This document shows positions 1 through 64,000 of a DNA stretch of 64,000 bases, one piece after another. The stretch lies in NCBI GenBank assembly GCA_029248525.1, contig JAQWJE010000049.1, positions 386,535 through 450,534 of the forward strand, read 5' to 3'. Within the stretch, counting starts at the first letter, position 1, and every line of letters begins with the position of its first letter. The stretch comes from Candidatus Binatia bacterium (GTDB taxonomy: Bacteria > Desulfobacterota > Binatia > UBA12015). The translations under genes were made by a program, and so were the position numbers. Below the pieces are notes generated by a model. The model was not told where the DNA came from. It searched no databases and was given only the letters and a program-made list of their open reading frames with translations.

Positions 1-96
1 TTTCTGGGATCAGCAGCAGCCTATGAAACAACCGAGTTTGTGCAAAAGGAGCCTGAGGTGCCTGATCAGCCGGCGGGGCCCAGTGGTCGATTCAAG

Positions 97-411
97 ATGA
101 TCGCGATCCTGCAGCGTCCGGAGGGCCAGTCGCGCGAGGAGTTTCGCCGATGCTGGATCGAGGAGCACAAGCCTCTCGCGCTCGAGCATCATCAGGGTTT
201 GGTGAAATATGTGGCCAATATTGTGGATGCGCAGCTCTCGCCATCCGATTTCCCGATCGATGGAATCAGCGAGCTCCATTTCGCGGATGCGGAGGCTTTT
301 CGGACACAGATGTATACGCATCCGGAAAGTCGCGAAATCATCGCAGCCGACACGAAGCGATTTATCGGGAAATCCTGTGCCTGGTTTGTCCAGGAGCATC
401 ACTTCCGTTGA
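97..411 (+). CDS. EthD-like (stress-responsive alpha/beta barrel) protein
   Basis: ORF 40..411. Internal Met at 97 (MIAILQRPEG...) gives a protein of about 105 aa that resembles EthD/Dabb-family proteins. Start choice uncertain. Confidence 0.45.
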   Translation: MIAILQRPEGQSREEFRRCWIEEHKPLALEHHQGLVKYVANIVDAQLSPSDFPIDGISELHFADAEAFRTQMYTHPESREIIAADTKRFIGKSCAWFVQEHHFR

Positions 412-438
412 ACCGAATGCTCCGGCAACCGCGGGCGC

Positions 439-1059
439 TCAGCTGAGTGGAAAGCCGAGATGCTCTTCGAGGGCCGCCAGTGCGACGGCGGGATCATCGA
501 CCTTGATCGTGGTCATCCCCATCTCCCGAGCCGTTTTCAGATTTCTACCGATATCATCCAGGAAGACCGCGGCGTCGGCGGGGACATTCAGGCGCCCCAG
601 AACCAAATCGTAGATGCGTGGATCCGGCTTTTGCAGGCCCTCGATGGCCGACTCGACAAATTCATCGAAGAAGGGGCGCAGGGGATTGGGTCCAGGGTCG
701 CCGGTGGCCCAGTTGTTGGTCAGGGCTGCGGTGCGAAGACCTTCTTCCCGGATGCGTTCGATCGCCCGCATCATCATGGGTCGCGGCGCGGATTCCGCTC
801 CCATGCGCTCAAACATCGTGCTGGCTGAAATCGTGAACCCGGCTGCGGCACAGTCTTTTTCAAAAGCAGGAAAGAATTGCTCCAGATTGAAAAGCCCACG
901 CTCGAGTTTGCTCCACGCTCCTGCTTCGCCTGTGCTCCCCACGACGCGGTTGACCGACCCGGCAGCAATCCCGAGTTCCTTTTCATAATGAGCAATGGCG
1001 TGAAGCGGGGAGCCGAGGACGACTCCGCCAAGATCAAAGATGACCGCTTGGAAAGGCAT
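439..1059 (-). CDS. HAD-family hydrolase (subfamily IA-like)
   Basis: N-terminal AVIFDLGGVV motif (HAD motif I, DxG). Downstream LTNN and FLDD motifs typical of HAD phosphatases. 206 aa. Confidence 0.6.
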   Translation of the reverse strand: MPFQAVIFDLGGVVLGSPLHAIAHYEKELGIAAGSVNRVVGSTGEAGAWSKLERGLFNLEQFFPAFEKDCAAAGFTISASTMFERMGAESAPRPMMMRAIERIREEGLRTAALTNNWATGDPGPNPLRPFFDEFVESAIEGLQKPDPRIYDLVLGRLNVPADAAVFLDDIGRNLKTAREMGMTTIKVDDPAVALAALEEHLGFPLS

Positions 1060-1177
1060 AGGAAAGCCTTAGCGACTCTGGCGCAGGCCTGCACCGGTTG
1101 GTTTTCGGGGGGATTCCTGACTAGGACTTTCAAATCGAGATGATGCGTCGTGCGAGAACAGGCAGGGGGCTTCGGGA

Positions 1178-2803
1178 GTGAAGCCCCGTCAGGCTCTTTT
1201 CGTCAGTGGAATTGACGGGTTTTGTCATCGCTATGCGGTGTCTCATCGCGTTCGCCATCTGCGCTCCTATGGATGGCAGGTCTCTGTCCTCTCGTATCGG
1301 CACCCGGACCTGAGCGAAGTCGCCTCACGCGCAGATCTTTTATTTCTGTATCGAGTGCCGGCGAATGTCGTGGTGATGCAACTGCTGGATCGGGCGGTCG
1401 CCGCCGGTACCGGGCGGATCGGACTGGTAGATGATCTGATCTTCCGCAGCGAGGCGGACTGCCTTCCCTCTTTTCTGACCCAGCCGCAACAACGAGCGCT
1501 CTGGCGTGAGGGTGCCGATCGCTATGCAAATGTGCTCGCTTTGTGCGACGAAGTTCTGGCGAGTTCGTCGGAGTTGGTAGCGGAGATCGAAAGCCTCGGG
1601 ATCGAAAGCCACCTCTACCGGGATGCTTTGAGCGGGGATGAATTGGACCTCGCTCGAACGGCCAGAGAGTTGGCTGGCGAGAATGCGAAGAACGAAGTCT
1701 TCCGTGTCGGCTACTTCAGTGGGACGGCAACGCATGACGCTGATTTTTCTCGAGCGGCGACCGGGTTGGCAAGGGCCATGCAGGAGGATCCTCGGATCAC
1801 GTTGGCGGTTTTGGGTCCTTTGGCACTTCCATCAGAGCTGGCTCGGTTTGCGGCGCGGATCACGCGGAGTCCGCTGATTCCCTGGGTGGAGTTGCCGGTC
1901 GCGATTGCCGCTGTGGATCTGAATTTGGCGCCTCTGGATACGGAAAGCCGTTTTTCGCGCGCCAAAGGAGCGACCAAGGTGATGGAAGCCTCTGCTTGTG
2001 GCGTCCCTTCGATCGCCAGTCCGACATCCAGCAATCGCGCCGCCACGAGCAAGGGCGGCGGTTGGCTTGCCGACACGGTAGAGGAATGGCGGGATACGAT
2101 TCTCGCCTCGGTCGAGCAACGGCCCGCGATGGCGTCTGCAGGACAGCAGGCTCGAGAGCATATCGTCGGAGCTTATGGTCCAGATTCTCGGCTGCCCGAA
2201 ATGAAAGACCTTCTCGCACGTGTTGAATCCCGCAGGAGCCAAACGACGTCGGCCGGGCGAGTCGCCATTGCACCGCTTGCGGTTTTGCCGGAAGAGCCGT
2301 TCTGGCCCGGGGCGCTCACGCCGGATGCCTTTCCGGTTCTGCCTGAGAAATTGCCTCTGGATACCAGTCCACCTCTTGGTGAGGGCGACCTTCTTTGTCA
2401 GGAGTTTTTCCTGACCTCGCCGGGCCTCTTTCGGGTGGATATTTTCACATGGACGTATGGCCAGAGATTCGCCCACACGATCGGGTTTCGTCTGCGGAGC
2501 CGTGCGGGTGAGGTTCTGGAAGGACAAAGCTGGGACGCGGTTCGCTTGCCGGATCGCGGCTTCTTCGCGTGGGACCTCGAGTCCCCTTTGGCTGCGGGTT
2601 CTTTTATACTGGAAGTGGAAGCACGAGGTACTGGGCCGGGGAACGCGGCGTCCTTCGGGTTGGTGCAAGCCGGTCCCGATCGGTCTCTGGCGAAGATCAA
2701 CGGCAAGGAGATTGCGGGGGCCCTCGGTATCCGCGGGTTTTCTTCCTGGGATCAGGTAGGCTCGAGGGGAGATTTGCCCTATGCACCGAAAACATCTGCT
2801 TGA
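1178..2803 (+). CDS. Glycosyltransferase family 1-like protein with C-terminal extension
   Basis: 541 aa. Central segment GATKVMEASACGVPSIASP resembles the GT-B / GT4 nucleotide-sugar binding region. C-terminal ~200 aa of unknown function. Start uncertain. Confidence 0.4.
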   Translation: MKPRQALFVSGIDGFCHRYAVSHRVRHLRSYGWQVSVLSYRHPDLSEVASRADLLFLYRVPANVVVMQLLDRAVAAGTGRIGLVDDLIFRSEADCLPSFLTQPQQRALWREGADRYANVLALCDEVLASSSELVAEIESLGIESHLYRDALSGDELDLARTARELAGENAKNEVFRVGYFSGTATHDADFSRAATGLARAMQEDPRITLAVLGPLALPSELARFAARITRSPLIPWVELPVAIAAVDLNLAPLDTESRFSRAKGATKVMEASACGVPSIASPTSSNRAATSKGGGWLADTVEEWRDTILASVEQRPAMASAGQQAREHIVGAYGPDSRLPEMKDLLARVESRRSQTTSAGRVAIAPLAVLPEEPFWPGALTPDAFPVLPEKLPLDTSPPLGEGDLLCQEFFLTSPGLFRVDIFTWTYGQRFAHTIGFRLRSRAGEVLEGQSWDAVRLPDRGFFAWDLESPLAAGSFILEVEARGTGPGNAASFGLVQAGPDRSLAKINGKEIAGALGIRGFSSWDQVGSRGDLPYAPKTSA

Positions 2804-3392
2804 GATCCTCCGCCGTTACGAGGCGGTTTACCCCCGGGAGATCGCAACGATCGAGAGAATGCGTGCGTTTGCGGTGGCGCATGAAGATTGCTTTTCGCGA
2901 TCCTGCCTTCCGGGCCATATCACGGCTTCCTGCTGGATTGTTTCCTCCGACGGAAATAGGGCCTTGCTGACGCATCACGCGAAGTTGGATCGCTGGCTCC
3001 AACTCGGAGGGCATGCCGATGGCGATTCTGATCCCTTTGCTGTCGCGCTTCGTGAAGCGCGCGAAGAATCCGGAATGGCGGACTTCATCGAGGCCTCTGG
3101 TGACGAATTTCCGGTGCCTCTGGACATCGATATCCATGGGATTCCGGCGCGCCGGAAGGAGCCCGCCCATTTCCATTACGATCTTCGGTACTTCCTGATT
3201 GCCGGCGCGGAGCAATCCCTCCAGATCAGTGAAGAATCCAAGGATTTGCGATGGGTTCCCCGGGCTCGAATAACCGACCTCACAGACGAAGAAAGCGTCT
3301 TGCGGCTTGAGCGCAAGACACGCGAGCGGCCCGCAAAAAACGATCCGGGCACAGGCCTCGGAGAAGGTGCGTCCGACGGCGAAAGGGGTTAA
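2781..3392 (+). CDS. NUDIX hydrolase
   Basis: Nudix box GG HADGDSDPFAVALREAREESG (GX5EX7REUXEEXGU pattern). 203 aa. Overlaps the upstream ORF by 23 nt. Confidence 0.7.
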   Translation: MHRKHLLEILRRYEAVYPREIATIERMRAFAVAHEDCFSRSCLPGHITASCWIVSSDGNRALLTHHAKLDRWLQLGGHADGDSDPFAVALREAREESGMADFIEASGDEFPVPLDIDIHGIPARRKEPAHFHYDLRYFLIAGAEQSLQISEESKDLRWVPRARITDLTDEESVLRLERKTRERPAKNDPGTGLGEGASDGERG

Positions 3393-3401
3393 GAGTCTCG
3401 C

Positions 3402-4877
3402 ATGTCTCTGAATGATCGTACGCCGGTATTAGTGGGTGCAGGAGCTGTCACTCAGCGGGAGAAGGACCCCCGGAAGTCGATGGAGGCCGCAGCGTTGATG
3501 GTCGAGGCGGCTCGTCGCGCAGCCTCGGATGCTGGCAGTGAGGAACTCTTGTCCCGTGCTTCATCGATTCGCGTCACCAACGGCATTTGGGATTACCCGA
3601 ATCCGGCAAGGATCCTCGCCGATCAATTTGGTGCCGACAGTGCGCGGACGGATCTCGTCGAGGTCGGTATCCTGCAGAGCACACTTCTTGCGGATGCGGC
3701 TCGGGCGATTGCGGACGGCTCGGAAGATATTTCTCTGGTGGTCGGTGGGGAAGCCAAGTTTCGTTCCCTCCGCTCGATGATCACGGGCGAGGCTGTGGAG
3801 GATACAACGCAGGCGCCGGGCGAAAAACCCGACCGATTTCTCGAGCCATCCAAGGAGATCCTCAACCCCCTGGAGCTGGAATTTGGTCTGGGGATGCCGG
3901 TAAACCAGTATGCGCTTTTGGAAAGCGCCTTGCGTCATGCCCAAGGTGAGAGCGTCGAGGAGAACCGCCGGGCGCTTGGGGAACTGTATTCCGGCATGAG
4001 CAAGGTTGCCTCGGGTAATCCCGAAGCCTGGGTGCAGGAAGAGCTCTCGCCAGAAGAAATTTCCACGCCCTCCGCGAAGAACCGGATGCTCGCGTTTCCC
4101 TATACGAAGCGTCACAATTCGCAGTGGAACGTGGATCAAGCGGCTTGCCTGATCCTTTGTTCCCTCAAAGTGGCGCGAGAGCTGGGCCTTGCGGAGGATC
4201 GGTTTCTGTTTCCTCTGGCGGCGGCCGAGTCGAATCATATGGTTTCTCTGGTCGAGCGCGGGGCACTCGACCGTTGCTTCGGCTTTCAACTGGCGGGTGC
4301 TGCTGCACTGCGTTCCGCCGGATTGTCGATCGAGGACGTGCAACGCTTCGAACTCTACAGCTGCTTCCCCGTGGCGGTTCGGAGCCAGATGCGTGAGCTC
4401 GAAGTTCCGTCCGGTGCCGAGGTCACTCAATGTGGTGGCATGGCCTATGCCGGCGGGCCGTTGAACAATTTCACATTTCAGGGCCTGGTCCGGATGGTCG
4501 CCCAATTACGCGAAAACCCCGGCGAGATCGGTCTGGTTACGTCCGTGAGCGGTATGCTGACCAAGCAGGGCGTGACCTTATGGTCGACCAAGGCACCCGA
4601 ACGCCCCTTCGAGTTCACGGATGTGTCGGAGGAAGTTGCCTCGCAGATGCCCGTCTACGAAGTTGTCAGGGACTACAAGGGCCCGGCGATCATTTCCGCA
4701 GCCACCGTGCAGTTCTCCGGCGAAGCCGGCGGGAATGCAATCTTCGTATGTGATTTGCCGGATCAACGACGGACTCTCGCGATCTCATCGGACGAGGCGG
4801 TGATGGCGACCGTCCAGCACGAAGAGGTCTGCGGTCGTCCCATCGAAATTTCGGGAAACGTTGCGACCTTTTCCTGA
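3402..4877 (+). CDS. Thiolase-family protein (SCP-x / acetyl-CoA acetyltransferase-like)
   Basis: 491 aa. N-terminal PVLVGAGAV motif and overall thiolase-like organisation with Cys/His-containing C-terminal half. Possible C-terminal OB-fold-like tail. Confidence 0.5.
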   Translation: MSLNDRTPVLVGAGAVTQREKDPRKSMEAAALMVEAARRAASDAGSEELLSRASSIRVTNGIWDYPNPARILADQFGADSARTDLVEVGILQSTLLADAARAIADGSEDISLVVGGEAKFRSLRSMITGEAVEDTTQAPGEKPDRFLEPSKEILNPLELEFGLGMPVNQYALLESALRHAQGESVEENRRALGELYSGMSKVASGNPEAWVQEELSPEEISTPSAKNRMLAFPYTKRHNSQWNVDQAACLILCSLKVARELGLAEDRFLFPLAAAESNHMVSLVERGALDRCFGFQLAGAAALRSAGLSIEDVQRFELYSCFPVAVRSQMRELEVPSGAEVTQCGGMAYAGGPLNNFTFQGLVRMVAQLRENPGEIGLVTSVSGMLTKQGVTLWSTKAPERPFEFTDVSEEVASQMPVYEVVRDYKGPAIISAATVQFSGEAGGNAIFVCDLPDQRRTLAISSDEAVMATVQHEEVCGRPIEISGNVATFS

Positions 4878-4919
4878 AAGTCGTTCGTGAAGCGTCGCAA
4901 TCGCTTCGTCAGGAAAAAA

Positions 4920-5216
4920 CTACTCGCCCAGGGGTGATGTGAGCATCTGCCAGGGTGTCGTCACAAAACGATCCCGGGCGTCTCGCTCGGCGCCGCTGGC
5001 CAAGGTTATGGGAAGCGATACCCCATAGAAAATGGCACCCGAGATCGTGGCGAGCAGCAGGGTCGGTCGTCCGACGAGCAGGTCGAGAGCGATTCCTCCT
5101 GCTCTGGAACCTTCGCTGGTGGCGCTGGAATCGTCGGCAAGGGCTGCCGAAGGCGCGAACGCGAGGGCGAGGGCGAAGAGAGATGCGGCAAAGATTCTTG
5201 TCAATTTCTTGAACAT
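4920..5216 (-). CDS. Small secreted/membrane protein (signal peptide)
   Basis: 98 aa. N-terminal MFKKLTRIFAASLFALALAFAPSAALA signal peptide. Strong RBS GGAGGA 6 nt upstream of the ATG on the minus strand. Confidence 0.5.
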   Translation of the reverse strand: MFKKLTRIFAASLFALALAFAPSAALADDSSATSEGSRAGGIALDLLVGRPTLLLATISGAIFYGVSLPITLASGAERDARDRFVTTPWQMLTSPLGE

Positions 5217-5286
5217 ATCGTTTCCTCCAAGTCGGTGGGTATCAGGTTACCGGAGAGAGGTCGACAGCATCTCTGCCTGAGAGCAA

Positions 5287-6678
5287 TCAGGCAGCCGAGG
5301 AAAGCTTCCCGGAAGGGTGATTCAGAATCTCGTCCATGGCCTCGTGCCGGAATGCAAAAATCTTGGCGAGGTCGGCTCGAACCAGCCAGCCGGCGACAAT
5401 TTCGCCGAGACCCCCGAGCGGCAATCGATAACGAATATGATCGCGAACAATCGTACCGCCCGGTACCTCCTCGAATTGATGAGTATGGTGCCAGAGGGAG
5501 TATGGACCGCTCTCCTGCACGTCGGAGAATTCAGTTTCGGGAGACCACCCGCGGATGACCGTGCGCCATTTCACAGGGATACCGTGGAGCGTCAGTTGGT
5601 AGCGAATCCGGCTTCCCGAATCGAGACTGCCCTCAGGACATTCGAGAATCTTGAAATTGAGGAATTTCGGAGTCAGCTTCTCCAGATTGCCCGGATCCGC
5701 GAAGAATTCGAAGACTTCTGTTCGCGGTTTCTCGATAAATTGCTCCCGAAGAATCTCGTAGCTATCCGCGGATACAATCTCGGCCAGAGCGGTCTCCAGT
5801 GTCGGGTAGCGGAAGCTGAAACCGGTCTCGGCGATGGCCTTGCTGTCAACGCGTGTACTGGCGAGCATCAAGTTCGCGAGCTCTCCGAACACGGCTCGCA
5901 TCGCAATGGCAGGCACCGGGACAACGGCGGGGCGATGCAAAACTCGCCCCAAAGTTTTGGTGAACTCCAGATTGCGAACAGGATTGGGCGCGGTCGCGTT
6001 CCATGAGCCTTCGATCTCCTCATGCTCGACGACGTGCTTGAGCATTGCCACGACATCGTCGAGATGAATCCAGCTCATCCATTGCCGGCCAGATCCCAGT
6101 CGCCCACCGGCTCCCATCCGGAAGATCGGCAGAATCGGTCCCAGCATCCCGCCATCGGGGGCGAGCACGAGGCCGATTCGCAATGTGGCTACGCGCAAGC
6201 CATGCTTTTGCGCACCAAACGCCTCGGCTTCCCAATCGGCGCAGAGTTTGTCGAGGAACCCGGTGCCGGCGGCCGCTGTTTCGGAGAGAGTTTCCTCGCC
6301 CCGATCGCCGTAAAATCCTATGGCCGAGGCGTTGATCAAATTCCTTGGTCGTTGCTCTTCGGGGACCTCGGCAATCGCTTTGACCAGAGCCCTCGTCGTC
6401 TCGATTCGGGAGTCCACGAGGTCTTTTTTTCGGCTTTCGGACCAGCGTTTGCCTGCAATATTCTCTCCGGCCAAATGAATGACGGTATCGAACCCTGCGA
6501 GCGTATTGCTTTCGATCGCTTCCGGGTTCCAGCCGGCGATATGGCAACGAGCGGAAATGCGTCCGCCCACCGCGGCGGGGCGCCGTGTCCAGCAGGTGAC
6601 CTCATGTCCGGAGATGGACAGGAGACGGGAAAGAGGGTTGCCGATTTGGCCGGTGGCTCCGGTGATGAGAATTTTCAT
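5287..6678 (-). CDS. TIGR01777-type NAD-dependent epimerase/dehydratase (YfcH-like) fused to SRPBCC domain
   Basis: N-terminal MKILITGATGQIGNPL Rossmann motif. C-terminal ~150 aa resembles the SRPBCC/polyketide-cyclase fold. 463 aa. Confidence 0.6.
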   Translation of the reverse strand: MKILITGATGQIGNPLSRLLSISGHEVTCWTRRPAAVGGRISARCHIAGWNPEAIESNTLAGFDTVIHLAGENIAGKRWSESRKKDLVDSRIETTRALVKAIAEVPEEQRPRNLINASAIGFYGDRGEETLSETAAAGTGFLDKLCADWEAEAFGAQKHGLRVATLRIGLVLAPDGGMLGPILPIFRMGAGGRLGSGRQWMSWIHLDDVVAMLKHVVEHEEIEGSWNATAPNPVRNLEFTKTLGRVLHRPAVVPVPAIAMRAVFGELANLMLASTRVDSKAIAETGFSFRYPTLETALAEIVSADSYEILREQFIEKPRTEVFEFFADPGNLEKLTPKFLNFKILECPEGSLDSGSRIRYQLTLHGIPVKWRTVIRGWSPETEFSDVQESGPYSLWHHTHQFEEVPGGTIVRDHIRYRLPLGGLGEIVAGWLVRADLAKIFAFRHEAMDEILNHPSGKLSSAA

Positions 6679-6725
6679 GGAGGATTGTCTTTCTTGCGGA
6701 CCCAGCCGTTGCGGGCCGGTTGCTG

Positions 6726-7028
6726 CTAGTGAACGGTTTCTTCGCCTCGCGCCAGGATCTCGGAAATATGGCTGGAGGTCTCGAGGACTTCGTCAAGGAT
6801 CGCGATGGATTCCCAATTCATCGCGAATCCACGGAAGGCGCTCGTCGACAAGGCCATGAAGGGTTCCAGAAGTTCGTCGACGGAATGCGCTTTCTCGATA
6901 CGAACTCGAATTTCATCGAAGAAAACCAATTGATCTTTTTCTCCCGCGTCGCGCACCGCGTCGCAGAGCATCTGCAACCGTGGCACGATATCGCGGTGTG
7001 CGGATTCCAGCGCGTCGAATGATGTCAT
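6726..7028 (-). CDS. Hypothetical protein
   Basis: ORF 6726..7103. Internal Met (MTSFDALESAHR...) chosen to avoid overlap with the upstream gene. Co-directional with neighbours. No recognisable motif. Confidence 0.3.
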   Translation of the reverse strand: MTSFDALESAHRDIVPRLQMLCDAVRDAGEKDQLVFFDEIRVRIEKAHSVDELLEPFMALSTSAFRGFAMNWESIAILDEVLETSSHISEILARGEETVH

Positions 7029-7044
7029 CAAAGGCTCCTTTGGC

Positions 7045-7605
7045 TCAGTAGGGGAAGTAAGCGGGCCAGATGAGGGCATCCAGAACCACGGTCTGGAGGC
7101 CAAAGCCGAGGGCCCCCGCTATGGCCCACGTTCGTCCCCGATCGTTTGGTTTGGCGCCCAGCAGGGCAAAGAAGAGAAAGATCGTGCCGATGGCGACCGA
7201 ATAGAGGCTCGCGCAGATCAGCGCCCACAGGACCGGCCCCGGGTTTTCGACCATGGCATTCGTGAGAGGGAGCCAAAGAGCGGAAGGAATCAGTATGGCT
7301 GCGTAGATCCAGTTGAACCCCGCGTAGCTGAAGCGCCCGAAGAGTCGGGTTTCTGCAGGATCCATCCGACGGTAGATATAGTGAGAGAAAAGGAAGTAGC
7401 CGGTTGCCGCCACGAACATATTTGCTGTGTAGATGGGCTGCAGGTGGCTGGGGACCCCGCCCCACACAGAGCCTGTTGCGGGCGCATCAAGCGCGCCAAG
7501 GACGTAGCTCAATAGAACAGCCGTGCCCCCCACGAGGTTCAGTCGCAGGAGATTTTTGCGCGCGGCGAAGGCCTCGGCAATTGGATCAGCATCGTCACAG
7601 ATCAT
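7045..7605 (-). CDS. Integral membrane protein (unknown function)
   Basis: 186 aa with 5-6 hydrophobic spans. Start overlaps the stop of the upstream gene (7602) by 4 nt, consistent with translational coupling. Confidence 0.45.
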   Translation of the reverse strand: MICDDADPIAEAFAARKNLLRLNLVGGTAVLLSYVLGALDAPATGSVWGGVPSHLQPIYTANMFVAATGYFLFSHYIYRRMDPAETRLFGRFSYAGFNWIYAAILIPSALWLPLTNAMVENPGPVLWALICASLYSVAIGTIFLFFALLGAKPNDRGRTWAIAGALGFGLQTVVLDALIWPAYFPY

Positions 7606-8183
7606 GAGGTTTCCTCGCCCAGAAGTTTCTTTTTGAGTGATTCATCGAGTGGTTGGTCTCCGAGCCAGATCCCGAAGAGAGCGGTGGCGAAATTTTGACC
7701 GGGCATGGTGCCAAGAGGCTCCCCGTTGAGGGCGAGTTCTGTGCCCCGGTCCGGAAGATACGTCAGGGAATACCGATCCCCACTTTCGACGTCTCGATAG
7801 AATTGATTGAACGTATCAATCTGGTCACGGAGACTCTCAAACTTTTCTGCGTCGGTATTTTTACGGATCCCCTCGACGGTCGCTTTTTGAAATTCGTTCG
7901 CTGGAATATCCCAGAAATATTCTATTTCGAGACGTCGAGCCTTGTCCTGCGAACCGTTGGTGTCGGGCGAAATGGGGGCCTGCTGGTAGAGCGCTGCCAC
8001 GTAGCCGCGAAAGATCACCTTGTAGCGCAGGAGTCCTGCACCCTGAAGGTTCATCTCGCGGGGGCCGGCGCGCAGGGACTCCGGGAATTGAACGCCCTCG
8101 ATCGTTCGGGCAGCAGCTTGGCTGACCGGAAGGATCGCCAGGCCGATCACCAGAGACCACGTTATAAGTCGCGACAAGAACAT
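7602..8183 (-). CDS. Chalcone-isomerase-like (CHI-fold / fatty-acid-binding-like) secreted protein
   Basis: 193 aa. Signal peptide MFLSRLITWSLVIGLAILPVSQAAA. Sequence resembles bacterial chalcone isomerase-like family proteins. Inference from motif recollection only. Confidence 0.45.
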   Translation of the reverse strand: MFLSRLITWSLVIGLAILPVSQAAARTIEGVQFPESLRAGPREMNLQGAGLLRYKVIFRGYVAALYQQAPISPDTNGSQDKARRLEIEYFWDIPANEFQKATVEGIRKNTDAEKFESLRDQIDTFNQFYRDVESGDRYSLTYLPDRGTELALNGEPLGTMPGQNFATALFGIWLGDQPLDESLKKKLLGEETS

Positions 8184-8289
8184 CTACTCCAACAGACTAG
8201 ACACGGACTCGCTCCTGTCAATGTGTCGCTTGTCGTACGGCGGAGCATCTTGAAAACGTAGATAAAAAAAGGCTTTTTTCTAATCACCC

Positions 8290-9381
8290 TCAGGGCGCCG
8301 GGCGGCCCCCCGGGCGTGCGCCGCCGGCGGGTCGAGTGGGTCGCCTCGGGGCCGGACAGCAACCGGGTCGGCAGAAGTCCGGCGCTGCCGGAAATTGGCC
8401 CATGCTCGCTGGAGAATGGCCTTCGATTCTTTCGAGAATCAGCTTGCGAATCATGCCGACGAAGCCGGCGTCGGTTCCTACCGTTCGCGCCCGCACCATT
8501 TGCAGACCAATTTCCTCGCAGGTGTCGGCCGCCTCGTGGTCCAGGTCGTAGAGAACCTCCATATGATCGGAGACAAAACCGATCGGCATGACGATCACAT
8601 CGCTTGTGCCGTCCTCTTTCAACGATCGGAGATGGTCGCAAATGTCCGGGTCGAGCCATGGGATCTGGGGTGGGCCGCTCCGGCTCTGATAGACCAGGTC
8701 CCAATGCGAGGAGTCGTATCCGTTCTGCGCCGCGACCAGGCCCGACAGCTCCGTGAGCTGTTGTTTGTAGTCCGACGAATCGCTCATGGAGACGGGAATA
8801 CTATGGGCGGTGAACGCAATCCTCAGGTCTGTCCGACGCTCCTCGGGGATCTTGGCGATTGCCTCTGCGAGGCCGCGTCCGTTCGCGTCGACGAAATCCG
8901 GGTGATTGTAGAACAGACGTAGTTTGTCGATGACCGGGGCCCCGGGGCCGACGACCTCTCGGGCTTTTTCAATATCCTCGCGATATTGTCGGCAACTGGA
9001 ATAGGAACCGGTCGAAGCGGTGACGAACGCGAGGGCGCGCTGTACGCCATCCGCTTTCATCTCGCCGATGGTATCCGCGAGCATCGGGTGCCAGTTTCGA
9101 TTGCCCCAATAAATCGGCAAGTCGAGGCCATTTGCGGCAAAGTCCTCTCGCATGGCGGCCAGCAGGTGCCGGCATTGTTCATTGATCGGGCTGACCCCGC
9201 CAAAGGCATTGTAATGCTCGGAGACTTCCAGCATTCGCTCCCGGGGCACATTGCGACCCCGCAGGACATTTTCGAGAAAGGGCATCACATCGTCCGGCCC
9301 CTCGGGGCCACCGAACGACACCAAAAGGATGGCATCATAGGCGCCGTCGGGCGCAGGGCTGCGTTCATCTGAGTCAGTCAT
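8290..9381 (-). CDS. hemH: Ferrochelatase
   Basis: ILLVSFGGPEGPDDVMPFL... and the rest of the sequence match ferrochelatase. ATG at 9379-9381 chosen (MTDSDE...). Long Pro/Arg-rich C-terminal tail. Start overlaps the upstream acyltransferase stop. Confidence 0.85.
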   Translation of the reverse strand: MTDSDERSPAPDGAYDAILLVSFGGPEGPDDVMPFLENVLRGRNVPRERMLEVSEHYNAFGGVSPINEQCRHLLAAMREDFAANGLDLPIYWGNRNWHPMLADTIGEMKADGVQRALAFVTASTGSYSSCRQYREDIEKAREVVGPGAPVIDKLRLFYNHPDFVDANGRGLAEAIAKIPEERRTDLRIAFTAHSIPVSMSDSSDYKQQLTELSGLVAAQNGYDSSHWDLVYQSRSGPPQIPWLDPDICDHLRSLKEDGTSDVIVMPIGFVSDHMEVLYDLDHEAADTCEEIGLQMVRARTVGTDAGFVGMIRKLILERIEGHSPASMGQFPAAPDFCRPGCCPAPRRPTRPAGGARPGGRPAP

Positions 9382-10417
9382 GGGGTCGTCCGCCGGCGTT
9401 TTGGGTGCAGAAATCGTCCACCTTTTTCCATTCCGTAAAGAACCATTCGATTCGATCTTCTTCCTTCTCGGGCAGGTCAGCAACGGGTACCGACCAGAAT
9501 TTCGCATGCACGACCTTGTCCATCAGCATGCCGTTGGAGAACTCGCGGAAGCTGCGCACGCCGTCGAATCCGGTATGCGCGCAGAACACGATGGTCCCCG
9601 AGGGGTTTTCGTCGATGCAGGCCAAAGCGCCGCCGATTCGGGGCGGCAGGACGGATTTGAATTGCTGCGCGCGTCGTAACTTCTCCGGATCGCTCTCGGC
9701 TGCGAGCTTCTCGTGAAGGCGGTCGCGCGTGCGTTCGGAGAATCGAGTCCCTTCCGGATACAGAAGAATGCCATCGCCGATTTCGAGATGGCGGCTGAGT
9801 TCTCGCACCCGGGCTATTTCGCGGGCGGGGTCGCTGGAGCCGCGACGGATGAAGGTATTGGGCAGACGTTGTCCGTAAAGGTCAAGACAGGGGTCCCAGA
9901 GAAGGTCGCGTTTCATCACGTAGCGGAGGAGAATATCATAGGGCCCGGAAACGAGCGCCACGGGGAGAACCGTGTCTGCGGTCGAGGAGTGTCGCAGAAA
10001 AACGAGCACAGGGCCGTCGCTTCGCGCTCGCGTAATCGCCTCGGTGCCCTCAAGGCGCACGCGGAGATGGAAGAGGGCACGGCCAGTTCCGAAGAGCGCT
10101 CCCGCCCATTGTTGTTGCACCAGAAAGCATGCTCGGATGAATTGGCCGGCCGACAGGAGGCGAGTCGCCCGGAGGATCCAGAGGAAGAAGCCGACCAGCA
10201 GCCCGAGGATTTCGCACCAGAGGTAGACTGTCAGAAATACGAGTGTTCGGGTAAATATGAAGCGATTGCGGCAGACCAGATCCACGCCAACCGCGATCAG
10301 CGCCAGCAGGGGCAGAACGGCCGACACAAAGGCCGTCATCAGGACATATGCCGGAAATGTCATCAGGCGACGTTTCCAGCGCTCCAGAAGGCTCTCCTGT
10401 TCGCGGGGCTGGTCCAT
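9374..10417 (-). CDS. Lysophospholipid acyltransferase (PlsC-family, 1-acyl-sn-glycerol-3-phosphate acyltransferase-like)
   Basis: HSSTAD (Hx4D) and YPEGTR motifs diagnostic of PlsC/LPLAT family. N-terminal TM helix. Start at Met 10417 chosen so as to leave a divergent intergenic region. Alternatives are 10363 or 10549. Confidence 0.65.
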   Translation of the reverse strand: MDQPREQESLLERWKRRLMTFPAYVLMTAFVSAVLPLLALIAVGVDLVCRNRFIFTRTLVFLTVYLWCEILGLLVGFFLWILRATRLLSAGQFIRACFLVQQQWAGALFGTGRALFHLRVRLEGTEAITRARSDGPVLVFLRHSSTADTVLPVALVSGPYDILLRYVMKRDLLWDPCLDLYGQRLPNTFIRRGSSDPAREIARVRELSRHLEIGDGILLYPEGTRFSERTRDRLHEKLAAESDPEKLRRAQQFKSVLPPRIGGALACIDENPSGTIVFCAHTGFDGVRSFREFSNGMLMDKVVHAKFWSVPVADLPEKEEDRIEWFFTEWKKVDDFCTQNAGGRPHD

Positions 10418-10551
10418 CAAGCGCTGGGCTTCCCGGGCCAAAGCTGAAGGTTGTCGATGTTGTGGGCGAAGGTAAGAGCCATTGGATCCAAAAGAATATA
10501 TAGTGGTCCGCAGGGGGTGTCGACAGGGCCCCGAGCAAGGAGACGACAAGC

Positions 10552-11418
10552 ATGCAGGGTTATTTGGGGATTCTGATCATTCTGGTGTTGGGATCGGGAT
10601 TGGCATGGGCCGGGAGCCAGGGAAGCGGTGCGGCATTCGGAATTCCGGTATTCGCAATATGCGCTGCCGTCGCCTTCGGTCTGAATTGGCTGATCTTTGT
10701 GCACGCCTGGCGGCGTCAAACCGAGGTGTATTTTGATCTCTCGGGTTCGTGCACATATTTGCTGGTCATCGCGCTGGCTGTCGCTCTTTCTCCGGAGGTC
10801 GGTCTGCGGGGCTGGTTGCTCGCGTCGATGGTGGTGGTCTGGGCTGTGCGGTTGGGATCCTTCCTCTTCGTGCGAGTGCGCCGGGACGGGGGCGATGGGC
10901 GCTTTGATTCCATCAAACCGAATTTCTCCCGATTTCTGTTTGCCTGGACGCTCCAGGGACTCTGGGTTCTGCTGACCGCGGCATGCGCTCTGGCCGCGAT
11001 CACGGGCAGCTCGGCGCCTGCGATCGGCATCGTTGGTGCGCTCGGTGTGTTGCTCTGGGTCCTGGGTTTTTCGATCGAGGTGATTGCCGATCGACAAAAA
11101 ACAGCCTTTCGCCAACGCGAGGAGAACCGGGGGCAGTTTATCACGGGCGGGCTATGGTCGTGGTCGAGGCACCCGAACTACGTGGGAGAGATCCTCTTGT
11201 GGGTGGGAGTCGCGTGCCTCGCTCTGCCGGCTCTCGAGGGTTGGAGTTATCTGATGCTCATCTCGCCGGTGTTTGTGTACGTGCTTCTGTCCCGAATCAG
11301 CGGTGTACCGATGCTCGAGGCGCGAGGGCTCAAGAAATGGGGCGAAGACGCGTCTTATCGCGAGCACCTCGAGAAGACCCCCGTACTCTTCCCCTGGCCG
11401 CGGGCAAGCGGCGAGTAG
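10552..11418 (+). CDS. DUF1295 / steroid 5-alpha-reductase-like membrane protein
   Basis: Polytopic membrane protein with WSWSRHPNYVGE motif typical of the DUF1295/ICMT/5-alpha-reductase superfamily. 288 aa. Confidence 0.6.
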   Translation: MQGYLGILIILVLGSGLAWAGSQGSGAAFGIPVFAICAAVAFGLNWLIFVHAWRRQTEVYFDLSGSCTYLLVIALAVALSPEVGLRGWLLASMVVVWAVRLGSFLFVRVRRDGGDGRFDSIKPNFSRFLFAWTLQGLWVLLTAACALAAITGSSAPAIGIVGALGVLLWVLGFSIEVIADRQKTAFRQREENRGQFITGGLWSWSRHPNYVGEILLWVGVACLALPALEGWSYLMLISPVFVYVLLSRISGVPMLEARGLKKWGEDASYREHLEKTPVLFPWPRASGE

Positions 11419-11436
11419 CCGAGGGGGCGTTGTCGA

Positions 11437-11853
11437 TCAGCTTTTCAGAGCGTCGCCCAGCCAGCCGACCATCATGGTGTACATCCCGGTCACGGCAGCC
11501 TCGGCCTCTTCTTCGGTCCCGGTCGGGTTGGCTTCACAGCTCCATTCGATCTGTGTTTGTCCACCGCCGAGGTCGGTCAGCTTCACCGTCGCGAGGTATT
11601 GGTCGAGGGGCAGAGGCAGATTGTTGGGAATCTCGTAGGAGAAGGTCTTTGCCTGCTCGTCAAAAGCGACCAAGGTCTCCTGAATCTCGGCCCCGGGAGC
11701 GCCAAAGAACCGGGACATGCCAACTCCTTCGCCTTCGACTCGGACGGAATCGCCGAGTCCCGGAACCCAGCTGACGTTGCCAAAATCTCCCAATACCGCC
11801 CAAACGGTGTCCAGGGGGAATTCCAATGTTTCCGTTACGCCAAATTTTCCCAT
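11437..11853 (-). CDS. SRPBCC-family (polyketide cyclase/dehydrase-like) protein
   Basis: ORF 11437..12033. Start moved to ATG at 11853 (MGKFGV...) preceded by GAGGAG RBS. Remaining sequence is SRPBCC-like. Confidence 0.5.
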   Translation of the reverse strand: MGKFGVTETLEFPLDTVWAVLGDFGNVSWVPGLGDSVRVEGEGVGMSRFFGAPGAEIQETLVAFDEQAKTFSYEIPNNLPLPLDQYLATVKLTDLGGGQTQIEWSCEANPTGTEEEAEAAVTGMYTMMVGWLGDALKS

Positions 11854-11967
11854 CTGCATCTCCTCACGAGCACCGGCCCGCATCCATCTATTCCAACCAG
11901 ATTCAGGTCGATTGCTCCAGTCCGGCTCTTCTGCTGGCTCGGGGACTTCTGGTAGACTGCGGGGAGA

Positions 11968-13005
11968 ATGGTCAATCCGATCGGAATCGGGGTTCTGGGG
12001 CTCGGCAAGCATGGGGAGCGTTATGTCGGTCATCTCGAACGGGATTTGCCGGGATTACGGGTCGTCGCCGTTTCTCGACGCGACGACCGTCAGGGAAGAT
12101 CGCGAGCTGCCAGTCTGGACGCCCACTATCACGCGGATGTCTGGGGGTTGGCTGCGGACCGGGCGGTAGATGCCGTAGTTTCGGTAGTTCCCCCCGCGTT
12201 GCACCCTGAGGTCGTCCGAGCCTGCGCGGCCGAAGGAAAGCCGCTCCTTCTCGAAAAACCCTTTGCCATACATGCCGAAGATGCGGCCTCGATGGCCGGG
12301 CAGATTCAGGATGCCGGAATCCCCGTGATGGTCGCCCAGACGCTGCGGTTCTCGTCGGCCGCCCGGCGGGCCCGCGATTGGTTGGGCGAGGTTGGATCTC
12401 TGCATCAGATCATTTTGGGCCAGAGCTTCGAGCCCTCCCGCCTGAGCTGGCTGGATGACCCCGAAATTTCCGGTGGTGGAAATATTCTTCATACCGGCAT
12501 CCATGAATTTGACCTGGCACGGTACCTCACCGGAGCGGAGGTTCTTGAGGTCCACTGTATGGCCGGACGTGTGGCGACGGAGAAAACTGAGGACAGCTTT
12601 GTGGCTTCTCTCTTCATGGGGGACGCTTCCGGTTGTCGGATTCTCGGGTCCGTGACCGCCTCTCGCGGCACGCGGAGTCGTTACGGTGAAATCCGCCTGA
12701 TCGGTTCGCGGGGGCAAATCTTCTGTGACCATGCCCTGCATCGGGCAATGTTGCTGCAGGAGGGCCGGGTGGTTGCCGAGGAGGTCCTGCCGGACATTCC
12801 GACCGTCCGAGAAGCTCTGGCCGCTTTCGAGAAAGTGGTTCGCGGGACGGAGCCGCCGCCGATTACGGTCGAGGATGGTTTACAGGCGGTAGGAATCGCA
12901 GATGCATGTTATCAATCTTTGCGAAGCGGTCGTCGAGTGACGTTACCGCAGGATCAGGAGAATACGAATGCCTATCTTCGTCATGCGCGGCCTCGACGGC
13001 CCTGA
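11968..13005 (+). CDS. Gfo/Idh/MocA-family oxidoreductase
   Basis: N-terminal IGIGVLGLGKHGERY Rossmann motif and EKP motif (LLLEKPFA) typical of Gfo/Idh/MocA. 345 aa. Confidence 0.7.
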   Translation: MVNPIGIGVLGLGKHGERYVGHLERDLPGLRVVAVSRRDDRQGRSRAASLDAHYHADVWGLAADRAVDAVVSVVPPALHPEVVRACAAEGKPLLLEKPFAIHAEDAASMAGQIQDAGIPVMVAQTLRFSSAARRARDWLGEVGSLHQIILGQSFEPSRLSWLDDPEISGGGNILHTGIHEFDLARYLTGAEVLEVHCMAGRVATEKTEDSFVASLFMGDASGCRILGSVTASRGTRSRYGEIRLIGSRGQIFCDHALHRAMLLQEGRVVAEEVLPDIPTVREALAAFEKVVRGTEPPPITVEDGLQAVGIADACYQSLRSGRRVTLPQDQENTNAYLRHARPRRP

Positions 13006-13261
13006 GGGCCTTGCGCGTCGGCCCGCGGTTCGTCCATCACACCTCGAACATTTGCGGGAGCTCGAAAGGTTGGCGAAAATCATGTTCGCCGGCCCGATTT
13101 TTGCCGAGGATGGCTCGACGCCGATTGGTTCGATCGTGATTTTCGAGTCCGATGATCTGACCACCGCGCAATCTTTTTGCGCCCGAGACCCCTATGTACT
13201 GGAAGGTGTCTTCGGTCAGTGGGATGTGAACGCTGCGATGCAGGTTTTTCCGGAGAACTAG
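12968..13261 (+). CDS. YciI-family protein
   Basis: 97 aa small protein resembling YCII-related domain proteins. Overlaps upstream gene end. Confidence 0.55.
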   Translation: MPIFVMRGLDGPEGLARRPAVRPSHLEHLRELERLAKIMFAGPIFAEDGSTPIGSIVIFESDDLTTAQSFCARDPYVLEGVFGQWDVNAAMQVFPEN

Positions 13262-13267
13262 GCGCCC

Positions 13268-14212
13268 ATGCTGATCGATACTGCCAAATCGGCTGATCAA
13301 AGACACCCCGCAGATGACGACATCGGCTTTTGCGAATCCCTCGGATTTCGCCTGGTGCAACCGGGCGAGACCATGGCCTTGATGGCCCGTTTCAACCAGC
13401 GACCGAACCAGGCGGTTATGGACGTCGGCATCGATATCCTGCTTCACGATGGTGGTTTTCTCGCAGCACGTCATGTGAATGCGATGGAAGGGCCGGACGC
13501 TGCATTGGAAATTCAGGGAGCGACCTTGTCTCTCGAGGGCGATATCTGGCGACTGAATTACGACGGCCCGGCGCATGCCCTCGACTCTTCCCGGAACGCC
13601 AATGACCATGAATTTTGGCATAAGAGCCGCCTCGAGCGATTAATTATCGAGTTGGAGTTTCATCCGGCAGGAGATCCTGTGCAATCCGATGCACAGCCGG
13701 GCAGCCTCGCGGCGGTTGTGGCGGCGCGCGGCGAAGTTTGGGTTTCCGGGGACCAGTATCTGGTGGAGGTCCCGGCTCTGCGCGATCGCACCTGGGGGAC
13801 GGCGTCCATTCCCAAAGCGCGCCGCCGCGTGGACGCCTGTTTTGCCGACGGGCGAGCGTTTGCTCTCGAGCGTCTCTGGACATCGGAGGGACCTCACCTG
13901 AGCGGCTGGCTACGTCTCGATGGAGAAACCCGAGAAATCATGAGCGGTCGAATCGAAACGGAACCGGAGACCGACCACCCCTACCCGAAGGCATTGGCTC
14001 TTTCGCTGGTTGATTCGGCGCGCCAGCGGCATCGTCTGACAGCGGAGGTCCTGCATACGGCCCCGTTGGTGGGGAGCACGAATAATATCAAGTACCTGTC
14101 CTGTCAGAGTCTGGCGATGTTCTCCTGGGACGACCACCAGGGGCATGGATTTGCCGAATATCTGCACTGTCTCGACGACGAAGGCCAGCCATTGATCCCC
14201 ATCGACGTTTGA
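13268..14212 (+). CDS. Hypothetical protein
   Basis: 314 aa, no motif recognised. Codon usage consistent with genome. Sits between yciI-like and padR-like genes. Confidence 0.4.
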   Translation: MLIDTAKSADQRHPADDDIGFCESLGFRLVQPGETMALMARFNQRPNQAVMDVGIDILLHDGGFLAARHVNAMEGPDAALEIQGATLSLEGDIWRLNYDGPAHALDSSRNANDHEFWHKSRLERLIIELEFHPAGDPVQSDAQPGSLAAVVAARGEVWVSGDQYLVEVPALRDRTWGTASIPKARRRVDACFADGRAFALERLWTSEGPHLSGWLRLDGETREIMSGRIETEPETDHPYPKALALSLVDSARQRHRLTAEVLHTAPLVGSTNNIKYLSCQSLAMFSWDDHQGHGFAEYLHCLDDEGQPLIPIDV

Positions 14213-14250
14213 TCGAATCGCCACACGGCCACCTGCACTCAGCACAATTT

Positions 14251-14275
14251 GTCGTAAGAATTTCTGGTCATCTCG
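14251..14275 (+). promoter_or_regulatory. Imperfect palindrome upstream of padR (candidate autoregulatory operator)
   Basis: GGTCATC-N6-GATGATC about 50-75 nt upstream of padR ATG. Confidence 0.2.
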
Positions 14276-14324
14276 CTGGATGATCGCATACGTATTCGGA
14301 GTTCCCTCAAACAGGAGGTGCTCC

Positions 14325-14993
14325 ATGTCCATCAAATACGCGATCCTGGCGTTGATTGTAGAGAAGCCCCAGCACGGCTACGCGGTGCGCAACGCGTTTG
14401 AAGCTCGATTGTCGGATGTCCGCGAAATTGGCTACGGGCAGGTCTATCAAGTTCTTGCCAGCCTGGAGAAGGACGGATTTGTGCGGGGGGTCAGTACCTC
14501 CGCAGGGATTCGCCGCATCGTCTACACGGCGACTCGGCGCGGACGGGCCGCACTGCGTGCATGGCTGTTTGGCTCGGGGTTGGAGCGTCGTGGTTTTCAG
14601 GACGACGTCTTCCTGCGACTTCTATTTGCGAGACCAGAGGAGGTGGAGGGAATGATTCGTTTCCTTGCCGGACAGATCTTGCAGGTAAAGGAGGATCTCA
14701 AAATTTTGCGCAGCCAACAGAGTGAACTCCTGCCAGCTTCAGAACCTGATATCCGCATGCGATGTGTCTACATCGAGGCCGAAGTCCTGCATCGGGAAGC
14801 CGATCTGGCGGCCCTTGGTCTGGCGGTTCAGGAAATCAATATCCTGTGGCCGCAGACGGGCCGGCGTCGAGTGCAGGCGGCCAAGGTGCCACCTTCTCGG
14901 GAAATCGTGCCCGAGCCCCCGGAGCAGGTTCTCACGGGGCGCAAGCAGGCTTCCATGTCCGGCGTCCGTCCGTGGAAATCTCATTTCGGCTGA
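14325..14993 (+). CDS. PadR-family transcriptional regulator (long form)
   Basis: MSIKYAILALIVEKPQHGYAV... winged-HTH typical of PadR. AGGAGG RBS 7 nt upstream of ATG at 14325. C-terminal extent uncertain. Confidence 0.65.
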   Translation: MSIKYAILALIVEKPQHGYAVRNAFEARLSDVREIGYGQVYQVLASLEKDGFVRGVSTSAGIRRIVYTATRRGRAALRAWLFGSGLERRGFQDDVFLRLLFARPEEVEGMIRFLAGQILQVKEDLKILRSQQSELLPASEPDIRMRCVYIEAEVLHREADLAALGLAVQEINILWPQTGRRRVQAAKVPPSREIVPEPPEQVLTGRKQASMSGVRPWKSHFG

Positions 14994-15273
14994 GCAGCTT
15001 CCATGGGATCACTCGCGGGAAGCGAGATTGCTTGTTCTGGACCAGAACGCCGTCGGGGCGAATCCCGAAAATCAGAAGTTCCGATTGGATGTCCATCGAG
15101 GTGTCGAGCGAGGTCTCCGGAGCTTTTTTTTCCGGGTTCGGCGTCAGGCGGAACCATACGCTTCCGGGCGGAAACGAGTCCTTGTCGAAGTTGGGGCAGG
15201 GACTGGAGGCCAGCGAAAGGGGCGCCGATCCCATAGTCAGAACGAGAAGGCCGATACCAAGCAGGATACGCAT
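14932..15273 (-). CDS. Possible small secreted protein
   Basis: Within ORF 14932..16086. Met at 15273 starts MRILLGIGLLVLTMGSAPLSLASS (signal-peptide-like). No clear RBS. Convergently overlaps padR 3' end by ~60 nt. Confidence 0.25.
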   Translation of the reverse strand: MRILLGIGLLVLTMGSAPLSLASSPCPNFDKDSFPPGSVWFRLTPNPEKKAPETSLDTSMDIQSELLIFGIRPDGVLVQNKQSRFPRVIPWKLLSRNEISTDGRRTWKPACAP

Positions 15274-15341
15274 GGTTTCTTGTCTACCCGGTGGCTGCTC
15301 CACATCCAACGGTTTGAAGATTTTGCGAGATACCCAGAGGT

Positions 15342-16676
15342 TCAGTCGGAGCGAGGTCGCTGGAGTCGTCGACGGATTTCCTCCTCGACCAACCAGAGTC
15401 GATCCTGACCCCAGATTGCAAAGTCCGGCTCGCCTTCGCTTCGGATGCGGTAGCTGGGTACCCCCCAGATACCGGCGGCAAGCATCTCCTCGCGATTCGC
15501 CTCCAGTTCCTTCTCCCAACCGGGATGGCTCAGGTGAGGGAGAGCTTCTTCCCAGGAGAGGCCGGCTTCTATCACTACCTGGCGTAATCCTTCGTTGGTG
15601 CCTGTATCGACCCCTCGGGCGAATGAGTTGGTCATGAAAGATGCCAGGTACTCGGCCGCTCGCCCCTGAGACTTGGCGAACGGGTAGAGCGAAAAGGCAC
15701 GCTCGACAGGTTCGCCGACTGGATCGAAGATATCGCCGAAGGGAAGTCCCTGTCGGGTGGCTTCCCGCTTGGTATCGCGCATGATGTAGAGTTGCTTGCT
15801 CAAGGGGACGGGCAGGCCACGCATGACCATCGGCAGGACGGGCTTGAGAACGAGTTTCACAGGAAGTTGTTGTGCCAATGCGTAGGTGCGCTCGGTGCTG
15901 ATTGCGGAATAGGGGCTTCGGAGAGACGGGAAATATTCCAGGACGATGGAAGCATCGGGCGCCTCGATGGATTCGCCGCTGATTTCTCGTGGTGGGATAA
16001 TGGGTCCGGCGTCGGACTCGGAGCGGAGGCCTTCGTCGCGAAGCCGTTCCTCCAGATAATGCAGACGATCGACTCCCCAGTACCATTCCCCCTCGAAGTA
16101 GAAGGTGGCACCATTATAGTGGCCCAGTTTTTGGCGACGCCTGGTTCCTGCCTTCCGGTCGGCGAGCATCTCCTCTTCGCTCGCTGTGGCGAATTCGTTG
16201 GCGAGATTGAGGATCTCGTCGCTGTCGTCGGCCCAGAGAGCCGCACCCACGCGGGGCGCGATTTCGCTGAATCGACCGGGCGCAAGGTTTGCTGCGAGAA
16301 TTTCGCTCGCGCGACGATGGTTTTCCGGGGAGGGCTGTTCGCCGAGGTCCGTAAAGGACAACCCGAGAGCGGGGGCGATGGCGGCCGCATCCATTCGCGC
16401 GTACGGAATCAACCGATCTCGATCGGCAGCGGCATTGTCGGAAGGGGCGTCGACGAGGTGAATTTTTAATTCGACCGTGTAGCGGCGGAGGAATTCGCCG
16501 AGAACCTGACATGCGAGGTGGGAATAGGGATCATCGACCTGATGAAAATATTCCACGCAACGTGCTTTGCCGGAGATTTTTCCGCGAAGGCGTGCGAGGG
16601 ATCTTCGTCGATCGCGCGTGCGGTCCGAGGTGATCGTACGCACGAATATATTCTGCAGGTTTCTTTTCAGCGACAT
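15342..16676 (-). CDS. DsbA-family protein with tandem 2-hydroxychromene-2-carboxylate isomerase-like (thioredoxin-fold) domains
   Basis: Two repeats of HCCA-isomerase/DsbA-like signature (YFHQVDDPYSHLA and LEYFPSLRSPYSAIS). Start at Met 16676 (MSLKRNL...). Confidence 0.55.
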   Translation of the reverse strand: MSLKRNLQNIFVRTITSDRTRDRRRSLARLRGKISGKARCVEYFHQVDDPYSHLACQVLGEFLRRYTVELKIHLVDAPSDNAAADRDRLIPYARMDAAAIAPALGLSFTDLGEQPSPENHRRASEILAANLAPGRFSEIAPRVGAALWADDSDEILNLANEFATASEEEMLADRKAGTRRRQKLGHYNGATFYFEGEWYWGVDRLHYLEERLRDEGLRSESDAGPIIPPREISGESIEAPDASIVLEYFPSLRSPYSAISTERTYALAQQLPVKLVLKPVLPMVMRGLPVPLSKQLYIMRDTKREATRQGLPFGDIFDPVGEPVERAFSLYPFAKSQGRAAEYLASFMTNSFARGVDTGTNEGLRQVVIEAGLSWEEALPHLSHPGWEKELEANREEMLAAGIWGVPSYRIRSEGEPDFAIWGQDRLWLVEEEIRRRLQRPRSD

Positions 16677-16740
16677 GGGGAGATCCTTTGCTCGGTAGCG
16701 AAGTTCCTTTGAAAGCAGATTCTCTGCTACATCTCGATCG

Positions 16741-17892
16741 ATGTCGATCGTCGCCAAATTCCGCGAACGGTTTGCCGCTCCGGCCGGGGTCTGGCGCGCC
16801 CCCGGCCGGGTCAATTTGATAGGCGAACACACGGACTATACCGGCGGCCTGGTCCTGCCGATCGCCTTGCCCTGGGAGACTCAGGTGGCGGCCGCCGCGC
16901 GTGCGGATGGGACTCTTCGCGTTTTTGCCGAGGCTTATCAGGAGACCGTCGAGTTCTCGCTGTCCACCATGCCCGAGCAACGGCAGGGACATTGGAGCGA
17001 CTATGTGCTGGGTGTGGCCCACCAATTGCGCCGGCGCAAGATGCTTTCGACAGGCGCTGATTTATTGATTGAGAGCACGCTTCCGCCCGGTGCAGGGCTT
17101 TCCTCCTCCGCAGCACTTGAAGTCGCTGTCGCGTCCGCACTGCTGAGCTTATCGGAGGAGACGCTCTCGAACCTCGAATTGGCCAAGCTCTGTCAGGAGG
17201 CGGAGGCCGGTTTCGTCGGCACAGCATGTGGGATCATGGATATGTTCGTGTCCATCACCGCGCGCGAAAGGCATGCCACGCTGATCGATTGCCAGCAGTT
17301 GACCTCACGGTTTGTGCCCTTGCCGGAGGATTTGACGATTCTGGTCGTGGACACCGGGGTCCGCCATCAGTTGGCTTCTGGTGAATATAACCAGCGCCGC
17401 GCTTCTTGCGAGGAAGGCCTCCGGCGCCTGCGGGCCGAGGGTCTGGCCCTTGTGGCGTTGGCGGATCTTCCGCTTGCTGACCTCGAGCGTCATGAGGCGG
17501 TTCTGGGAACGTTGCTCTATCGTCGTCTTCGACACGTGGTGTCGGAGAATGCACGAGTGCGAGCCACAGTAGCGGCGCTCGAAGCGGGGAACCTCGACGC
17601 GCTGCGACCATTATTTGCCCAGTCGCAGGCGAGCCTTCGCGACGATTATGAGGTGAGTTGCCCCGAGTTGGACCTCCTCTGCGAAATTGCGACCAATCAA
17701 CCCGGAGTTTTAGGGGCGCGCATGACAGGTGGTGGCTTTGGCGGATCGGTGGTGGTCCTTACACGTTCTCCGGGGGGCCTGGGGGACGCCATTCTCAAAG
17801 CCTATAGAGAGTCGGCAGGCCTTCCCGGATCTGTTCTCGAAGTTGTCGCCTCCCCGGGCGCCAGTCGATTGCCACTCACGGCAAAAAACTGA
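16741..17892 (+). CDS. galK: Galactokinase
   Basis: GRVNLIGEHTDYTGG galactokinase signature and GHMP kinase motif PPGAGLSSSAA. 383 aa. Confidence 0.85.
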   Translation: MSIVAKFRERFAAPAGVWRAPGRVNLIGEHTDYTGGLVLPIALPWETQVAAAARADGTLRVFAEAYQETVEFSLSTMPEQRQGHWSDYVLGVAHQLRRRKMLSTGADLLIESTLPPGAGLSSSAALEVAVASALLSLSEETLSNLELAKLCQEAEAGFVGTACGIMDMFVSITARERHATLIDCQQLTSRFVPLPEDLTILVVDTGVRHQLASGEYNQRRASCEEGLRRLRAEGLALVALADLPLADLERHEAVLGTLLYRRLRHVVSENARVRATVAALEAGNLDALRPLFAQSQASLRDDYEVSCPELDLLCEIATNQPGVLGARMTGGGFGGSVVVLTRSPGGLGDAILKAYRESAGLPGSVLEVVASPGASRLPLTAKN

Positions 17893-18048
17893 CGCTGCGA
17901 GCGAGACTTTCCTTCGTGAAAGCGAGGAAAATCAAGCCATTCTCGTGCGCGATCGATGGTCTGATATTTGCTCCCTATCTCCAGCACACCTGTTGTAAAC
18001 GGCGGCCCGACAATCGGGCCTGCATCGCAGGGGGCAAGGGAGATCGGG

Positions 18049-18171
18049 ATGAAAAAAGTGAAATTGGAAACGAAGCGTTTTCTTCGCCGCTGGACCGTAA
18101 CGGGGACTGTCCCGGTGACTCGAGTTGCCCTGCTGGGAATGGCATTTCTGGTCGGCATGGTCGCTGCCTAG
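18049..18171 (+). CDS. Possible small membrane peptide (40 aa)
   Basis: ATG at 18049 preceded by AGGGAGA RBS (5 nt spacer). MKKVKLETKRFLRRWTVTGTVPVTRVALLGMAFLVGMVAA with C-terminal hydrophobic helix. Atypically A/T-rich codons at the 5' end. Confidence 0.3.
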   Translation: MKKVKLETKRFLRRWTVTGTVPVTRVALLGMAFLVGMVAA

Positions 18172-18230
18172 TTCTCCGTCGGCTTGTAAATCATCTCGTG
18201 ATCTGGTGCATCCATCCCAGGGGGCACGGG

Positions 18231-19151
18231 ATGAAAATTGGTATCGGTATTGGAGAGCTTTCGGGGAAACCCGTTGACTTGTCGCAGGCAATTGAACAGG
18301 CCCGACAGGCCGAAGCTGATGGCTTCGCCTCGGCTTGGGCGCCGAATATCTTCGGGCTCGACGGGATCACCGTCTGTGCGCTCGCGGGGCAGGTCACCGA
18401 GCGTATCGAGTTGGGAACGGCGGTGGTGCCCTCCTATCCAAGGCACCCGACGACGATGGCGCAGCAGGCACTGACAGCCAACGCGGCCTGCCAGGGACGT
18501 TTCACTCTCGGGATCGGACTTTCCCATCCGATCGTGGTCGAGCAGATACTCGGAATGTCCTACGACAAACCGTTCAGCCATATGCGTGAGTACGTCGAGG
18601 CGATCGGGCCTCTCCTTCGCGGGGACGTTCTGGCCCACCAGGGGGAAGAGTTTCGCATTCAGGCACAACTGGGATTCCCCGGGAGTCAGCCGACCTCCCT
18701 GATGATTGCGGCACTGGCGCCCCGGATGCTGGGCCTGGCGGGTGCGCAAACCGATGGCACCATCACATGGATGACCGGTGTCAAAACGATTCGAGAACAT
18801 GTGGTGCCGAAGATCAATCAGGCCGCGGAAAAGTCGGGTCGGCCGGCGCCGAGGACCGTTTGTGGCCTGCCGATCGCGGTGTGCGATGACGTGGATCGAG
18901 CGCGGGCCATCGCGGCAAAACTGTTTGTGGTCTACGGCACATTGCCCTCCTACAAGGCAATGCTGGACCTCGAGGGTGTGGACAGCCCGGGGGGCGTTGC
19001 CCTGGTCGGGAACGAGGAGTCGCTGCGAGAGCAGTTGGGTTCGTTGGCCGAGGCCGGCGCTACGGATTTTCTGGCGGCACCCTTCCCGGCGGATGAGGAT
19101 AGCCAGGCGTCGATGGCGCGGACCCGGGAGTTTTTGAAGAGCCTTCTCTAG
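18231..19151 (+). CDS. LLM-class (luciferase-like monooxygenase family) oxidoreductase, probably F420- or flavin-dependent
   Basis: Start at ATG 18231 (MKIGIGIGE...). TIM-barrel LLM-like sequence. 306 aa. Confidence 0.65.
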   Translation: MKIGIGIGELSGKPVDLSQAIEQARQAEADGFASAWAPNIFGLDGITVCALAGQVTERIELGTAVVPSYPRHPTTMAQQALTANAACQGRFTLGIGLSHPIVVEQILGMSYDKPFSHMREYVEAIGPLLRGDVLAHQGEEFRIQAQLGFPGSQPTSLMIAALAPRMLGLAGAQTDGTITWMTGVKTIREHVVPKINQAAEKSGRPAPRTVCGLPIAVCDDVDRARAIAAKLFVVYGTLPSYKAMLDLEGVDSPGGVALVGNEESLREQLGSLAEAGATDFLAAPFPADEDSQASMARTREFLKSLL

Positions 19152-19747
19152 TTGGCGTCGGGATGCCCGGGGGGCAGGATGCCCGTGGCTGCGTAGTATT
19201 TCTCCAAAACGGCACCTGCGATCTGGTGCTTGCGGAGGTCGCGCGCGTCGATCACGTCGTGAGCGGCCTCGCGATACCAGGGATCCCGCCGTTGCATGAT
19301 CTGACTGAAGGATTTTTCTTCCGAAAGGTCTGGTCGATTTTGATCGCCTCGTATTTTTTGTTCGAGGAACCCAACGTCGCGCTGCAGGTAGAGAACCACC
19401 GAATCTTTTCGCAGTGCCTCGACTTTGCTGGCAGAGAAGATCTCCTGCCCTTCGCTGTCGAGGTCGACGACCACTCCGCCTCCGCAATCGATCAGCTGCC
19501 ATTCGGTAAATTGCGTGACGCGATGTACGACCGCCGTTTCGATTTCCCGAAACTCATGCCATCCGCGAGCAGCTACAATCTCCGGAATGGGCAGTCCGCC
19601 AGCCTCATACCGGATGAGGGCATCGAGAGACCATAGAGTGAAGCGTTTTTCCTTGCCCAGAATTCTTCGGGCGACCGAACTCTTGCCGCAGCCGCGACCG
19701 CCGATCAGAGCTAGATTCTTCGCCTGAGGTTTTGTGGGGAGGCCCAT
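19148..19747 (-). CDS. Shikimate-kinase-like P-loop kinase
   Basis: Walker A LIGGRGCGKSS near N-terminus. Size (199 aa) and layout like shikimate/gluconate kinase family. Exact substrate not inferable. Confidence 0.5.
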   Translation of the reverse strand: MGLPTKPQAKNLALIGGRGCGKSSVARRILGKEKRFTLWSLDALIRYEAGGLPIPEIVAARGWHEFREIETAVVHRVTQFTEWQLIDCGGGVVVDLDSEGQEIFSASKVEALRKDSVVLYLQRDVGFLEQKIRGDQNRPDLSEEKSFSQIMQRRDPWYREAAHDVIDARDLRKHQIAGAVLEKYYAATGILPPGHPDAN

Positions 19748-19873
19748 AGGCGTTCCTTACACCATAAATGTCACGTGTTCTGCGAAAGCCGCCGAGTTCT
19801 TGCAAAAAAGGTTTCGGATTCGTTCGGGGCAGCGCTGGTATCGATCAGGGCCAGGCGGTAGTCTGCGGCAGCC

Positions 19874-20800
19874 ATGAGCCAGCAGACGGCCAAATCCGCT
19901 CGGACGCGCGGACGACTTTCCTGGGAAGCCCCATTGGCGAGGATTGTGCAAAGTCGCAGTGGTCCTCTGCCGGACCTGTCCACTCCTCCCGGAGAGAGTG
20001 GATTGGTGGAACCCGACTCGGTTTCATGGCGTGTGTTCAAGAACCCCGTTAGCCTTTTTATCGGTGGGGTTTCTGCGGTCCTCCTCGAGTTGGCCGAGCC
20101 CCGAGTCCGCTCGGGGGTCTGGGACTTCACCAGTTTTCGCACCGACCCGATGGCGCGGATGCAGAGGACCGGTGCTGCGGCGATGCTCACGGTGTACGGC
20201 GCCCGGAGCATGGCCGAGAAGCGGATCGCCGGAGTCCGGCGGATGCACGACGGGGTCGCGGGGATCACCCCCGATGGAATCGCCTACCAGGCGAATGATC
20301 CTCATTTGCTGAATTGGGTCCATGCAACCGCGGCCTTTGGGTTTCTCGAGGCTTATGATCAGTTCGTCAGGCCCGTTTCTCCGCAGGATCGCGATCGCTA
20401 TTGGGCGGAAGGGCAAATCGCGGCCGGGCTGTACGGCGCGGATGCTCCTCCGGTCTCGCAGGCCGAATGGGAGAATCGCCTTGCCGGGATGCTTCCGGAG
20501 TTGGAGCCATCAGCGATTGTTTTCGATTTTCTGGCGATCCTTCAGGCGGCACCCATTTTCCCTCGCCTTTTTCGACCGTGTCAGCATTCGATGATTCGTG
20601 CCGCGGTGACCATGACGCCGTCGGCGGTGCGCGATCGTTTGGGTCTGGATGCAACGTGGGATCTTTCGCCCCGGGAACGTCGTTGGATCTGTCGGGGTGG
20701 TCTTTGGAGTGATCGGGTATTTCTGACCTCCTCGCCCCCGGCGCAAGCCTGCCTGCGGATGGGGTTGCCTGCCAATTATCTATACCGCTCGGCGGTATAG
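19874..20800 (+). CDS. MpaB/DUF2236-family oxygenase-like protein
   Basis: 308 aa. Resembles ER-bound oxygenase MpaB/rubber oxygenase-related DUF2236 family. Recollection-based. Confidence 0.5.
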   Translation: MSQQTAKSARTRGRLSWEAPLARIVQSRSGPLPDLSTPPGESGLVEPDSVSWRVFKNPVSLFIGGVSAVLLELAEPRVRSGVWDFTSFRTDPMARMQRTGAAAMLTVYGARSMAEKRIAGVRRMHDGVAGITPDGIAYQANDPHLLNWVHATAAFGFLEAYDQFVRPVSPQDRDRYWAEGQIAAGLYGADAPPVSQAEWENRLAGMLPELEPSAIVFDFLAILQAAPIFPRLFRPCQHSMIRAAVTMTPSAVRDRLGLDATWDLSPRERRWICRGGLWSDRVFLTSSPPAQACLRMGLPANYLYRSAV

Positions 20801-20893
20801 TCAGAGGGCCGCTTTACGAGTCCGGGGCGGTTGCCGTTGCCTGAAGACCATCTGCCGTAGTACGGAGAGAGCTGGTTTTCTGAACTGGAGGAA

Positions 20894-22444
20894 TTGTACG
20901 TGCATCTCTACCAATGGACCGAAAAAAACCCGGAACAAGCAGCGCTGATTTTCGCCGAGCGCGATCTGGAGATTTCCTATGGGGAACTCGAGGCCGCCTC
21001 GAATCGCGTGGCGCACGCCCTGCGCTCGTGGGGACTTGGTCCCGGGGACGGTGTTTCTGTTGTCCTGAAAAATGAACCGGCTTTTTTCGAACTCTATTGG
21101 GGTGCGATGCGGGCGGGCTGTTATTTCACGCCCATCAACTGGCATCTGGCAGCGGACGAGGTTCGTTATATCGTCGAGAATTCTGATGCGAAGGCATTTT
21201 TCGCCTCGGCGGACCTCGGGGGTCTTGTACAGTCGCTCGGGGATGCGTCGGGGGACCTTCGCGCGCGTGTCGCTGTCGGTGGCAAGATCGATGGGTTTCT
21301 AGGCTATGAAGAGACCATGCAGGCGATGCCGACCGAGCCTATTGCGGACGGTTGCGAGGGCGCGAATATGCTCTACTCCTCGGGAACGACGGGACGTCCC
21401 AAGGGGGTACGACCCCCATTGCCGGCAACACCTCTGGGCGAAGGCCCCGGAGCCGCGCTGGCTTTCGGGTTCCAGATGCTCTTCGGGCTTCAGGAAGGCG
21501 ATCGTTATCTGTGTCCGGGGCCGCTCTACCACGCAGCGCCTCTTCAATTTTCGACTTTGCAGCATCGAATTGGCGGCACGGTTGTGGTGATGGAAAAGTT
21601 CGATGCGGAGAATGCACTCCGCTTTCTCGAAAAATATCATGTGACCACGAGCCAATGGGTGCCGACGCATTTCAGTCGGATGCTGGCTTTGTCCGACGAG
21701 GTTAGAGCTCGCTACAGCCAGCCTGATTTGCGCGTAGCGATTCATGCCGCGGCTCCCTGCCCGGTGCCGGTAAAGCAGAGGATGATCGATTGGTGGGGTC
21801 CGAAAATTCTCGAATATTATGCAGGGACCGAGGGTGGTGGCACCCTGATCCAGTCTGAGGATTGGTTGACCCATCAAGGTTCGGTGGGACGCCATTGGTC
21901 TGGTGGTACCGTGCATATTCTCGATGAGAACTACCAGCCGATTCTCGAGCCCGATGTGGATGGGATGGTTTATTTTGACGCCCCTGAGGATCCCAAATCA
22001 CGCTTTCGCTATCATAAGGATGAGGAGAAAACGGCCGAGAGCTATCACGAGAGCCGGTTTACGCTTGGGGATATCGGGCACCTCGATGCCGAGGGCTTCC
22101 TGTATCTGACCGATCGCAAATCTCATATGATCATCTCGGGAGGCGTGAATATCTATCCCCAAGAAACCGAGAATTGCCTGAGCGACCACCCGGCGGTGGC
22201 AGATGTCGCTGTTATCGGCGTCCCGCATGAGGATATGGGGGAAGAGGTGAAAGCGGTGGTACAGTTGCGGGATGGTTTTGAACCCGGTGAGGAACTGGCC
22301 GAAGAAATGATCGGATGGGTGCGCGAGAGGATCGCTCGCTACAAGGCCCCGCGATCGATTTCATTTGTTGCCCAGCTGCCGCGTCAGGAGAACGGCAAGA
22401 TCTACAAGCGATTGCTGCGGGATCAGTTCGGGTCCGCCAGTTGA
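20894..22444 (+). CDS. Acyl-CoA synthetase (AMP-dependent ligase, fatty-acid--CoA ligase-like)
   Basis: AMP-binding signature YSSGTTGRPKGV, followed by core motifs including GDIG and a C-terminal lysine (K at PRQENGKIYK). 516 aa. Confidence 0.8.
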   Translation: MYVHLYQWTEKNPEQAALIFAERDLEISYGELEAASNRVAHALRSWGLGPGDGVSVVLKNEPAFFELYWGAMRAGCYFTPINWHLAADEVRYIVENSDAKAFFASADLGGLVQSLGDASGDLRARVAVGGKIDGFLGYEETMQAMPTEPIADGCEGANMLYSSGTTGRPKGVRPPLPATPLGEGPGAALAFGFQMLFGLQEGDRYLCPGPLYHAAPLQFSTLQHRIGGTVVVMEKFDAENALRFLEKYHVTTSQWVPTHFSRMLALSDEVRARYSQPDLRVAIHAAAPCPVPVKQRMIDWWGPKILEYYAGTEGGGTLIQSEDWLTHQGSVGRHWSGGTVHILDENYQPILEPDVDGMVYFDAPEDPKSRFRYHKDEEKTAESYHESRFTLGDIGHLDAEGFLYLTDRKSHMIISGGVNIYPQETENCLSDHPAVADVAVIGVPHEDMGEEVKAVVQLRDGFEPGEELAEEMIGWVRERIARYKAPRSISFVAQLPRQENGKIYKRLLRDQFGSAS

Positions 22445-22454
22445 GCCGGCCGTC

Positions 22455-23621
22455 TTATAGATCTTCAGGCTCGGGCTGAGCAGGGACGGCCCCCGCCAGA
22501 TTCCAGCCGTAGTCTCGAAAGAGCTCCGGCAGGGCCCGCTCGATGGTTTCTCCATCCAGACCGAACTCCTCGAGGTCATAGGTATGTCCTGTCTTGTGGC
22601 TGCCTCTGCGTGCACCAGCCTGCTCGAGTGCCTGCTGCAGCGAGTCACTCATCTCGAGGTCGAGGTTGGAGTAGATCTTCTCGACGGCCGTCTTGGGGTC
22701 CGACGTGAGTTCCCGGTAATCGACTTCACACCAGGCTGTATTCGGACGGCCTGAGAGGACTTCGCGCGGATGTCGGTAGCTATGGAGGCTCTGTTCGATC
22801 AATTTCTCGATCGAGGCCTCTATCCGTTCTTCGCCCCAGCCGAGGCTTTTCCAAGTTTGCTTGAGCATTTTGAGCAAGCTGGGAATCGATTCCCGTGGAT
22901 CTCGCATGCAGACCACGAAGCGCGCATCCGGAAATTCCTCGAGCAGGCTCTCCACCCGCCCGTTGAACGTCGGGTTTTTGCTCAGAAGAATTTGCTTCTC
23001 GCTTCCGAGGGCCATCTGGCGTTTCAGGGAGTTATGATAGCCACGCATCGCGCGCCGCCTTCGGCGGGTGGGCCAGCGGTCCCAATAATAAAAGTCGAGC
23101 TTGTCCATATAGGGGAAGAGCACGATCCAGAACCCCGAGGTGCAGGAGAAGGTCTGGCAGAAGTCATCCTCTTCCGGCGCGAAGAGGCCTGTATCGTGAA
23201 CGTCGCGAGTTTTTGCGAGCTTGCTGTCTTCGGTGGCGCGCAGTTTCTTCTCGAGAAAGGAGCCCAGCATAGCCCGGTCGAACCGGCCCAGAGCGCGGAT
23301 GCACTTTTTTTCCAGCAGCGAGGGAAAGGCCATTTCCCACGCTCGGAAAAACGCATAGCGCCCCTCGTCGGCCAACATCAGTCGATGCAGGAGGGTGGTG
23401 CCGCTGCGGGCGTGGCCAATGATGAAGATCGGCTTCCGAACCTCGGTCCGGCGGAGCTTCGGGCTCAAGTTGTCGAGCAGGTAGCAGGTTGCATGGACGA
23501 TGGCTGCGATCGGAATGACGAGAAAGACGGCGAGGCGAGCCAGCGTTCGGGCCCGATCGGTCTCCTGCCAGGCGAGTCGAAGCATTTTGCCATAGAAGTG
23601 GAAGCTGAAGTGCATCTGCAT
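22455..23621 (-). CDS. Sulfotransferase-family protein (membrane-anchored)
   Basis: 5'-PSB-like P-loop FIIGHARSGTTLL. N-terminal TM helix. Start at Met 23621 (MQMHFSF...), 13 nt downstream of the tetR stop. Confidence 0.6.
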   Translation of the reverse strand: MQMHFSFHFYGKMLRLAWQETDRARTLARLAVFLVIPIAAIVHATCYLLDNLSPKLRRTEVRKPIFIIGHARSGTTLLHRLMLADEGRYAFFRAWEMAFPSLLEKKCIRALGRFDRAMLGSFLEKKLRATEDSKLAKTRDVHDTGLFAPEEDDFCQTFSCTSGFWIVLFPYMDKLDFYYWDRWPTRRRRRAMRGYHNSLKRQMALGSEKQILLSKNPTFNGRVESLLEEFPDARFVVCMRDPRESIPSLLKMLKQTWKSLGWGEERIEASIEKLIEQSLHSYRHPREVLSGRPNTAWCEVDYRELTSDPKTAVEKIYSNLDLEMSDSLQQALEQAGARRGSHKTGHTYDLEEFGLDGETIERALPELFRDYGWNLAGAVPAQPEPEDL

Positions 23622-23634
23622 GGTTCCCGGCCTT

Positions 23635-24261
23635 TCAGTGATCTTGCTCGGAAGGATCGGTCGTATCGGGTCCGATGGCAATTTGGCCCAAATATTGACG
23701 GAGGGCGGCTCGCAGCGAATTTTGCGGGAACAGGTCCGGTGCGAAATGATGACTGGTCGCGAGCCCGGTCACCAGCCCGGCGAGAACGATCGCCTGATCC
23801 CTCGGGATCAGGCTCGACCGCAATTCGCCGAGTTTGCGGGCGCGGGCGAGGAGCTTCTCGATCTGGGCGATCAGAGCACTCTGCGAGCTCTCCTCGATGG
23901 CGATTAGGTCATCGGCGGTCTCGCCCTGGCGGGGAAGAGCCAACCGGATCTGCCAATCCAGAGCCCTCTCTTCATCGAGAGGTAAAAGGGCGCCGAGGGC
24001 ACGCTCGAGGGTGCTGATACCGCCACCTGTCCCGACGGCGACCAGAAAGCGTCCCGCCTGCCGTCGGTGCACCCAGCGGCAGGCCTCGACGAGGAGATCG
24101 CTCTGGTTCTCGAAATAATGCCGAATCAGACCCGCGGAGTAGCCAGCCTCACGAGCCACCTCGCGCAGCGTCATCCGGGCGAGCCCATGGCGCCCCAATG
24201 TGCGCGCGGCGGCCGCTGCGAAATCGGCTCGGCGGCTGGCTGTGTCGATGATTTTGGGCAA
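23635..24261 (-). CDS. TetR/AcrR-family transcriptional regulator
   Basis: N-terminal HTH LREVAREAGYSAGLIRHYF. TTG start with AGAGGAAAG RBS. Immediately upstream of the sulfotransferase gene on the same strand. Confidence 0.7.
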   Translation of the reverse strand: MPKIIDTASRRADFAAAAARTLGRHGLARMTLREVAREAGYSAGLIRHYFENQSDLLVEACRWVHRRQAGRFLVAVGTGGGISTLERALGALLPLDEERALDWQIRLALPRQGETADDLIAIEESSQSALIAQIEKLLARARKLGELRSSLIPRDQAIVLAGLVTGLATSHHFAPDLFPQNSLRAALRQYLGQIAIGPDTTDPSEQDH

Positions 24262-24278
24262 GAAGCTTTCCTCTTTAA

Positions 24279-24303
24279 TTATTATTATGCACAGGAATAA
24301 TAA
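24279..24303 (-). promoter_or_regulatory. Palindromic candidate TetR operator
   Basis: TTATTATT-N9-AATAATAA inverted repeat in a locally AT-rich patch, 18-40 nt upstream of the tetR TTG start. Confidence 0.35.
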
Positions 24304-24363
24304 AAAAGTAAATGAGTTTAGGGTCGCAAGCTGATATTCGCGATGCGGTCACGAGGTTTGGGG

Positions 24364-26592
24364 CTAGGGCTGATCGATGAAAATCGGTGAGGACCAGGCG
24401 CGGTGGGCAGCATCCGCCAGACAATTATCGTCCCAGGGCCGCCCGAAACAGGGGCTTACACTGGCGCAGGTCACGCCATCTTCCTTCTGGCAATGCAGGG
24501 GGTTCGCGCCCACGGTCGGGGTCGGTTCCTCGATTGCGCGCGCGTAGTAGAGGACATCGCGGCCTGAGCCGAGAAACTCCGGATCGCTGAAGGTGACCTT
24601 GCAGCCAGAGCTGTCGTTTGGGCAGGGCAGCTGTTTCCAGGGGTCTTCGATCAGGGGGGCGACGTTCTCACCGGCGAACCTCTGCGGGCGAATCCGCACA
24701 ATATCGATGTGCGTAATCACGTTGCGCTCGTCGGAGGGAAAGTAGCACTCTCCCTGACAAAGGCGCTCGAGTCGGTCTCCAGCCATGGATCCGAGGGCAT
24801 CCGGAGGGCATCCGGGCTTCTGGCGGAAGGAACCGACCGCGCGAACCTCGAATGCCGGGTTTTCGCTGAGTTTGGTCTCGGCGCCCATGGGCAGGGTTTT
24901 TCCCTCAGGTCCATTGGTGAGGTCGAACCAGAGGAGAATGCGGGGCCCGCTGGTTCCATAGACTTCGCGGCGCTGCATCGCGTCCCAGATCGCGCCCCGG
25001 TCCCGGCCGCTTGCGTGCACCGCCGTGAGTCCGCCGTTGAGGAAAAAGGAAGCCTGCCTCTCGGTCTCGAAATTCGCAAAAGGGACATCGATCGCATCCA
25101 TTTCGATCGCCACAGACTCGCCGATCGGGTCGCGGGTATCCCTCGATCCGAGTTGAGTATCGAGGAAATTACCGAAGCGAGCTTCGGTGAACTCCTGACG
25201 GGAAATGGGCTTGTAGCCGGTTCCCGGGCGGGCCGAGTGGTTGTCGCTGGCGGCAAGGAAACCGAAGCGGAAGCGGTCCCGACCGGCGTCGTTTTCGGGC
25301 CGGTTGAGCGCCATAATGTACTGCGCGGAGCTTTTCGGCCGATAGTTGAAGGCCGGGATGAAGCAATCCTTGCACTGACCGGCATCCTGCCAGTCGGCGA
25401 TCGTCGTGCTCGGTACCGTCGAATATCCCCCATTGAAGGAGGCGTCGATATAACGGCGGCGCGCGAGTGCCGCCTTGTCCGCGCAATCCTGAGCGGAGTT
25501 GCCCTCGGCAACGCAGCGCGCGGCAACAATTTCTCCGGCACGCCAGCAGGAAGGTTTGTAGAGGTCGCTTTGTGGCGGCGGGCAGGCCTTTTCATTGTTG
25601 GCACCCAGAAGAACTTCTTCCCAATCACGATATTCCTCGGAGTTGCCGTGTCCGGAGTAGACCTCGATCAGGCGTTGCCAGCGCGGGCTATGCTGGGTGT
25701 TGGTCAGCTGCTTGTCCCAGGAGGAGCCCAACGGTGTGTAGAAACCCCAACTGGTCCCGTGCGGAATGACCAGAGAATCGAGGTTCCAATCATCGAGCCG
25801 GTCGAAAAGTTCTGCGGGTGTGGGTGCCGTATCCCGACAATTATCCGGGAGTTCTCGCACCGGGATGCCTTTCGGGCATGCAGGTACGCTGGAGAGTTCG
25901 GTGAAAAAGCGGGCCAATTCGGGGCCGCCGGAATCAGCTTCGGCGATGGCCAGAAGGCCCATGACCAGCGCGGGAGGAGCAGCTTCGGTCAACGGCGGAA
26001 GTCCCGGAGGCGTTCCGGCCGTGATGGGGTGCGTCGGAATACGCGCGTCGTCAAGATCCCGAAAAATCACGTTTTTGTGGCCCCAATGGTTGGTGGGCTC
26101 GGTGCCGACCTGCGTCCACTCCCAGCCGAGATAGGAAACCAGATCGGGATTGGTATCGCCTCCGATCTGCTGGCATTGACGCATCGAGTCAATGGTTTCT
26201 TCCCAACGTCGAGGGGTCAGGCTGAGGGCGTGGTCGTTGATCGACCAGAAGTCCAAACCGCTGCAATGACGAGCGAAATCGCAGGCATCAGCGACCGGAT
26301 AGGCTCCTGATCCGCCCGCCATGGGCAAGCTCATCTGAAAGGCGTCGAAGGAGAAAGTGGTGTGGACATGCAGATCGCCAAACAAGATCTGCTTTGGCGC
26401 CTCGACGCCGACCGATTTTGCGGCTTTCTCGATCGCGGCGGCTCGCTCGGCGATGACCGCGGGTGCGACTACTTTCCCCTGCGGGACGCCGCCGATCATG
26501 CTCTCGGCAAAATAGCCCTTGCCGAGAATGAAAAGCGTCACCAGGGACAGGCCCACGAGGCCGGCCAATACGATCAGGATCTTGTTTCGCAT
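24364..26592 (-). CDS. DUF3604-domain secreted protein (paralog 1)
   Basis: 742 aa. Signal/TM N-terminus. FGDLHVHTTFSFDA motif (PHP-like metal-binding) characteristic of DUF3604. Paralogous to the 39742..41757 gene. Confidence 0.6.
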   Translation of the reverse strand: MRNKILIVLAGLVGLSLVTLFILGKGYFAESMIGGVPQGKVVAPAVIAERAAAIEKAAKSVGVEAPKQILFGDLHVHTTFSFDAFQMSLPMAGGSGAYPVADACDFARHCSGLDFWSINDHALSLTPRRWEETIDSMRQCQQIGGDTNPDLVSYLGWEWTQVGTEPTNHWGHKNVIFRDLDDARIPTHPITAGTPPGLPPLTEAAPPALVMGLLAIAEADSGGPELARFFTELSSVPACPKGIPVRELPDNCRDTAPTPAELFDRLDDWNLDSLVIPHGTSWGFYTPLGSSWDKQLTNTQHSPRWQRLIEVYSGHGNSEEYRDWEEVLLGANNEKACPPPQSDLYKPSCWRAGEIVAARCVAEGNSAQDCADKAALARRRYIDASFNGGYSTVPSTTIADWQDAGQCKDCFIPAFNYRPKSSAQYIMALNRPENDAGRDRFRFGFLAASDNHSARPGTGYKPISRQEFTEARFGNFLDTQLGSRDTRDPIGESVAIEMDAIDVPFANFETERQASFFLNGGLTAVHASGRDRGAIWDAMQRREVYGTSGPRILLWFDLTNGPEGKTLPMGAETKLSENPAFEVRAVGSFRQKPGCPPDALGSMAGDRLERLCQGECYFPSDERNVITHIDIVRIRPQRFAGENVAPLIEDPWKQLPCPNDSSGCKVTFSDPEFLGSGRDVLYYARAIEEPTPTVGANPLHCQKEDGVTCASVSPCFGRPWDDNCLADAAHRAWSSPIFIDQP

Positions 26593-26692
26593 CCTGACTC
26601 CTTAGCCCGCTAGTGCCTGCTGGTGCAAAATGAATCAACGGATGGCAGCAGGGCGCGGGCCGCTGGCGCAGACCACCGTCTCGCTGGCGGAA

Positions 26693-29395
26693 TCATCCCT
26701 CCAGGAGTTGTCGCAACACATAGGGGAGAATTCCGCCGTGACGGTAGTACTCGATCTCGATCGGCGTATCGATACGGACGGTGACGGCGAGGTTCTGGCT
26801 GGTTCCGTCCGCACGGTGAATGGTCAGGGAGAGGTCTTGCTGGGGAGCGAAGTCCTCGGCTTCCACGCCGATGAGGTCAAAGGTCTCTGTCCCGTCGAGT
26901 CCCAGAGAATCGATGGTATCCCCGTCCTTGAACTGGCAGGGCAGCACGCCCATGCCGACAAGGTTGGATCGGTGGATTCTTTCGAAACTGGCAGCGACTA
27001 CGGCTCGAACTCCCTGAAGTCGGGTTCCTTTGGCCGCCCAGTCGCGAGAACTCCCGGTCCCGTATTCCTGACCTGCCAAAATCACCAGCGGGACACCTGC
27101 GTCGGCGTAACGCATCGCTGCGTCATAGATATCCATCTGCACGCCATCGGGTTGCAGCATGGTCACGCCGCCTTCGACACCCGGAACCATCCGGTTCTTG
27201 ATCCGCACGTTTCCAAACGTGCCGCGGGTCATGACTTGATCGTTACCCCTGCGAGAGCCGAAGCTGTTGAAGTCCTTTTTGGCGACACCGTGCTCCTGCA
27301 GGTAGCGACCGGCGGGAGAGTCTTCCTTGATGGCACCGGCTGGGCTGATGTGATCGGTCGTCACAGAGTCGCCGAAGAGGGCTAGAGGGCGTGCTCCCTT
27401 TACATCAGCCAATGTTCCCGGTGTCAGAGAGAAATTCTCAAAGAAGGGAGGGTCCTGAATATAGGTCGAATCCCCTTCCCATTCGTAGACGTTGCCGACA
27501 GACGAAGGAATTTCGTTCCATAAAGGGTTACCTGCGGCGAAGTCGGCGTAGAGGCGCCGAAAGGTCTCGGGGTCGGTGGCGGCATGCATCTGGGCCTGAA
27601 TTTCGCTCGCCGGAGGCCAGAGATCTCGCAGGAAGACGTCCTTGCCGTCGGTGTCCTGGCCGAGGGGATCGGTCGTCATATCGATATCGATGGTGCCAGC
27701 CAGAGCGAATGCCACGACGAGGGGCGGGCTCATCAGGAAGTTGGCGCGAACCTGTTGATGCACTCGAGCTTCGAAATTTCGATTGCCCGACAAGACGCTC
27801 GCGGCCACCAGCTCGTTGTCAACGATTGCGGACTCGATCGCCGGGGCCAGCGGACCGGAGTTGCCGATACAGGTGGTGCAGCCATAACCAACGGTCTCGA
27901 ACCCGAGCGTATCCAGACTTTTCTGGAGCCCCGTCTTCTCCAGATACTCGGTGACGACGCGCGATCCGGGGCCCAGTGAGGTCTTGACGGTCGGTCGCAC
28001 CTGCAAGCCCCGTTGCACGGCTTTTTGGGCGAGGAGTCCAGCCGCGAGCATGACGCTCGGGTTGGAGGTATTGGTGCAGGAGGTGATGGCGGCAATGACG
28101 ACATCGCCATTCCCCAGAGTGGTTTTGCCTGCAGGAAGTTCGAGCTCGACCTGGTGGCCGATTGCCGATGATTCGCGGCCAAAGCCACCGGCATCGACGT
28201 CCTCTTCCATCAATCCCCGGTAAGCGCTGCCGAGTTCACTCAGATTAATCCGATCCTGCGGTCTTTTGGGTCCGGCTACACCTGGTCGGATCGAGCCGAG
28301 ATCGAGGTCGATGACCTTGGAATAGTCAATCGTTCCGGCCTCGGGGATGCCGAACATGCCCTGAGCCCGATAGTAGTTGCCCACGGTTTGGATATCGTCG
28401 GGACTGCGACCGGTTTGGGCCAGATATTCAAGAGTCTGGTCGTCCGTTCCGAAGAAGCCCATGGTCGCGCCGTACTCCGGTGCCATGTTGGCCACGGTCG
28501 CACGATCGGTCAGGGGCAGGGCGGTCGCACCCTCCCCATGGAACTCGACAAATTTTCCGACCACCTTCGCGGCACGCAGCAATTCGGTCACGCGGAGGAC
28601 CAGATCCGTCGCGGTCACTCCCGCGGGCAGAGATCCCGTGAGGTTGACGCCCACAACGTCGGGCGTGAGGAAATACACAGGTTGTCCCAGCATGCCGGCT
28701 TCCGCCTCGATGCCGCCGACGCCCCAGCCGACGATTCCCAATCCATTGATCATCGTGGTGTGGGAATCGGTTCCCACCAGCGTGTCAGGATAGTAGACGT
28801 CGTCGCGGTTCAGGACGCCGCGCGCGAGATATTCCAGATTGACCTGATGAACGATCCCGATCCCCGGCGGCACGACTTTGAATGTATCAAAGGCCTGCAT
28901 CCCCCATTTGAGGAACTGGTAACGCTCGCGGTTGCGCTGGAACTCGATTTCCATGTTTTTTTCCAGCGCGGTCGCCACTCCAGCGACATCGACCTGCACC
29001 GAGTGGTCGACGACCAGGTCCACCGGGACGAGCGGCTCGATGAGCTTGGGATCACGTCCGATCTTGTCGACCGCGCTGCGCATGGCGGCCAAATCCACGA
29101 GCAGCGGGACTCCGGTAAAGTCCTGCAGGACAATGCGTGACACGACGAAAGGGATCTCGGCGGTCCGATTGGTTTGTGGCTGCCATTGAGCCAGAGCCCT
29201 GACGTCCTCTTCCCGGATGCGCTGGGCGTCGCAGTTTCGCAAAACGGATTCCAGAACAATCCGGATACTGACGGGCAGGCGTGCGATGTCACCGAAGCCA
29301 GCGGCTTCCAGTTTCAGCAGAGAGTAGAACTTGCCGGTTTCGCCATTTCCCAGAGTGAAGTTGTCGATCGTATTCGCGAGAGGATTGTCCTGCAT
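26693..29395 (-). CDS. acnA: Aconitate hydratase A
   Basis: 900 aa. Full-length aconitase family sequence with Fe-S cluster Cys motifs ([21 protein letters not shown]). Confidence 0.9.
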
Positions 29396-29519
29396 GGAAA
29401 AGCTTTAGCGGCCCGACGCGGATGGAGAAAGGGATTGGCTTGCCTCTTCTTCCAACTTTGGGTTGGGTAAGAGTATCGATGGGCGTTTGCTCGCCATACT
29501 CTCGGGGGGATTATCTGAA

Positions 29520-29984
29520 ATGTTGTCGAAATTTCGCGTAGTGACGGGTTTTTTGATTTTGGTCGGGCTATTTTTGGCGCCCACTGTCCATTCCGAAACC
29601 GATCTGGCAAGTCTGCCTGCTGGGCCGATTCGTGATCGAGTCGAATTGATGGAAGAGATTGGCGCGGCCGCAAAGAAAATCAATGAAGCCGCCAAAGCCG
29701 GCGATACGCAGGCGGTGATCGCCCCGGCCGAGGAGATTGCTCGCTTGACGCCGAAATTTGCCGAGCTGTTCCCTGCGGGGAGCACGCATCCCAATTCTCG
29801 AGCGAAGGCCAGCATTTGGACCAATCCCGACGAATTCGAAGCCTATAACGACTATATGGCCAAATACGCGCTCGCGATCGCTGCGACCGCCAAAGATGGC
29901 GGTAATGTAAAAAAAGCCGTGAAGAAAATGTTCAAGAGCTGCAAGAGTTGTCATAAAAAGTATCGAATTCCCGACGAAGATTGA
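29520..29984 (+). CDS. Cytochrome c' (class II c-type cytochrome)
   Basis: Signal peptide then four-helix-bundle-like sequence with C-terminal heme-binding CKSCH motif, typical placement for cytochrome c'/b562 family. ATG at 29520 with G-rich RBS. Confidence 0.55.
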   Translation: MLSKFRVVTGFLILVGLFLAPTVHSETDLASLPAGPIRDRVELMEEIGAAAKKINEAAKAGDTQAVIAPAEEIARLTPKFAELFPAGSTHPNSRAKASIWTNPDEFEAYNDYMAKYALAIAATAKDGGNVKKAVKKMFKSCKSCHKKYRIPDED

Positions 29985-29987
29985 CCC

Positions 29988-31166
29988 ATGGGACCGAGTA
30001 GTTTGGTACTCCCTGATCTCGACGCGCTGACGATGGCCGCGCTTGCGGGGCGGCGTGGTGAGAAGTGGTCGACCTACCCGTCTGACGTTCTGCCCGCCTG
30101 GGTCGCCGAGATGGATTACCCCGTTGCATCGCCTGTTCACGAGGTTCTGTCGGCGATGGTCGCCGGACATGACGTCGGCTACCCGAGGGATGCCCTGAGC
30201 GAAGGGGTGCGGGAAGTATTCGCGACGCGCATGGCCGAGAAATTCGACTGGAAGGTCGACCCCGCCCGGGTGGAGCTTTTGTCGGACGTGGTGCAGGGGA
30301 TTTACCTTGCGGTCGGTACATTGACGACGCCGGGAAGTGGGCTGGTGATTCAAACGCCGATCTACCCTCCCTTTCTGCAGTCAGCGACAGAGAACGGGCG
30401 GGAGATTGTCGAAAATCGCCTGCGTCACGAATCGCGTGGGTACGCAATTGATTTCGAGGCGTTGGAGGAGGCGATTGGTCCGCGCACGGAGATGCTCCTC
30501 TTCTGCAATCCCCACAACCCGACGGGGCGTGTTTTCAGTCGCGAGGAACTGGAGGCTTTGGCGGAAATCGTTTTGCGCCATGACCTGCTTGTGGTGAGCG
30601 ACGAAATCCATGCGGACCTTCTCCATGACGGGAGGTCGCATCTTCCGCTGGCCTCTCTCGGCCCCGAGATCGCCGCACGAACGATCACATTGACCTCGGC
30701 CACCAAGGCTTTCAATATACCCGGATTGCGGCTGGCCGTAGCGCATTTTGGCTCCCATAGGTTGCAGGAAAAGTTCGCCGGGGTGCCCGTGCATGCGCGT
30801 GGCGGGATCGGTCTGCTCGGGATTCATGCAACGATCGCGGCCTGGCGCGATAGTCAGCCCTGGCTGGACCATGTGCGCGGCTATCTCGAGGAACGGCGGA
30901 ACCAGCTGGGCGGTCTCCTGCAGGAGCGGTTTCCGGAACTGATTTTCCGAGTCCCCGACGCCACCTATCTGGCGTGGGTCGATTGCGCGGCCCTGCAGTT
31001 GGATGCCGACCCGGCAGAGTTTTTTCTTGCGAAAGGTCGCGTGGCGTTTTCCTCAGGTCCGAACTTCGGCGCGGGCTACTCCTCGTATATGCGAATGAAT
31101 TTCGCCACCTCGGCAGGGCTGGTGACGGAGGCTGTCGACAGGATGGCCATCGCCCTGGGGCGCTGA
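29988..31166 (+). CDS. MalY/PatB-type C-S lyase (class I/II aminotransferase fold, cystathionine beta-lyase-like)
   Basis: 392 aa. PLP fold with SATKAFNIPGLR lysine motif. N-terminal region like PatB/MalY. Confidence 0.7.
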   Translation: MGPSSLVLPDLDALTMAALAGRRGEKWSTYPSDVLPAWVAEMDYPVASPVHEVLSAMVAGHDVGYPRDALSEGVREVFATRMAEKFDWKVDPARVELLSDVVQGIYLAVGTLTTPGSGLVIQTPIYPPFLQSATENGREIVENRLRHESRGYAIDFEALEEAIGPRTEMLLFCNPHNPTGRVFSREELEALAEIVLRHDLLVVSDEIHADLLHDGRSHLPLASLGPEIAARTITLTSATKAFNIPGLRLAVAHFGSHRLQEKFAGVPVHARGGIGLLGIHATIAAWRDSQPWLDHVRGYLEERRNQLGGLLQERFPELIFRVPDATYLAWVDCAALQLDADPAEFFLAKGRVAFSSGPNFGAGYSSYMRMNFATSAGLVTEAVDRMAIALGR

Positions 31167-31172
31167 GGCGCG

Positions 31173-32399
31173 ATGGAATTCAGGCGAGACCGGATCATTT
31201 TCCATGCAGATATGGATGCTTTCTATGCCTCGGTGGAACAGCGAGATCGCCCCTCGCTCCGCGGGCGTCCGGTTGCGGTTGGAGGCCTCCCCCCGCGCGG
31301 CGTGGTAACCGCGGCTTCCTACGAGGCTCGCGCGTTTGGGGTACGCTCGGCGATGCCGACATCCGAGGCCCTGCAGCGTTGCCCGCATCTCGAGGTGGTC
31401 CCGGGCAATATGAAGCTCTATGCGAGCGAGTCCCGCAAAATACGCAAGGTATTTGATGAGTTCTCGCCAGAGGTCGAACCGATCTCGCTCGATGAGGCGT
31501 TCCTCGATCTGACGGCATCGATGCGTGTTCTGGGTGGCCACAAGGAAGAGATCGCGCAGCGACTCAAGGATCGCGTGCGTGCCGAGACGGGCCTCTGCAT
31601 TTCCGTCGGGATTGGGCCGGTCAAAATGGTTGCAAAGATCGCCAGTGATTTATCCAAGCCCGATGGCCTGTTGGTTGTGGAGCCGAGCGACTGCCGCGAC
31701 TTCCTGGCGCCTTTGCCGATTCGTCGGCTCTGGGGTGTCGGGCCGGTACAGGAGGAGAAACTGCTGCGAAAGGGCATCCGCACCATCGGTGATCTGGCCG
31801 GGTTGGTTGATGTGGCTCCCGGAAGTGAACTGGCGCGGCTCTGCACGCTGGCACGCGGCGAAGACGATCGACCGGTCGAGAACACGCGCGAAGCTCGATC
31901 GATCGGCGAAGAACAGACCTTTGCGACCGATGTAAGGGACCGCGTCCGATTACGCGAGATGATTGGTCAGCACGCCGAAGCGGTCGCACGTCGGCTGCGG
32001 CGGGAAAACCTGGAGGCTCGGGTGGTCCGGTTGAAGATCAAATCCAACGAGAAGCTGGATCGACCGGGAAAGTATCGGATCTACACGCGCCAATTGACCC
32101 TGCCGGAACCAACCCAGGATGGGCGTCGGCTCCGCATCGCTGGCCATGAGTTGTTGTCCGACGACTCCTTGCCCCCGCAGGTTCGGTTGTTGGGACTGAC
32201 GGCCGCCGGCTTGCAAGAGGTCGGTGTGTCGGCGACAGGGCAGATCGATATGTTTGCCGGGGCGCCGCGCGAGGACCAGAGTCTGAACGAGGCGCTGGAC
32301 AAGATTCAGGATCGGTTTGGACTCGAGGTGATCCAGCGCGGGGGAGGTGCAAGGGTCAGCAAGGCATCCCCGAGTCTTGGGATCAAAAAGGGCGAGTAG
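31173..32399 (+). CDS. dinB: DNA polymerase IV
   Basis: IIFHADMDAFYASVEQRD N-terminal Y-family polymerase signature. 408 aa. Confidence 0.85.
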   Translation: MEFRRDRIIFHADMDAFYASVEQRDRPSLRGRPVAVGGLPPRGVVTAASYEARAFGVRSAMPTSEALQRCPHLEVVPGNMKLYASESRKIRKVFDEFSPEVEPISLDEAFLDLTASMRVLGGHKEEIAQRLKDRVRAETGLCISVGIGPVKMVAKIASDLSKPDGLLVVEPSDCRDFLAPLPIRRLWGVGPVQEEKLLRKGIRTIGDLAGLVDVAPGSELARLCTLARGEDDRPVENTREARSIGEEQTFATDVRDRVRLREMIGQHAEAVARRLRRENLEARVVRLKIKSNEKLDRPGKYRIYTRQLTLPEPTQDGRRLRIAGHELLSDDSLPPQVRLLGLTAAGLQEVGVSATGQIDMFAGAPREDQSLNEALDKIQDRFGLEVIQRGGGARVSKASPSLGIKKGE

Positions 32400-32432
32400 G
32401 CCCCTTATGGGGCCTGCTCGCTGCCTCTTTTT
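32398..32432 (+). terminator. Putative terminator after dinB
   Basis: AGGCCCC-ttat-GGGGCCT hairpin starting 1 nt after dinB stop. TTTTT 12 nt downstream. Between convergent genes. Confidence 0.4.
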
Positions 32433-32436
32433 AGCG

Positions 32437-34242
32437 TTATTCTTCTCCGATATAGTAGGCGCCCAGGATCAGGAACATCTCGTCTTCGGTGCTGACGCCT
32501 CCGTTGACAGGGCACGCATCACATAGCCCGTCGCCCTCTCCGGGGGTGGAGTCGCAAGTCGCATCATCGCCCAAGCCGTTGCAGGGCTTCCCAACCTGGC
32601 CCGACCAACAATTGGTTGGCGTACATCGACCGAAAATCGAATTCTGCGGGGTTTCCGAAGCTCGCTTCACGACGCTCGGGTCCGGCTCACCGTTTTCGCC
32701 GTAGCCATTATTATAAGTCGCGCAATAACGGAAGGTGCGATCCTCAACGTCCGGTGAGTCCATCTCCAATGGTGGATCAAAGTATTTGTTCAGAGGGTCG
32801 TTGTAGCTGAAGTTCTGATAGACCAGTTCACCATCAGGGTCGTAGACGAGGAACTCCTTGCCGCGCTGATGGTAGTGCGAGAGAAGGTTGTAGACGCGTG
32901 ACCCTTGGGGTGCGACCCAGCTTTGGCAGAAGGTTTTTTCCTCATATGCGGGGATCGAGATGCTCAGGATTTGATCGGCATCGAAGATCTGGAGGGAGCG
33001 TATCTGCGCATCTTCGGCAAAAGTCCAGTTCAGTCGCCCATTCATTTCGAGATCGCTGCCGGTGAGATTGAACGCATGGGAGTTCCAGTAGAAAATTCCC
33101 TCACAGGGCATTTCGTCGAAGACGCCCTCCGGCATGCTTCTTTTCTCGGAAGTTTGCTGCACGGTCAAAAGATTTGTCGAACTAAGGGGGCTGGGGCCAC
33201 CAGGGGGGCCAAAGCCGGTGCACCCGGGAGTATCCACGATGCGGCTGATACAGAAACCATCATCACAAGCGCCTTGTTCCTTGGGGTCGCAGGATTCGCC
33301 GGACTTCGAGCCCAGACTGCAGGTCCAATCGCCGAATTCAGGAGCATCGACGTCTGCGTATCCTGTGTACTCCATCAAGATGGCATGGTGGCTTTGTGCA
33401 TCCTGTCGGAGATTGTATTCCTCGATCCGGAATCTCTGGCCGTATTGCCTTGGTTGTCCTTGGTTCGGGGAGGTGTCTCTCTCGGTCAGATATTCTTCAG
33501 GGATCTGTCCGCAGAAATCGTAGTATGTCGCGAAGCAGACCTCACGCTCGCTTGCGGCCGGCAGCAGGTAGGAAGGCATGATCAACTGAACGCCTTCACT
33601 CGGGTCCGGGGCGTCCAGGGGCCGAATCGATTGCGGAAGTTCTTCGGGGAGGCAAGCCCCGAGTAGCTCGGCTGTACCCGCAACGGTGCCGTCTTCCTGT
33701 GCACCATTCTTGATCCATAGGCGCAGAAGTTCGATATCGTCCGTGCTCAAAGTACCATTGCCCGTGGGCATCGCGCCGCCGGCAATCTCGACTCCTTCGG
33801 GATCCAGTTTGGCGAGAACTTTCAGATAGAGATAGCTGTCCATCGGTGTTCCGGGTTCGATCAAGTCGAGGTCGAAAGTTTGCGACGGGATCTCATGAAT
33901 ATTCGCCCACGCGACTTCCGGGCTCAGGTCGAGTCCCGCGGCTGCATTGGATCCGTGACAGGGCCCGTCGGCACACTGCTGCTGCACGAAGATTTGCTCG
34001 TAGATGCCTTCCCAAGTGCTTTCGTAGGTGTTGATCTCGTCACACTCTTCAGGACTGTCGGTAGGCTCAGGCTCAGGCGTCGGCTCGGGTGTGGATTCTC
34101 CGGTTGGTTCCGGGGTGGGCATCGGGAGGAGCGGCATCCCGTTGTCCGAGGACCCCCCACCGCAACCGCTGATGATCAGCAGCAAGGCGATGAGAGCGCC
34201 TGCAGTAACTCTTGCGATGGGAGTTTTCTGTGGATGAGCCAT
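32437..34242 (-). CDS. Lipoprotein with C-terminal copper type II ascorbate-dependent monooxygenase-like (PHM/DBH-like) domain
   Basis: Lipobox LLLIISGC. Segments SHHAILMEYTG, NSHAFN, SHYHQRGK and EDEMFLILGAYY align with PHM CuH (HHMLLFGC, H172) and CuM (HTHHLGK, DEMCNLYIMYY) ligand motifs. N-terminal IFVQQQCADGPCHG is cytochrome-c-like (CX4CH). Start at Met 34242 uncertain (alternative 34299). Confidence 0.5.
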   Translation of the reverse strand: MAHPQKTPIARVTAGALIALLLIISGCGGGSSDNGMPLLPMPTPEPTGESTPEPTPEPEPTDSPEECDEINTYESTWEGIYEQIFVQQQCADGPCHGSNAAAGLDLSPEVAWANIHEIPSQTFDLDLIEPGTPMDSYLYLKVLAKLDPEGVEIAGGAMPTGNGTLSTDDIELLRLWIKNGAQEDGTVAGTAELLGACLPEELPQSIRPLDAPDPSEGVQLIMPSYLLPAASEREVCFATYYDFCGQIPEEYLTERDTSPNQGQPRQYGQRFRIEEYNLRQDAQSHHAILMEYTGYADVDAPEFGDWTCSLGSKSGESCDPKEQGACDDGFCISRIVDTPGCTGFGPPGGPSPLSSTNLLTVQQTSEKRSMPEGVFDEMPCEGIFYWNSHAFNLTGSDLEMNGRLNWTFAEDAQIRSLQIFDADQILSISIPAYEEKTFCQSWVAPQGSRVYNLLSHYHQRGKEFLVYDPDGELVYQNFSYNDPLNKYFDPPLEMDSPDVEDRTFRYCATYNNGYGENGEPDPSVVKRASETPQNSIFGRCTPTNCWSGQVGKPCNGLGDDATCDSTPGEGDGLCDACPVNGGVSTEDEMFLILGAYYIGEE

Positions 34243-34332
34243 CCAGAGATCATGTACAATGCCGACTACGGTGGCAAGCCCTAACTCAAGTGACGTCAAA
34301 TCAAGGTTTTTCTCCGATTATGGGTCACGAAT

Positions 34333-35193
34333 TCAGGATTCGCTCACCTGAATTTTATCGTCGACGTGAAGCCTGAGGCCTTTTTCGGCATGGCCGTTGC
34401 GGATCGCGATTTCGAGGTAGCCATCACTGCCGATCAAGGCGAGCGGTTCACCTTCAGCGACCTCCCCGTAAGTGCGGCACAGGGCAACGACGGTTTCGCT
34501 CCGAGGAAGTTGCGCCGCGCAGGCATCGGGAAGGTCCTCTCTGCGAAGATTCGTGATGGCGTTTCCGAAATGATCGAAGAGCAGGATGGTGCCCTCGATG
34601 CGGTTGCCGCGGCGCAAGGGATGCGGTCGCGGCAAGGGTAGGGGCTCGTATCGTGGACCTGTTTGATGCGGGGAAAGCGAACCGCTGGCAAGGGCGGCGG
34701 CGATCGGGGCAAAGAGATCGCGGCCGTGAAACGTTGGCGCGAGATCTACCGGCAAAAAGGGTTCCGTGTCGGGATTTCTCTCGATCTGATGGCAATGGAA
34801 TGGTCCCAGCCTATCCAGAGTTGGGCCGAGAACGCCATTATCAGGAGCCACGAAGCATTGGCCACCAGCCACAGCCACCAGGGCGCGTCGATCGGTTCCG
34901 ACGCCCGGGTCCACGACCACCATATGGACGGTCCCCTTCGGCCAATAGGGCGCTGCTGCCGACATTGTGGTGGCGCCGTGAATGATGTTCTGCGGCGGTA
35001 TCCCGTGCGCGATATTCTCGATCCGAAGTCGAGCATCGTGATTCAGAATCATGCCCTTCATCGCGCCCACATAGCCATCGGTCGTGCCGAAGTCCGTGGT
35101 CATGGTGACCAGGCCGCAGGGATGAAAGAGAGATGGCGGGTCGGTGGAGGCGGTCATGGCTTCAGCTTCAGCCGTGCGGCGGCTCTCTGTCAA
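34333..35193 (-). CDS. SAM hydroxide adenosyltransferase / SAM-dependent halogenase family (DUF62)
   Basis: TTDFGTTDGYVGAMKG N-terminal signature shared with fluorinase/chlorinase/SAM hydrolase family. True start may be an internal Met (35157 or 35103). Confidence 0.65.
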   Translation of the reverse strand: MTESRRTAEAEAMTASTDPPSLFHPCGLVTMTTDFGTTDGYVGAMKGMILNHDARLRIENIAHGIPPQNIIHGATTMSAAAPYWPKGTVHMVVVDPGVGTDRRALVAVAGGQCFVAPDNGVLGPTLDRLGPFHCHQIERNPDTEPFLPVDLAPTFHGRDLFAPIAAALASGSLSPHQTGPRYEPLPLPRPHPLRRGNRIEGTILLFDHFGNAITNLRREDLPDACAAQLPRSETVVALCRTYGEVAEGEPLALIGSDGYLEIAIRNGHAEKGLRLHVDDKIQVSES

Positions 35194-35220
35194 CCACCAT
35201 TCCCTGGCGCCGGGCCCGCC

Positions 35221-37680
35221 TCAGAAGCGGTAGGAGAGTTCCGCGCCCCAGGTCGCGGGTTGGCCCCAGAAGCGAATGGCAGTTCCCCAGGAGGACACTG
35301 TCGCCGGCATCGACCATTGCAGATATTCCGTCCCGGTGACGTTCTGTCCCCAGAAGGCAAACTGGGCTCGATCGTCGAGGAAATCGTAGCTGAGCCGGAG
35401 GTGCAGCAGGTGGTAGGCCGGTTGATTCGAGCTCCAGACCTCAGGCCCTTCGAAATGGAAGGCACTCTGGTAGCTCCAATCGAAGCGCGGGGTAATCCAG
35501 CCGTCCAGCCAGGCTGGTCCGGGAAGATCGATCGGTAGCGCATATTGCATCGATAGATGGGTTTGCAGGTGAGGGCTGAAAGGGAAGGTCTCGCCCGCGC
35601 GACTGATCGGCTGGCCATCCAATTGACTGGGTGCGTCGGGGAAGTCGGCATAGACAGCATCGAGCAGTCCCATCGAGCCGCTCACGCGGAATCCGTCGAT
35701 GGGTAGCGCCATGAACTCCCATTCGATTCCGCGGGTGGTTGCTCGCGCCGCATTCATCGTCACCTGCACGATATTCGGAATAATCTCACCCTCTTCGCTG
35801 AGATCCTGCAATTGCGTGACCTGGATATCATCATAGAGGCCGACGAAGCCCGCGATATTCATGGTCAGCCGCTGATCCCAGAGAATCGATTTGAAACCGA
35901 TTTCGAACGAGTCGAGAGTTTCGGGGGCGAAGTCCGTCAGATTGATATCGGCCGGATTCAGGACCCCATTGAAGCCGCCACCCTTGAAGCCGCGCGCGTA
36001 GGTAAAATACGAGAGGAGAGAGTCCAAGGGCGTATCCTCGAGCAAGGCTTCGGGCATCAATACGGAGATGGTTCCCATCGGGGTCCAGGACGGGAACAGG
36101 GCGGACTTCGGGGGCTCGCTATCCGCGGGTTGGTCGGGAAAGAAGGGGTCGATATTGGACTGTTGGATGCCCTTGCGATCCTCGCTATAGCGCAGGCCAC
36201 CAGTGAAGCTGAGCCATTCACGGGCGCGGAAAGTGGCTTGCGAGAAGAGTGCCCAGGTGAAGTTGTCGATCGCCGTGATGTTTTCTTTCCCGAAGCGAAT
36301 GGCGGTCTCGTAGCCGGAGAGGACGACGCGGTTGTCCGAGCCGTTCTCCCAAAGACTGAAATAGCCGACGATGAAATCAAGACGATCGTCGATCGCTGTG
36401 CCGCTGAGTTGGAATTCCTGCTGGATCTGTCGCTGATGTCCCGGCTTGCCATCGAAGGGGCTGCCGCCGCCTGCATCCGATATTTGCACGATCGTCAGAT
36501 CGGTTCCGTCGAAGTCCTGGCGAAAGCGAAAGTCCTGCTCGCGCCAGGAAGTGATCGATTTTGCCCGGAGATCGATGCCCGCGATTTCGCCGATATCCCA
36601 ATCAATGGTTCCCCAAGTCCCGTAGGAGATGGTTTCCTGCAGTTGCGAGGTATTTGACCAGTTGCGAAATGGCTCACTCCGATCACAGGCCTCTTGTACG
36701 TCGTATCCGGCCTGAGTGAAAAGACCCGCCAGGCCGGTATCCTGAATAAAGACGCATTGGCCTCCGGCGGCATAGCTATGATCCTGCGACCAGGAGCCGC
36801 TCACGTCGACCGTCAATGAATCGGTGGGCAACCAGCGAAGCGAGCCGAGAAAGGCGAGCGTGTTTCGATTGGACCAGTCCTGCTTCCGAGGCACGTTGCG
36901 GACCCAGCCACCATCCTGCACGGAGGCAAACGAAAATCGTGTGAAGAGTTTGTCCTCAAAGGGCCCGAAATCGATCGGCAGGTTGAGCATCGCCCGAGCG
37001 AGCATCGTCTTGCGGCTCCCGGGCCGCACGAGAGCAAAGCCCTCCACGGAATCCTTTGGCTTGGTTGTGGTGATATTGACGGCTCCCCCAACGGTATTTT
37101 TGCCAAAGAGGGTTCCCTGAGGTCCGCGCAAGATTTCGATTTGTTCAATATCGATCACATCGAGAAGCGCACCGACCGACCGCGGCAGAAAGACTCCATC
37201 AATGAAGACGCCGACGCCGGGGTCGAAGGCCATATCGGTATTGGAAGTCCCCACGCCACGGATGACAAAGTTGGCTTCCGCGCCGCTATCGGCCCCGTGG
37301 ATCTGGAGGTTGGGGACAAGGTCCTGAATCTCGTCAAGCCGCGTGATCCCTGCCTCGCGGAGCGTGCTCTCGCTGAGTGCGGTCACGGCGACAGGAGTTT
37401 CTTCCAGACGTTCACTCCGCTTGCGTGCGGACACCACAATTTCTTCGATGGTCTTTCGCCTCGAAGCGGAGCTCTCTTCCGAGGCTTGCTCGGGTTCGCC
37501 GGAGGAGTTCTCAACCAGACTTTCGGGGGAGCTCTCTGTCGCTTCCGCACCCGGATTCTGTACGGAGATCGTTTCAACCGCTGGCGTCACGTCTTCAGCC
37601 TGAGCGAAGGCATAGCCTGTCGCGCAAGCAACCCATGAAAACAGAACGAGAAAAAAACCAGCCTTACCTCGAACGGCCAT
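35221..37680 (-). CDS. TonB-dependent receptor
   Basis: Signal peptide (MAVRGKAGFFLVLFSWVACATGYAFA), plug-domain motif ETPVAVTALSE, beta-barrel, C-terminal ...LSYRF. Start set at Met 37680. Confidence 0.8.
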   Translation of the reverse strand: MAVRGKAGFFLVLFSWVACATGYAFAQAEDVTPAVETISVQNPGAEATESSPESLVENSSGEPEQASEESSASRRKTIEEIVVSARKRSERLEETPVAVTALSESTLREAGITRLDEIQDLVPNLQIHGADSGAEANFVIRGVGTSNTDMAFDPGVGVFIDGVFLPRSVGALLDVIDIEQIEILRGPQGTLFGKNTVGGAVNITTTKPKDSVEGFALVRPGSRKTMLARAMLNLPIDFGPFEDKLFTRFSFASVQDGGWVRNVPRKQDWSNRNTLAFLGSLRWLPTDSLTVDVSGSWSQDHSYAAGGQCVFIQDTGLAGLFTQAGYDVQEACDRSEPFRNWSNTSQLQETISYGTWGTIDWDIGEIAGIDLRAKSITSWREQDFRFRQDFDGTDLTIVQISDAGGGSPFDGKPGHQRQIQQEFQLSGTAIDDRLDFIVGYFSLWENGSDNRVVLSGYETAIRFGKENITAIDNFTWALFSQATFRAREWLSFTGGLRYSEDRKGIQQSNIDPFFPDQPADSEPPKSALFPSWTPMGTISVLMPEALLEDTPLDSLLSYFTYARGFKGGGFNGVLNPADINLTDFAPETLDSFEIGFKSILWDQRLTMNIAGFVGLYDDIQVTQLQDLSEEGEIIPNIVQVTMNAARATTRGIEWEFMALPIDGFRVSGSMGLLDAVYADFPDAPSQLDGQPISRAGETFPFSPHLQTHLSMQYALPIDLPGPAWLDGWITPRFDWSYQSAFHFEGPEVWSSNQPAYHLLHLRLSYDFLDDRAQFAFWGQNVTGTEYLQWSMPATVSSWGTAIRFWGQPATWGAELSYRF

Positions 37681-37765
37681 AGCGGATGTTCCTCCATCAC
37701 TGGTATGACGCTTGAGGCGGTGTCGGGTCAAGCGGACGGAAGTGCATGACGGGGCGGCTGATCGC

Positions 37766-39745
37766 CTATTCGTCCAGCAAGGATTCCAATGCGGTCTGGC
37801 GATCCAGCCAGAGTTCTTCGCATTCTTCCAATTCTCGACTGATTTCCGCGTGACGCTGCTGGCTTTCGCGGACATTGTCGCTGCCGGCTTCGTACGTCGA
37901 AGGGTCGGCGAGTCGTGCTTCGAGTTCCTTCCGCTCCCCTTCAAGACGCGCCATATCCTTGTCGAGTCGTGCGATTTCGGCGCGCACGACCTTCGTTTTG
38001 GCAGCGTTCTGGTTGCGAGTTTCCGCGGCGAGCCTTTTTTCCTCCTTGCGGGCGCGCCCGCTGCGCTCGAGAGGAGGCGCCGTTATGTCCTTGGGCGCGT
38101 TCGCCGTCTTCTTTGCAGATGCCGGAAGGTTTTCCGGGGTCAGGCTTTCCTGCTTGCGTCGCCAGAGATAGTGGTCCCAATCACCCGGGTAGTCGCGGAC
38201 CTCGCCATGCTCGATCCGGACCACCCGCTGCGCGATTTTCTGGATAAAGTGGACATCGTGGCTCACGAAGCCGATCGCTCCCTCGAAACGTTCCAGGGCG
38301 CTTACGAGCGCATCGACCGACGGCATATCGAGATGAATTGTCGGTTCGTCCATCAGGAGGACGCTGGGCGGATTGAGAAGAACCATCGCCATGGCCAGAC
38401 GACTCTTTTCACCGCCGCTTAAAACTCGGGCTTGTTTGTCGACATCGGTTCCGCGGAAAAGGAAAGCGCCGAGCAGGCTGCGGACTTCCGTCTCCCCGGC
38501 ATCACGGGAGGAGTCCATCGCGTTCTGCAGCACCGTATTGTCGAGCGCCAACATTTCCTGGCGATGTTGGCCGTAGTAGCCCACTGTGGCTCGCAAGCCG
38601 ACTTCCCGGTCGCCATGGTCGGGCTTTAAAACTCCGCCCAGAAGTTTCAGCAGGGTGGACTTCCCGGCGCCGTTGGGGCCGACGAGTACGGTCTTTTCGC
38701 CGCGTTCAAGTCGGAAGTCGAGATCCTTGTAGACATGCGTTTCCTCGTAGGATTTCGAGACATTCTGGAGCGCGAGGGCGAGACGCCCGGTCCGCGGCGG
38801 TTGCGGAAATTGGAAGGAGACTTTGCGCGCATCCTTCTCGACGACGATTCGAGTTTCCTTTTCCAGCGCCTTGATCCGGCTCTGCACCTGTCGTGCCTTG
38901 GTTGCCTTGGCGCGGAAGCGTTCGATGAATTTCTCTGTTTCCCGGATCCGGCGCGCTTGTGCGTCGGCCGAGGCCTCGAGCTGGGCGCGGCGCTCGTCGC
39001 GTTGTCGGAGGTAGCTCCGGAACCCCCCTGCGTATCGGGTCACGATGCCGCGATCGATCTCGACAATCGATTGGGTCAAAGCCTCGAGAAACGCGCGGTC
39101 ATGGGAGATGACGACCAATGTGATATCGGACCCCGCCAGATGGTCCTGCAGCCAGAGGACGGATTCCAGGTCGAGGTGGTTGGTGGGTTCGTCCAGAAGC
39201 AGCACGTCCGGCGGTGTTGTCAGAAGTCGGCCCAGCTCGGCACGCATCGCCCAGCCTCCTGAAAGGGTGCGCAGGGCGCGCTCCTCATCTCCCGGAGGGA
39301 ATCCGAGCCCCGCGAGAACTTTCCGGGCGCGTGCTTCCCGATCGTGACCGCCGAGTTGGGCGAATCGTTCATGGGCCTCGGCAAGTTCGGCGGATAGTCG
39401 AGCCTGCTCTTCGGCAGTGGCGTTCTCGATGCGGTCGGGGAGCGTTTCGAGGGCTGCCTCCAGCCGAGCGAATTCCGGGTCGGGGCGGAGCGCGGCTGAA
39501 AGTGCCGTTTCCTCCGACTGGGAATCGAGCTCCTGTCGCAGCATGCCGATCCGTATGCCCGAGTTGTGACCGACCCGGCCGGCATCAGGCTCCTCGTCGC
39601 CTACGATGAGTTTGAGGAGGGTGGACTTGCCGGCCCCGTTGGCGCCTACGATGCCGGTCCGTTCGCCGCGCTCGAAACGCAGCTGGAGGCCTTCGAAAAG
39701 CGTTCTTCCGCCAACTGCCTTATGAATGTCTTCCAGCCAAATCAC
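37766..39745 (-). CDS. ABC-F family ATPase (tandem ABC ATPase domains, no TMD)
   Basis: Two Walker A (GANGAGKST, GPNGAGKST) and two LSGG signatures. Linker and C-terminal coiled-coil typical of ABC-F (EttA/Uup-like). Confidence 0.8.
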   Translation of the reverse strand: MIWLEDIHKAVGGRTLFEGLQLRFERGERTGIVGANGAGKSTLLKLIVGDEEPDAGRVGHNSGIRIGMLRQELDSQSEETALSAALRPDPEFARLEAALETLPDRIENATAEEQARLSAELAEAHERFAQLGGHDREARARKVLAGLGFPPGDEERALRTLSGGWAMRAELGRLLTTPPDVLLLDEPTNHLDLESVLWLQDHLAGSDITLVVISHDRAFLEALTQSIVEIDRGIVTRYAGGFRSYLRQRDERRAQLEASADAQARRIRETEKFIERFRAKATKARQVQSRIKALEKETRIVVEKDARKVSFQFPQPPRTGRLALALQNVSKSYEETHVYKDLDFRLERGEKTVLVGPNGAGKSTLLKLLGGVLKPDHGDREVGLRATVGYYGQHRQEMLALDNTVLQNAMDSSRDAGETEVRSLLGAFLFRGTDVDKQARVLSGGEKSRLAMAMVLLNPPSVLLMDEPTIHLDMPSVDALVSALERFEGAIGFVSHDVHFIQKIAQRVVRIEHGEVRDYPGDWDHYLWRRKQESLTPENLPASAKKTANAPKDITAPPLERSGRARKEEKRLAAETRNQNAAKTKVVRAEIARLDKDMARLEGERKELEARLADPSTYEAGSDNVRESQQRHAEISRELEECEELWLDRQTALESLLDE

Positions 39746-41757
39746 GTACTGGGAGGTACGTACCAGATGGGAGACGTCCAGGCGCGTTCCTGAATGACAC
39801 GCGCGATTTCAGGGTCCTGACAGCCGCCCGGTCGATTTTCGGGCTCGAATTCGAGGCATTGCCAGGCGTTCCAGCGGCAAGAGGGGTTCTCCAGAATCCG
39901 AGCGTAATATACGGCTCGCTGATGCGGATCGAAATCGGGATCGCGCCATCCCCCGCAGAGCTCTCGGTGCCCGGGGCCGGATACGGCGCAGGTATCGAGG
40001 TCGACGGTCGCGCCATTTTCGGCCCCGCCGGCGACCTCATGCACCGATTGGTGGAAGGTATCGTCGGGCCCGTACCACCCCTTCACGATTTGAATATGCT
40101 GCAGCAAGCCTCCGGGATTTTTCGCTGTGCCCGGATCCGCGAGTGCCTGCACGACGAACGTCGGGGCCACACCGATGTCGGGCGCGTCCGGGAGGGTGCC
40201 TCCCATGGGAACACCGAGTTCGTAGCCCAGTTCGGCCAGATTGCTCCGTTCACAGAGGTCCGGCGGCAAGTTCCAGCCGGCGAAGAGGCGGGGGCGGATG
40301 CGGGGGCCGCTGGTGGCAAAGGTTTCGCGTCGTCGCAGGGCATCAAAGACGGCTTCTCGGGAATTCTCTTCCGCCCAGACGCCCGCAAGCCCGCCGGGGT
40401 TTCTGGCGAGATTGCTGCCGATCCCCGCGGCGCCGTTTCCGCTTGTGAGGCGTTTGCGCGCTGTATCGTCCATGATGCCGGACGTCCCGGGATAGCTCTT
40501 TTCGACGACGACACCGGGTGCAGCATTATGAGTATCCGTGCTGCCGATAAAACCCACTTCAAAGGGGTTGATACCGAGGCGCTCCTCTTCGCGCATCCCC
40601 TCGATGATGGCATAGCGTGCGTAGTCCAGCCTCTGGACGCATCCCTTGCGGGCCATGGCCCCGAGAGAGCGCTCGGTGCCGATACAATTCTCGGGGCCGA
40701 GTTCGCCAAGACCGCGCATCTTTTCGAAATTGCAAAGCTCATCGACGCCGCCAAGCACTTTCCATAAGTCGTTGCGGCACTCGGACTCGCCCTTGATCTG
40801 CATCATCTCGACCAGCGGCTCGAGTCGTGCCCGGAGCGCGACTCTTTTTTTCTGTTCGGCAAGCGGCAGGTCCTGATAGTCCAGCGTGAAGATATGCCCC
40901 CCGGAGAGATTGGGATTATGGGGAATTGTCAGGGCATCGCACGGTGTGCCCGTGTCGAGGCAGCGGCTGACCAGCTTCTCCCATAAATCCACCTCGGTGG
41001 CAGCGTCGATCCAGGAGATCGGGAGCTCGGGAACGACATTGTTTCGGAAGAAGACATTGCGGTGAATTTTCGTGCGGCCAGGAGAGCGACTGTATTCCCA
41101 CGCAACCAGAGTCGTGAATTTGCACGAGGAAGACCGGTCATAGAATTCCTCGGCCGCACGCTGGGTTTCTTGCCAGCGAGATTTTGCCGCAGCGCGACAG
41201 GGGCGAGCCTCGTCCCCGCAAATGGTTGCGCCGCGACCTTCCAATGTCATGATCCCGAGCATCCGAGAGGGCCAACCCTTGAGGCCCAGCATCCACGCTA
41301 TCCAGGAGTCTTCTTCGCCCCGGAAAATACGACAGTCGCCGGTGTCGTAGACTGCCGAACCGGGTGTGGTGCAGAGACTGACTTCGCCCAGCCACTCGGC
41401 ATGGTCGGTGACGGCGGCAAAATCCAGTGGTCGATCAATCTTCAGCCCACGAGTGCCCTGGCCGTCCGGACCAAGCGGCGGAACGAAAATCTCCTCGCCC
41501 CGTGCATAACGATAGGCGTCGCCGGGTTGGTTGATGACATCTCGGCCTCGGGCATCCATGGAGAGCCCGGTATGGACATGAAGATCGCCAAAAAGAGCTT
41601 GCCTGGTTTCGCGTCGATCCAGGCAGGGCTCGCGCGGCAGGACTTCGATTTGTGGAGCGGCCCCGCCAGGTGGGGACCATTCGGGATGTTCTGGTTCAAA
41701 GTTCCCGAAATCGCATCCGGAGAGGAGGGTCAGAAAGAGAGCGCATCGGAGTCGCAT
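39742..41757 (-). CDS. DUF3604-domain lipoprotein (paralog 2)
   Basis: 671 aa. Lipobox LTLLSGC. ALFGDLHVHTGLSMDA motif as in paralog 1. Stop overlaps ABC-F start by 4 nt. Confidence 0.6.
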   Translation of the reverse strand: MRLRCALFLTLLSGCDFGNFEPEHPEWSPPGGAAPQIEVLPREPCLDRRETRQALFGDLHVHTGLSMDARGRDVINQPGDAYRYARGEEIFVPPLGPDGQGTRGLKIDRPLDFAAVTDHAEWLGEVSLCTTPGSAVYDTGDCRIFRGEEDSWIAWMLGLKGWPSRMLGIMTLEGRGATICGDEARPCRAAAKSRWQETQRAAEEFYDRSSSCKFTTLVAWEYSRSPGRTKIHRNVFFRNNVVPELPISWIDAATEVDLWEKLVSRCLDTGTPCDALTIPHNPNLSGGHIFTLDYQDLPLAEQKKRVALRARLEPLVEMMQIKGESECRNDLWKVLGGVDELCNFEKMRGLGELGPENCIGTERSLGAMARKGCVQRLDYARYAIIEGMREEERLGINPFEVGFIGSTDTHNAAPGVVVEKSYPGTSGIMDDTARKRLTSGNGAAGIGSNLARNPGGLAGVWAEENSREAVFDALRRRETFATSGPRIRPRLFAGWNLPPDLCERSNLAELGYELGVPMGGTLPDAPDIGVAPTFVVQALADPGTAKNPGGLLQHIQIVKGWYGPDDTFHQSVHEVAGGAENGATVDLDTCAVSGPGHRELCGGWRDPDFDPHQRAVYYARILENPSCRWNAWQCLEFEPENRPGGCQDPEIARVIQERAWTSPIWYVPPST

Positions 41758-41826
41758 GATCGGTCTTTTCGCATTCGCAGGAACCTCGGTGCAACTTCTG
41801 CGATTTGAGTTGCTCCACCGGCCGGC

Positions 41827-42888
41827 TCAATCGATTCGATTCGATCGGTCGCTCGGAGTTTCTTCGGCAAAGCCTTTGACGGTTACCACAGCGGTCGCGC
41901 CCATGCGGAAGGGTTTCTTTGGATTGCGTTGGTCGAGAGTAATACGTACCGGGAATCTCTGCGCGAGTCGCACCCAATTCAATGTTGGCGCGACGTCGGG
42001 CAGCGTTCCGACCGAGGCGCCATTTGTCTGGTAAAGCGCCCAGCCGACTCCCTGAACTGTCCCTGAAAATTTCTCCTCCGGATAGGCCATCAAATACACC
42101 TCAGCCTGCATGCCCGGCTGGATGGAAGACAGGAACGTCTCGCGAAAATTGGCCATCACATACCAGACGCGATCGTCGATCAGGGCGAATATTTCCTGAC
42201 CTTGATTGGCATACTCGCCGACAGCGAGATTGAGATTGGTGATCCAGCCCGAGAAGGGCGCGTGCACGGAGGCATAGCCTACGTTCAATTGTGCTTGGGC
42301 AACAGCTGCTTCCGCGGCGGCTCGGTAGGCGTTGGTGTCGTCGATCTCGCCCAGCGCCTCGATTGCCTGATCGAGGCGTTGGCGTGCTTGCCGCACGGCG
42401 GCCTTGGAGGCTGCTACTCTGGTGCGGGCCTCGGCGACATCATTCGCGGTCACGAACTCCTGGGCCAGCAGTGGCTCGATCCGCGCGAGATATTGTCGGT
42501 CGTACTCATCCTGCGCGGAAATCTTCTCCAACTCGGCGGCCGCGGCTTCAATCGCGCGACGACGCCCGCGAATCTCGAAATCGGTGACGGCGAGGTCAGC
42601 TTCGGCGAGAGCGAGGGTTGCCTCATAGGGGCGAGGATCGATTACGAAGAGAAGTTCGCCCTTCTCCACATATTGGTTGTCCCGAATCGGCAACTCGACG
42701 ATCGGCCCGCTCACATGGGGTGCGATGCCGATCCAATTGGCCCGCACGGAGGCATCATCTGTCCGAGGATTCTCGAAGATCAGACGACCTGCGACCAGAC
42801 AAACGACAATCGTGGAGATGATGATCGCCACGGACAAAAAAGTGCCGATCCATTGTCGTCGTTGATCTTCTTTCGTCAGTTCGTCCAT
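41827..42888 (-). CDS. HlyD-family membrane fusion protein (EmrA/AaeA-like)
   Basis: Single N-terminal TM, coiled-coil and beta-barrel-like sequence typical of HlyD_3 periplasmic adaptor subunits. 353 aa. Confidence 0.75.
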   Translation of the reverse strand: MDELTKEDQRRQWIGTFLSVAIIISTIVVCLVAGRLIFENPRTDDASVRANWIGIAPHVSGPIVELPIRDNQYVEKGELLFVIDPRPYEATLALAEADLAVTDFEIRGRRRAIEAAAAELEKISAQDEYDRQYLARIEPLLAQEFVTANDVAEARTRVAASKAAVRQARQRLDQAIEALGEIDDTNAYRAAAEAAVAQAQLNVGYASVHAPFSGWITNLNLAVGEYANQGQEIFALIDDRVWYVMANFRETFLSSIQPGMQAEVYLMAYPEEKFSGTVQGVGWALYQTNGASVGTLPDVAPTLNWVRLAQRFPVRITLDQRNPKKPFRMGATAVVTVKGFAEETPSDRSNRID

Positions 42889-42891
42889 GCC

Positions 42892-43182
42892 TTATTGCCG
42901 ATAGAGAAGCAGCCAGAGGCTGACTGTGATCAGCAGGGCGAGGCTGGGATAGACGAGGACCCGGGGTTTCACGTAGGGGTCAATGGATAATCGAATCAGG
43001 CCCTGTCGGACGATGGCCGCGCCGGCGATGCCGGTGATCAGGCTGACCATCCAGGCGGGGAAGAAAGCCCCATCGATGCTCACGATCGGATCACAGGCCT
43101 GCAGGGAAAGGGCCGTTGCCGCACCAATCGCCTGAAGCGCCAAGCTGTGCCCGTTAGATCGGGGTATCTTTGAGATCTGCAT
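42892..43182 (-). CDS. DUF1656-like small membrane protein (AaeX-like)
   Basis: Two hydrophobic helices. Position directly upstream of HlyD mirrors aaeX-aaeA arrangement. Start uncertain. Confidence 0.4.
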   Translation of the reverse strand: MQISKIPRSNGHSLALQAIGAATALSLQACDPIVSIDGAFFPAWMVSLITGIAGAAIVRQGLIRLSIDPYVKPRVLVYPSLALLITVSLWLLLYRQ

Positions 43183-43206
43183 TCCGATAGCGGCCTATGG
43201 AGCAGG

Positions 43207-44667
43207 ATGAGATACCAACATCGAGCCCTTGTAAAGCAGCTGACGGTCCTCGGGGTCCTGACGCTCCAGATGGCGTGCGCCGGTGGGCGAGCTCCGACAT
43301 TTCTGGAACCGGAAAATCGCGTGGTCGCCCGACCCGGGATGGTCTGGTCCGGAGGGCCCGAAGTGTCGGCCTCGGCGGGCGTGGGTTTGCCCCTGACTCC
43401 GGATGATCTGATCGAGCATCCGCAGGGATTGTTGGAGCTGGTCGATCTCGCGTTGCTGAAAAACCCGGCGACCAGGCAAGCGTGGCAGTTGGCGCAGGCT
43501 GCCGCGGCCAGAACGGCGCGGGCGCAGTCGGCTTATTTTCCGGAGCTGGAGGCCGGCGTGGATGCCGGTTACGAAAGTTTTTTGTTCCAACAGAAGGAAG
43601 CGCCGATTCGGGTGGATCAGTGGGAAGTTCTGCCGCAGGCGACCCTGACCTGGACATTGCTCGATTTTGGCCGCCGTGCGGGAGCGCTCGAGGCTGCGGA
43701 GTCGAGGCTGCAAGCCGCGAATCTGACTTCGAATCGGGTGATTCAGGACGTGATCTTCGCCGTGGCGCGGAGCTACTATGCTCTGGACGCAGCCTGGGCG
43801 ATGGTGGCTGCGGCTGAAGGGAACCTGGCCCGTGCGGTTTCGGTGAATGAGGCCGCGGAGCAACGCCGAGCCCGAGGACTGGAGACACTTCCTGATGTCC
43901 TCCTGACCCGACAAACACGGGCCAAGGCGATTTACGATCTGGAAAGCGCACGTGTCGGGGTGAGTCACGGCCAGGCCGAGCTGGCGATGGCCATCGGAAT
44001 TCCGGCCAATCAACCGGTCGAGATTGTTCGACTCGGAGATCTCCCTCTGCCGGCCGCTCTGGAAACCTCCGTCGATGATTTGATCGCGAAGGCATTGGTG
44101 GATCGTCCGGATCTCCTCGCGCAGATGGCGCGCGTTCGCGCTCGCGAGGCGGCCGCCGAGGAGGCGCAGGCTGACCTTCTGCCGGAGGTCTATCTCGATG
44201 CGGGCTGGGGTCAGGATCTTTGGTGGTACACGATCAACTCGAGCGCGACCGACGCCGCTGATGAACCTGCTTACCGGGCGCTGCTCAGCGTCAGGTGGCG
44301 GCTTTTTCAGGGCTTCGATCGCTGGAACGCCATTCGGGAGGCCCGAGCCGAGGCCGCTGGTGAACAAGCGGCACTGGAGACCGCTCGCCTCGAGGCCGTG
44401 GCGGCCATCTGGCGGGTCTATCATGACTTTCGAGCCGCCCGGAAAAAATGGGAATACGCGCAGGCGCTCGAAGCCGCGGCTACCGAGGCCTATGGCTCCA
44501 ATCGGGACAGCTACAAGCAGGGGCTGGCGACGATCGTCGAGTTGCTCACTGCGGAGCGCGACCTCGCAGAGGCTTTGTACGTCGGAATTGATGCACGTGC
44601 ACAACTACTGTCCACCGCAGCCGAACTGGATTGGGTTGTCGGCGCGGGGACCTCGCCGGTACCGTGA
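43207..44667 (+). CDS. Outer membrane efflux protein (NodT/TolC family lipoprotein)
   Basis: Lipoprotein signal (LTLQMACAG), then two repeats of OEP coiled-coil sequence. 486 aa. Confidence 0.75.
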   Translation: MRYQHRALVKQLTVLGVLTLQMACAGGRAPTFLEPENRVVARPGMVWSGGPEVSASAGVGLPLTPDDLIEHPQGLLELVDLALLKNPATRQAWQLAQAAAARTARAQSAYFPELEAGVDAGYESFLFQQKEAPIRVDQWEVLPQATLTWTLLDFGRRAGALEAAESRLQAANLTSNRVIQDVIFAVARSYYALDAAWAMVAAAEGNLARAVSVNEAAEQRRARGLETLPDVLLTRQTRAKAIYDLESARVGVSHGQAELAMAIGIPANQPVEIVRLGDLPLPAALETSVDDLIAKALVDRPDLLAQMARVRAREAAAEEAQADLLPEVYLDAGWGQDLWWYTINSSATDAADEPAYRALLSVRWRLFQGFDRWNAIREARAEAAGEQAALETARLEAVAAIWRVYHDFRAARKKWEYAQALEAAATEAYGSNRDSYKQGLATIVELLTAERDLAEALYVGIDARAQLLSTAAELDWVVGAGTSPVP

Positions 44668-44676
44668 AGGCTGCTT

Positions 44677-45687
44677 TCAGCTGCCCGGGCTGATCAAAAG
44701 CTTGATCTGGTCGGTCTGCACCCGGAAACTCGCAAAGACTTCGTTGATCTCGTCCAGTCGATGCACGCTCGAGACCAGGCGGGACACGTCGATAGCCCGA
44801 CTGGCAACCATGGCGACGGCCTCGTCGAATTGCTGCGGGGTGTAGGCAATCGAGGGTAGCAGCGAGATACCACGGTCGACCCAATGACCGGGCTCGATCT
44901 TGGAATGCGCGTGGTAGCTGGCGACCATGACCACGCGACCCCCAATGCGGGCGATGCCGCCCGCGCGGTCAATGGCGTCCTCCTTGCCACTGGCTTCGAT
45001 CACGACTTCCGGTCCACCCAGAGTCAGATCGCGCAGGCGTTCGTCGGCCAGCTCGTCAGCGACAAAGGCGCCGAGTCCCAGAGAGTGAGCGGTTCGGACT
45101 CGATCCGAGCGATGATCGATCCCGAATACCAGTGCGCCGCGTTCCTTGGCGATCAGGCCCGCAAAAAGCCCCAAAGGGCCCAGGCCGAGAATTCCGACGC
45201 GCGTGCCCGCGGCGATGCGGCCCAGATCAACCGCTGCTTGCGCTACCGCAAGGGGTTCCACGAGGGCGAAACTTGCCGGGTCGAGATCCCCGGGGATTCG
45301 GCGCAGTTGCACTGCGGGTACGGTAATTCTTTCGGCGAGGGCGCCCGGCGTGCTGCCGCATCCCATCATCGCGCGCAGGCCGCTGCGGCAGAGATTCGGT
45401 CGGTGATCGGTGCATAATTCGCATCGACCGCAGTAGGGAATCGGCAGAACCGCGGCCGCATCCCCTTCTTCCCACTCTCGGACGGATCTGCCGATTTGCA
45501 GGACCCGTCCGGCGAATTCGTGGCCCAGAATGGTATCTGGTGCGAGTCCGGGAGCTTGCCAGAGGCTATGGTCGGTGCCGCAAATTCCGCAGGCATCCAC
45601 GCTCAGGACCACCTGATCTTCAGCGGGAACGGGTTCGGGAAGTTCCTCAATCCGGAACTTTCCCTCGGAGAGTAAAGCGGCTCGCAT
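44677..45687 (-). CDS. Zinc-dependent alcohol dehydrogenase (MDR family, threonine/sorbitol dehydrogenase-like)
   Basis: GICGTDHSLWQA...GHEFAGRV catalytic Zn motif. Structural Zn cysteines (CGRCELCTDHRPNLC). GxGxxG (GILGLGPLG). Start at Met 45687. Confidence 0.75.
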   Translation of the reverse strand: MRAALLSEGKFRIEELPEPVPAEDQVVLSVDACGICGTDHSLWQAPGLAPDTILGHEFAGRVLQIGRSVREWEEGDAAAVLPIPYCGRCELCTDHRPNLCRSGLRAMMGCGSTPGALAERITVPAVQLRRIPGDLDPASFALVEPLAVAQAAVDLGRIAAGTRVGILGLGPLGLFAGLIAKERGALVFGIDHRSDRVRTAHSLGLGAFVADELADERLRDLTLGGPEVVIEASGKEDAIDRAGGIARIGGRVVMVASYHAHSKIEPGHWVDRGISLLPSIAYTPQQFDEAVAMVASRAIDVSRLVSSVHRLDEINEVFASFRVQTDQIKLLISPGS

Positions 45688-46091
45688 GATTCCTTTGGCA
45701 CGGGTGCAGGATTTCGGCCCGAACTGCAAATGAAACCGCGGATGCAGGAACCCCCTGTTCCAAGGAAGGGGTGGGAAATTGGCCCCTTGCCCTGCAGTTC
45801 GACGTCGAACTTGCGGCCCTTGGGGCGTCGCCGGCAAGACTGCCGTCTCGGGACAATCCAACCGGGGGAGGGCCTTTTCCGGCGACCGGCTATTTCTTTT
45901 TGGTGCGAGAGGCCGCGATGGCCTCCTTTTTACGTGCGCGGGCGACTTCTTTCCGACGTTTCCGGCGGCGTTTGATTTCCTTCGTGCGTTCACTGGCCAT
46001 GGCGGTGTCTGTACGCAAGCCCGGCAAGGCCCGCAATGCAATATGAGAAGTTTTCCGCAGCCCCGGGGGATCTTTGCGCCGGGGGGCTATC

Positions 46092-46140
46092 GGACAATTT
46101 CGAACAATGGTGGACAATTCTGCGCGGCAAAATTGTACCA
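46092..46140 (+). promoter_or_regulatory. Phased repeat array (possible enhancer-binding-protein UAS)
   Basis: GGACAATT at ~46092 and ~46112 (direct, 20 bp apart) and inverted copy AATTGTaCCA at ~46131. Located ~75-120 bp upstream of the putative -24/-12. Followed by an AT-rich tract. Confidence 0.35.
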
Positions 46141-46212
46141 TTTCAGTTCCGTAGATTTCAGGAAACCCTTATTTTTATTGATTTTTCTTGAATCGCGGTG
46201 GCCGATAAGGCT

Positions 46213-46228
46213 TGGCAAGGTTCTCGCT
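46213..46228 (+). promoter_or_regulatory. Candidate sigma-54 (-24/-12) promoter upstream of fliA-like gene
   Basis: TGGCAaggttctcGCt: GG and GC elements separated by 10 nt as in TGGCAC-N5-TTGCA consensus. About 55 nt upstream of ATG 46283. Confidence 0.35.
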
Positions 46229-46282
46229 ATAAAGCTTCGCATCACAGGATCCACGGTTGGATCGAGAGGGGATAAAAGAGTC

Positions 46283-47167
46283 ATGGGTGCACAGGCAGCG
46301 GTGAGGAAGATGGTGGCGGGGGCCGAGTTGGCAGCGGAGACCTCGTTTGATGCGGAATTGGAATTGAACTCGGAGGTCATGGACGCCGATGTCGAGCAGC
46401 AAAGACTATTTTGCGGGGAACTGCTCGGCACCGAACAGAGTCCATATGACGAGGAGATCGTCCGAAGTCATTTACCCCTGGTTCGTCAGGTAGTTCAGCG
46501 GATGTTGCCGCGAAAGCCGCCTGAAGTCGCGGCCGAGGACCTCATTTCCTGGGGCACCCTGGGCTTGCTTGATGCCATGCGCAAATTCGATTCGGACCGA
46601 GAGGCCTCGTTTTCGACCTATGCGCAATATCGCATCAAGGGGACGATTCTCGACTATCTGCGCCGATGTGACTGGTTGCCGAGAAGCATGCGTCAGCGCG
46701 CCCACGAGATCGATTCGGCTGTTGGCCGACTCGAGGGGGAATTGGGTCGGTCGCCGGTAGCTGAGGAAATTGCTGCCGAATTGGGCCTCAGTCTGCAGGA
46801 TTATAATCGCACGACGACGGATCTTAGTACCCAGGCACCGATTGCCACAGGGGATTTATCCTTTGGGCGCGGCGAGGAAATGCTTTGCGGGGACGATGTC
46901 CTCTCGGATGCGTCCGAAGCTGGACCGATGAAGAAGGTTTTGCGCAAGGAACGTGTCGAAATTCTGGCGGAAGCCATCGAAAAGCTCCCGGAAAAGGAGC
47001 GAATTGTCGTTTCCTGTTATTATTTCGAAGGGCTGACCATGCGCGAAATGGCTGAAGTGCTCAGCCTCACCGAAGGTCGGATCTCCCAGCTGCACAGCCA
47101 GGCGATGGGCCGGATGCGGGGATTGCTGGCGGATTGTCGGGAGGAGATCCGGCTCGGCGAAGAATAA
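46283..47167 (+). CDS. fliA: RNA polymerase sigma factor, FliA/WhiG (sigma-28) family
   Basis: Region 2 (DLISWGTLGLLDAMRKFD), region 4 (LPEKERIVVSCYYFEGLTMREMAEVLSLTEGRISQLHSQAMGRMR) closely match FliA. ATG at 46283 with GAGAGGGG/AAAAGAG RBS. Confidence 0.7.
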   Translation: MGAQAAVRKMVAGAELAAETSFDAELELNSEVMDADVEQQRLFCGELLGTEQSPYDEEIVRSHLPLVRQVVQRMLPRKPPEVAAEDLISWGTLGLLDAMRKFDSDREASFSTYAQYRIKGTILDYLRRCDWLPRSMRQRAHEIDSAVGRLEGELGRSPVAEEIAAELGLSLQDYNRTTTDLSTQAPIATGDLSFGRGEEMLCGDDVLSDASEAGPMKKVLRKERVEILAEAIEKLPEKERIVVSCYYFEGLTMREMAEVLSLTEGRISQLHSQAMGRMRGLLADCREEIRLGEE

Positions 47168-47308
47168 ATTTCAACTGCCCGAAAATTATAAAAGTCCCTG
47201 AGATTACAGAGGCTTAATCAATTTATCCCGGCGAAGGGGGTCGCATGACTGCGACTTTTTTTCGCAGAACCCTAAAGCTGCGCCTTGTGGCGGTCGATAG
47301 CTGTTCCA

Positions 47309-47533
47309 ATGAGTGCATTTGATTTTCTCGGGCGGGGGCATGGGGATCACACGGGTCTGGACGCATTATTGGCGACCTCTTTCGGGTCGCGGGCACGCTG
47401 CCAAAGGCTTCGGGCTGCCGTGGAAGCGGGCACCTATCGGCCGGATGCCCGCCGGGTTGCCGAGGCGATGCTTTCGGGGCCGTGTGCGGACTTCTTTCAG
47501 GTTCAGATGGGAGAGATCCCTCTGGCTTCCTGA
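47309..47533 (+). CDS. flgM: Anti-sigma-28 factor FlgM
   Basis: 74 aa. C-terminal LRAAVEAGTYRPDARRVAEAML matches FlgM sigma-28-binding motif. Directly downstream of fliA-like gene. Confidence 0.5.
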   Translation: MSAFDFLGRGHGDHTGLDALLATSFGSRARCQRLRAAVEAGTYRPDARRVAEAMLSGPCADFFQVQMGEIPLAS

Positions 47534-47575
47534 GGGGCTGTTGCACCTGCGCGGGGGGGTCGGTAGCCCGAAAGG

Positions 47576-48415
47576 GTGACTTCGAAGGCCCCGGTTGGCG
47601 AGGATTCCGTTCTGGCGGCTTGCGTGCAGATGCGCGTGGGATCGGACAAGGAGAGAAACCTGCGCACGGCATTTGACCTGGTGCGTAAAGCCGCTGATCA
47701 AGGCGTGCGTCTCGTCGTCCTGCCCGAGCTCTTCTCCTGGAGAGGCGCAACGGCACAGATGGCTGCCGCTGCCGAGTCTCTCGAGGGTCGCACCGTCGAG
47801 TTGCTCAGCGAGGTGGCTGCCGAAATGCGGGTGACCCTGGTCGCGGGCTCGATTCTGGAAGCTGCCGGGACGGCCGACGCTCTTCCCTTCAATACCATGG
47901 TGGTTCTTGGTCCCGATGGCGCGCGGTTGGGGGTCTACCGAAAGATGCATCTCTTCGATCTTGAAGTGCCCGGGGGGCCGGTTGAAAAAGAATCAGCAAG
48001 GTTCCAGGCGGGTCACCAACCCGTTTGTGTTTCGACGCCGGTGGGCAAGATCGGTCTCTCGATCTGCTATGATCTGCGATTTCCGGAACTCTACCGAGAG
48101 CTGGTGCGCGAGGGCGCGGAAATTCTCGTCACCCCTGCGGCCTTTACAGCGCATACGGGCCCGGCACATTGGGAGGTCCTTCTTCGCGCCCGTGCGATTG
48201 AAAATCAATGCTGGATGTTGGCTGCGGCTCAAGTCGGTCCGGTGACTTCCGGAACAGAGGTTTGGGGGCATTCCGCGCTGATCGACCCCTGGGGATCGAT
48301 TCTGGACCTTCGCGCCGAGGGTGAAGGGTTGGCCATGGCGGTTCTGGACCGGTCGTTGGGTCGGGCGGTTCGCCAGCAACTTCCGTGTCTGCAGCACCGT
48401 CGGATTTCGCTATGA
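47576..48415 (+). CDS. Carbon-nitrogen hydrolase (nitrilase-superfamily) protein
   Basis: E-K-C triad contexts VVLPELF, RKMHLF, GLSICYD. 279 aa. Stop overlaps moeA start (ATGA). Confidence 0.75.
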   Translation: MTSKAPVGEDSVLAACVQMRVGSDKERNLRTAFDLVRKAADQGVRLVVLPELFSWRGATAQMAAAAESLEGRTVELLSEVAAEMRVTLVAGSILEAAGTADALPFNTMVVLGPDGARLGVYRKMHLFDLEVPGGPVEKESARFQAGHQPVCVSTPVGKIGLSICYDLRFPELYRELVREGAEILVTPAAFTAHTGPAHWEVLLRARAIENQCWMLAAAQVGPVTSGTEVWGHSALIDPWGSILDLRAEGEGLAMAVLDRSLGRAVRQQLPCLQHRRISL

Positions 48416-49689
48416 GAAACAACGAGAAAATCAAACCTTTTTTTCGGGTGGTCCCCCCGGCGGAGGCGCGGGAGGCGATCGGTCGGATCAACTCGCTCGG
48501 TTCCGAGTTTGTTCCGGTAGAATCTGCGAGTGGCCGCGTTCTGGCCGCGGCCCTGCTGGTTCCCGGCGACCTGCCGACATTCGATCGCGCCCATATGGAT
48601 GGTTATGCGGTGCGGGCCCGGGACACTTTTGGTGCGTCGGACTCCCTGCCTGCGTATTTGAAGCTTTCGGGTGTGGTCGAGATGGGTCAGGCACCCAAAG
48701 AACCATTGCCGCGCGGTTGCGCGATGAGGATTGCTACCGGGGGCATGCTCCCGGAAGGCGCCGATTCTGTGGTCATGATCGAGTACACGGAAGAAGTGGC
48801 GGGGGGGCAGGTCGAGGTCAGTCGGAGCGTGTCGCCCTGGGAGCATGTGATCCGTATCGGTGAGGATATCGCAGCCGGCGCAGAGATTTTGCCGGCGGGG
48901 AGGCGTCTTCGCCCCCATGATCTGGGCGCATTGACCGGGGTGGGCATCCTCGAGGTTTCGGTGGTTCGACGCCCCCGATTGGCCTTGATCGGCACTGGCG
49001 ACGAAATCGTGGATCCTCGAACCGAGCCAGCACCGGGCCAGGTCCGGAATATCAATCAGATCTCCCTGCGCGCGATGGCCGAGGCGGCCGGGGCAGAGGT
49101 CCTGGACTTCGGGATCTGCAAGGACGACCCGGAGGCGTTCGCGAGCGTTCTGGCGCGTGCTCTGGCGAGTGCGGATACGGTATTTGTTTCGGGCGGCAGC
49201 TCGGTGGGCGTCAAGGATATGACTCTCGATGTCATTGCCGGAGTCCCGGAGACGGAACTTCTTTTCCATGGTATCTCGGTCGCCCCGGGGAAGCCGACCA
49301 TTCTGGCGATGACCGGAAACGGATCGGAACGAAAGGCGATTGTCGGTTTGCCCGGCCATCCTGTGAGTGCGTTGGTGATTTTTGCCGTCTTCGGAGGCCC
49401 GTTGGTGCGGATCCTCTCGGGCGAGGCGCCCGCGCTCGCCTTTGCGCCGCAGAACCGTACCCGGGCGAAATTGGGGCGGAATATCGATTCGGCACCGGGT
49501 CGCGAAGATTACGTTCGCGTCCGCGTCGTGGAAGGCCCGCAAGGGATGGTGGCCGAGCCATTGCCCGGTAAATCGGCGGCCATTTTTTCTCTGGTATACG
49601 CCGACGGGTACGTTGTCGTGGATCTGCATCGCGAGGGCCTGGAAGCTGGCAGCGAAGTGGATGTGATCCTGTTCGCAGGGGGGATCTGA
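48412..49689 (+). CDS. moeA: Molybdopterin molybdotransferase MoeA
   Basis: MoeA N-domain, MoCF-binding domain with VSGGSSVG motif, C-terminal domain. 425 aa. Stop overlaps next gene start (TGATG). Confidence 0.8.
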   Translation: MRNNEKIKPFFRVVPPAEAREAIGRINSLGSEFVPVESASGRVLAAALLVPGDLPTFDRAHMDGYAVRARDTFGASDSLPAYLKLSGVVEMGQAPKEPLPRGCAMRIATGGMLPEGADSVVMIEYTEEVAGGQVEVSRSVSPWEHVIRIGEDIAAGAEILPAGRRLRPHDLGALTGVGILEVSVVRRPRLALIGTGDEIVDPRTEPAPGQVRNINQISLRAMAEAAGAEVLDFGICKDDPEAFASVLARALASADTVFVSGGSSVGVKDMTLDVIAGVPETELLFHGISVAPGKPTILAMTGNGSERKAIVGLPGHPVSALVIFAVFGGPLVRILSGEAPALAFAPQNRTRAKLGRNIDSAPGREDYVRVRVVEGPQGMVAEPLPGKSAAIFSLVYADGYVVVDLHREGLEAGSEVDVILFAGGI

Positions 49690-51785
49690 TGTCGAGAAAG
49701 CGCTATTTGAACAAAAAGCCACTGCAGGAGGCTCGGGCCGATATGTTGGCCAGCGCGAGCCCTCTATCCACGCACGAGGTGGTTGGGGTCGAGGGGTCTC
49801 TGGGCCGGATAACCGCGGATGCCGTATATGCCGCGCAATCGGTGCCGCATTATCACGGCGCTGCCATGGACGGCATTGCGATTCGCGCGGAAGATAGTTT
49901 CGGCGCAAGCGAAGGGCGAGCGGTTACCTTTGAACGAGGCGACCCGGAATCTGTCGATCATCCTTTCTCGTACGTCGACACGGGCAACGCCCTGCCGACC
50001 TGGGCCAATGCAGTCGTCATGATCGAGAGAGTGTTCTCCGGAGAGGCCCCGGCGGATGGCCGTCCGATGTTGCCAACCACCGAGACCGCCGTGGGCGTCG
50101 ATGATGGTTGTTGCGGGCCCGACGAGGAACCGAACCACCAGCATCCGGAGACCACAGGTTCGGAGCCGGTGAGCGGTACGGATTGGGAACAGATTCATGT
50201 GCGGACGTCGAGCACTCCCTGGCAGCATGTCCGCCTGGTGGGGGAGGATGTGGTGGCGAGCGAACCGCTGCTTCCTCGGGGACATCGAATTCGACCGTTT
50301 GATGTAGCTGCCTTGCTCGCCGCAGGTCGCCAGGAAGTTGCGGTGCGCCCGCGCCCACGCGTTGCGATCTTGCCGACGGGAACCGAGCTGATCCAGCCTG
50401 GCGATAGTCTCGAACCAGGTCGCGTTGTCGAGTTCAATTCCCGGATGATCGCAGCCTTTGTCGATGAATGGGGGGGAGATCCGGTCAGGCTGCCGCCGGT
50501 GGTCGATGATCCGGAAAAATTGCGGCAGCGATTACTTGCAGCCCTCGAAGAAGCCGATGTGGTTTGCGTCATCGCGGGTTCGTCAGCAGGTGAGCACGAT
50601 TTTACGGCGTCCACACTCGCCGGCATGGGCTCTCTGCTGGCACACGGGGTCGATGTGATGCCTGGAAAGCCTGCCATTGTCGCGAGTCTCGATCCGCCGG
50701 CAGGCCGTCCGCAAATGGGGACGCGGATTGCTCTGGGGATGCCTGGCTATCCAGTTTCTTCGGCGATCATTTGTCGAGAGCTGTTGGAGCCCTTGTTGGC
50801 GCATCTCCTCGGCACAGCAATCGCGGATCGGGTGACGCTTGCGGCGATCGCACCTCGTAAATTGCCCTCGCGTCTCGGACAGGAGGAGTTCATTCGAGTG
50901 ACGCTCGGCCGGGTGGGTGGGCGCTTGCTGGTCAGCCCTCTGCCGCGGGGTGCTGGCGCGATTACCACCATGGTCAAGGCGGACGGTTTTTTGCGCGTAT
51001 CCCCTCTGGTCGAGGGGATCAATGCGGGGGAAGAGGTCGAGATCGAATTGTTACGCCCTCGCGCGGAGGTTGAGGGGACCGTTCTGGTCACGGGCAGCCA
51101 TGACCCGATGCTGGGTGTTCTGGAGAATGTCTTCAAAAAGAATTTCCCCGCCGGAAAGTTGGCGACCAGCTCGGTCGGCAGCCTCGCGGGATTGCTCGCT
51201 CTGGGGCGCGGGGAAGCTCATATGGCGGCGACACATCTCCTCGACCCGGAGACCGGAGTTTACAATCTGCCCGATATCGAAAGACTGATTCCCGAGGTGC
51301 CGGTGCGGATCCTTACCCTCGCCGTGCGGGAGCAGGGCTTGCTGGTGCCCAGAGGCAATCCGCGAGAGTTGTCCGGCATTGCGGATCTGGCAACGACGGA
51401 CGTCCGTTTCGTGAATCGCCAGAGGGGTGCTGGTACGCGTGTTCTACTCGATTTTCATTTGGATCGCGCCGGCATCGATCCGGATGAAATCGACGGCTAC
51501 GACCACGAAGTCTTTACGCATACTGCGGCTGCGGTGGCTGTTTCCAGTGGCCTTGTGGATGTCGGATTAGGAGTCCGCTCAGCTGCTGTCGCTTTGGGCC
51601 TGGACTTCATTCCGGTCGACCAGGAGGATTATGATCTGGTCTTGCGAGAGGACTTCGCGGCATCGCCGGTGGGCGAGGCTCTCTGCGAAGTGTTGCGGAG
51701 CGAAGATCTTCGTCGCGAGATCGGCGCGGTACCCGGTTATCAGACCTCCAGTACGGGGACCGAGAAGAAACTGACCGCACTGTAG
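49689..51785 (+). CDS. MoeA-like protein fused to C-terminal periplasmic-binding-like (molybdate-binding, COG1910-like) domain
   Basis: N-terminal ~400 aa MoeA-like (IAGSSAGEHD motif). C-terminal ~250 aa resembles PBP-type molybdate/tungstate-binding domain. 698 aa. Confidence 0.65.
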   Translation: MSRKRYLNKKPLQEARADMLASASPLSTHEVVGVEGSLGRITADAVYAAQSVPHYHGAAMDGIAIRAEDSFGASEGRAVTFERGDPESVDHPFSYVDTGNALPTWANAVVMIERVFSGEAPADGRPMLPTTETAVGVDDGCCGPDEEPNHQHPETTGSEPVSGTDWEQIHVRTSSTPWQHVRLVGEDVVASEPLLPRGHRIRPFDVAALLAAGRQEVAVRPRPRVAILPTGTELIQPGDSLEPGRVVEFNSRMIAAFVDEWGGDPVRLPPVVDDPEKLRQRLLAALEEADVVCVIAGSSAGEHDFTASTLAGMGSLLAHGVDVMPGKPAIVASLDPPAGRPQMGTRIALGMPGYPVSSAIICRELLEPLLAHLLGTAIADRVTLAAIAPRKLPSRLGQEEFIRVTLGRVGGRLLVSPLPRGAGAITTMVKADGFLRVSPLVEGINAGEEVEIELLRPRAEVEGTVLVTGSHDPMLGVLENVFKKNFPAGKLATSSVGSLAGLLALGRGEAHMAATHLLDPETGVYNLPDIERLIPEVPVRILTLAVREQGLLVPRGNPRELSGIADLATTDVRFVNRQRGAGTRVLLDFHLDRAGIDPDEIDGYDHEVFTHTAAAVAVSSGLVDVGLGVRSAAVALGLDFIPVDQEDYDLVLREDFAASPVGEALCEVLRSEDLRREIGAVPGYQTSSTGTEKKLTAL

Positions 51786-51840
51786 CTCCGGATCCGGAGC
51801 TACAGTGCGGGGCTTGCTCCGGATCCGGAGCTACCTTGTG
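51780..51840. repeat. Two tandem copies of a GC-rich palindromic element (REP-like) between convergent genes
   Basis: CTGTAGCTCCGGATCCGGAGCTACAG (perfect 26-bp palindrome overlapping the moeA-fusion stop). A second near-copy ttGCTCCGGATCCGGAGCtacc ~10 nt downstream. Confidence 0.6.
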
Positions 51841-51847
51841 GTGCTTG

Positions 51848-54841
51848 CTACTTCAGGCACTGCAGCTTGAGACGGTCTCCGTCCCGCTTCTTGGAACCCG
51901 CTACGGAGACTTTGGATGCGATCACCAGTTTTGATCCGCGTGGGACATCCACCAGCATCGCCTTCGTGCAGCTTTCTTCGCTGGTGTTCAGCAGCGTGCC
52001 GTCGTTGAGTCCCTCGAGCAAGCTGGCTCTCGCGGCCAGATCGATCGCCTTTCGGGAACGTGCGGCCGGACGTTTGAGATCGATCTCGCTGACCGCTTGT
52101 GCGGGGCAGCTGATGCGCTCATCGGCACCACCGAAGCAGCCCCAGAGCCGGAACTGGCAACCCGGCGCGGCAAGATCAAAGTCGCAGGTTGCATCGCCCT
52201 GAGCGCAGATAGCGATAGGTCTGGGGAGCCCATTCCGCGCGATGGGGACCCCACCGGGTCCGGTTTCCACGACCCATTCGGCAGCGCAGTCAGTTTTGCT
52301 CGAGCCACCGCCGGGGATTCTCAGGTCGGTGGGTGCGATCTCGCAAGTGAGGTTACAGCGACTGCTCTCGGTGCCGTTCAGGTCGCCGTCATCGCATTGC
52401 TCCCCGCACTCGAGGGTACCGTTGCCGCAAACCTCGACGTTGCAGGTATTGGAACAACCATCGCAGGAGTCGAGATTACCATCATCGCAACGTTCGCCAA
52501 TCTCGAACGCGCCGTTGCCGCATACAGCATCATTTCGCAGACAGGCGAGATTGATCTTGTTGCCGACCACCGAGCGGCCGCCGGCATCCCGGGCACCTAC
52601 ACTCAGCGGTTTGGCCGCCAGGGAGCGACCGCCAACCGGGACTACGAACTCGAACGAATTCGTGCAGAGGCCGTCCTCGGGCAGATTGGGTCCATTCTGC
52701 AAAGTGGTCGTTCCGGATTTCACGGTCCCACCCAGACCGGTGAGTGCTGACGCGACCACAGCGGCATTGCTCAGGTCGACGGGATCCCGGCCGAAGCCGA
52801 CTCGCGGCTTACGCAACTTGGCAAAGACAATGGGCTCTGCGTCGCAGAGCGGTTTCTCGGGATTATTGACACCGAGGCAGGCACTGACCTCCCAGGCACA
52901 GGAATTGTTGATCACGCCATCCTGATCGCAAATGGGATCCCCGTCGGTACACGACTGTTCGTTATCGGGGTTGCCGTTGCGATCCAGTGCCGGGTCCGCT
53001 GTGACGAGGTCCCACTGGACCAGGCAGCCGTTGCGGGCCTTGGTCCCGGGGATGCGAATCCCGTCTACGCCGGTTGGCTGACACGTGTCTTCGCAGCCAT
53101 CATCATTGTCGAGATTCCCATCGTCGCAGGATTCGTTGCATTCAAGAATACCATCGCCGCAGAGATCGTCGATTCGACTACAGTCGGAACTGCAACCGTC
53201 ACAGTTCCGGATGTTGCCATCGTCGCAAACCTCGCCCTCATCGGTCGTGCCGTCGCCACACGCACTCGCGCATTCCGGGAGCACGACCGGCGGCTGCGCC
53301 CCATCGAGAGAGGGGTCGGAGACGGGTGTAATTATCGGATCCGAGCCGTTGTCGGCGCTGATATTGCCGGTGATGGTCGGTTCCACGGTGTCGTAGATCA
53401 AAACATTTGCATACGAGGCCAGCATGGTGCCGGCAATCGTGATGGCTCCCCGGGCCCGGATCTCGTTGACGCCAAGTCCTTGGTAGACAAAGCCGGCCCG
53501 GGTATCGATCTCGGCGCCTGCCGCCACATTGACGGAACAGCCGGAGAGAAGGACCATACCGCCGAGGCCATCGCGCCCAGTGCCTTCGGCATCGAGCTCT
53601 CCAAGGATCTCTGTGCCTCCACCCGAGAAAATTTCCACAAATCCGCCACCTCCCGGGGAGGTCAGATCGGCATCCCGGATGATGCTGTTTCCGGTCGCTG
53701 CGATGGAGATGCCACCGCCACTTCCGTAGCTGCCGCCAGCGCGCAGGGAGAGTGAACTGCCGGGATGCATGGTGACACTGCCGCTGGTAGTGATATCGAC
53801 TTCACCGCCAAAGCACTGGGTGCCGCCCTGGAATCGTAGCTCGGAGCGTAGATCGATATCTCCGCCCGATTCAATCGTGAGTGGTGAGCCGTCCCCGCAA
53901 TTTTCGTCGGCACCAGCCCCGCCCTTGCCGTTCATGATCCCGGAAATATCGACAAAGCCTGCGGGAGCGGAAAAGTCGATGGAACCGGCTTCGCCGTCAG
54001 GACCGCCGCCGGAGGCCTCGATCTCTCCGTTGAAAATGATGTTCCCGCCCGTGCTGCTGAAGAAGATCGGTCCGCCGCCGTATGCGCCGCCTTGTGTGGT
54101 GATCTCGCTACTCACAACGAGGTCGCCGCCCGCATATGCGGAGAAGTCTCCGCCTGCGGAGTCCGCGCCAGAGGCATTGAGAATCATCTCGCCGGATAGT
54201 GTGATCGGCCCGGAGGCATCGATTGAAATCACCCCTCCCTGCGCATCGGCGCCGGTGGCGGAGGAGCGCAGCTCGCCGGCTGCGGTCACGGCGCTGCCGG
54301 GAGTTTCCAGAGCCTTGATGTAGATCGAGCCCGCGTAATTGTCACGGACGTCAATGATACTCCCGACCTCAAGGGAGATGTCTCCCGCGAGGGCCTCCAG
54401 GTCGACACGAGATTGCGCCCCATTGCCGTCAATTTCAGCACCGCTGCGCATCGTAATCGTTCCGGCTTTGAAGGTGATGCGCCGGAGGACCGGATCAGGC
54501 AGAGACTCGATCGTGACTTTGGCCGAAGCCGCGAAGACCAGGTCGGTCTCTGCGCCAAATTCCAGAACGGAGCCGGCATCGATGGTGACGGCGCTGCTGA
54601 TTGTACAGGGGTTCCCCGTGCACAGTTCGCTGGCTTCCGTGGCCAAGCCGGTTCGTGGCAGCAGGACAAATAGAGAAAGAAGGCAAATTTGAGCAAATGA
54701 TTTCAAGGGAACCCCTCCCAGGGATAAATTTTGGGGATTTTGTGTGCGATCCAACCGGATCTGGTTTGCCTGATTCAAGTTTCTGTCCGGGGCCACAAGC
54801 CAAGCCAACCCTGAAATTATCATGGGTTCCAAAAAAAGCAC
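51848..54841 (-). CDS. Large secreted protein: glycine-rich beta-helix-like N-terminal region plus Myxococcus-type cysteine-rich repeats
   Basis: 997 aa. N-terminal half is G/S/D-rich with periodic repeats (beta-helix-like). C-terminal half carries repeated CDDGN...CDGCS...C modules matching Myxococcus cysteine-rich repeat. N-terminal start and signal peptide position uncertain. Confidence 0.6.
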   Translation of the reverse strand: MLFLEPMIISGLAWLVAPDRNLNQANQIRLDRTQNPQNLSLGGVPLKSFAQICLLSLFVLLPRTGLATEASELCTGNPCTISSAVTIDAGSVLEFGAETDLVFAASAKVTIESLPDPVLRRITFKAGTITMRSGAEIDGNGAQSRVDLEALAGDISLEVGSIIDVRDNYAGSIYIKALETPGSAVTAAGELRSSATGADAQGGVISIDASGPITLSGEMILNASGADSAGGDFSAYAGGDLVVSSEITTQGGAYGGGPIFFSSTGGNIIFNGEIEASGGGPDGEAGSIDFSAPAGFVDISGIMNGKGGAGADENCGDGSPLTIESGGDIDLRSELRFQGGTQCFGGEVDITTSGSVTMHPGSSLSLRAGGSYGSGGGISIAATGNSIIRDADLTSPGGGGFVEIFSGGGTEILGELDAEGTGRDGLGGMVLLSGCSVNVAAGAEIDTRAGFVYQGLGVNEIRARGAITIAGTMLASYANVLIYDTVEPTITGNISADNGSDPIITPVSDPSLDGAQPPVVLPECASACGDGTTDEGEVCDDGNIRNCDGCSSDCSRIDDLCGDGILECNESCDDGNLDNDDGCEDTCQPTGVDGIRIPGTKARNGCLVQWDLVTADPALDRNGNPDNEQSCTDGDPICDQDGVINNSCAWEVSACLGVNNPEKPLCDAEPIVFAKLRKPRVGFGRDPVDLSNAAVVASALTGLGGTVKSGTTTLQNGPNLPEDGLCTNSFEFVVPVGGRSLAAKPLSVGARDAGGRSVVGNKINLACLRNDAVCGNGAFEIGERCDDGNLDSCDGCSNTCNVEVCGNGTLECGEQCDDGDLNGTESSRCNLTCEIAPTDLRIPGGGSSKTDCAAEWVVETGPGGVPIARNGLPRPIAICAQGDATCDFDLAAPGCQFRLWGCFGGADERISCPAQAVSEIDLKRPAARSRKAIDLAARASLLEGLNDGTLLNTSEESCTKAMLVDVPRGSKLVIASKVSVAGSKKRDGDRLKLQCLK

Positions 54842-54880
54842 AAGGCTTTAATTCGCAGCCCTGTAGAGGGTGCTATGTGC

Positions 54881-55459
54881 TCAGGTATGCATCCGGGGCA
54901 AGTGCTTCGGCATCCGGGAAAGCACCTCAGCCTCATGCTCTGCCAAAGTGCGGAGTCGTTCGGAAACGTCGTGATCTCCGGCGATTTCCTCAGCCAGAGT
55001 CACATAAGATCTGTGATGTCGGGCCTCGCTGGCCAGGAGGCCACGATAAAGATCTCGCAACTCCGGGTCGTCGAGATGATCGGCGAGCAATTTCATGCGC
55101 TCGCAGCTTCGTGCCTCGATCAAGGCGAGACAGAGCAGGGTGTCGAGGAGCCGATCCGGCTCGCGGGTGCGGACGGCGGCCAGTAATTCCCCGGCGTAAG
55201 GGCTCGCTTTTTGCCTCTGAAAAGTCATGCCGAGACGAGATAGATGGCCCAGAACTGTCTCGAAATGAGCGAGTTCTTCGCGCGCCAGACGTGCGAGAGG
55301 AATTTGCAGCGGTTCCAGATGAGGGTAGCGAAAGAGCAGCCTGATGGCGGTCGAGGCCGCCTTCTTTTCGCAATGCGCGTGGTCGACCAGAACCTCTTCC
55401 ATTTGGAGAGAGGCCCGGTCGACCCAGGCGCGATCGGTTGCGGATGCCAGATTCAGCAT
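54881..55459 (-). CDS. miaE: tRNA-(ms2io6A37)-hydroxylase
   Basis: LVDHAHCEKKAASTAIRLLFRYP is the conserved MiaE diiron signature. Start at Met 55459. 192 aa. Confidence 0.7.
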   Translation of the reverse strand: MLNLASATDRAWVDRASLQMEEVLVDHAHCEKKAASTAIRLLFRYPHLEPLQIPLARLAREELAHFETVLGHLSRLGMTFQRQKASPYAGELLAAVRTREPDRLLDTLLCLALIEARSCERMKLLADHLDDPELRDLYRGLLASEARHHRSYVTLAEEIAGDHDVSERLRTLAEHEAEVLSRMPKHLPRMHT

Positions 55460-55488
55460 CGTGTCGTGTCGGCTTTCATGCCGACATC

Positions 55489-56202
55489 TTACTTGGTGGG
55501 ATCGGGAGTCACCACCTTCTCCGGCGCGACAATTTCGATCAGCTCGACATCGAAGATCAGCGTCGCTCCGGGCTGAATGCTGGGCGGCGCGCCACGGTCG
55601 CCATAAGCAATATCCGAGGGACAGACCAGCGTCGCTTTGCCCCCAGCCTTCATCTTCTGCACACCCTCGGTCCAGCAAGGAATCACGCCGTTGAGAGGGA
55701 AGGTTGCCGGAGTCCCTCTCTCGACCGAGCTGTCAAATACGGTTCCGTCGAGAAGTTTCCCGGTGTAGTGAACCTTGACGCGGTCGGTGGCGGCAGGCTG
55801 AGCTCCCGTCCCGGCCTCGACGCTGGTGAAGATCAACCCGGAATCTGTTGTCTCGGCGCCGGGTGCTTTTGCGGCTTTGGCAAGATACGCCTTCCCGGCG
55901 TCCTTCTCCTTTGCGGCACGCGCGGTGCTGCGCTCCTGCGAAATTGTTCGCAACTGGTCACGGAACGCATTGGGATCCACGGCGGGCTCCTTCCCGCTGG
56001 CGCCATCGGCTAGGCCCTCCTGCACGAATTTGAGTTCTGCGGGGGTCAAATCGAAAGCTTTCAAATTGCCACTCATCAAAAAGCCCAAAGCGTAAAACGT
56101 CTTCTGATTGTCGTCAGCCGGAGCGGCTTCTTCCGCGGATGAAAACGTGGGGCTGACGATCAGGGCGAATGCCATGGCTGTGGTGAGGATAAACTTCATC
56201 AT
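55489..56202 (-). CDS. FKBP-type peptidyl-prolyl cis-trans isomerase (FkpA/FklB-like, periplasmic)
   Basis: Signal peptide. C-terminal FKBP domain (VHYTGKLLDGTVFDSS...ATLIFDVELIEI). 237 aa. Confidence 0.8.
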   Translation of the reverse strand: MMKFILTTAMAFALIVSPTFSSAEEAAPADDNQKTFYALGFLMSGNLKAFDLTPAELKFVQEGLADGASGKEPAVDPNAFRDQLRTISQERSTARAAKEKDAGKAYLAKAAKAPGAETTDSGLIFTSVEAGTGAQPAATDRVKVHYTGKLLDGTVFDSSVERGTPATFPLNGVIPCWTEGVQKMKAGGKATLVCPSDIAYGDRGAPPSIQPGATLIFDVELIEIVAPEKVVTPDPTK

Positions 56203-56328
56203 ATGCTTTTCTCGATTCCTTTTCGGGACAGTTGGTTGAACGATGTTTTTTTGACGGGAATCCCCGCGAGATCTTCAAGACTTGCCCAAACACGTTTGCG
56301 GCCGCAAATCGCGCGGCCAAACCAGGAC

Positions 56329-56356
56329 GGAAAAGCCCATTTTCATGGGCTTTTCC
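56329..56356 (-). terminator. Second hairpin (tandem terminator element)
   Basis: GGAAAAGCCCAT-tttc-ATGGGCTTTTCC, 12-bp perfect stem whose 3' arm ends in a U-run on either strand. Confidence 0.4.
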
Positions 56357-56369
56357 AAAATCAGGAGGT

Positions 56370-56412
56370 TGCCGCAAAAGGAAAAGGGCCGGAGCGGTCA
56401 TCGCTCCGGCCC
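56370..56412 (-). terminator. Rho-independent terminator downstream of GT75-like gene
   Basis: GGGCCGGAGCG-gtcat-CGCTCCGGCCC (11-bp stem). On the minus-strand transcript it is followed by UUUUCCUUUUGC. ~70 nt downstream of the stop at 56482. Confidence 0.55.
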
Positions 56413-56481
56413 TCCTCGGTTCTTTTTGGAAGCTGGTGTCCTGCCTCTTGGGCTATGGCCGCAAGCAGCTTCCGGAAAATG

Positions 56482-57579
56482 CTAGCGATCGAAAAGTTCG
56501 GACCAGCGATGCAGTCTCTGGAAGGTTTCCAGAAAATATTCACGGTACATCGGCGGGCAGAGAAGATCATCAGCCACCTTGGTGAAATTGTTCACCAGGA
56601 AGCCGAATACGTCCTGATACATGGCCGCATAGGTTCCGGGCTGCGCCGCGTCCACTCCCGCATCGATCATGCCGTAGAAGTAGGGTGACATCAGGTGACC
56701 GTAATGCTCGCCGTGAACTTCCTTGAGAAGATCGCCTTCTTTGAGGTGAGTACCGACGGGCTCGCCAACTGCAATCAGGTCCTGGCCGCCGCGCTTATGC
56801 ACCAGCGCTTCGATCACATAACCGGCCCAGATATCGTCAAATCTCCAGATCGGATAGCCCTTGGCAATCTCTCGATCCATGGGCATCTGGTAGGCTGCCG
56901 GCAACATGTCGCGATGGAAAGCGAAGTTCATTGCACAGAAAGAGAACTTGGTGGGAACCTTTGGCGTTCCGACTGTGAGGAGCGGCTCGACAAGCTTCAC
57001 ATCGTTTCGCAGCGAGCGATAATCCTCGAACAGATATTTATCCAGTCCGTCATAGTCGAGAACGTTTTTCCAAAGCCCCATGATGCAGGTCATGCGTCCG
57101 GAGACTTCAGTGAATTTCTCTTCGAGGGGATGACGGAGCCAATATGGGAAGCCGCGCGGATAGATGGTGCGCCCATCGTCGCCGAACTCATTGAGGAAGG
57201 AGATGGTGTTGTACCAGCCATCGACCTCCACGTTGGGCCAGGTGCCTTCTGTGCCGACACAGGAGTACGCGTCCATAAAATTGGGTGGGCAAAACACATC
57301 ATCGTCGAGAGTAATCACGACGTCATGGTCGGTGTGTTTGTAGACGTAATAGAACGCGAAGTTGCGGCACGCCGCAGTCTTGTGGGGGATTAGATCATAA
57401 TCCTTACCCATGACTTCCCGCTGGTCGTCGTAGGTGAAGACCGTCATTTTGTCGCGAGATTTCTTGATATTGCCGTCCGAGTCATCGACGACAAAAATAT
57501 CGACATCCTCGGGAATCGCGGCGATGCGGTCGGCCTCGATCGTGCGGATCGAGGGAATAATGACGACGGGTTTTTTCAT
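56482..57579 (-). CDS. GT75-like / reversibly-glycosylated-polypeptide (UDP-arabinopyranose mutase)-like protein
   Basis: VVIIPSIRT, ITLDDDVFCPP (DxD) and YPRGFPYWLR align with RGP/GT75 signature regions (IVIPTIR, TIDDDCF, RGYPFSLR). Start at ATG 57579 with GGAGG RBS 8 nt upstream. Confidence 0.5.
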   Translation of the reverse strand: MKKPVVIIPSIRTIEADRIAAIPEDVDIFVVDDSDGNIKKSRDKMTVFTYDDQREVMGKDYDLIPHKTAACRNFAFYYVYKHTDHDVVITLDDDVFCPPNFMDAYSCVGTEGTWPNVEVDGWYNTISFLNEFGDDGRTIYPRGFPYWLRHPLEEKFTEVSGRMTCIMGLWKNVLDYDGLDKYLFEDYRSLRNDVKLVEPLLTVGTPKVPTKFSFCAMNFAFHRDMLPAAYQMPMDREIAKGYPIWRFDDIWAGYVIEALVHKRGGQDLIAVGEPVGTHLKEGDLLKEVHGEHYGHLMSPYFYGMIDAGVDAAQPGTYAAMYQDVFGFLVNNFTKVADDLLCPPMYREYFLETFQRLHRWSELFDR

Positions 57580-57615
57580 TTTACGGAACCTCCGGGGAAC
57601 ATACTTGAACAGTGA

Positions 57616-57634
57616 TACCTGCGACGCAGGTTTA
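57616..57634 (-). promoter_or_regulatory. Perfect palindrome upstream of GT75-like gene
   Basis: ACCTGCGaCGCAGGT located ~40 nt upstream of ATG 57579 in a 276-nt intergenic gap. Confidence 0.25.
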
Positions 57635-57855
57635 AGAGCCCACAAGATTCCCTATCGGCAGGGCTGCGGGAAAGTCTATTTTTTCTATTGCCGACGATCT
57701 GGGCAAAATTCTCTCGAATTTGGCCGGTTTTTCGTCGGGGCTATCCTTCAAGCAATTGTTTTCACAACGGTTTTGCAATCGCTGTCGCAAACAAAGATCG
57801 AGCGGCCGCAAGCAGATTTTTTTTTCACAGCTGTCTCCATAAGCTGAAATTTTCT

Positions 57856-59442
57856 CTAATCGGCTCGTCCCGTCCTCCCTTGCTCGATGGGGGGCGAGCG
57901 CAAATTCCGGATAATCTCCTCGATCTCCGCTCCGGAGAGTCCGGCCGCAGATGGCTGGTCGAGAATTGATAATCTTGGTTCGCGCCAGGTCTCGGCGCGC
58001 TCAATTTGCGCAAAGATTCTTCCAAAAGCTTCCGGAAGAATCGCCTCTCCGCCGAGGACGGCGACCGTCCAGTCGTCAGATGTTGCCGCAGCGAAGCCGA
58101 AATGGCTGCTGGGTTTTTGCGCGGTTCGTGCGGGAAGCTCCGCGGCGCTGGTCCCCTTTTTCCGGAAGGTTTCGGTGAATTTCTGCACTTTCGTTCGTGG
58201 CATCAGGAAGTCGGCAAGAAGGTGAAATGGCGTCGGGCGCCCGGCGGCGCGCAGACTCGCACCGGTTTTCGGGTTCCGCCAAAACGCGCGCAAGGAAGCG
58301 AGGGTCACGCTCTGTGGCTGTTTACTGGCAATGGCGATCCATCGCGAGGCTGGCTGGCCGGCCCAGATCGTCACGTCGAGGAACTCCGTTGTCAGCTCCG
58401 ACATAACCAGAGCCAATTCCTCGACGGGTAGGGTCCCCGGATCAATTTTCACGGCGTAGAGCCCGTCGGGAGCCAGAGCTTCAGCGATCGAGTCGAGAAA
58501 CGATTGCGAGAGACACGCGGCAAAGGCTTGCGAGGTGACCATCGGCGGTTGGAGGAGAATGACGTCGAAAGGGCCTCCCGAGACGGGAGAGCATGCCGCT
58601 GCGGTCTCTGTCCGGGGCGTGATTGGCGCCGCCGACTTGTCGGTAAACCAACTCGTCAAATGGGCGGGTTCGCCGAGTCGGTCGCGAACGAAGATTTCGA
58701 GATCCGAATGCGTGCCCGCGGCGGCGATTGGTTGGCCGCTGCCTCGGCCGAGAAAGAGCATTCGCTTTGGCTGGCCTTGGAGGATCAATGGCAGATGGGC
58801 CAAAAATCGATCCTCTTGCGCCAGAGCTTCCGCGTATATCGCGCGGCCGTCGGGTCCGCGCAGGAGCCGTCCCCGATTGGCATCATCGGTGACCATCGCT
58901 ATCCCGGGCGCCTCGTCCGCGAGCGCGAGAAGCGTACCGAATCGATCTTGCAGGCTCCCGCTGAGCAGCGAGCGGGGCCATAAGGCGCTGAGCCCGACGC
59001 AAAGCAGGAGGAAAATCAGCGTGCGCTTGCGTGGGGGAAGGGTTGTCTCGATGGCCAACGCAATGGCGGCTGTCGCCGGAAAGATTTGGAGAGTCCCAAA
59101 TTGCCAGGCAAAGGCTGCTTGCAGCCAAGGCATCGCGGCCAGAGCGCCGACAAGAAAACCTGCGAAAACGGGCCCGCTGGATTCGGCCTCTCGTCTGGTC
59201 CGGGAAAGGGTCGCCCCCAGAAGGGGCGCCACCGGCAGCAGGAGGAGGGTATGAACGCCGAAGATCCAGAGCAGGGTGCTGGGCCAGCTATCGAGTTTCG
59301 GGAGATAGGGCGCGGCTCGGGGGAGCACCCATCCAAGAAAGAGCCAGAGGAGAGGCAGGCTGAGAGTTGCTGCGATCGCGCCGAATAGCAGTCGTTTGGA
59401 TGAGCCCGTCAGGCGCCGCCAGTCAAGCAGGGATCCGATCAC
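57856..59442 (-). CDS. Membrane protein with spermidine-synthase-like (aminopropyltransferase/PABS-fold) C-terminal domain
   Basis: N-terminal ~200 aa with multiple TM helices. Later LFLGRGSG and FDVILLQPP resemble SpeE GGGDG and DVIIVD motifs. 528 aa. Confidence 0.4.
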   Translation of the reverse strand: MIGSLLDWRRLTGSSKRLLFGAIAATLSLPLLWLFLGWVLPRAAPYLPKLDSWPSTLLWIFGVHTLLLLPVAPLLGATLSRTRREAESSGPVFAGFLVGALAAMPWLQAAFAWQFGTLQIFPATAAIALAIETTLPPRKRTLIFLLLCVGLSALWPRSLLSGSLQDRFGTLLALADEAPGIAMVTDDANRGRLLRGPDGRAIYAEALAQEDRFLAHLPLILQGQPKRMLFLGRGSGQPIAAAGTHSDLEIFVRDRLGEPAHLTSWFTDKSAAPITPRTETAAACSPVSGGPFDVILLQPPMVTSQAFAACLSQSFLDSIAEALAPDGLYAVKIDPGTLPVEELALVMSELTTEFLDVTIWAGQPASRWIAIASKQPQSVTLASLRAFWRNPKTGASLRAAGRPTPFHLLADFLMPRTKVQKFTETFRKKGTSAAELPARTAQKPSSHFGFAAATSDDWTVAVLGGEAILPEAFGRIFAQIERAETWREPRLSILDQPSAAGLSGAEIEEIIRNLRSPPIEQGRTGRAD

Positions 59443-59628
59443 GAAGAGGGCCGCGAAGCTGGCGGCGAACGAGATTTCCGACCAGAGCGTATTTTGCGAC
59501 AGGAGAGTCGCCAGCCGGGCCAGGAGAAAAAACAGACATGCGGTAAGCAGCCCGATCGAAAAGGGGCGTACCCCGGCCCTCAGGCGAAACGCTCGGGCGG
59601 AGCCTCTGCTTTCCTCCGAGCCCAGCGC

Positions 59629-60753
59629 TCAGGCTCCGGTGCCGGCAGCAAAGAGATTTTCTCGCTTTCGCTGAGCGGTCAGTGGCTGTCCGAGATTTTT
59701 CTCCAGTCGGGCGGCTGCAGCAGGTGCCTGGCGACGCATTTTTCCGAAAACTTCCGCGGGAATCGCCACAGCAACGCACGGCATATCGGCAATGACGGTT
59801 TCCGAATGGCGGTACTTTTCAAACGATCCATTCTGTCCAAAATGATCGCCGGGCTGAACGGGAAATTTTCGGTCCCCCTGGATCGATGTTGCCTCACCTG
59901 CGACGAGGAGGAACGTTGATTTGGCGGGCTCTCCGCGTCTGGCGACCCGGTCGCCGGTGCAGATCCGAAAGATTGTGGACTGGTCGAGAATCTGGTCTAT
60001 CTCGCGATCTCCCATGCCACGAAAAATAGCGCAACTGTTCGCGACCCCGGAGCCCAGCCGCTGTTCCACCCGAGGTCTCATGCCGCCGGGTCCGAGCTCT
60101 GTCCCGGTTAGCGCCGGTCCCGCTCCCGGGTACATTTCGTGGAACCACGCGATGACCTCATTGTCGTCGAGGTAGTTTGCAGCAGCTCGAGCGAGCGGCG
60201 TCCGACGCCGCAAAAGTTCCTGTCGATCGCCGAGCAGCATGAGGAGTGGCAACTTGTAACCGTAAGCCGGATCATCAAACCCTCTCTCGTAATTGCGGAA
60301 GCCCAAATGCTGATAAAAGGGGAGCTGGTGAGGGCTGCAGTCCCCGAAATTCAGCCGGATTTCGCGTTGGCGCATATAGTCGTACACGACCTTCATCAAA
60401 GGATAGATCAATCGTCCATTGCGATTCCGGGGATCGAGCATGAATCGGCTCGTCGTGCAGAGGGCGTCCATGCCGAAGCCGGCCAGAGCCGGGTGCATAT
60501 GGAGGCGCGATAGAATCTTCTGCGGTTCCGGAAGGTCGGCAAGGCAGGTCACCCGCAGAGAGCCGATCGCTTCCCCATTTTTCCAGGCACCGAAGGAGAG
60601 GCTGTTCTCCTCGATCACATCCCGGATAGATCGGGACTCGTGATCGGCCTCGGGGGTCGGGATTTGCAACTCCTCGACGTAGACGCGGTAGCGGAGTTCG
60701 CAGATTTCCGAAATCTCTCGGGGCGTCTTCGCTGGACCTATGACCACGCCCAT
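59629..60753 (-). CDS. FeeM-like N-acyl amino acid synthase (GNAT fold) fused to cyclic-nucleotide-binding domain
   Basis: N-terminal ~230 aa resembles FeeM/autoinducer-synthase-like N-acyltransferases (LRYRVYVEEL...). C-terminal ~120 aa has cNMP-binding beta-roll signature (FLLVAGEA...GDHFG...A). Confidence 0.5.
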   Translation of the reverse strand: MGVVIGPAKTPREISEICELRYRVYVEELQIPTPEADHESRSIRDVIEENSLSFGAWKNGEAIGSLRVTCLADLPEPQKILSRLHMHPALAGFGMDALCTTSRFMLDPRNRNGRLIYPLMKVVYDYMRQREIRLNFGDCSPHQLPFYQHLGFRNYERGFDDPAYGYKLPLLMLLGDRQELLRRRTPLARAAANYLDDNEVIAWFHEMYPGAGPALTGTELGPGGMRPRVEQRLGSGVANSCAIFRGMGDREIDQILDQSTIFRICTGDRVARRGEPAKSTFLLVAGEATSIQGDRKFPVQPGDHFGQNGSFEKYRHSETVIADMPCVAVAIPAEVFGKMRRQAPAAAARLEKNLGQPLTAQRKRENLFAAGTGA

Positions 60754-61520
60754 CCGGCCTGCTCGTTTCCCACTTGTCGGAACATTGTCGTGTACAGATA
60801 CGAGACTACGCGAGCCGCTTCGCAGACGTCTCTCCGATCTTCAGGAGTCTGGATATGACCCTCGATGGCTCGGCTTATATCCTCGAAATGGCTCGCATCA
60901 GCCGCTCCATGCCCCGCTACAAATTGTACGGGAGCCGATACGCCCCCTCGGTTTTCGCTCAGCTTCGCGCCCACCTCGGAGCCGATATCCGCCCCGACAG
61001 CCTCGAGGATATACATCCAACCCATGATAGCGGCGGGGTTTCCGGACGTCGCCAAATCGTGGACGTAGCCAACCAGTGCCGCACAGGCGAGGGTGGGGCG
61101 CGCCCGGACGACGGTTTCCCCGGAGACGCCGAGTTTCTCGAGGTCTGCGAGAGCCCATTTTTCATGCCCCTGCTCTTCAAGGGAATGCCGCAGCAAATAC
61201 GTTGCAAGGCCTTCGTTCTCCGTACAGCAGCGGGCTGCCGCAGCCGCCATGATAACGGGGCTGAAACGGGCATAATGGTATACGTTGGTCAGGTAGTTGG
61301 CGTAGTCCTCATTGCTCAGGCTGCCGGCCAAAGCCTCGGAAACGATCCGACATCCCTTGAGGTTTGCCATGGTCGACAGGCGTATTTCGCCGAGCGCCTC
61401 CATCGGCTTTTGCTCATCTTTGCTCTGCTGGTCAGCTTGCTTGACGCGAGCAATTCCCAAACCACCCATCATCCACCCCACATACGCCCGACCCACATCG
61501 TTCGGCGCGTTCTTCGTCAT
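60738..61520 (-). CDS. Iron-containing redox enzyme family protein (heme-oxygenase-like fold, PqqC/CADD/TenA-like)
   Basis: 260 aa helical protein with EEQGHE and HGAADASHFED carboxylate/His motifs like HO-like diiron enzymes. Overlaps downstream gene start by 16 nt. Confidence 0.45.
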   Translation of the reverse strand: MTKNAPNDVGRAYVGWMMGGLGIARVKQADQQSKDEQKPMEALGEIRLSTMANLKGCRIVSEALAGSLSNEDYANYLTNVYHYARFSPVIMAAAAARCCTENEGLATYLLRHSLEEQGHEKWALADLEKLGVSGETVVRARPTLACAALVGYVHDLATSGNPAAIMGWMYILEAVGADIGSEVGAKLSENRGGVSAPVQFVAGHGAADASHFEDISRAIEGHIQTPEDRRDVCEAARVVSYLYTTMFRQVGNEQAGWAWS

Positions 61521-61647
61521 GATCACCCTGATTCTCAGGGTGTGCAAGACAACATCTTACCGTGTTGATCATAGCAAATGCAGCATGACGAGTAAATTTG
61601 TCGAGATATATGACAATCGGGAGGCTGGTTGGTGGTGCGAAAACGGT

Positions 61648-63732
61648 TCAGGAGGTCCAGCTGGCCTCGAAACCCGCATACCAGTTCAGGCGCGCGGCCG
61701 GTTCATAGAAGCGTCCTCCGCGGGCGTTGATCCGCAGGGTTCCATCATAGGTTGCACCATTGAGATTCCGGACGCCTGCGAACGGCTGGACTTGCCAATG
61801 TTTGCCGATCATCCCTGTCCAGGCCATGCGGAGGCCGAGCGTGACGTATGCCGGGCTTTTGGCCAGATTTGCGTCATCCACGGGGATGGCTCCCACCCCC
61901 TGGACCTCGGCGGCCAGATACAAGCCGGAATCGCCGCGCCAGGAAAGTTCCCCGAACGCCTGCCAGGGCGGGATTCCGGGCTCGGCGTTCCCGTCGAATT
62001 GTCCATTATCCGTCGTATACGAGATATATTTTGCATCGAGGGCGGCGGCGGCCAGAGTCCATCCAAAGCCCATCGGCAGCTTGCCGCTTCCTTCGAGTTC
62101 GACTCCCCGGCGTTGCGATCGACCGGCATTTCGAAACGCCACTCTTCCCGACAGGGTTTCATAGGGAATCAGTTCGTCCTGCAGGTCGATCAGGAAAAAA
62201 GCGAGACCCAGAGTCAGGGATTCGTGTTCATATCGGGAGCCTACCTCCCAGCTTTGGGCGGTTTGGGGTTTGATTTCGTCGTTGAAGCCCGGCCTATTGG
62301 GGTTCACCAATTCTGTCGTGGTTGGGACCTGAAAAGCGGTGCTGAACGAGGCGAAGACGGAGAGATCGCTGTCCGGCGTCCAGAGGATTCCGGCCGAGGG
62401 GCTCCAACGGTCCATGGTTCGATTGCCCGAGTCTCCGCTGTCGGCAGGGAAGCGGACGTCGACCGCATAGAAAAAGGCGTCGTAGCGAATGCCGCCTGTG
62501 AGCTCGACCTCGGGAAGAATTTCAAAGTCCTCTCGAAGGAAAACGCCGATGCCGGTAACCTCCTCGACTTGATGGAGTCCGAGCGCACCCTGATTCCCCT
62601 CCTCGTTGGCCCAGCGCCGGCGATCGTCGTTCTGGTGTTGCACCTCGAGACCGGTGGTGATGCGTTGTGTCCACCCCCATAGCGGACCGTTCCATTGGTA
62701 CTGGAGCCCACCGGACGGGGAGATGCGATCGAATCCGACGACCCCGTCACCGAATTGGGGAAGGATGGGCAGGCGAGCAAAAAAGCTGCGGTAGAGCAGG
62801 CTGATATTGCCATCGACGCTATGTGGGCCGTCCTGATACGAACCGACCAGACCCAGCCGGACTTGCTGGACCTCTTCGCCTGCCCGCAACAGAACATTTC
62901 GCTCTCGAGCGCTGCGCCGATCCTCCTCGACCTCCTCGATCGTCAATCCACCGGGGTCCTGCGCCTGCGGCGCATCCACCGCCTGAAGGAGCAACGTCAG
63001 ATCAATCGTGTCGGATAAATCCCATTTCGCCTTGCCGCTCAGGTTGGCACTTCTGGTCCGCGCATGATCGCGATAGCCGTCCTGCTGCATCCAGGTCGCC
63101 CCGAGATAACCGCCGCCGGACTCCCAACGAGTATCAGCCTGAGCAGATGCTCGCAGCAGCCCGAAGGATCCGCCGAGAACCCGGGCCGTGACCCCGGGAT
63201 TTTCCGGAGGTTCGCGCGTGAAAATTTGTACGACCCCTCCTGCCGCATTCCCGTAAAGGGAAGCGGATGCGCCGCGCAGGACTTCGACCCGGTCGGTCAT
63301 CGCGAGATCGAGGTCGTCGATCTGGGTTTGGCCGTCGGCGAGAGTAGCGGGCAGTCCGTCAACAAGAACTTTGATCTCTCGAATTCCGAATGCCGCTCGC
63401 GTTCCAAAGCCACGAATCTGGATTCGTGCATCCTGCGCAAAGTTTCCGCTTTCCTGCACGAGAAGGCCGGGCACGCGGGCCAGGGATTCCCCGAGGGAGA
63501 CGCCCGGGCGAGCCAGAGTCAGTGCGTCGGGCCCGACGATACTGATACTCGCGGCGTTCTTCTGGAGTGGCCGCGGTGATCGAGTGCCCGTCACGACCAA
63601 GGATTCAATGGAGGCCGGAGGGGTCTCGCCGGTGCTTGTTGGCGCTTCCTCTTGGGCAACAGTTGCCGCATATGCCATGCTCGGGCCTGCAAGTAAAAAC
63701 AGAATTCCCGTAAGCCATCGTTGCCAGTTCAT
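61648..63732 (-). CDS. TonB-dependent receptor
   Basis: Signal peptide MNWQRWLTGILFLLAGPSMAYA. Plug motif (ESLVVTGTRSPRPLQ), 22-strand barrel-like repeats. 694 aa. Confidence 0.75.
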   Translation of the reverse strand: MNWQRWLTGILFLLAGPSMAYAATVAQEEAPTSTGETPPASIESLVVTGTRSPRPLQKNAASISIVGPDALTLARPGVSLGESLARVPGLLVQESGNFAQDARIQIRGFGTRAAFGIREIKVLVDGLPATLADGQTQIDDLDLAMTDRVEVLRGASASLYGNAAGGVVQIFTREPPENPGVTARVLGGSFGLLRASAQADTRWESGGGYLGATWMQQDGYRDHARTRSANLSGKAKWDLSDTIDLTLLLQAVDAPQAQDPGGLTIEEVEEDRRSARERNVLLRAGEEVQQVRLGLVGSYQDGPHSVDGNISLLYRSFFARLPILPQFGDGVVGFDRISPSGGLQYQWNGPLWGWTQRITTGLEVQHQNDDRRRWANEEGNQGALGLHQVEEVTGIGVFLREDFEILPEVELTGGIRYDAFFYAVDVRFPADSGDSGNRTMDRWSPSAGILWTPDSDLSVFASFSTAFQVPTTTELVNPNRPGFNDEIKPQTAQSWEVGSRYEHESLTLGLAFFLIDLQDELIPYETLSGRVAFRNAGRSQRRGVELEGSGKLPMGFGWTLAAAALDAKYISYTTDNGQFDGNAEPGIPPWQAFGELSWRGDSGLYLAAEVQGVGAIPVDDANLAKSPAYVTLGLRMAWTGMIGKHWQVQPFAGVRNLNGATYDGTLRINARGGRFYEPAARLNWYAGFEASWTS

Positions 63733-64000
63733 GCATAGGGTCCAAGGTTTTTCTGATCAGGAAGTCAAGGTATGCCAGGGATTCTATTGCAGGAATTGCA
63801 ACGAGATGGAGATCCGGATACCGCAGGATCAGGAGGCTTTTTGACACCGAGTGCTGGCTGCTCGGCGACGGAGGTCGTCCTGAAGTCCCGTCGGGCGGTC
63901 GGGATGAATGCTCGGGTGTTGAATTCGAATTCGGGGCGAGGTGTGATGCACCTCGTCCCGAGCCGCATATCAGGCCTGGTATTAAACCCCATATCTCGCC

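Follow-up and report, generated by a model that had tools for sequence, protein, structure and literature searches.

The textbook noncoupled two-copper monooxygenases are peptidylglycine alpha-hydroxylating monooxygenase (PHM; PDB 1PHM/1SDW, Pfam PF01082 and PF03712) and dopamine beta-hydroxylase (DBH), which have been studied almost solely in animals and depend on ascorbate. In these enzymes, a copper held by two His and one Met (CuM) binds O2 and abstracts hydrogen from the substrate, a copper held by three His (CuH) ~11 Å away gives the second electron, and ascorbate re-reduces both coppers. Animals use enzymes of this type to produce amidated peptide hormones and noradrenaline. Heme groups tethered for one-electron delivery to copper are a similar design known from cytochrome c-fused copper nitrite reductases and from the cytochrome domain of cellobiose dehydrogenase, which feeds LPMOs; the folds and chemistry of these systems are unrelated to those of the protein described here. 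The original prediction for this locus, made from sequence alone, had described bacterial PHM-like enzymes as barely characterized. The literature that we searched gave no account of the family reported below or of any PHM-like enzyme fused to a cytochrome c; an earlier mention elsewhere is not excluded.

Here we describe a 601-residue protein from a member of the Binatia that is probably a lipoprotein combining a c-type cytochrome-like domain with a PHM/DBH-like two-copper domain; the occupancy of the copper and heme sites is inferred. The protein is only ~12-14% identical to PHM and falls under the Pfam thresholds. It differs from PHM in carrying two Cys-rich insertions (~37 and ~51 residues) and Leu in place of R240, N316, and Y318, and in being a predicted bacterial lipoprotein with an N-terminal putative heme c domain, without the PAL domain and without the ascorbate/cytochrome b561 setting. 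The group formed by DBH, tyramine beta-monooxygenase, and MOXD1 (PDB 4ZEL) provides the best structural match: the catalytic core is alike, and in both cases an extra N-terminal domain precedes the copper core. The extra domain of DBH, however, is a beta-sandwich of the DOMON type; its counterpart here is predicted to be an alpha-helical c-type cytochrome, and the DBH-type C-terminal dimerization domain is absent. Because the Pfam thresholds are not met and the PHM substrate residues are missing, we regard the family as a bacterial variant of the PHM/DBH kind and not as PHM proper.

The locus and its predicted lipoprotein

The gene lies in the window, by which we mean the whole 64,000-nucleotide stretch of DNA that was analyzed; coordinates are counted from its first letter. 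The gene, its predicted domains, and the residues discussed below are as follows.

32437..34242, minus strand: complete gene, 601 residues plus stop (open reading frame list, translation, and a 99%-identical public protein of 601 residues, P0001)
34162..34242, minus strand: signal peptide with lipobox, residues 1-27 (...LLLIISG-C27), from reading of the sequence and conservation of Cys27
34045..34161, minus strand: low-complexity Pro/Glu/Thr-rich tether, residues 28-66 (sequence; pLDDT <50-60 in the model; variable length in the alignment)
33643..34044, minus strand: c-type cytochrome-like domain, PSCyt1-like, residues ~67-200
33955..33975, minus strand: CX4CH putative heme c attachment site, C90-ADGP-C95-H96
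33766..33771, minus strand: M158-P159, candidate distal (sixth) heme ligand (120/120; the sole invariant Met of the N-terminal domain)
32968..33630, minus strand: PHM-like N-subdomain with the CuH-type site, residues ~205-425
33385..33390, minus strand: H285-H286, equivalent to PHM CuH ligands H107/H108 (120/120; on the HH column of the PHM profile)
33208..33318, minus strand: Cys-rich insertion 1, residues 309-345, within the PHM C126-C131 loop (C318, C326, C331, and C341 invariant)
33076..33078, minus strand: H389 (WNSHAFN), proposed third CuH ligand, equivalent to PHM H172 (120/120; placement approximate)
32440..32967, minus strand: PHM-like C-subdomain with the CuM-type site, residues ~426-601 (structural matches, profile alignment, weak PF03712 matches in 11 of 37 members)
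32869..32877, minus strand: H456-Y-H458 (SHxHxRGK), equivalent to PHM CuM ligands H242/H244 (HTHHLGK) (120/120; aligned)
32503..32655, minus strand: Cys-rich insertion 2, residues 530-580, not present in PHM (six Cys, five of them invariant and C577 in 119/120)
32476..32478, minus strand: M589 (GGxSTE[ND]EMF), equivalent to PHM CuM ligand M314 (GGTSSDEMC) (119/120, the exception being a gap; aligned)
32391..32422, no strand assigned: strong hairpin separating the 601-residue gene from the convergent dinB, followed by a T-run on both strands

The longest open reading frame at this locus extends to a TTG at 34299; the 601 residues are counted from an ATG. The ATG is the likelier start because it yields a standard lipoprotein signal (MAHPQKTPIARVTAGALIALLLIISG-C27) and because the resulting length equals that of P0001 and agrees with the starts of the homologs. 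The N-terminus, MAHPQKTPIARVTAGALIALLLIISGC, passes from positive charge through a hydrophobic core to the lipobox I-S-G-C27, the Cys of which is kept in 116 of 120 aligned homologs. Together with 14 conserved Cys in the C-terminal region (thirteen found in 120/120 sequences), the signal peptide and lipobox are consistent with export to the oxidizing periplasm; export itself is inferred. The hairpin downstream of the gene is predicted to be a bidirectional intrinsic terminator shared with dinB. No paralogs of the protein were found inside the window.

A homolog search returned 280 proteins, from which two alignments were built (n = 37 and n = 120, down to ~42% identity). Nearly all of the homologs are labeled "hypothetical protein" at source, nearly all lack a precomputed Pfam domain, and those with a named source come mostly from Binatia or "Deltaproteobacteria" metagenome-assembled genomes (MAGs). 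The 601-residue protein contains eight His, six of which (H96, H285, H286, H389, H456, and H458) are conserved in 100% of the 120 sequences, while the remaining two are conserved in no more than 8%. Among its 12 Met, only M158 (100%) and M589 are conserved, the start Met aside. Every conserved His and Met is thereby accounted for by one heme c together with a His3 and a His2Met copper site.

The PHM/DBH-like region and its candidate copper ligands

An AlphaFold2 model computed on the 120-sequence alignment has a mean pLDDT of 87.9 and a pTM of 0.83, with only the signal peptide and tether poorly predicted. Searched against the PDB with Foldseek, its top 30 matches are all human DBH or rat PHM (human DBH, E 1e-10; rat PHM, E from 1.6e-9 to 5e-6, probability 1.00, target TM-scores of 0.43-0.61). 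Only PNGase F and unrelated jelly rolls come next, at E >1e-4. With high confidence, then, the C-terminal ~400 residues (205-601) are predicted by the model to adopt the two-domain beta-sandwich of the PHM/DBH type. The original prediction had placed the PHM-like part in the C-terminal ~300 residues; this size did not hold, as the two Cys-rich insertions enlarge the region to ~400 residues from ~310.

This resemblance is largely invisible to sequence searches. Scanning the 601-residue protein against Pfam and NCBIfam with hmmscan returned only noise, with no model at threshold, and phmmer and family-profile hmmsearch against PDB sequences found nothing. As to the two Pfam models of PHM in particular, neither matches the protein itself; across the 37 family members PF01082 has zero matches and PF03712 only weak ones (11 members, best E 0.019).

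To compare the family with PHM at the level of profiles, we used hhalign with a profile of 120 PHM relatives, the PHM core sequence having been checked against the PDB. The alignment is collinear over 256 columns, with a modest pairwise E of 0.011. In addition to the His and Met residues marked as aligned in the list above, it pairs five Cys with Cys from the disulfides of PHM (C236=C81, C308=C126, C331=C131, C439=C227, and C507=C293) and matches an "MP...C" strand, W-x-C308 with W-F-C126, G-x-C331 with G-T-C131, and the HxHxxGK and GGxSxxEM motifs. When run against a single PHM sequence, hhalign aligned nothing beyond brief local stretches around the Met or HxH motifs (E ~0.15), and forced global modes gave nonsensical alignments.

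The least certain of the equivalences is that of H389, which lies four residues off H172 in a low-confidence stretch of the hhalign alignment. Its distance from an invariant anchor, P-x-G373-V (aligned to PHM LPKGVG), is 15 residues, compared with 18 for H172 in PHM, and from this we infer that H389 sits on the equivalent strand; exact equivalence is unproven. When the H389 region was realigned alone against the H172 region, only PxGV was anchored and the offset of 3-4 residues persisted.

In sequence, the motifs follow in the order S-H285-H286, WNS-H389-AFN, S-H456-Y-H458-QRGK, and STEDE-M589-F, and the invariance of six His among eight rules out a chance pattern. The protein thus probably carries two copper sites, one CuH-like (H285/H286/H389) and one CuM-like (H456/H458/M589), the metal content and geometry of which are inferred. 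The original prediction of CuH (HH...H) and CuM (HxH...M) contexts in that order holds, with the match of H389 to H172 remaining approximate. It would have been refuted by ligands that are not conserved in position or by a fold other than the PHM beta-sandwich; the alignment contradicts the former, and the latter failed to appear in the predicted structure. By contrast, the residues with which PHM binds the carboxylate of its substrate are replaced: R240, N316, and Y318 correspond in anchored alignments to L454, L591, and L593. Because of this replacement by Leu, we infer that glycine-extended peptides are not the substrate.

The N-terminal cytochrome-like domain

Residues 84-97 (IFVQQQCADGPCHG) hold the CX4CH segment, which the original prediction had read as a c-type heme-binding site in a lipoprotein. 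Both elements of this reading are supported by conservation, that of the lipobox Cys27 and that of C90, C95, and H96, which are present in 120/120 sequences. The CX4CH pattern is matched by 116 of the 120 homologs; three others miss the pattern yet retain C90, C95, and H96, and one (P0010) has a canonical CIGCH at exactly this position. CX4CH is a described and accepted, though uncommon, heme c attachment motif (PMC11492766). When residues 64-205 were modeled separately, the domain was predicted with a pLDDT of 87 as a helical cytochrome c fold. Met-Pro is a typical setting of the distal Met ligand in class I cytochromes. In this domain M158 is probably the distal heme ligand and H96 the proximal one, with the ligand role inferred. 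Covalent heme is likewise probable in the 601-residue protein; its attachment is inferred, without biochemical data. A cytochrome c' gene (PF01322) at 29463-29984, 2.5 kb from the gene, indicates that the organism makes c-type cytochromes.

The nearest relatives of this domain are PSCyt1 ("Planctomycete cytochrome C", PF07635), the heme domain of fatty-acid cis/trans isomerase (CTI, PF06934), and FoxE (PDB 5MAB). Of 31 N-terminal domain sequences from the family, 21 weakly match PSCyt1 (best E 5e-4), 14 match PF06934, and three match Cytochrome_CBB3; the 601-residue protein's own domain is unmatched by PSCyt1. All three relatives differ from the family in that its motif is CX4CH, not CXXCH, in ~119 of 120 sequences, and the scores stay below the Pfam gathering thresholds. 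Relative to PSCyt1 and CTI, the heme domain is moreover fused to a copper monooxygenase-like core instead of to PSD/DUF15xx modules or to the CTI body.

The likeness to CTI raises the alternative that the heme is catalytic, as proposed for that enzyme, and that the beta-sandwich is mainly substrate-binding or structural. In its favor are the PF06934 matches just mentioned and weak matches to the same profile in 10 of 37 full-length members (best E 5.9e-5, P0247, profile positions 81-114 of 692). However, the match is limited to a short stretch around the heme segment, leaving the remaining ~580 CTI positions unmatched; the invariant Met-Pro at M158 suggests a six-coordinate, electron-transfer heme; and this alternative gives no reason why all six copper ligands should be invariant. 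We therefore consider a CTI-like function very unlikely. CTI family membership as such we rejected, as similarity to the profile of ~690 positions is weak and confined to brief segments of its heme region.

Family distribution, gene context, and proposed mechanism

An exhaustive search with the family HMM, covering 1.84 billion cluster representatives, recovered 372 representatives (50% identity clusters) at E ≤1e-30, 2,716 at ≤1e-10, and 10,049 at ≤1e-3; the two looser tiers probably contain proteins with just one of the two domains. The fusion is constant, with full-length representatives spanning profile positions ~10-45 to ~565-570. Longer members add DUF4215 Cys-rich repeats at the N-terminus, and one has a PQQ-type propeller behind. 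Among species-representative genomes, 417 loci with relatives were found, nearly all in Binatia-type MAGs, the few others being in Myxococcota and Bradymonadia. Among 80 of these loci, individual MAGs supply 5-9 each, a count that sets the minimum number of paralogs per genome. The presence of many divergent paralogs per genome suggests hydroxylases with differing substrates, a possibility that we raise only tentatively.

The closest locus (69% identity, in a Binatia MAG) repeats the gene order of the window: DUF3604, ABC-F, TonB-dependent receptor, SAM_HAT, the homolog, dinB, aminotransferase, and aconitase. Loci of ~60% identity have glcDEF-like genes inserted beside the gene, with a second paralog close by; distant members have unrelated surroundings. 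A search for a conserved neighbor (three contigs, plus clustering of open reading frames from 80 loci) found no partner in more than ~6 of the 80 loci; it was a rough search, as the simple open reading frame caller took antisense shadow frames in GC-rich DNA. At the loci examined, the family has no consistent link to an electron donor, a copper chaperone, or a substrate pathway. The upstream TonB receptor and SAM_HAT genes were considered as a functional linkage and rejected, as their synteny is confined to close relatives; with no partner consistently linked, the adjacent receptor is not functional evidence. A di-heme peroxidase/NHL protein was seen at 4 of 80 loci, too few to count.

One could also suppose that these proteins are not enzymes at all, but lipoproteins for copper binding or trafficking, or PNGase F-like binding modules, in which the CX4C forms a disulfide or metal site without heme. 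Periplasmic copper-handling proteins also have His/Met copper sites, the PNGase F family shares the fold and gives weak structural matches, and heme attachment here is unproven. Nevertheless, the cytochrome fold and the homolog with CXXCH, along with the weakness of the PNGase F scores and the number of paralogs, all speak against this alternative, and we hold it to be very improbable.

In our preferred explanation, the protein faces the periplasm and acts as a self-contained monooxygenase that holds a single heme c together with two copper sites. Its firm parts are the PHM/DBH-type fold, the ligands in their invariance and order, the cytochrome fold of the N-terminal domain, and the constancy of the fusion. 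Taken as a whole the explanation is probable, with metal and heme occupancy, electron direction, chemistry, and substrate all inferred. By analogy with PHM, the His3 electron-transfer copper and the His2Met oxygen-activating copper would flank an interdomain cleft; the His2Met copper would bind O2 and take a hydrogen atom from a substrate C-H bond, leading to hydroxylation of the carbon at a cost of two electrons per turnover. The heme c would accept electrons one at a time from respiratory carriers in the periplasm and pass them to the His3 copper, replacing the role that ascorbate, recycled by cytochrome b561, plays in the animal enzymes. Since both copper sites are kept, ascorbate is not expected in the periplasm, and a monoheme cytochrome is always tethered, the heme as electron source is the simplest reading. 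The original prediction had likewise proposed a fused heme domain as the donor in place of ascorbate; this remains an inference, toward which the balance tips only slightly.

The same fold and metals could instead serve reversed electron flow or other chemistry: the copper would oxidize a substrate in the manner of an oxidase or dehydrogenase, or turn over reactive oxygen or nitrogen species, while the heme c exports electrons to the respiratory chain, or H2O2 would be used in place of O2 and two electrons, as in a peroxygenase. Cytochrome c-copper enzyme fusions exist in both directions, cytochrome-fused copper nitrite reductases being one example; moreover, no partner gene sets the direction of the electrons, and the PHM substrate-binding residues are absent. 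On the other hand, the His3 and His2Met set, the defining feature of the O2-activating PHM/DBH class, is invariant, and the closest folds are monooxygenases only, so that we consider this alternative unlikely. The weak points of the monooxygenase reading are the lack of any Pfam or NCBIfam match at threshold or of a sequence match in the PDB, the modest E of 0.011, the offset of H389, and the absence of a conserved neighbor gene.

A bolder reading is that the protein is the founding example of a large, unrecognized class of ascorbate-independent, cytochrome c-driven PHM/DBH-type monooxygenases, periplasmic lipoproteins that radiated into many paralogs in the Binatia and some Myxococcota for varied hydroxylations; for this joint claim we see as much reason for doubt as for acceptance. 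The Pfam Cu2 monooxygenase models overlook a large bacterial clade. If the monooxygenase reading is true, it would supply a function for a family of 372 or more clusters (50% identity) to which no curated model assigns an annotation, and would add hundreds of divergent C-H hydroxylases from the Binatia, an uncultured phylum already noted for its oxygenase-rich metabolism. The heme c-fused bacterial branch would then offer a natural system in which to study how electrons reach CuH over a long range when no diffusible reductant is involved, and would show noncoupled two-copper chemistry, regarded as "animal," wired into a bacterial electron-transport chain.

Gene order and neighbouring genes in the window

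The cytochrome/PHM-like gene (32437-34242) shares the window with the following genes.

61648-63732, minus strand: TonB-dependent receptor, the second of two
57856-59442, minus strand: 528-aa ORF
51848-54841, minus strand: 997-aa protein with DUF4215
49689-51785, plus strand: fusion of MoeA (molybdopterin molybdenumtransferase) with a periplasmic-binding-protein-like domain (PF12727)
39742-41757, minus strand: DUF3604 protein
35221-37944, minus strand: TonB-dependent receptor, the first of two
34333-35193: SAM hydroxide adenosyltransferase-like gene
29463-29984, plus strand: cytochrome c'
24364-26592, minus strand: DUF3604 protein

The first TonB-dependent receptor lies upstream of the family gene on the same strand, with the SAM hydroxide adenosyltransferase-like gene intervening, and this three-gene order is retained only in the locus of the closest relative, L006. 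The cytochrome c' gene, located 2.5 kb from the cytochrome/PHM-like gene, encodes a protein with one CXXCH that matches PF01322 (E 3e-24); its presence shows that c-type cytochromes are matured in the source organism.

Less than 17 kb separates the two DUF3604 genes. One of their products matches the profile over its full length (E 1.6e-158) and has a lipoprotein-like N-terminus (LLSGC), and the other, of 742 aa, matches it only in part. The 528-aa ORF is coding-like in composition and has no Pfam match at E<=1e-4.

Taxonomic labels of family loci

Several family loci are found in metagenome-assembled genomes titled as unrelated taxa: L025 (JAXMEE01, 'Burkholderiaceae'), L033 and L071 (a 'Klebsiella pneumoniae' MAG), and L011 ('Enterobacteriaceae'). 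The match statistics of L025 are identical to those of L024, which belongs to a Binatia MAG from the same study. These names are likely to come from misbinning or mislabelling in the public records and not from true occurrence of the family in those taxa.

Added domains, recurring neighbours, and paralogs

Many of the longer members of the family (among them P0247, P0248, and P0254) carry, N-terminal to their cytochrome/PHM-like core, the DUF4215 Cys-rich repeat that is also the sole Pfam match of the 997-aa protein in the window. In one member, P0290 (1249 aa), a PQQ-type beta-propeller (PF13360/PF01011) is located C-terminal to the PHM-like core; this propeller could be an alternative module for redox chemistry or binding.

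L046 (2761-5340 and 10283-12202), L048, L074, and L076 encode, near their family members, a further periplasmic heme protein, in which NHL repeats are fused to a di-heme cytochrome c peroxidase/MauG-like protein; four of 80 loci are insufficient to establish it as a partner of the family.

In two relatives at ~60% identity, a far more divergent second paralog is located a few kb away, past dinB, the gene convergent with the family gene in the window.

L001, 16428-17756, minus strand: second family paralog, ~41% identity
L007, 11108-12721, minus strand: second family paralog, ~41% identity

This proximity points to local duplication as one source of the paralog expansion of the family.

Follow-up and report, generated by a model that had tools for sequence, protein, structure and literature searches.

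One gene of the window, as we call the whole stretch of 64,000 nucleotides that was analysed, encodes a protein of the DUF62 family and lies on the minus strand between a gene for a TonB-dependent receptor and a gene for a PHM-like lipoprotein. The question raised by this locus is whether the three genes serve one pathway or are simply neighbours. The reading that we favour, to which we give a probability of roughly 0.7, is that the DUF62 gene (34333–35157, minus strand, 274 aa) encodes a cytoplasmic SAM hydrolase, that it has a promoter of its own, and that its place between these two neighbours, receptor gene and lipoprotein gene, reflects gene order inherited within a clade, with no pathway shared by the three products. 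The case is built on Pfam and PDB matches, alignment of the catalytic triad and dN/dS, and on the promoter-like elements and the gene order of relatives.

Hydrolase and halogenase features of the DUF62 protein

The family assignment made in the preliminary description is borne out. The TTDFG...DGYVG signature on which it drew is present in the protein (MTTDFGTTDGYVGAMKG), both Pfam domains of the family are matched far above their gathering cut-offs (SAM_HAT_N, 3e-48, 163.7 bits, cut-off 26.3; SAM_HAT_C, 1.9e-22, 79.8 bits, cut-off 25.5), and the best solved-structure match, aligned from end to end, is the SAM hydroxide adenosyltransferase PH0463 (PDB 1wu8/2wr8; E 8.5e-41), which differs in being the enzyme of an archaeal thermophile, Pyrococcus horikoshii. 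The same PDB search returns a Thermus homologue at 1.5e-38 and MJ1651 at 1.4e-29, the deposit of the latter being titled '(R)-S-adenosyl-L-methionine hydrolase'. Two (R)-SAM hydrolase models are also the top NCBIfam matches, NF058624 with 193.5 bits (under its cut-off of 350) and NF053629 with 161.1 bits (under its cut-off of 470); the names THET and Pyrc0463 suggest that the Thermus and Pyrococcus enzymes served as their basis. Because the score is 161 bits against the 470 demanded by the PH0463 equivalog, the protein is by that model a member of the family and not an orthologue of PH0463. Among characterised proteins, the stereoselective (R,S)-SAM hydrolase StDUF62 of Salinispora tropica (A4X4S2) has the same two-domain architecture, shares 36% identity over 269 residues (E 1e-37; the StDUF62 sequence was machine-read and may contain small errors) and carries VDPGVGTxRR and TFHGRD motifs identical to those of the window protein, although it comes from another phylum.

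The superfamily to which these hydrolases belong also contains the SalL chlorinase and the fluorinases FlA and FlA1, which have the same fold, act on SAM and likewise displace methionine at C5' in an SN2 reaction. Together with the name 'SAM-dependent chlorinase/fluorinase' carried by some database relatives, this kinship is what might favour a halogenase making a 5'-halo-5'-deoxyadenosine for a natural product. The residues at the active site argue otherwise. According to a review (PMC10491745), DUF62 hydrolases invariably keep a water-activating His-Arg-Asp triad that both halogenases lack. In the window protein the triad is kept as D83, R90 and H144 (codons 34909–34911, 34888–34890 and 34726–34728; numbering from the ATG at 35157), within the motifs VDPGVGTDRR and TFHGRD; these residues align with D68, R75 and H127 of PH0463 as well as with StDUF62, and they are retained throughout the close clade, so that the loss of the catalytic Asp or His that would have spoken against the hydrolase assignment is not seen. 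In a four-way alignment with StDUF62 and PH0463, the triad columns read Y/T/Y in FlA1, whose fluorinase-specific loop of about 21 extra residues is missing from the window protein (the FlA1 and StDUF62 sequences used here were machine-read and carry small OCR errors). The fluorinase model TIGR04507 reaches 45 bits in two fragments against a cut-off of 400, and in the PDB search SalL (3.5e-21) and FlA (6e-16) fall far below the hydrolases. Nor do the surroundings suggest halometabolism: Pfam scans of the larger ORFs of the window find a mixture of metabolic and housekeeping genes, among them ferrochelatase, galactokinase, a luciferase-like monooxygenase, an acyl-CoA ligase, aconitase, MoeA and a sigma factor, and among these scanned ORFs no natural-product, halometabolite or other biosynthetic gene of that kind. 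Since the triad is kept and the fluorinase loop is missing, we read the protein as a SAM hydrolase and not as a chlorinase or fluorinase; the halogenase alternative retains next to no probability, and the label of the database relatives does not hold for this protein.

We note in passing that Glu (TFEGRD) or Asp (TFDGRD) takes the place of the triad His in other DUF62 proteins from Binatia and Myxococcota (P0012 and P0021, in L091 and L089, and P0042, in L092). In two Binatia genomes the gene concerned overlaps that of a class I SAM methyltransferase, and in a Myxococcota MAG it comes after a gene for a NupC-type nucleoside transporter; the products may form a variant catalytic subgroup.

By homology with PH0463 and StDUF62, Asp83, Arg90 and His144 would activate water, which would attack C5' of SAM in an SN2 reaction and release L-methionine and adenosine. 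StDUF62 and two archaeal enzymes are described as hydrolysing selectively the (R)-sulfonium epimer of SAM. This epimer, inactive and formed spontaneously, is the preferred substrate of the characterised DUF62 members, and it is because of this preference that we think of the window protein as probably serving the clearance and salvage of damaged cofactor. Both hydrolase activity and stereo-preference are carried over here from homologous enzymes, and the authors of PMC12120602 doubt that clearance of (R,S)-SAM is the sole physiological role.

The gene is under purifying selection (dN/dS 0.18–0.25), with a dN/dS two to four times that of the neighbouring genes, and between lineages its product shares only 60–64% identity, compared with 76–89% for the receptor, ABC-F and DinB proteins of the same lineages. 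Constraint on it is thus weaker than on the genes around it. An identical protein occurs in two MAG assemblies (GCA_965659095.1 and GCA_029251665.1). Its relatives are found in metagenomes of marine and deep-sea origin and in MAGs whose labels read Candidatus Binatia, 'Deltaproteobacteria' or Myxococcota. A search of the 64,000-nt window for second copies found none, either of the DUF62 gene or of the lipoprotein gene.

Start codon, promoter-like elements and transcription

The DUF62 ORF was first called on the minus strand as 34333–35193, with 286 aa counted from a TTG codon. Alignment of the spacer between the receptor and DUF62 genes leads to a different start. In six lineages GTTGACAGA, AAGCT and the ATG at 35157 are invariant, giving a consensus TTGACA-18-nAnGCT-6-ATG, to be compared with the 3–12% of fourfold-degenerate sites that are invariant across the same lineages and serve as our neutral yardstick. 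In the window this promoter-like element occupies 35164–35193 on the minus strand (TTGACA 35193–35188, 18 nt, GAAGCT 35169–35164, 6 nt, ATG 35157). The TTG at 35193 is nothing other than the first three bases of the invariant TTGACA box, a 1-nt deletion in one lineage (L093) throws it out of frame with DUF62, and gene callers choose the ATG in relatives, giving proteins of 273–275 aa. The 286-aa start was therefore rejected and moved to the ATG at 35157, which makes 34333–35157, with 274 aa, the most likely extent of the coding sequence.

The -10-like hexamer GAAGCT is a poor match to the consensus. The element is also found upstream of the DUF62 gene in a more distant relative (L007, 7965–8003) that has no receptor gene upstream, and the DUF62 gene probably has a promoter of its own. 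A sigma-70-like promoter at this site would place the start of transcription at the A of the ATG itself.

A similar element, first flagged by a consensus scan, precedes the lipoprotein gene at 34249–34277 on the minus strand (TTGCCA, 17 nt, CATGAT, 6 nt, ATG 34242), and here TTGCCACC and TTGTACATGATC are invariant in five lineages, again against 3–12% at neutral sites. The two elements are built alike, each with a -35 box, 17–18 nt, a -10-like hexamer and exactly 6 nt to the ATG, and a pattern scan of the whole window for such elements finds only four followed by an ORF of at least 100 aa, the DUF62 element included. Because 6 nt separate the -10-like hexamer from the ATG, the DUF62 and lipoprotein genes would be expected to give leaderless transcripts; promoter function and leaderless transcription are both proposed from the conserved pattern. 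The receptor gene is arranged differently: the region upstream of it (37691–37731, minus strand) contains TTGACC (37731–37726), TCATAC (37708–37703) and GGAGG (37695–37691), the last being the Shine-Dalgarno sequence of a classical leader ahead of the ATG at 37680. CTTGACC is found in all five aligned loci of the spacer between the ABC-F and receptor genes, and the -10-like and GGAGG block is common to four close loci and diverged in L010.

How, then, are the three genes transcribed? The preliminary description called them co-operonic, and as far as a common strand and short spacers go this stands: the spacers are 63 nt between receptor and DUF62 genes and 90 nt between DUF62 and lipoprotein genes, and a scan for intrinsic terminators finds none between the three genes until a G+C-rich hairpin with a 14-bp stem at 32391–32422, located between the convergent lipoprotein and DinB genes and flanked by T-runs on both strands. 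On the minus strand the stem is followed by CTTTTTG, and the hairpin is likely the terminator of the minus-strand transcripts. The further statement that the DUF62 gene sits 'in-frame' between its neighbours is right to the extent that all three genes end at a coordinate of 1 mod 3; it has no meaning, however, because stop codons and the 63-nt and 90-nt spacers part the genes. With one strand and no terminator before 32391–32422, polycistronic read-through is quite possible. Read-through from the receptor gene into the DUF62 gene is, however, possible without being required, and the internal -35/-10-like elements before the ATGs of the DUF62 and lipoprotein genes, conserved in five to six lineages, suggest something other than a unit served by a single promoter. 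Co-transcription by read-through would in any case not imply a shared pathway. Rfam gives no match in the whole window at the gathering threshold, nor in 32.3–38.0 kb at E values up to 1, which leaves the junctions without a SAM riboswitch or any other known RNA; a tRNA search found none.

It is this arrangement, one strand with short spacers and terminator-free junctions, that lends some appeal to a pathway in which the receptor would import an adenosyl, sulfonium or nucleoside compound, the lipoprotein would hydroxylate it in the periplasm and the DUF62 protein would cleave the adenosyl-sulfonium bond. The promoter-like element conserved before each of the genes does not sit well with such a pathway, and we consider it quite unlikely. 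One could accommodate the elements by assuming a nested operon with internal leaderless promoters, in which the DUF62 protein has been recruited to an imported compound of the adenosyl-sulfonium or nucleoside type that the receptor takes up and the lipoprotein, as a cytochrome-fused copper oxygenase, oxidises; to this version we attach a shade less credence again.

The receptor, the lipoprotein and their surroundings

The identities of the two neighbours hold up well. The receptor gene (35221–37680, minus strand) encodes 819 aa with a signal peptide and with Plug and TonB_dep_Rec_b-barrel domains; it is called as 819 aa in GCA_965659095.1 as well, and the protein is 83% identical to its orthologue in L003. 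Upstream of it on the same strand come a gene for an ABC-F family ATPase (37766–39745; two ABC_tran domains, ABC_tran_Xtn and ABC_tran_CTD, with matches to NCBIfam ABC-F models) and a gene for a DUF3604 protein (39742–41757; PF12228, 1.6e-158), the 3' end of which shares 4 nt with the start of the ABC-F gene (39742–39745). The ABC-F protein is of the translation-factor type, soluble and without a membrane domain, and hence not a transporter. Domain scans between 32.4 and 41.8 kb find no inner-membrane permease. An import pathway that ends at a cytoplasmic hydrolase is difficult to reconcile with these observations: the DUF62 protein has no signal peptide, the receptor and the lipoprotein belong to the envelope, the block lacks an inner-membrane transporter, and the one ABC protein in it is soluble.

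Several other features of the region may be recorded here. The DUF3604/ABC-F pair is kept in L009 and L010; DUF3604 genes are found near lipoprotein paralogues in 6 of 80 loci of the lipoprotein family, besides the orthologous L009 and L010; and a second DUF3604 paralogue of 742 aa lies beyond the aconitase gene in the window (24364–26592). The window also encodes a protein of 997 aa with cysteine-rich DUF4215 repeats (51848–54841, minus strand) and a second TonB-dependent receptor (61648–63732, minus strand). The DUF4215 repeat is also fused to some PHM-like family members (P0205, P0207, P0211).

The lipoprotein gene (32437–34242, minus strand) encodes 601 aa from the conserved ATG and a lipobox LIISGC; the ORF extends to 34299 with 620 aa, so that the length is 601–620 aa depending on the start. 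The predicted architecture is an N-terminal helical CX4CH domain followed by a double beta-sandwich like that of PHM and DBH. An AlphaFold (AF2) model has a pLDDT of 83.5 and a pTM of 0.78, and in a Foldseek search with this model the best 29 PDB matches are all DBH or PHM (E 2e-10 to 4e-06). H304, H305, H408, H475, H477 and M608 (620-aa numbering) are invariant, in the order HH...H...HxH...M, which we take to be the order of the CuH and then the CuM ligands of PHM; in the N-terminal domain C109-x4-C114-H115 and M177-P178 are invariant. At the level of sequence the resemblance fades. A Pfam scan of the lipoprotein gives no match above threshold, weak matches to Cu2_monoox_C and to PSCyt1 appear in 6 and 5, respectively, of 32 family members, and a profile of the family finds no PDB sequence at E values up to 10. 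Because the profile finds no PDB sequence, the resemblance to PHM is one of fold and motif, and at that level the 'PHM-like' label is justified. In further contrast to PHM and DBH, the lipoprotein is bacterial, lipid-anchored and fused to a PSCyt1-like CX4CH domain, and it has many paralogues per genome.

The family comprises about 97 clusters, all unannotated, and is greatly expanded in Binatia-type MAGs, with more than 415 confirmed stretches and often 5–10 copies per MAG; tandem copies are present in 10 of 80 loci (L009–L088). A literature search for bacterial PHM-like lipoproteins returned nothing relevant. Members of this family could be periplasmic copper monooxygenases with a built-in electron-donor domain. 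Genes of this Binatia-type family were also met on contigs deposited as a 'Klebsiella pneumoniae' MAG (L036, L075 and L082; CAMBZJ01...), and a contig of a 'Burkholderiaceae' MAG gives match statistics identical to those of a Binatia MAG contig from the same study (L027/L028); these records are probably mislabelled or mis-binned.

Gene order in relatives and the origin of the neighbourhood

The comparison of neighbourhoods that the preliminary description called for does not support the coupled pathway that it suggested. The order receptor, DUF62, lipoprotein is found only in the window and in four other loci (L006, L009, L093 and L094), a clade of marine Binatia-like MAGs whose DUF62 proteins are at least 58% identical. 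The five lineages stand at saturated synonymous divergence (dS above 1.5), and retention of the trio over such a distance counts for something in favour of a pathway shared by the receptor, the DUF62 protein and the lipoprotein. The unrelated genes that flank the trio, however, are just as syntenic: DUF3604 and ABC-F on one side and, beyond the lipoprotein gene, convergent on the plus strand, DinB and an aminotransferase, which together with a cytochrome c' gene follow in the window.

Among the next relatives the genes part one by one. In L003, with a DUF62 protein 64% identical to that of the window, ABC-F, receptor and DUF62 genes are followed directly by DinB, the lipoprotein gene being lost. 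In L007 (50% identical) there is no receptor gene, and one strand carries in succession DUF62, glcDEF, the orthologous lipoprotein gene (59% identical) and an MFS gene. In L010 the order is DUF3604, ABC-F, receptor, inverted glcFED (5984–9776), lipoprotein, MFS and DinB, without DUF62, and in L011 and L012 glcDEF is accompanied by the lipoprotein gene, again without DUF62. Each of the three genes is thus missing or displaced independently of the other two. On a wider scale, a DUF62 gene lies within 10 kb in 1 of 80 lipoprotein-family loci, that one being the orthologous L009, and among the matches listed from 80 diverse DUF62 loci (653 kb), which are distant relatives of 33–44% identity and serve as a background sample, none of the 80 has a relative of the receptor or of the lipoprotein. 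DUF62 genes elsewhere keep different company: the class I methyltransferase and NupC-type transporter genes mentioned above, or glcDEF in L007.

The locus of L007 raises one more possibility, that the pair now seen in the window is the remnant of an older operon of DUF62, glcDEF, lipoprotein and MFS genes, in which DUF62 was tied to the genes downstream of it, and that the window lineage, which has no glcDEF at the site between DUF62 and lipoprotein, lost both glcDEF and the MFS gene. In L007 (8001–12767) the DUF62 stop overlaps the glcD start, so that the two are translationally coupled, the remaining genes come next, all on that strand, and upstream lies the promoter-like box of the DUF62 gene once more; moreover, glcDEF adjoins the lipoprotein gene in L010, L011 and L012. 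Those same three loci, on the other hand, combine glcDEF and the lipoprotein gene without DUF62, with glcDEF inverted in L010, a conserved promoter-like element precedes the lipoprotein gene itself, and there is no biochemical logic between SAM hydrolysis and glycolate oxidation. We consider such an ancestry unlikely.

We therefore return to a cytoplasmic SAM hydrolase with its own promoter, whose place between the receptor and the lipoprotein would be synteny passed down in a single clade of marine, Binatia-like MAGs. That the trio is confined to one small group of marine bacteria makes a shared pathway unlikely, and a real functional link of any kind among the three genes seems to us unlikely to quite unlikely; we infer the absence of coupling from this pattern together with the promoter-like elements and the separate compartments of the proteins.

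The DUF62 gene is thus one more member, from an uncultured phylum, of a family with known chemistry, whose physiological task of removing the inactive (R)-epimer of SAM is already being investigated. The three-gene 'pathway' would be an accident of gene order peculiar to this lineage. Two by-products of the analysis perhaps reach further. The set of promoter-like elements, which would imply leaderless transcripts in this lineage, deserves a follow-up of its own, and the PHM-like lipoprotein family, uncharacterised, heavily expanded and fused to a cytochrome-c-like domain, is in our view more interesting than the DUF62 gene that led us to it.

What the first reader, a model, noticed from the sequence alone, without database searches (positions are those of the whole stretch)
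46092..46240. Structured regulatory region: phased GGACAATT repeats, AT-rich tract, sigma-54-like -24/-12 element
In a ~600-nt intergenic region there are three copies of a 8-9 bp motif at 20-bp spacing (two direct, one inverted). They are followed by an unusually AT-rich stretch (possible IHF bend) and then TGGCA-N7-GC with correct GG/GC spacing. This is the classic architecture of an enhancer-dependent sigma-54 promoter. It is known to drive fliA in several proteobacteria.
Basis: partly seen in the sequence, partly recalled or inferred. Interest (0 to 1): 0.55.

Follow-up and report, generated by a model that had tools for sequence, protein, structure and literature searches.

The report
Sigma-54 promoter of a FliA-like gene
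The flagged stretch is most likely the control region of a sigma-28-like (FliA-family) regulator gene in an uncultured Binatia bacterium, with a conserved sigma-54-type promoter and conserved upstream boxes: a well-known design seen here in an unstudied lineage.

Summary
GGACAATT occurs at 46092 and 46112, a 7/8 inverted copy lies at 46132, an AT-rich tract follows, and TGGCAAGGTTCTCGCT sits at 46213-46228 with sigma-54 GG/GC spacing. By sequence alone, the promoter match and the repeat are near chance level. Comparison with relatives decides the matter. The window is from Candidatus Binatia. In 22 non-redundant orthologous loci the 16-mer is 85% identical, against 31-39% in every flanking bin, and TGG, G7, T10, T12 and GC never vary. 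The second box lies 99-101 bp upstream of it in most loci, although the DNA between is not conserved. Binatia flagellar clusters carry canonical sigma-54 promoters and an enhancer-binding-protein gene.

The gene is not in a flagellar cluster. It is a FliA/WhiG-family sigma factor followed by its own FlgM-like gene, which has a conserved sigma-28-type promoter. A conserved 36-aa basic ORF lies divergently upstream. No IHF consensus was found. The inverted copy and the AT tract occur only in the closest relatives.

Verdict: a probable enhancer-dependent sigma-54 promoter, a new member of a known kind, of modest interest. No TSS mapping, rpoN gene or activator was available for this organism itself.

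The parts
45890..46000 (-). Conserved 36-aa basic ORF (MASERTKEIKRRRKRRKEVARARKKEAIAASRTKKK), transcribed divergently from the sigma gene
   Evidence: Found 198-258 nt from the 16-mer in 19 of the 20 orthologous loci with enough upstream sequence. Synonymous changes are visible. It was called as a 36-aa gene. Pfam gives only a sub-threshold DUF6800 match (E 0.058).
46008..46036 (-). Possible promoter of the small ORF: TTGCGG (46036-46031), N17, TACAGA (46013-46008), then 7 nt to the ATG with no Shine-Dalgarno. Possibly a leaderless transcript.
   Evidence: Read by eye from the printouts. The TTGCnn-N17-TAnnnn-N7-9-ATG pattern recurs in both clades. This is inference. The -10 lacks the final T and the scan did not flag it.
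46092..46105 (+). Box I, GGACAATTTCGAAC. Contains GGACAATT copy 1 and overlaps the degenerate copy GAACAATG (46102-46109). About -147 to -134 from the predicted TSS.
   Evidence: The pattern [G/A]ACA-nnTYCGAAC is conserved in all 8 sequences of the window's clade. At the same position (-120 to -123 from TGG) distant orthologues have the dyad GTCA-N6-TGAC.
46112..46125 (+). Box II, GGACAATTCTGCGC. Contains GGACAATT copy 2. About -127 to -114 from the predicted TSS.
   Evidence: G-n-ACAAT-Y is conserved in the window's clade. The related box (CAGGATYCTGC, TACAAAATTG) sits at -99 to -101 from TGG in most loci and at -112 in two.
46132..46139 (-). Inverted copy AATTGTAC, the right arm of the palindrome at 46114-46136. 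On the minus strand it reads TGgTACAAT, an extended -10-like sequence.
   Evidence: Conserved only in relatives at 87% identity or more (L001, L098-L100). Absent in L002, L101 and L104.
46164..46193 (.). AT-rich tract (80% A+T). It includes TTTTTC at 46182-46187, the only part with wider conservation.
   Evidence: T at -29 and -28 from TGG occurs in 19 and 15 of 21 loci. No IHF consensus was found.
46213..46228 (+). Sigma-54-type -24/-12 element TGGCAAGGTTCTCGCT (GG at 46214-46215, GC at 46226-46227)
   Evidence: Mean pairwise identity is 85% against 31-39% in flanking bins. The pattern TGGMAMGSTTCTSGC occurs once in each of the 22 loci that match it, all of them orthologous, and in none of the other 84 fetched loci.
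46238..46241 (+). Predicted transcription start, 11-13 nt downstream of the -12 C at 46227
   Evidence: Inferred from sigma-54 promoter geometry. Not mapped. The stretch CCGCA(T/A)CAC around it is conserved in the window's clade.
46283..47167 (+). FliA/WhiG-family sigma factor gene (294 aa). A Shine-Dalgarno-like AGAGGGG lies at 46265-46271.
   Evidence: TIGR02479 scores 244 bits against a cut-off of 189.6. Pfam finds regions 2, 3 and 4. Orthologues are 62-92% identical.
47240..47262 (+). Terminator-like hairpin GTCGCA-TGAC-TGCGAC followed by T7, between the sigma and FlgM-like genes
   Evidence: Sequence. RNA fold gives -18.1 kcal/mol, z = -2.9. The pattern scan did not flag it. T-runs at the same place appear in relatives of the window's clade.
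47273..47300 (+). Sigma-28-type promoter TAAAGCTG-N12-GTCGATAG, ending 8 nt before the ATG of the FlgM-like ORF. The transcript would be leaderless or nearly so.
   Evidence: It is the only match in the window, against 0.19 expected. CTAA(A/G)GTT-N12/13-nyCCGnTGA-N8-ATG recurs upstream of the FlgM-like ORF in about 19 orthologous loci (printout).
47309..47533 (+). FlgM-like anti-sigma-28 gene (74 aa)
   Evidence: Pfam FlgM scores 28.4 bits against a cut-off of 25. An FlgM gene sits in the same position in L101-L104 and L106. Translation.

Best explanation
The region 46001-46282 is the control region of a FliA/WhiG-family (sigma-28-like) sigma factor gene in a Candidatus Binatia bacterium.

Proposed mechanism:
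1. RNA polymerase carrying sigma-54 binds TGGCAAGGTTCTCGCT (46213-46228) as a closed complex.
2. An AAA+ enhancer-binding protein, not yet identified, binds the tandem boxes that contain the two direct GGACAATT copies (46092-46105 and 46112-46125). These lie about 115-147 bp upstream of the predicted start and are 20 bp apart, so on one face of the helix.
3. The activator reaches the polymerase by looping across the AT-rich spacer and drives open-complex formation near 46239.
4. The sigma factor made then transcribes its own FlgM-like anti-sigma gene from a sigma-28-type promoter at 47273-47300. This gives a sigma-54 -> sigma-28-like -> anti-sigma circuit.

Shown here: the sequence elements, their conservation and spacing, the identities of the genes, and that Binatia have sigma-54-type promoters and EBP genes.

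Inferred: sigma-54 binding, activator binding to the boxes, looping, the transcription start, and the feedback loop.
For: The 16-mer:
- It is present upstream of the sigma gene in 19 of 20 orthologous loci and in the loci fetched later.
- In 22 non-redundant loci T1, G2, G3, G7, T10, T12, G14 and C15 are invariant.
- Mean pairwise identity is 0.85 in the 16-mer and 0.31-0.39 in every flanking 16-nt bin.
- The pattern occurs once per locus in the 22 loci that match, all orthologous, and nowhere in 84 other loci.
- It lies 25-60 nt upstream of a GGAGG-type Shine-Dalgarno and the ATG.
- It has GG-N10-GC spacing and 1-2 mismatches to the consensus in the window's clade.
- The -12 variant TCGC is that of glnA in Salmonella. 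TGGAACGCTTTTCGCA, nearly identical to the Binatia versions, is a ChIP-bound sigma-54 site in Salmonella (PMC3844500).
- It is the only one of the window's top-scoring PWM or consensus matches that is intergenic and faces a gene start.

The boxes:
- Both are conserved in the window's clade.
- Box II sits at -99 to -101 from TGG in most loci, although the intervening DNA is unconserved. Its distance to the divergent small ORF varies by more than 50 bp.
- The left halves of Box I and Box II resemble each other within each genome and change together between clades: ACAAT-type against CAG(G)AT-type.

Sigma-54 in Binatia:
- Two independent Binatia flagellar clusters carry 1-mismatch sigma-54 consensus sites 30-56 nt upstream of fliL and flgF. 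In L105 there are 2 sites against 0.20 expected.
- A GTCA-N6-TGAC dyad like Box I of the distant orthologues lies upstream of both sites in L105 and of the fliL site in L107.
- A Sigma54_activat/HTH_8 gene lies next to each cluster.
Against: - By sequence alone the -24/-12 match is at chance level.
- Position 13, which is T in 28 of 29 Salmonella sites, is never T in Binatia. Position 4, which is C in 29 of 29, is A in 14 of 22. The spacer is also conserved. The conservation profile therefore does not correlate with the sigma-54 information profile (r = 0.19).
- No rpoN gene, EBP gene or flagellar gene lies in the 64-kb window.
- No IHF consensus is present.
- In the window the boxes are direct repeats, whereas most EBPs bind inverted repeats. 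The window's Box I does not fit GTCA-N6-TGAC.
- The two direct repeats can also be read as a sigma-70-like promoter in all 7 members of the window's clade.
- No transcript data exist.
Confidence: 0.6

Rival explanations
1. The two direct GGACAATT copies are the -35 (CGGACA, 46091-46096) and -10 (GACAAT, 46113-46118) hexamers of an ordinary sigma-70-type promoter with a 16-nt spacer. It would start near 46125 and give the sigma gene a leader of about 158 nt. This promoter could act alone or as a second, upstream promoter alongside the sigma-54 one.
For: A -35/-10 pair with a 16-nt spacer lies at the same position in all 7 sequences of the window's clade, scoring 8-10 of 12. L002 reads GTGACA-N16-TACAAT and L104 reads GGGACA-N16-TACAAT. 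A2 and T6 of the -10 are invariant.
Against: - None of the 12 more distant orthologous loci has such a pair, although the boxes are conserved there at the same position.
- TYCGAAC inside the supposed spacer is invariant, which a spacer does not explain.
- The two boxes resemble each other and change together between clades, which is not expected of -35 and -10 hexamers.
- The window's own version scores only 8 of 12 and the promoter scan did not call it.
- This reading does not explain the 16-mer footprint.
Confidence: 0.2
2. The conserved 16-mer is not a sigma-54 promoter. It would instead be the operator of a sequence-specific regulator, or the promoter of another sigma factor. The transcript would then start elsewhere.
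For: - The whole 16-mer is conserved, including the spacer.
- Systematic departures from the sigma-54 consensus occur at positions 4 and 13.
- GAAC-G-GTTC is palindromic in 14 of 22 loci.
- The PWM score is below that of all experimentally supported Salmonella promoters.
Against: - The palindrome is lost in the window's clade and in the GAACGCTTC versions. The invariant TGG and GC lie outside it and have no symmetric partner.
- No conserved -10 lies 16-18 nt downstream, as an ECF or sigma-70 -35 reading would require.
- The element sits at promoter distance from the Shine-Dalgarno and ATG in all loci.
- Sigma-54 binds near-identical sequences in Salmonella.
Confidence: 0.13
3. The repeat block mainly serves the divergent 36-aa ORF. 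The inverted copy would be an extended -10 (TGgTACAAT, 46140-46132) with -35 CTGAAA (46161-46156) on the minus strand. Alternatively, the boxes would be activator or operator sites for that gene.
For: - The promoter scan finds CTGAAA-18-TACAAT with an upstream TG on the minus strand, against 0.2 expected.
- The divergent arrangement is conserved in 19 of 20 loci.
- In seven distant loci the reverse complement of Box II reads TGGCAGRATCCTGGC, which has GG-N10-GC and points towards the small ORF.
Against: - The minus-strand extended -10 is conserved only in relatives at 87% identity or more.
- The boxes keep a fixed distance to the 16-mer but a variable distance to the small ORF.
- The small ORF has its own conserved TTGCnn-N17-TA... 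motif directly upstream of its ATG.
Confidence: 0.1

Closest known systems
Vibrio cholerae polar-flagellum hierarchy: class II fliA activated by FlrA with sigma-54, and class IV flgMN transcribed by FliA
   Same: The wiring is the same. An enhancer-dependent sigma-54 promoter sits in front of a sigma-28 gene, and the anti-sigma gene is under a sigma-28-type promoter (bioRxiv 10.1101/2021.05.10.443453; window elements).
   Different: Here the sigma gene lies outside any flagellar cluster and is paired with its own FlgM-like gene. It sits next to a conserved 36-aa ORF and metabolic genes. The activator is unknown. Nothing has been tested experimentally.
E. coli / Salmonella glnAp2 (NtrC-activated sigma-54 promoter)
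   Same: The -12 region is TCGC rather than TTGC (glnA is TGGCACAGATTTCGCT, PMC3844500). By my own recollection, not checked here, tandem activator sites lie roughly 100-140 bp upstream.
   Different: By my own recollection, NtrC sites are inverted repeats. The window's boxes are direct repeats with a different sequence, and the regulon is different.
Pseudomonas aeruginosa FleQ box GTCaNTAAAtTGAC
   Same: Box I of the distant Binatia orthologues has the same GTCA-N6-TGAC geometry. So do the dyads upstream of sigma-54 promoters in the two Binatia flagellar clusters: fliL and flgF in L105, fliL in L107 (consensus quoted in PMC6120874).
   Different: The window's own Box I, GGACAATTTCGAAC, does not fit. 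Only a GGACAA-type half-site is shared, and it occurs as direct repeats. The Binatia EBP next to the flagellar cluster shows no FleQ-type N-terminal domain among its Pfam hits.
Sigma-54 ChIP-bound site in Salmonella rumA, TGGAACGCTTTTCGCA
   Same: It is almost identical to the Binatia versions of the 16-mer, for example TGGAACGCTTTTCGCG in L053 and TGGAACGCTTCTCGCT in L051.
   Different: The Salmonella site is intragenic and has no known promoter function.

Membership tests
Sigma-54 (RpoN)-dependent -24/-12 promoter | GG and GC dinucleotides with 10 nt between them, within TGGCAC-N5-TTGC | tested here: met
   TGGCAAGGTTCTCGCT at 46213-46228 has 2 mismatches to TGGCACG-N4-TTGCW. Orthologues have 1-4 mismatches to the probe 16-mer TGGCACGGTTCTCGCT and always keep GG and GC.
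Sigma-54 (RpoN)-dependent -24/-12 promoter | Match stronger than expected by chance from sequence alone | tested here: not met
   10 matches against 8.9 expected in the window. The PWM score is 10.1 bits, rank 6 of about 128,000, below the minimum of 15.0 among 29 Salmonella sites.
Sigma-54 (RpoN)-dependent -24/-12 promoter | Element conserved at the same place in orthologous promoters | tested here: met
   In 22 non-redundant loci, identity is 85% against 31-39% in the flanks. The pattern is absent from 84 non-orthologous loci.
Sigma-54 (RpoN)-dependent -24/-12 promoter | rpoN present in the same genome | not testable with these tools
   Only 64 kb of this organism is available, and no RpoN-box or rpoN-like ORF is in it. 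Indirect, class-level evidence comes from the EBP genes and canonical -24/-12 sites in two Binatia flagellar clusters.
Sigma-54 (RpoN)-dependent -24/-12 promoter | Upstream activator sites bound by an AAA+ enhancer-binding protein | tested here: inconclusive
   Two conserved boxes lie at a fixed distance of about 100-121 bp from TGG. No EBP gene is in the window and binding cannot be tested.
Sigma-54 (RpoN)-dependent -24/-12 promoter | Transcription start about 12 nt downstream of the GC, dependent on rpoN | not testable with these tools
   No transcript data are available. The start is predicted at 46238-46241.
IHF-assisted sigma-54 promoter | IHF consensus WATCAR-N4-TTR between the activator sites and -24 | tested here: not met
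   No match with at most 1 mismatch in the 90 nt upstream of TGG, in the window or in 18 orthologous loci. The AT-rich tract (at least 70% A+T in 30 nt) occurs only in the window, L001, L098 and L099.
FliA/WhiG (sigma-28) family sigma factor | Family model above the curated cut-off; regions 2, 3 and 4 | tested here: met
   TIGR02479 scores 244 bits against a cut-off of 189.6. Pfam finds Sigma70_r2, r3 and r4.
FliA/WhiG (sigma-28) family sigma factor | Cognate FlgM anti-sigma factor | tested here: met
   The ORF at 47309-47533 matches Pfam FlgM at 28.4 bits against a cut-off of 25. An FlgM gene sits in the same position in orthologous loci.
FliA/WhiG (sigma-28) family sigma factor | Encoded within the flagellar gene cluster (flhA-flhF-flhG-fliA) | tested here: not met
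   The neighbours are ADH, a 36-aa ORF, CN_hydrolase and MoeA. The fliA gene inside Binatia flagellar clusters belongs to a different group, 51-55% identical. Whether both occur in one genome could not be established.
FliA/WhiG (sigma-28) family sigma factor | Sigma-28-type promoter (TAAA-N15/16-GCCGATAA) at a target gene | tested here: met
   TAAAGCTG-N12-GTCGATAG lies at 47273-47300 in front of the FlgM-like ORF. The motif is conserved in about 19 loci. Recognition by this sigma factor is inferred.
FleQ-box activator site (GTCaNTAAAtTGAC) | 14-bp dyad GTCA-N6-TGAC upstream of the sigma-54 promoter | tested here: not met
   The window's Box I, GGACAATTTCGAAC, does not fit. The dyad is present in distant orthologues and upstream of Binatia sigma-54 flagellar promoters.

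The most novel reading that the evidence does not exclude
Binatia carry a second sigma-28/anti-sigma-28 module, separate from the flagellar gene cluster, wired as sigma-54 promoter -> FliA-like sigma -> sigma-28-type, leaderless FlgM-like gene. It is always paired with a divergently encoded 36-aa basic protein. In the window's clade, which includes ocean-metagenome members, the upstream activator sites have been rebuilt from a FleQ-box-like dyad into phased direct repeats. This would imply a change of activator, or of its binding mode, and possibly a non-flagellar role for the module. Some Binatota orders are reported to lack flagellar genes (PMC8262859).
Probability: 0.3. Interest if true: 0.45.

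Novelty: new member of a known kind. Interest (0 to 1): 0.3.

Why it matters
Candidatus Binatia is an uncultured lineage whose gene regulation has not been studied experimentally. This region gives a conserved and testable example of an enhancer-dependent promoter there. It also points to a sigma-54 -> sigma-28-like -> FlgM-like cascade that sits outside the flagellar cluster. It supplies motifs for predicting the sigma-54, activator and sigma-28 regulons in Binatia genomes: the 16-mer, the two boxes, the GTCA-N6-TGAC dyad and the CTAAAGTT...CCGnTGA promoter. It does not reveal a new kind of mechanism.

Tried and rejected
- **GCCGATAA at 46201-46208.** This is the exact sigma-28 -10 consensus and suggested autoregulation. 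There is no TAAA at the required spacing, and it is not conserved even in relatives at 87-89% identity. I take it as chance.
- **IHF site in the AT tract.** No consensus match in any locus.
- **Sigma-70 reading of TTGGCA...TATAAA around the 16-mer.** The spacing is wrong and no conserved -10 follows.
- **ECF reading (GGAAC-N16/17-CGT).** No conserved downstream block, and the window's clade has GGCAA instead.
- **Structured RNA in the leader.** No Rfam match at E <= 1 in 45600-46400.
- **PWM scoring with Salmonella sites.** Uninformative alone. Even the canonical Binatia flagellar promoters score only 9.5-10.0 bits, because their spacers are GC-rich.
- **A second GG/GC reading on the minus strand of the window** (TGGTACAATTTTGCC). 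The spacing is one base short.
- **rpoN or EBP motifs in all fetched DNA (560 kb).** Nothing was found in Binatia loci apart from the EBP genes annotated beside the flagellar clusters.
- **Literature on rpoN in Binatia.** None found.
- **Co-occurrence of the two FliA groups in one genome, via accession numbers.** Uninformative.
- **Sigma-28-type promoters within the two flagellar-cluster loci.** None found with the pattern used.
- **The third GGACAATT in the window (61997, minus strand).** It lies inside a TonB-receptor ORF and is taken as chance.
Full report
**What is in the sequence.**
GGACAATT is exact at 46092-46099 and 46112-46119. AATTGTAC at 46132-46139 is a 7/8 inverted copy, so the three starts are 20 bp apart. 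A degenerate copy, GAACAATG at 46102-46109, falls between the first two in 10-bp phase. Positions 46114-46136 form a 10-3-10 palindrome. The stretch 46140-46195 is 70% A+T against a window mean of 40%, which is the top 0.08% of positions. 46164-46193 reaches 80%. TGGCAAGGTTCTCGCT lies at 46213-46228. The gap is TGGCA-N8-GC rather than N7, but GG-N10-GC is the sigma-54 spacing, with 2 mismatches to TGGCACG-N4-TTGCW.

**How far sequence alone goes.**
Not far.
- The window holds 10 matches with at most 2 mismatches, against 8.9 expected.
- I built a PWM from the 29 intergenic Salmonella sigma-54 sites in PMC3844500. The site scores 10.1 bits, rank 6 of about 128,000 positions and below every training site.
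- An exact 8-mer repeat within 40 bp arises in 9% of shuffles of the intergenic region.
- The site is, however, the only high-scoring match that is intergenic and faces a gene start.

**Genes around it.**
- The downstream gene (46283-47167) is a FliA/WhiG-family sigma factor: TIGR02479 scores 244 bits against a cut-off of 189.6.
- It is followed by a terminator-like hairpin with T7 at 47240-47262.
- Next comes a 74-aa FlgM-like ORF at 47309-47533 (Pfam FlgM 28.4 bits against 25).
- Then come CN_hydrolase and two MoeA genes.
- Upstream on the other strand lie a 36-aa basic ORF (45890-46000) and a zinc-type alcohol dehydrogenase. The real intergenic region is therefore 282 nt, not about 600.
- None of the roughly 40 larger ORFs scanned across the 64 kb matches a flagellar gene, rpoN or an EBP. 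A motif scan for GAFTGA and the RpoN box also finds none.

**Organism and orthologues.**
The window is identical to a JGI metagenome contig (L045). Its relatives are MAGs labelled Candidatus Binatia or 'Deltaproteobacteria'. I fetched orthologous loci at 62-92% protein identity. The gene order is conserved: ADH, the 36-aa ORF on the minus strand, then sigma, FlgM-like, CN_hydrolase and MoeA on the plus strand.

A second group of Binatia FliA proteins is 51-55% identical and about 265 aa long. It sits inside flagellar clusters (flhA-flhF-flhG-fliA...flgM-flgN-flgK) in two independent contigs. The window's gene is therefore a FliA-like gene outside the flagellar cluster. Whether both types occur in one genome could not be settled. 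Flagellar genes are reported for most Binatota orders, but not all (PMC8262859).

**The 16-mer is a phylogenetic footprint.**
- A version of it lies upstream of the sigma gene in 19 of 20 loci from the first scans and in all loci fetched later.
- In 22 non-redundant loci, T1, G2, G3, G7, T10, T12, G14 and C15 are invariant.
- Mean pairwise identity is 0.85 in the 16-mer and 0.31-0.39 in every neighbouring 16-nt bin.
- TGGMAMGSTTCTSGC occurs once in each of the 22 loci that match it, all orthologous, and in none of the other 84 loci fetched by then.
- It lies 25-60 nt upstream of a Shine-Dalgarno and the ATG.
- Its -12 variant TCGC is that of glnA. The near-identical TGGAACGCTTTTCGCA is a sigma-54 ChIP site in Salmonella.

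Against a canonical reading:
- Position 13 is never T.
- Position 4 is A in 14 of 22 loci.
- The spacer is conserved too, so the conservation profile does not track the sigma-54 information profile (r = 0.19).

No conserved block follows at -10 distance. This argues against ECF or sigma-70 readings.

**Sigma-54 in Binatia.**
- In flagellar-cluster locus L105, two 1-mismatch consensus sites (TGGCACCGGCGTTGCT and TGGCACCGGCCTTGCT) lie 30-45 nt upstream of fliL and flgF. That is 2 found against 0.20 expected.
- L107 repeats this.
- Both clusters are flanked by a Sigma54_activat/HTH_8 gene.
- The class therefore uses enhancer-dependent sigma-54 transcription. For the window's own organism this remains an inference.

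**The upstream boxes.**
- In the 8-sequence alignment of the window's clade, the conserved blocks are [G/A]ACA-nnTYCGAAC (Box I) and G-n-ACAAT-Y (Box II). These contain the two direct GGACAATT copies.
- The inverted copy and the strong AT tract are conserved only in relatives at 87% identity or more.
- In more distant loci, Box I is a GTCA-N6-TGAC dyad and Box II is CAGGATYCTGC or TACAAAATTG, at the same positions.
- Box II sits at -99 to -101 from TGG in most loci and at -112 in two, although the DNA between is not conserved. The distance to the small ORF varies by more than 50 bp. The boxes are therefore coupled to the 16-mer, not to the divergent gene.
- Within each genome the left halves of Box I and Box II resemble each other, and they differ together between clades. 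This fits two sites for one factor better than a -35/-10 pair.
- The GTCA-N6-TGAC dyad also lies upstream of both sigma-54 promoters in L105 (fliL and flgF) and of the fliL promoter in L107. It has the geometry of the P. aeruginosa FleQ box (PMC6120874).
- The window's Box I shares only a GGACAA-type half-site, arranged as direct repeats.
- A weakly conserved T-rich element (TTTTCC-like, T at -29 and -28) lies where the window has its AT tract. No IHF consensus is found in any locus.

**Rival readings.**
- In the window's clade, all 7 sequences allow a sigma-70-like reading: -35 nnGACA, 16-nt spacer, -10 nACAAT, scoring 8-10 of 12. None of the 12 distant loci does.
- On the minus strand the inverted copy reads as an extended -10, but it is not conserved beyond the closest relatives.
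- The small ORF has its own conserved TTGCnn-N17-TA... motif 7-9 nt from its ATG and no Shine-Dalgarno (read).

**Downstream circuit.**
CTAA(A/G)GTT-N12/13-nyCCGnTGA, a sigma-28-type promoter, ends about 8 nt before the ATG of the FlgM-like ORF in about 19 loci. In the window this is TAAAGCTG-N12-GTCGATAG at 47273-47300, the only match in the window against 0.19 expected. This suggests the FliA-like sigma factor transcribes its own anti-sigma gene. The same logic holds in Vibrio, where FlrA with sigma-54 activates fliA and FliA activates flgMN.

**Verdict.**
The sigma-54 enhancer-type reading is the best-supported explanation: I put the -24/-12 element at about 0.75 and the boxes as activator sites at about 0.5. 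The IHF idea is not supported. The third repeat and the AT tract are lineage-specific. The gene is a FliA-like sigma outside the flagellar cluster, with its own FlgM. This is a new member of a known kind in an unstudied lineage, of modest interest.

Noticed in passing
window 45890-46000 (-): A 36-aa, very basic ORF (MASERTKEIKRRRKRRKE...) is conserved and divergent from the sigma gene in 19 of 20 Binatia loci. It has only a sub-threshold DUF6800 match, no Shine-Dalgarno, and a conserved TTGCnn-N17-TA... motif 7-9 nt from the ATG. It may be leaderless. Its function is unknown.
   Followed up: partly
window 47273-47300 (+), and the same position in about 19 orthologous loci: A sigma-28-type promoter (CTAAAGTT-N12/13-nyCCGnTGA) ends about 8 nt before the ATG of the FlgM-like ORF (47309-47533). 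This implies a leaderless anti-sigma transcript dependent on the sigma-28-like factor.
   Followed up: partly
window 47240-47262 (+): The hairpin GTCGCA-TGAC-TGCGAC followed by T7 lies between the sigma and FlgM-like genes (-18.1 kcal/mol, z = -2.9). The pattern scan missed it. T-runs recur at this place in relatives.
   Followed up: partly
window 46201-46208 (+): GCCGATAA, the exact sigma-28 -10 consensus, lies 75 nt upstream of the sigma gene. There is no TAAA at -35 spacing and it is not conserved in the closest relatives. Probably chance.
   Followed up: yes
L105:894-975 and 11336-11541; L107:1002-1095 and 11228-11243: Two Binatia flagellar clusters carry near-consensus sigma-54 promoters (TGGCACCGGCNTTGCT) upstream of fliL and flgF. 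A GG(A/T)CAA-N4-TTGACC or GTCA-N6-TGAC dyad lies upstream of both in L105 and of fliL in L107. An EBP gene follows fliW in both clusters.
   Followed up: partly
L003, L005, L048, L049, L051, L054, L066, about -101 to -83 from TGG: In seven distant orthologues the reverse complement of Box II reads TGGCAGRATCCTGGC, with GG-N10-GC pointing at the small ORF. On the plus strand it also reads as a GCCAGG direct repeat with an 11-bp period. Its meaning is unresolved.
   Followed up: partly
L107:19760-19790 and about 19930-19975: Upstream of the EBP gene beside the flagellar cluster lie a TACAAAATTG motif, like Box II of L055, and a weak GG/GC element (TGGTATGGCTCCTGCT). The EBP gene might itself be sigma-54-dependent.
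   Followed up: no
window 24228-24360: This is the most AT-rich spot of the window (77% A+T in 56 nt), between two minus-strand ORFs. Not examined.
   Followed up: no
whole window, pattern GKNCARNNNCYTGAC with at most 1 mismatch: There are 18 matches against 6.7 expected (0 of 100 shuffles reach 18). Nearly all are inside ORFs, including the palindrome GGTCAGCTGCTTGTCC at 25702-25717. This is probably an oligonucleotide or codon bias rather than binding sites.
   Followed up: no

Follow-up and report, generated by a model that had tools for sequence, protein, structure and literature searches.

A conserved gene pair encoding a putative diiron oxidase and an N-acyl synthase fused to a cyclic-nucleotide-binding-type domain, at a locus of a Candidatus Binatia bacterium

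The window analysed here is a 64,000-nucleotide stretch from a Candidatus Binatia bacterium (GCA_029248525.1), in which positions 56482 to 63732 hold five co-directional genes on the minus strand. All five reading frames listed by the initial annotation (5/5) were recovered with unchanged coordinates, and four of its five family calls were supported by direct HMM searches; for the remaining one, a spermidine-synthase fold in a membrane protein, support comes only via remote homology. The genes had also been described as separated by small gaps or overlaps: this holds for the heme-oxygenase (HO)-like and acyltransferase genes, where the claimed 16-nt overlap is exact (TAG at 60740-60738, FeeM ATG at 60753), but elsewhere the gaps measure 127, 186 and 276 nt. 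The most upstream gene (61648-63732, minus strand) encodes a 694-aa TonB-dependent outer-membrane receptor (TBDR) with a signal peptide, a plug and a barrel (PF07715 and PF00593), and the original call is upheld by Plug and TonB_dep_Rec_b-barrel matches above gathering score. Its best NCBIfam match is PqqU, but the 332 bits reached fall short of the 1200-bit cutoff, and the protein is therefore no PqqU equivalog; the second-best is TIGR01783 (siderophore receptor). The 127-nt gap between the TBDR stop and the next start contains a sigma-70-like promoter candidate (61568-61596, minus strand; TTTACT-17-TATGAT with a TG extension), which is weak because scanning the region yielded 4 sites when 2.6 are expected by chance. 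Two blocks, TTTACTC and TTTGCTA, show conservation between the window and loci L012 and L016.

The following gene (60738-61520, minus strand) encodes a heme-oxygenase-like diiron oxidase (HDO) of 260 aa, counted from the ATG at 61520 that gene callers choose within a reading frame extending over 60738-61547; the core domain begins around Met40 (61403). The protein scores above the Pfam gathering thresholds of PF14518 Haem_oxygenas_2 (62.9 bits) and PF03070. A 3-His/3-carboxylate set of metal ligands (E116-x2-H119, E173 and H204-x3-D208-x2-H211) is invariant in the 26 sequences of the family alignment (A2), as are numerous Tyr and Trp positions, and in the alignment to CADD the ligand columns coincide. 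The family profile matches 3DDE (5e-33), MboA (1e-8) and CADD (5e-4). The closest solved structure is thus 3DDE, an uncharacterised protein annotated as TENA/THI-4 with a heme-oxygenase-like fold, which has the ExxH, E and HxxxDxxH columns in common with the HDO family. By profile comparison, MboA of mangotoxin biosynthesis (PDB 9YPI; PMC13185094) is the characterised HDO closest to the family; it is a desaturase/acetylenase whose target is an amino-acid side chain. Both are encoded in small biosynthetic operons as amino-acid-directed oxidases (putatively so here), but their similarity is low; moreover, MboA operates with ATP-grasp ligases and a redox partner, MboB, on a peptide, whereas the locus has no such partners and its HDO is paired with an N-acyltransferase.

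This N-acyltransferase gene (59629-60753, minus strand, 374 aa) fuses a FeeM-type N-acyl amino acid synthase (NAS) domain (residues ~1-190, ~60184-60753) to a C-terminal cyclic-nucleotide-binding-type (CNB) domain (residues ~235-355, ~59689-60051). The fusion to a cNMP domain had been proposed at the outset and is borne out by PF00027 cNMP_binding (37.6 bits, 2.1e-9, above gathering score); the FeeM-type assignment also stands, but through PF21926 FeeM (48 bits, 1.5e-12, likewise above gathering score) and not through PF13444 as had been suggested, which reached 19.8 bits, under its 22.4-bit cutoff. In Foldseek searches with an AF2 model of the protein (pLDDT 90), FeeM (2G0B) gave the best TM-target, 0.77, with ~16% sequence identity in the structural alignment, and further matches were to the AHL synthases TofI, BjaI and LasI and to CNB domains. 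In its fold and PF21926 membership, the protein therefore resembles FeeM and eDNA N-acyl amino acid synthases such as NasY and NasP. However, FeeM is a single-domain protein inside the 13-gene fee cluster, whereas the present synthase carries a CNB domain in the same chain and has an HDO as its partner. Membership of the PEP-CTERM/exosortase-linked NAS subfamily was ruled out for the window protein, as the NCBIfam search gave no match to TIGR03694. The phosphate-binding cassette of its CNB domain is degenerate (FGQ...HSE), the canonical Glu and Arg contacts being absent; the canonical cassette is found in 30/46 non-Binatia members of the family versus 0/7 in the Binatia clade. Cyclic-nucleotide regulation, as first suggested, is thus plausible for the family but doubtful for the window protein.

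After 186 nt, measured to its annotated start, comes a polytopic membrane protein (57856-59583, minus strand) whose Rossmann domain is divergent and spermidine-synthase-like. The annotated frame covers 57856-59442 (528 aa, GTG at 59442), and coding conservation runs upstream of this GTG to at least ~59570, with tblastn matches to 59613; no canonical start codon was found for the extension. The protein has only 7 close homologues and no Pfam or NCBIfam match above threshold (NF037959 scores 12.4 bits, cutoff 40). An exhaustive profile search led from it to fused MFS/SpeE-like proteins (hhalign probability 100%, E 1.6e-45), and profile-profile homology runs over its full length against the C-terminal two-thirds of these fused MFS/spermidine synthase proteins (NF037959, PF01564); compared with them it is shorter, having neither the MFS half at the N terminus nor the TPR tail. 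Foldseek, queried with a low-confidence model, also ranked spermidine synthases first (E ~1e-6). The predicted PABS-like fold therefore holds, indirectly, at the level of remote homology. Its motifs read LGRGSGQ and DVILLQPPM where SpeE has GGGEG and DVVIIDLTDP, and the two Asp residues of the SpeE aminopropyltransferase loop, missing in the whole family, are replaced by Q and M in the window protein. The initial description as aminopropyltransferase-like thus survives for the fold but not for the acidic motif of aminopropyltransferases, and the absence of the two Asp residues speaks against the acylated polyamine product that had been proposed.

The last gene (56482-57579, minus strand) encodes a putative NDP-sugar pyranose-furanose mutase of the GT75 family (RGP/MtdL-like; 365 aa from the ATG at 57579, the gene callers' choice within a frame of 56482-57645), and PF03214 RGP above gathering score (44.5 bits, 1.5e-11) confirms the original assignment. 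It matches structures of MtdL (E 1e-16), which together with Hyg20 represents the bacterial GT75 GDP-sugar pyranose-furanose mutases (PMC9937993). The equivalents of the MtdL DDD motif, Arg159 (PRGFP), Arg257/Asp260 (RFDD, within a conserved RFxD) and His287 are kept, but those of Asp87, Ser228 and Gln229 are Ala, Ala and Met, and the sugar specificity is therefore probably different. Within the clade, the protein is 93-97% identical at the amino-acid level while synonymous sites have diverged. The 276-nt gap upstream of the gene contains a conserved non-coding leader or promoter block of ~105 nt (57580-57685, minus strand), which is nearly invariant across four Binatia lineages, has a folding z-score of -1.04, gave no Rfam match, and shows no conservation upstream of the GT75 homologues found beyond the Binatia clade. 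Downstream of the gene, an intrinsic-terminator-like hairpin (56378-56412, minus strand; GGGCCGGAGCG-AUGAC-CGCUCCGGCCC followed by the T-run UUUUCCUUUU) was read directly from the sequence and is absent from the consensus-scan list. Homologues that are 69-74% identical sit in polysaccharide clusters (with Wzx, Bac_transf, GT4 and sulfotransferase genes), and not in antibiotic clusters like MtdL and Hyg20; in GCA_005777805.1, the GT75 gene and the HDO/NAS pair are on different contigs (L153 and L019). The GT75 gene is thus independent and outside the cassette, contrary to its first reading as a pathway member.

Across ~75 non-redundant loci from MAGs and metagenomes (with a wide range of phylum-level labels), only HDO and NAS-CNB travel together, and all pair-bearing genomes are uncultured MAGs. 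To that extent, the earlier grouping of the FeeM acyltransferase with the HO-like diiron enzyme as one unit is upheld. When searched from the NAS side (L007-L045, ~35 non-redundant loci labelled Binatia, Myxococcales, Alpha-, Beta- and Gammaproteobacteria, Planctomycetia, Methylomirabilia, Nitrospirales, Acidobacteria/Holophagae and Actinomycetes), all fetched loci with a FeeM-CNB that shares 33% identity or more with the window protein have an HDO gene directly upstream. From the HDO side, FeeM-CNB is directly downstream in 40/44 metagenome loci with at least 300 nt of downstream sequence, a figure that covers only that HDO subfamily because the search used a single motif ([FM]GW[ML]Y[VI]LE). 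Where the loci are intact, the junction is mostly either an overlap of 4, 10 or 16 nt or a gap of under 60 nt. The gap is 202 nt in one locus, and four loci have frameshifted genes. The only widely recurring neighbour of the pair is an MMPL/HAE3 transporter gene, which is downstream in ~16/44 loci with at least 2.4 kb of downstream sequence; in L010, its start abuts the NAS stop, and the window lineage has no such gene. Full-text literature searches found no paper on this pairing, in agreement with the earlier remark that the cluster was not recognised as a described one.

Altogether, we favour (with a probability of roughly 0.6) a reading in which the region is composite and its functional core is the HDO and NAS-CNB pair, a translationally coupled cassette making an oxidatively tailored N-acyl amino acid; the TBDR, SpeE-like membrane protein and GT75 genes are best explained as neighbours by descent in one Binatia clade. 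The gene identities, the conserved metal ligands, the NAS-CNB fold, the conserved pairing with its overlap and the link to MMPL are observed; what the enzymes use and make, which of them acts first and what the sensor domain does are inferred as follows. From an amino acid and either acyl-ACP or acyl-CoA, the NAS domain would form an N-acyl amino acid, and the HDO, using its diiron centre and O2, would tailor this product or its amino-acid precursor by desaturation, hydroxylation, N-oxygenation or oxidative C-C cleavage; it could also act on a free amino acid or fatty acid instead of the N-acyl product. The CNB domain would allosterically gate the synthase, with cAMP or cGMP as the probable ligand in most lineages. 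This idea is weakest at the window locus because of the missing Glu and Arg contacts, and since the ligand contacts are lost throughout its Binatia clade, control there is probably ligand-independent or exerted through another ligand. Where an HAE3/MMPL RND transporter is encoded directly downstream, in about a third of lineages, it would export the lipid. There is precedent for a fused, gating CNB domain in mycobacterial Pat, a cAMP-gated GNAT whose cNMP-binding domain allosterically controls the acyltransferase (NF058543). The family member at L020 gives a weak NCBIfam match to Pat over its CNB region. Pat has the reverse domain order, however, and acetylates protein lysines, whereas the enzyme here is predicted to be a LuxI/FeeM-fold lipid N-acyltransferase and, in the window, its cassette lacks the cNMP contacts. 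Among the closest known systems are the tyrazolone and stieleriacine clusters, in which an NAS and an O2-dependent tailoring oxidase are encoded by overlapping reading frames; tyzABC of M. tuberculosis and the clusters of stieleriacine, of thalassotalic acid and of kyonggic acid comprise a NasY/TyzA synthase, the O2-dependent desaturase TyzC and the ThiF-like TyzB (PMC10404671, PMC12479983). The present family shares with them a FeeM/NasY-type synthase whose gene is arranged as in an operon, often overlapping, with that of an O2-dependent enzyme for tailoring N-acyl amino acids (putatively so here), as well as, in some cases, an association of the lipid product with MmpL-type transport. It differs in its oxidase, a diiron HDO in place of an enzyme of the flavin nitroreductase family, in having no ThiF-like gene, and in the C-terminal CNB domain of its synthase.

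The same chemistry could serve signalling instead of a membrane-lipid role. The pair would then be a second-messenger-gated synthase of a diffusible, autoinducer-like N-acyl amide, switched by cNMP and with its head group edited by the HDO, a reading that we consider unlikely though worth weighing. The structural matches to TofI, BjaI and LasI and the frequent canonical cassette outside Binatia are consistent with it, one family member (P0026) has a PF00765 record, and FeeM-CNB relatives without an HDO often adjoin PAS-histidine kinases, Ser/Thr kinases or MCPs. However, PF00765 gives no match in the window protein, no LuxR-type receptor gene recurs beside the pair in the loci examined, and a dedicated HAE3/MMPL lipid exporter is more in keeping with an amphiphile made in bulk than with a signal that diffuses freely.

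It is rather improbable that the product is a minimal amphiphilic metallophore, in which the HDO would N-oxygenate an amino acid (hydroxamate/diazeniumdiolate-type), the NAS add a lipid tail, the MMPL transporter export it and the TBDR re-import the metal complex. MmpL4/5 export mycobactins, the Binatia-clade TBDR is directly upstream of the pair (as the L010 MMPL is directly downstream), and the siderophore-receptor match of the TBDR fits as well. Against this, TBDR adjacency is confined to one clade (L010/L011, L012/L013, L016, L017, L098 and L099), its score is under the cutoff of every NCBIfam receptor family, and no Fur-box-like site was found upstream of TBDR or HDO. The HDO group does include N-oxygenases and chalkophore-pathway enzymes (PMC13108848), but the nearest characterised relative is a desaturase, and the 3His/3carboxylate set differs from the 3His/4carboxylate set of the N-oxygenase SznF.

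We regard as highly unlikely that all five genes form one envelope-modification pathway, as had been proposed with an acylated amine or polyamine lipid as the product. In such a pathway, the PABS-like enzyme would add an aminopropyl group to the lipid, GT75 would serve to glycosylate it, and the TBDR would sense it or import it. The genes are indeed co-directional, and four Binatia lineages, with NAS proteins only 59-75% identical to that of the window, retain the order TBDR-HDO-NAS-(MMPL)-membrane protein-GT75. But FKBP, MiaE and a DUF4215 protein keep the same order, which is therefore general synteny, and while the pair is widespread, the three extra genes never accompany it outside this clade (~70 loci). 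The polysaccharide-cluster homologues of GT75, its separate contig in GCA_005777805.1, its own conserved leader and terminator, and the lack of the SpeE acidic loop in the membrane protein likewise argue against a single pathway. The Binatia order may nevertheless represent a lineage-specific functional extension.

Still less probable is that the HO-like protein stands outside the NAS pathway, either as a self-sacrificing cofactor synthase of the CADD/PabS type or as a metal-free TenA/PqqC-type enzyme that is merely co-located. The PF03070 (TENA/THI-4/PqqC) match, the reach of the profile to CADD/4-aminobenzoate synthase and the many invariant Tyr and Trp residues would fit. A metal-free enzyme is unlikely, however, because all six metal ligands are invariant; the CADD alignment begins only after what we take to be the sacrificial Tyr, and the Lys that presumably matters in the CADD stretch near E142 has no conserved counterpart in the HDO family. 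That its gene overlaps the NAS gene almost without exception in ~75 loci points to a shared pathway.

An anti-phage Pycsar/CBASS-type effector whose cNMP-binding domain senses a defence nucleotide is effectively refuted: the weak PADLOC matches to PycTIR effector models (E 2.5e-5 to 4e-4) are confined to residues 253-362 in the CNB domain, neither the window nor the loci examined have a cyclase gene next to the pair, and the window binding cassette is degenerate.

All five minus-strand open reading frames described in the initial annotation are present: a TonB-dependent receptor (TBDR, 61648-63732, 694 aa), a heme-oxygenase-like (HO-like) protein that we predict to be a diiron oxidase (HDO, 60738-61520, 260 aa from the ATG chosen by gene callers), a FeeM-type N-acyl amino acid synthase (NAS) fused to a cyclic-nucleotide-binding-type (CNB) domain (FeeM-CNB, 59629-60753, 374 aa), a membrane protein (57856-59442, 528 aa from the annotated start) and an RGP-like protein (GT75, 56482-57579, 365 aa from the ATG chosen by gene callers). 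In HMM searches, the proposed domains were recovered above the Pfam gathering scores for four of these proteins (Plug and barrel for the TBDR, PF14518 for HDO, PF21926 and PF00027 for FeeM-CNB, PF03214 for GT75), but the membrane protein was unmatched. The tight spacing also held only in part: the HDO stop does overlap the FeeM-CNB start by 16 nt, but the TBDR and HDO genes are 127 nt apart and the membrane protein and GT75 genes 276 nt apart. The window has a G+C content of ~60%, and an identical FeeM-CNB protein is found in the same locus in another Candidatus Binatia MAG (GCA_029246955.1, contig JAQWME010000039.1) and in several metagenome assemblies. A GC-rich hairpin followed by a T-run lies 3' of the GT75 gene. 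Between the TBDR and HDO genes, a promoter-like site with partly conserved blocks suggests, with weak statistical support, that the HDO/FeeM-CNB pair may have its own promoter. Searches of the intergenic regions against Rfam for a riboswitch or other known RNA gave no match at E <= 0.1.

The core of this locus is the HDO/FeeM-CNB pair, a real, widespread and undescribed two-gene cassette that we predict to make an N-acyl amino acid and to tailor it oxidatively. The FeeM-CNB fusion family is small: a word-indexed search of 5.8 billion proteins gave 30 clusters. In its relatives on long contigs (33-41% identity), an HO-like gene was immediately upstream in 4/4, and the other three genes were absent from all four. 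We then surveyed the synthase side with one genome per GTDB species, which yielded 80 loci, all searched by tblastn with the window proteins. Every locus encoding a FeeM-CNB with 33% or more identity to the window protein (~35 non-redundant loci) carries an HO-like gene (37-70% identical) directly upstream, and the record labels of these loci include Binatia, Myxococcales, Alpha-, Beta- and Gammaproteobacteria, Planctomycetia, Methylomirabilia, Nitrospirales, Acidobacteria/Holophagae and Actinomycetes. From the HDO side, a metagenome scan returned 54 loci, 44 of them with at least 300 nt downstream; FeeM-CNB was found there in 40, a figure limited to one HO-like subfamily because a single search motif was used. 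Adjacency of the two genes is near-obligate over many lineages and commonly involves overlap: at intact loci the junction is mostly an overlap of 4, 10 or 16 nt or a gap of less than 60 nt, the exceptions being a 202-nt gap in one locus and frameshifted genes in four. All the pair-bearing genomes are uncultured MAGs.

When all flanking ORFs of at least 50 aa were clustered, an HAE3/MMPL RND transporter was the sole other widespread neighbour. The pair is frequently linked to this lipid-type exporter, which lies directly downstream in ~16 of the 44 loci with enough sequence; in L010, a comparison locus from a Binatia lineage, the MMPL gene starts right beside the FeeM-CNB stop. MMPL is absent from the window. 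No recurrent small ORF (an ACP, for example) was found beside the pair in this set; apart from MMPL, it yielded only an occasional SDR and the clade-specific TBDR. Two distinct HAE3/MMPL-type transporters follow the pair depending on lineage (~780 aa and ~1050 aa, ~25% identical to each other; L010 11122-13458 and the equivalent in L018, L019, L026, L028, L031, L103, L106 and L110-L117), which suggests repeated recruitment of an exporter.

A second, more distant FeeM-CNB group (L046-L094, ~50 loci, 22-29% identity) mostly lacks HDO, with a distant HO-like gene in three loci. This group tends to adjoin PAS-histidine kinases or other signalling genes: the PAS-histidine kinase family is near the gene in 16 loci, mostly upstream, and a B12-binding radical SAM gene is downstream in five. 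Rhodospirillaceae bacterium LM-1 (L086) belongs to it, as does Anaerospora hongkongensis DSM 15969 (L075), one of two cultured strains in the group, which could offer cultured entry points for studying the fusion.

HDO scored 62.9 bits against PF14518 (Haem_oxygenas_2, cutoff 28.9). Six of its residues (E116, H119, E173, H204, D208 and H211) do not vary among 26 diverse sequences and align with the E..H, E and HxxxDxxH columns of CADD. Heme-oxygenase-like diiron oxidases such as CADD and UndA are defined by a set of three histidines and three carboxylates of this kind, arranged as ExxH, E and HxxxDxxH (PMC13108848), and its match in HDO is consistent with a predicted diiron oxidase. Among solved structures the nearest is 3DDE (E 5e-33), an uncharacterised protein with the HO-like fold, and this homology predicts a seven-helix heme-oxygenase fold for HDO. 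Among enzymes of known function MboA is nearest (1e-8); it converts an amino-acid side chain to an alkyne by desaturation (PMC13185094). Of more than 10,000 predicted HDOs, only about a dozen have been characterised, and nearly all of these use free amino acids, peptides or fatty acids as substrates (PMC13108848). The conserved pairing of an HDO with a NAS, in translationally coupled genes, points to a candidate substrate class for these oxidases, N-acyl amino acids or their precursors.

FeeM-CNB scored 48 bits against PF21926 (cutoff 27) and 37.6 bits against PF00027 (cutoff 27.5), and its AF2 model reached a pLDDT of 90. In Foldseek searches, the modelled N-terminal domain was closest to FeeM (2G0B, TM-target 0.77), followed by the AHL synthases TofI, BjaI and LasI (TM-target 0.62-0.71), and is predicted to adopt the LuxI/FeeM GNAT-like fold; the C-terminal domain matched the CNB domains of HCN, PKA-R and GlxR. 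Both enzymes of the pair have retained intact catalytic signatures. In CNB domains, a Glu (xGE) and an Arg (R[ST]A) of the phosphate-binding cassette contact the cNMP. The cassette of the window protein is non-canonical (FGQ...HSE), and FGQ...H/Y-x-E is found in all Binatia-clade members (canonical in 0/7), while the canonical form (xGE...R[STA]A) is present in 30 of the 46 non-Binatia HDO-linked members.

NCBIfam holds no specific model for either HDO or FeeM-CNB. The nearest known logic is that of the tyrazolone/stieleriacine clusters, in which the synthase NasY/TyzA is accompanied by the O2-dependent desaturase TyzC and the ORFs often overlap (PMC10404671, PMC12479983). The pair differs in having a diiron HDO in place of the flavoenzyme (TyzC, of the nitroreductase family) and in lacking the ThiF-like partner TyzB: neither the nitroreductase nor the ThiF family was found among the annotated neighbours of any fetched locus or among the recurrent neighbour clusters. 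A Tyz/stieleriacine-type N-acyl-dehydrotyrosine cluster was rejected on the absence of these TyzC-like and TyzB-like genes. A PEP-CTERM/exosortase-associated acyltransferase was rejected as well, since FeeM-CNB did not match TIGR03694 at E <= 0.01 and the annotated flanks of the window locus contain no exosortase gene, and so was a LuxI-type AHL synthase, the window protein having no PF00765 (Autoind_synth) match and only a structural likeness. The pair is thus neither Tyz-type nor PEP-CTERM-linked nor a member of the LuxI family, because their defining features fail. A Pycsar/CBASS-type defence system was also discarded: PADLOC matches were confined to the CNB domain and no nucleotide cyclase is nearby. 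In full-text literature searches, with most subscription journals outside coverage, no paper joined HDO or 'heme oxygenase-like' with N-acyl amino acid synthase, and none joined FeeM with a cyclic nucleotide-binding domain.

We propose that the NAS would N-acylate an amino acid, that HDO would oxidatively tailor the product or its precursor, that the CNB domain may regulate the synthase and that MMPL, where present, would export the lipid. The pair would then open a new way of making tailored lipoamino acids, alongside the nitroreductase-based tyrazolone/stieleriacine route. In its most complete form, HDO-NAS(CNB)-MMPL would be a widespread, second-messenger-gated maker and exporter of a new class of oxidised lipoamino acids (an N-acyl-N-hydroxy, diazeniumdiolate or dehydro amino acid, for instance, that would serve as an amphiphilic metallophore or interspecies signal), to which the Binatia would have added a dedicated TBDR for re-uptake. 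We give this full reading a probability of roughly one in eight; if true, a lipid-amide would be the first such substrate for the HDO superfamily. Because the cassette comprises only two genes (~1.9 kb) and is found only in uncultured lineages, heterologous expression with LC-MS offers a cheap and direct approach.

Among the main rivals, one keeps the same chemistry and assigns it a signalling role. A synthase joined to a cyclic-nucleotide-type sensor would tie lipid or signal synthesis directly to second-messenger state. Another main rival is a lipo-metallophore system that would use the clade-specific TBDR. This receptor has generic receptor domains in Pfam, and is not assignable to a ligand family because it falls below the cutoffs for both PqqU (NF041535, 332 bits, cutoff 1200) and the siderophore subfamily (173 bits, cutoff 223.5). 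Identity as PqqU, prompted by a PqqC-like Pfam match on the neighbouring gene, was rejected on that score of 332 against 1200 bits. Iron regulation of the locus was set aside too, as no Fur-box-like site (at least 12/19 matches to the E. coli consensus, which may not apply to Binatia) was found upstream of the TBDR or HDO genes.

The remaining rival, the single five-gene pathway of the initial annotation, draws on the co-direction of the genes and fails on neighbourhoods seen from the NAS side (80 loci), the HDO side (54 metagenome loci) and the GT75 side, which reject a five-gene operon and keep only HDO and FeeM-CNB together outside the Binatia clade. The TBDR, membrane protein and GT75 genes adjoin the pair only in loci of that clade (L010/L011, L012/L013, L016, L017 and the metagenome loci L098-L101), and because the FKBP, MiaE and DUF4215 repeat protein genes are also syntenic there, we attribute this linkage to general synteny by descent. 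The five co-directional genes should not be carried forward in annotation as a single biosynthetic cluster.

The membrane protein had been described as aminopropyltransferase-like, of which the fold stands at the level of remote homology and the activity is doubtful. It had no match in Pfam or NCBIfam, with PF01564, TIGR00417 and NF037959 all absent at E <= 0.01 (12.4 bits against NF037959, cutoff 40), and only seven close homologue clusters. An exhaustive profile search nevertheless recovered 1,280 distant relatives; PF01564 was present in all ten of the top relatives checked, nine of which scored above the cutoff for the 'fused MFS/spermidine synthase' family. Profile-profile alignment (hhalign) of the membrane-protein family with these fused relatives gave a probability of 100% over 542 columns. 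The top Foldseek matches of the AF2 model were spermidine synthases, which we use as corroboration of the sequence result only, because the model was built from 7 sequences and has a pLDDT of 54. In a transitive alignment, the family has LGRGSGQ where SpeE of T. thermophilus (1UIR) has GGGEG, and DVILLQPPM where 1UIR has DVVIIDLTDP, both loop Asp being lost. Neither the GGGxG dcSAM loop nor the acidic D-x-x-D-P loop of SpeE is therefore kept, and loss of the latter makes aminopropyl transfer doubtful. A conserved N-terminal transmembrane helix is encoded upstream of the sole canonical start (GTG 59442), at 59443-59631 on the minus strand. No in-frame ATG, GTG or TTG occurs between this GTG and the FeeM-CNB stop, which shares the membrane-protein frame, and a homologue (P0032) has its initial Met where the window codes GTA (Val). 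Initiation may occur at a non-canonical codon, with CTG 59583 and ATC 59556 as candidates, or the gene may be truncated; read-through is less likely.

The GT75 protein scored 44.5 bits against PF03214 (cutoff 23.8), has 124 homologue clusters and matches MtdL, a bacterial GT75, at E 1e-16. MtdL is a GDP-sugar pyranose-furanose mutase with a defined DDD Mn site, nucleophilic Arg, Arg/Asp pair and His (PMC9937993). Alignment to 7YUA showed that LDDD, PRGFP, RFDD and GTH are kept in the window protein: equivalents of the DDD motif and of MtdL Arg159, Arg257, Asp260 and His287 are present, whereas the sugar-contact residues Asp87, Ser228 and Gln229 are replaced by Ala, Ala and Met (PMC9937993). 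Its homologues at 69-74% identity are found within polysaccharide clusters, alongside Wzx, Bac_transf, GT4, sulfatase and sulfotransferase genes, and in GCA_005777805.1 an 82%-identical GT75 copy (L153) and an HO-like/FeeM-CNB/MMPL trio (L019) are on separate contigs. Between lineages the GT75 protein is 93-97% identical and its neighbouring proteins 36-86%. Recent horizontal transfer, suggested by this identity and a low GC of 0.536, was rejected: synonymous third positions are only 0.57-0.61 identical, a divergence that nearly matches that of the neighbours, GC3 is normal and equal to theirs, and the low overall GC derives from amino-acid composition. Given the divergence at synonymous sites and the normal GC3, we ascribe the high identity to unusually strong purifying selection.

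Directly upstream of GT75, a non-coding block of ~105 nt (57580-57685, minus strand) is almost invariant in four Binatia lineages (counterparts at L012 ~13065-13162, L016 ~13075-13170 and L010 ~15560-15659), where the genes flanking it have only 46-76% nucleotide identity. Within it are a CCUGCG..GCAGG hairpin and a GGAGG Shine-Dalgarno sequence. The block has no Rfam match, its folding is no better than that of shuffled sequence (z = -1.04), and its conservation does not extend to GT75 homologues outside the Binatia clade. It may serve as a leader, operator or promoter specific to this clade.

Immediately beyond the GT75 terminator, the minus strand encodes MiaE and a periplasmic FKBP-type isomerase (54881-55459 and 55489-56202), in an order kept throughout the Binatia clade; MiaE, the tRNA ms2io6A hydroxylase, is also a non-heme diiron enzyme. 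Further along the same strand (51848-54841) is a 997-aa secreted-looking protein with repeated Cys-rich CGDG...C(D/N)DGN modules and faint DUF4215 matches, which keeps its synteny with the cluster in every Binatia lineage examined. On the plus strand (48385-51785), two genes for MoeA-like molybdopterin molybdenumtransferases lie in tandem, the second of which, as annotated by gene callers on the identical contigs, is fused to a PBP_like domain.
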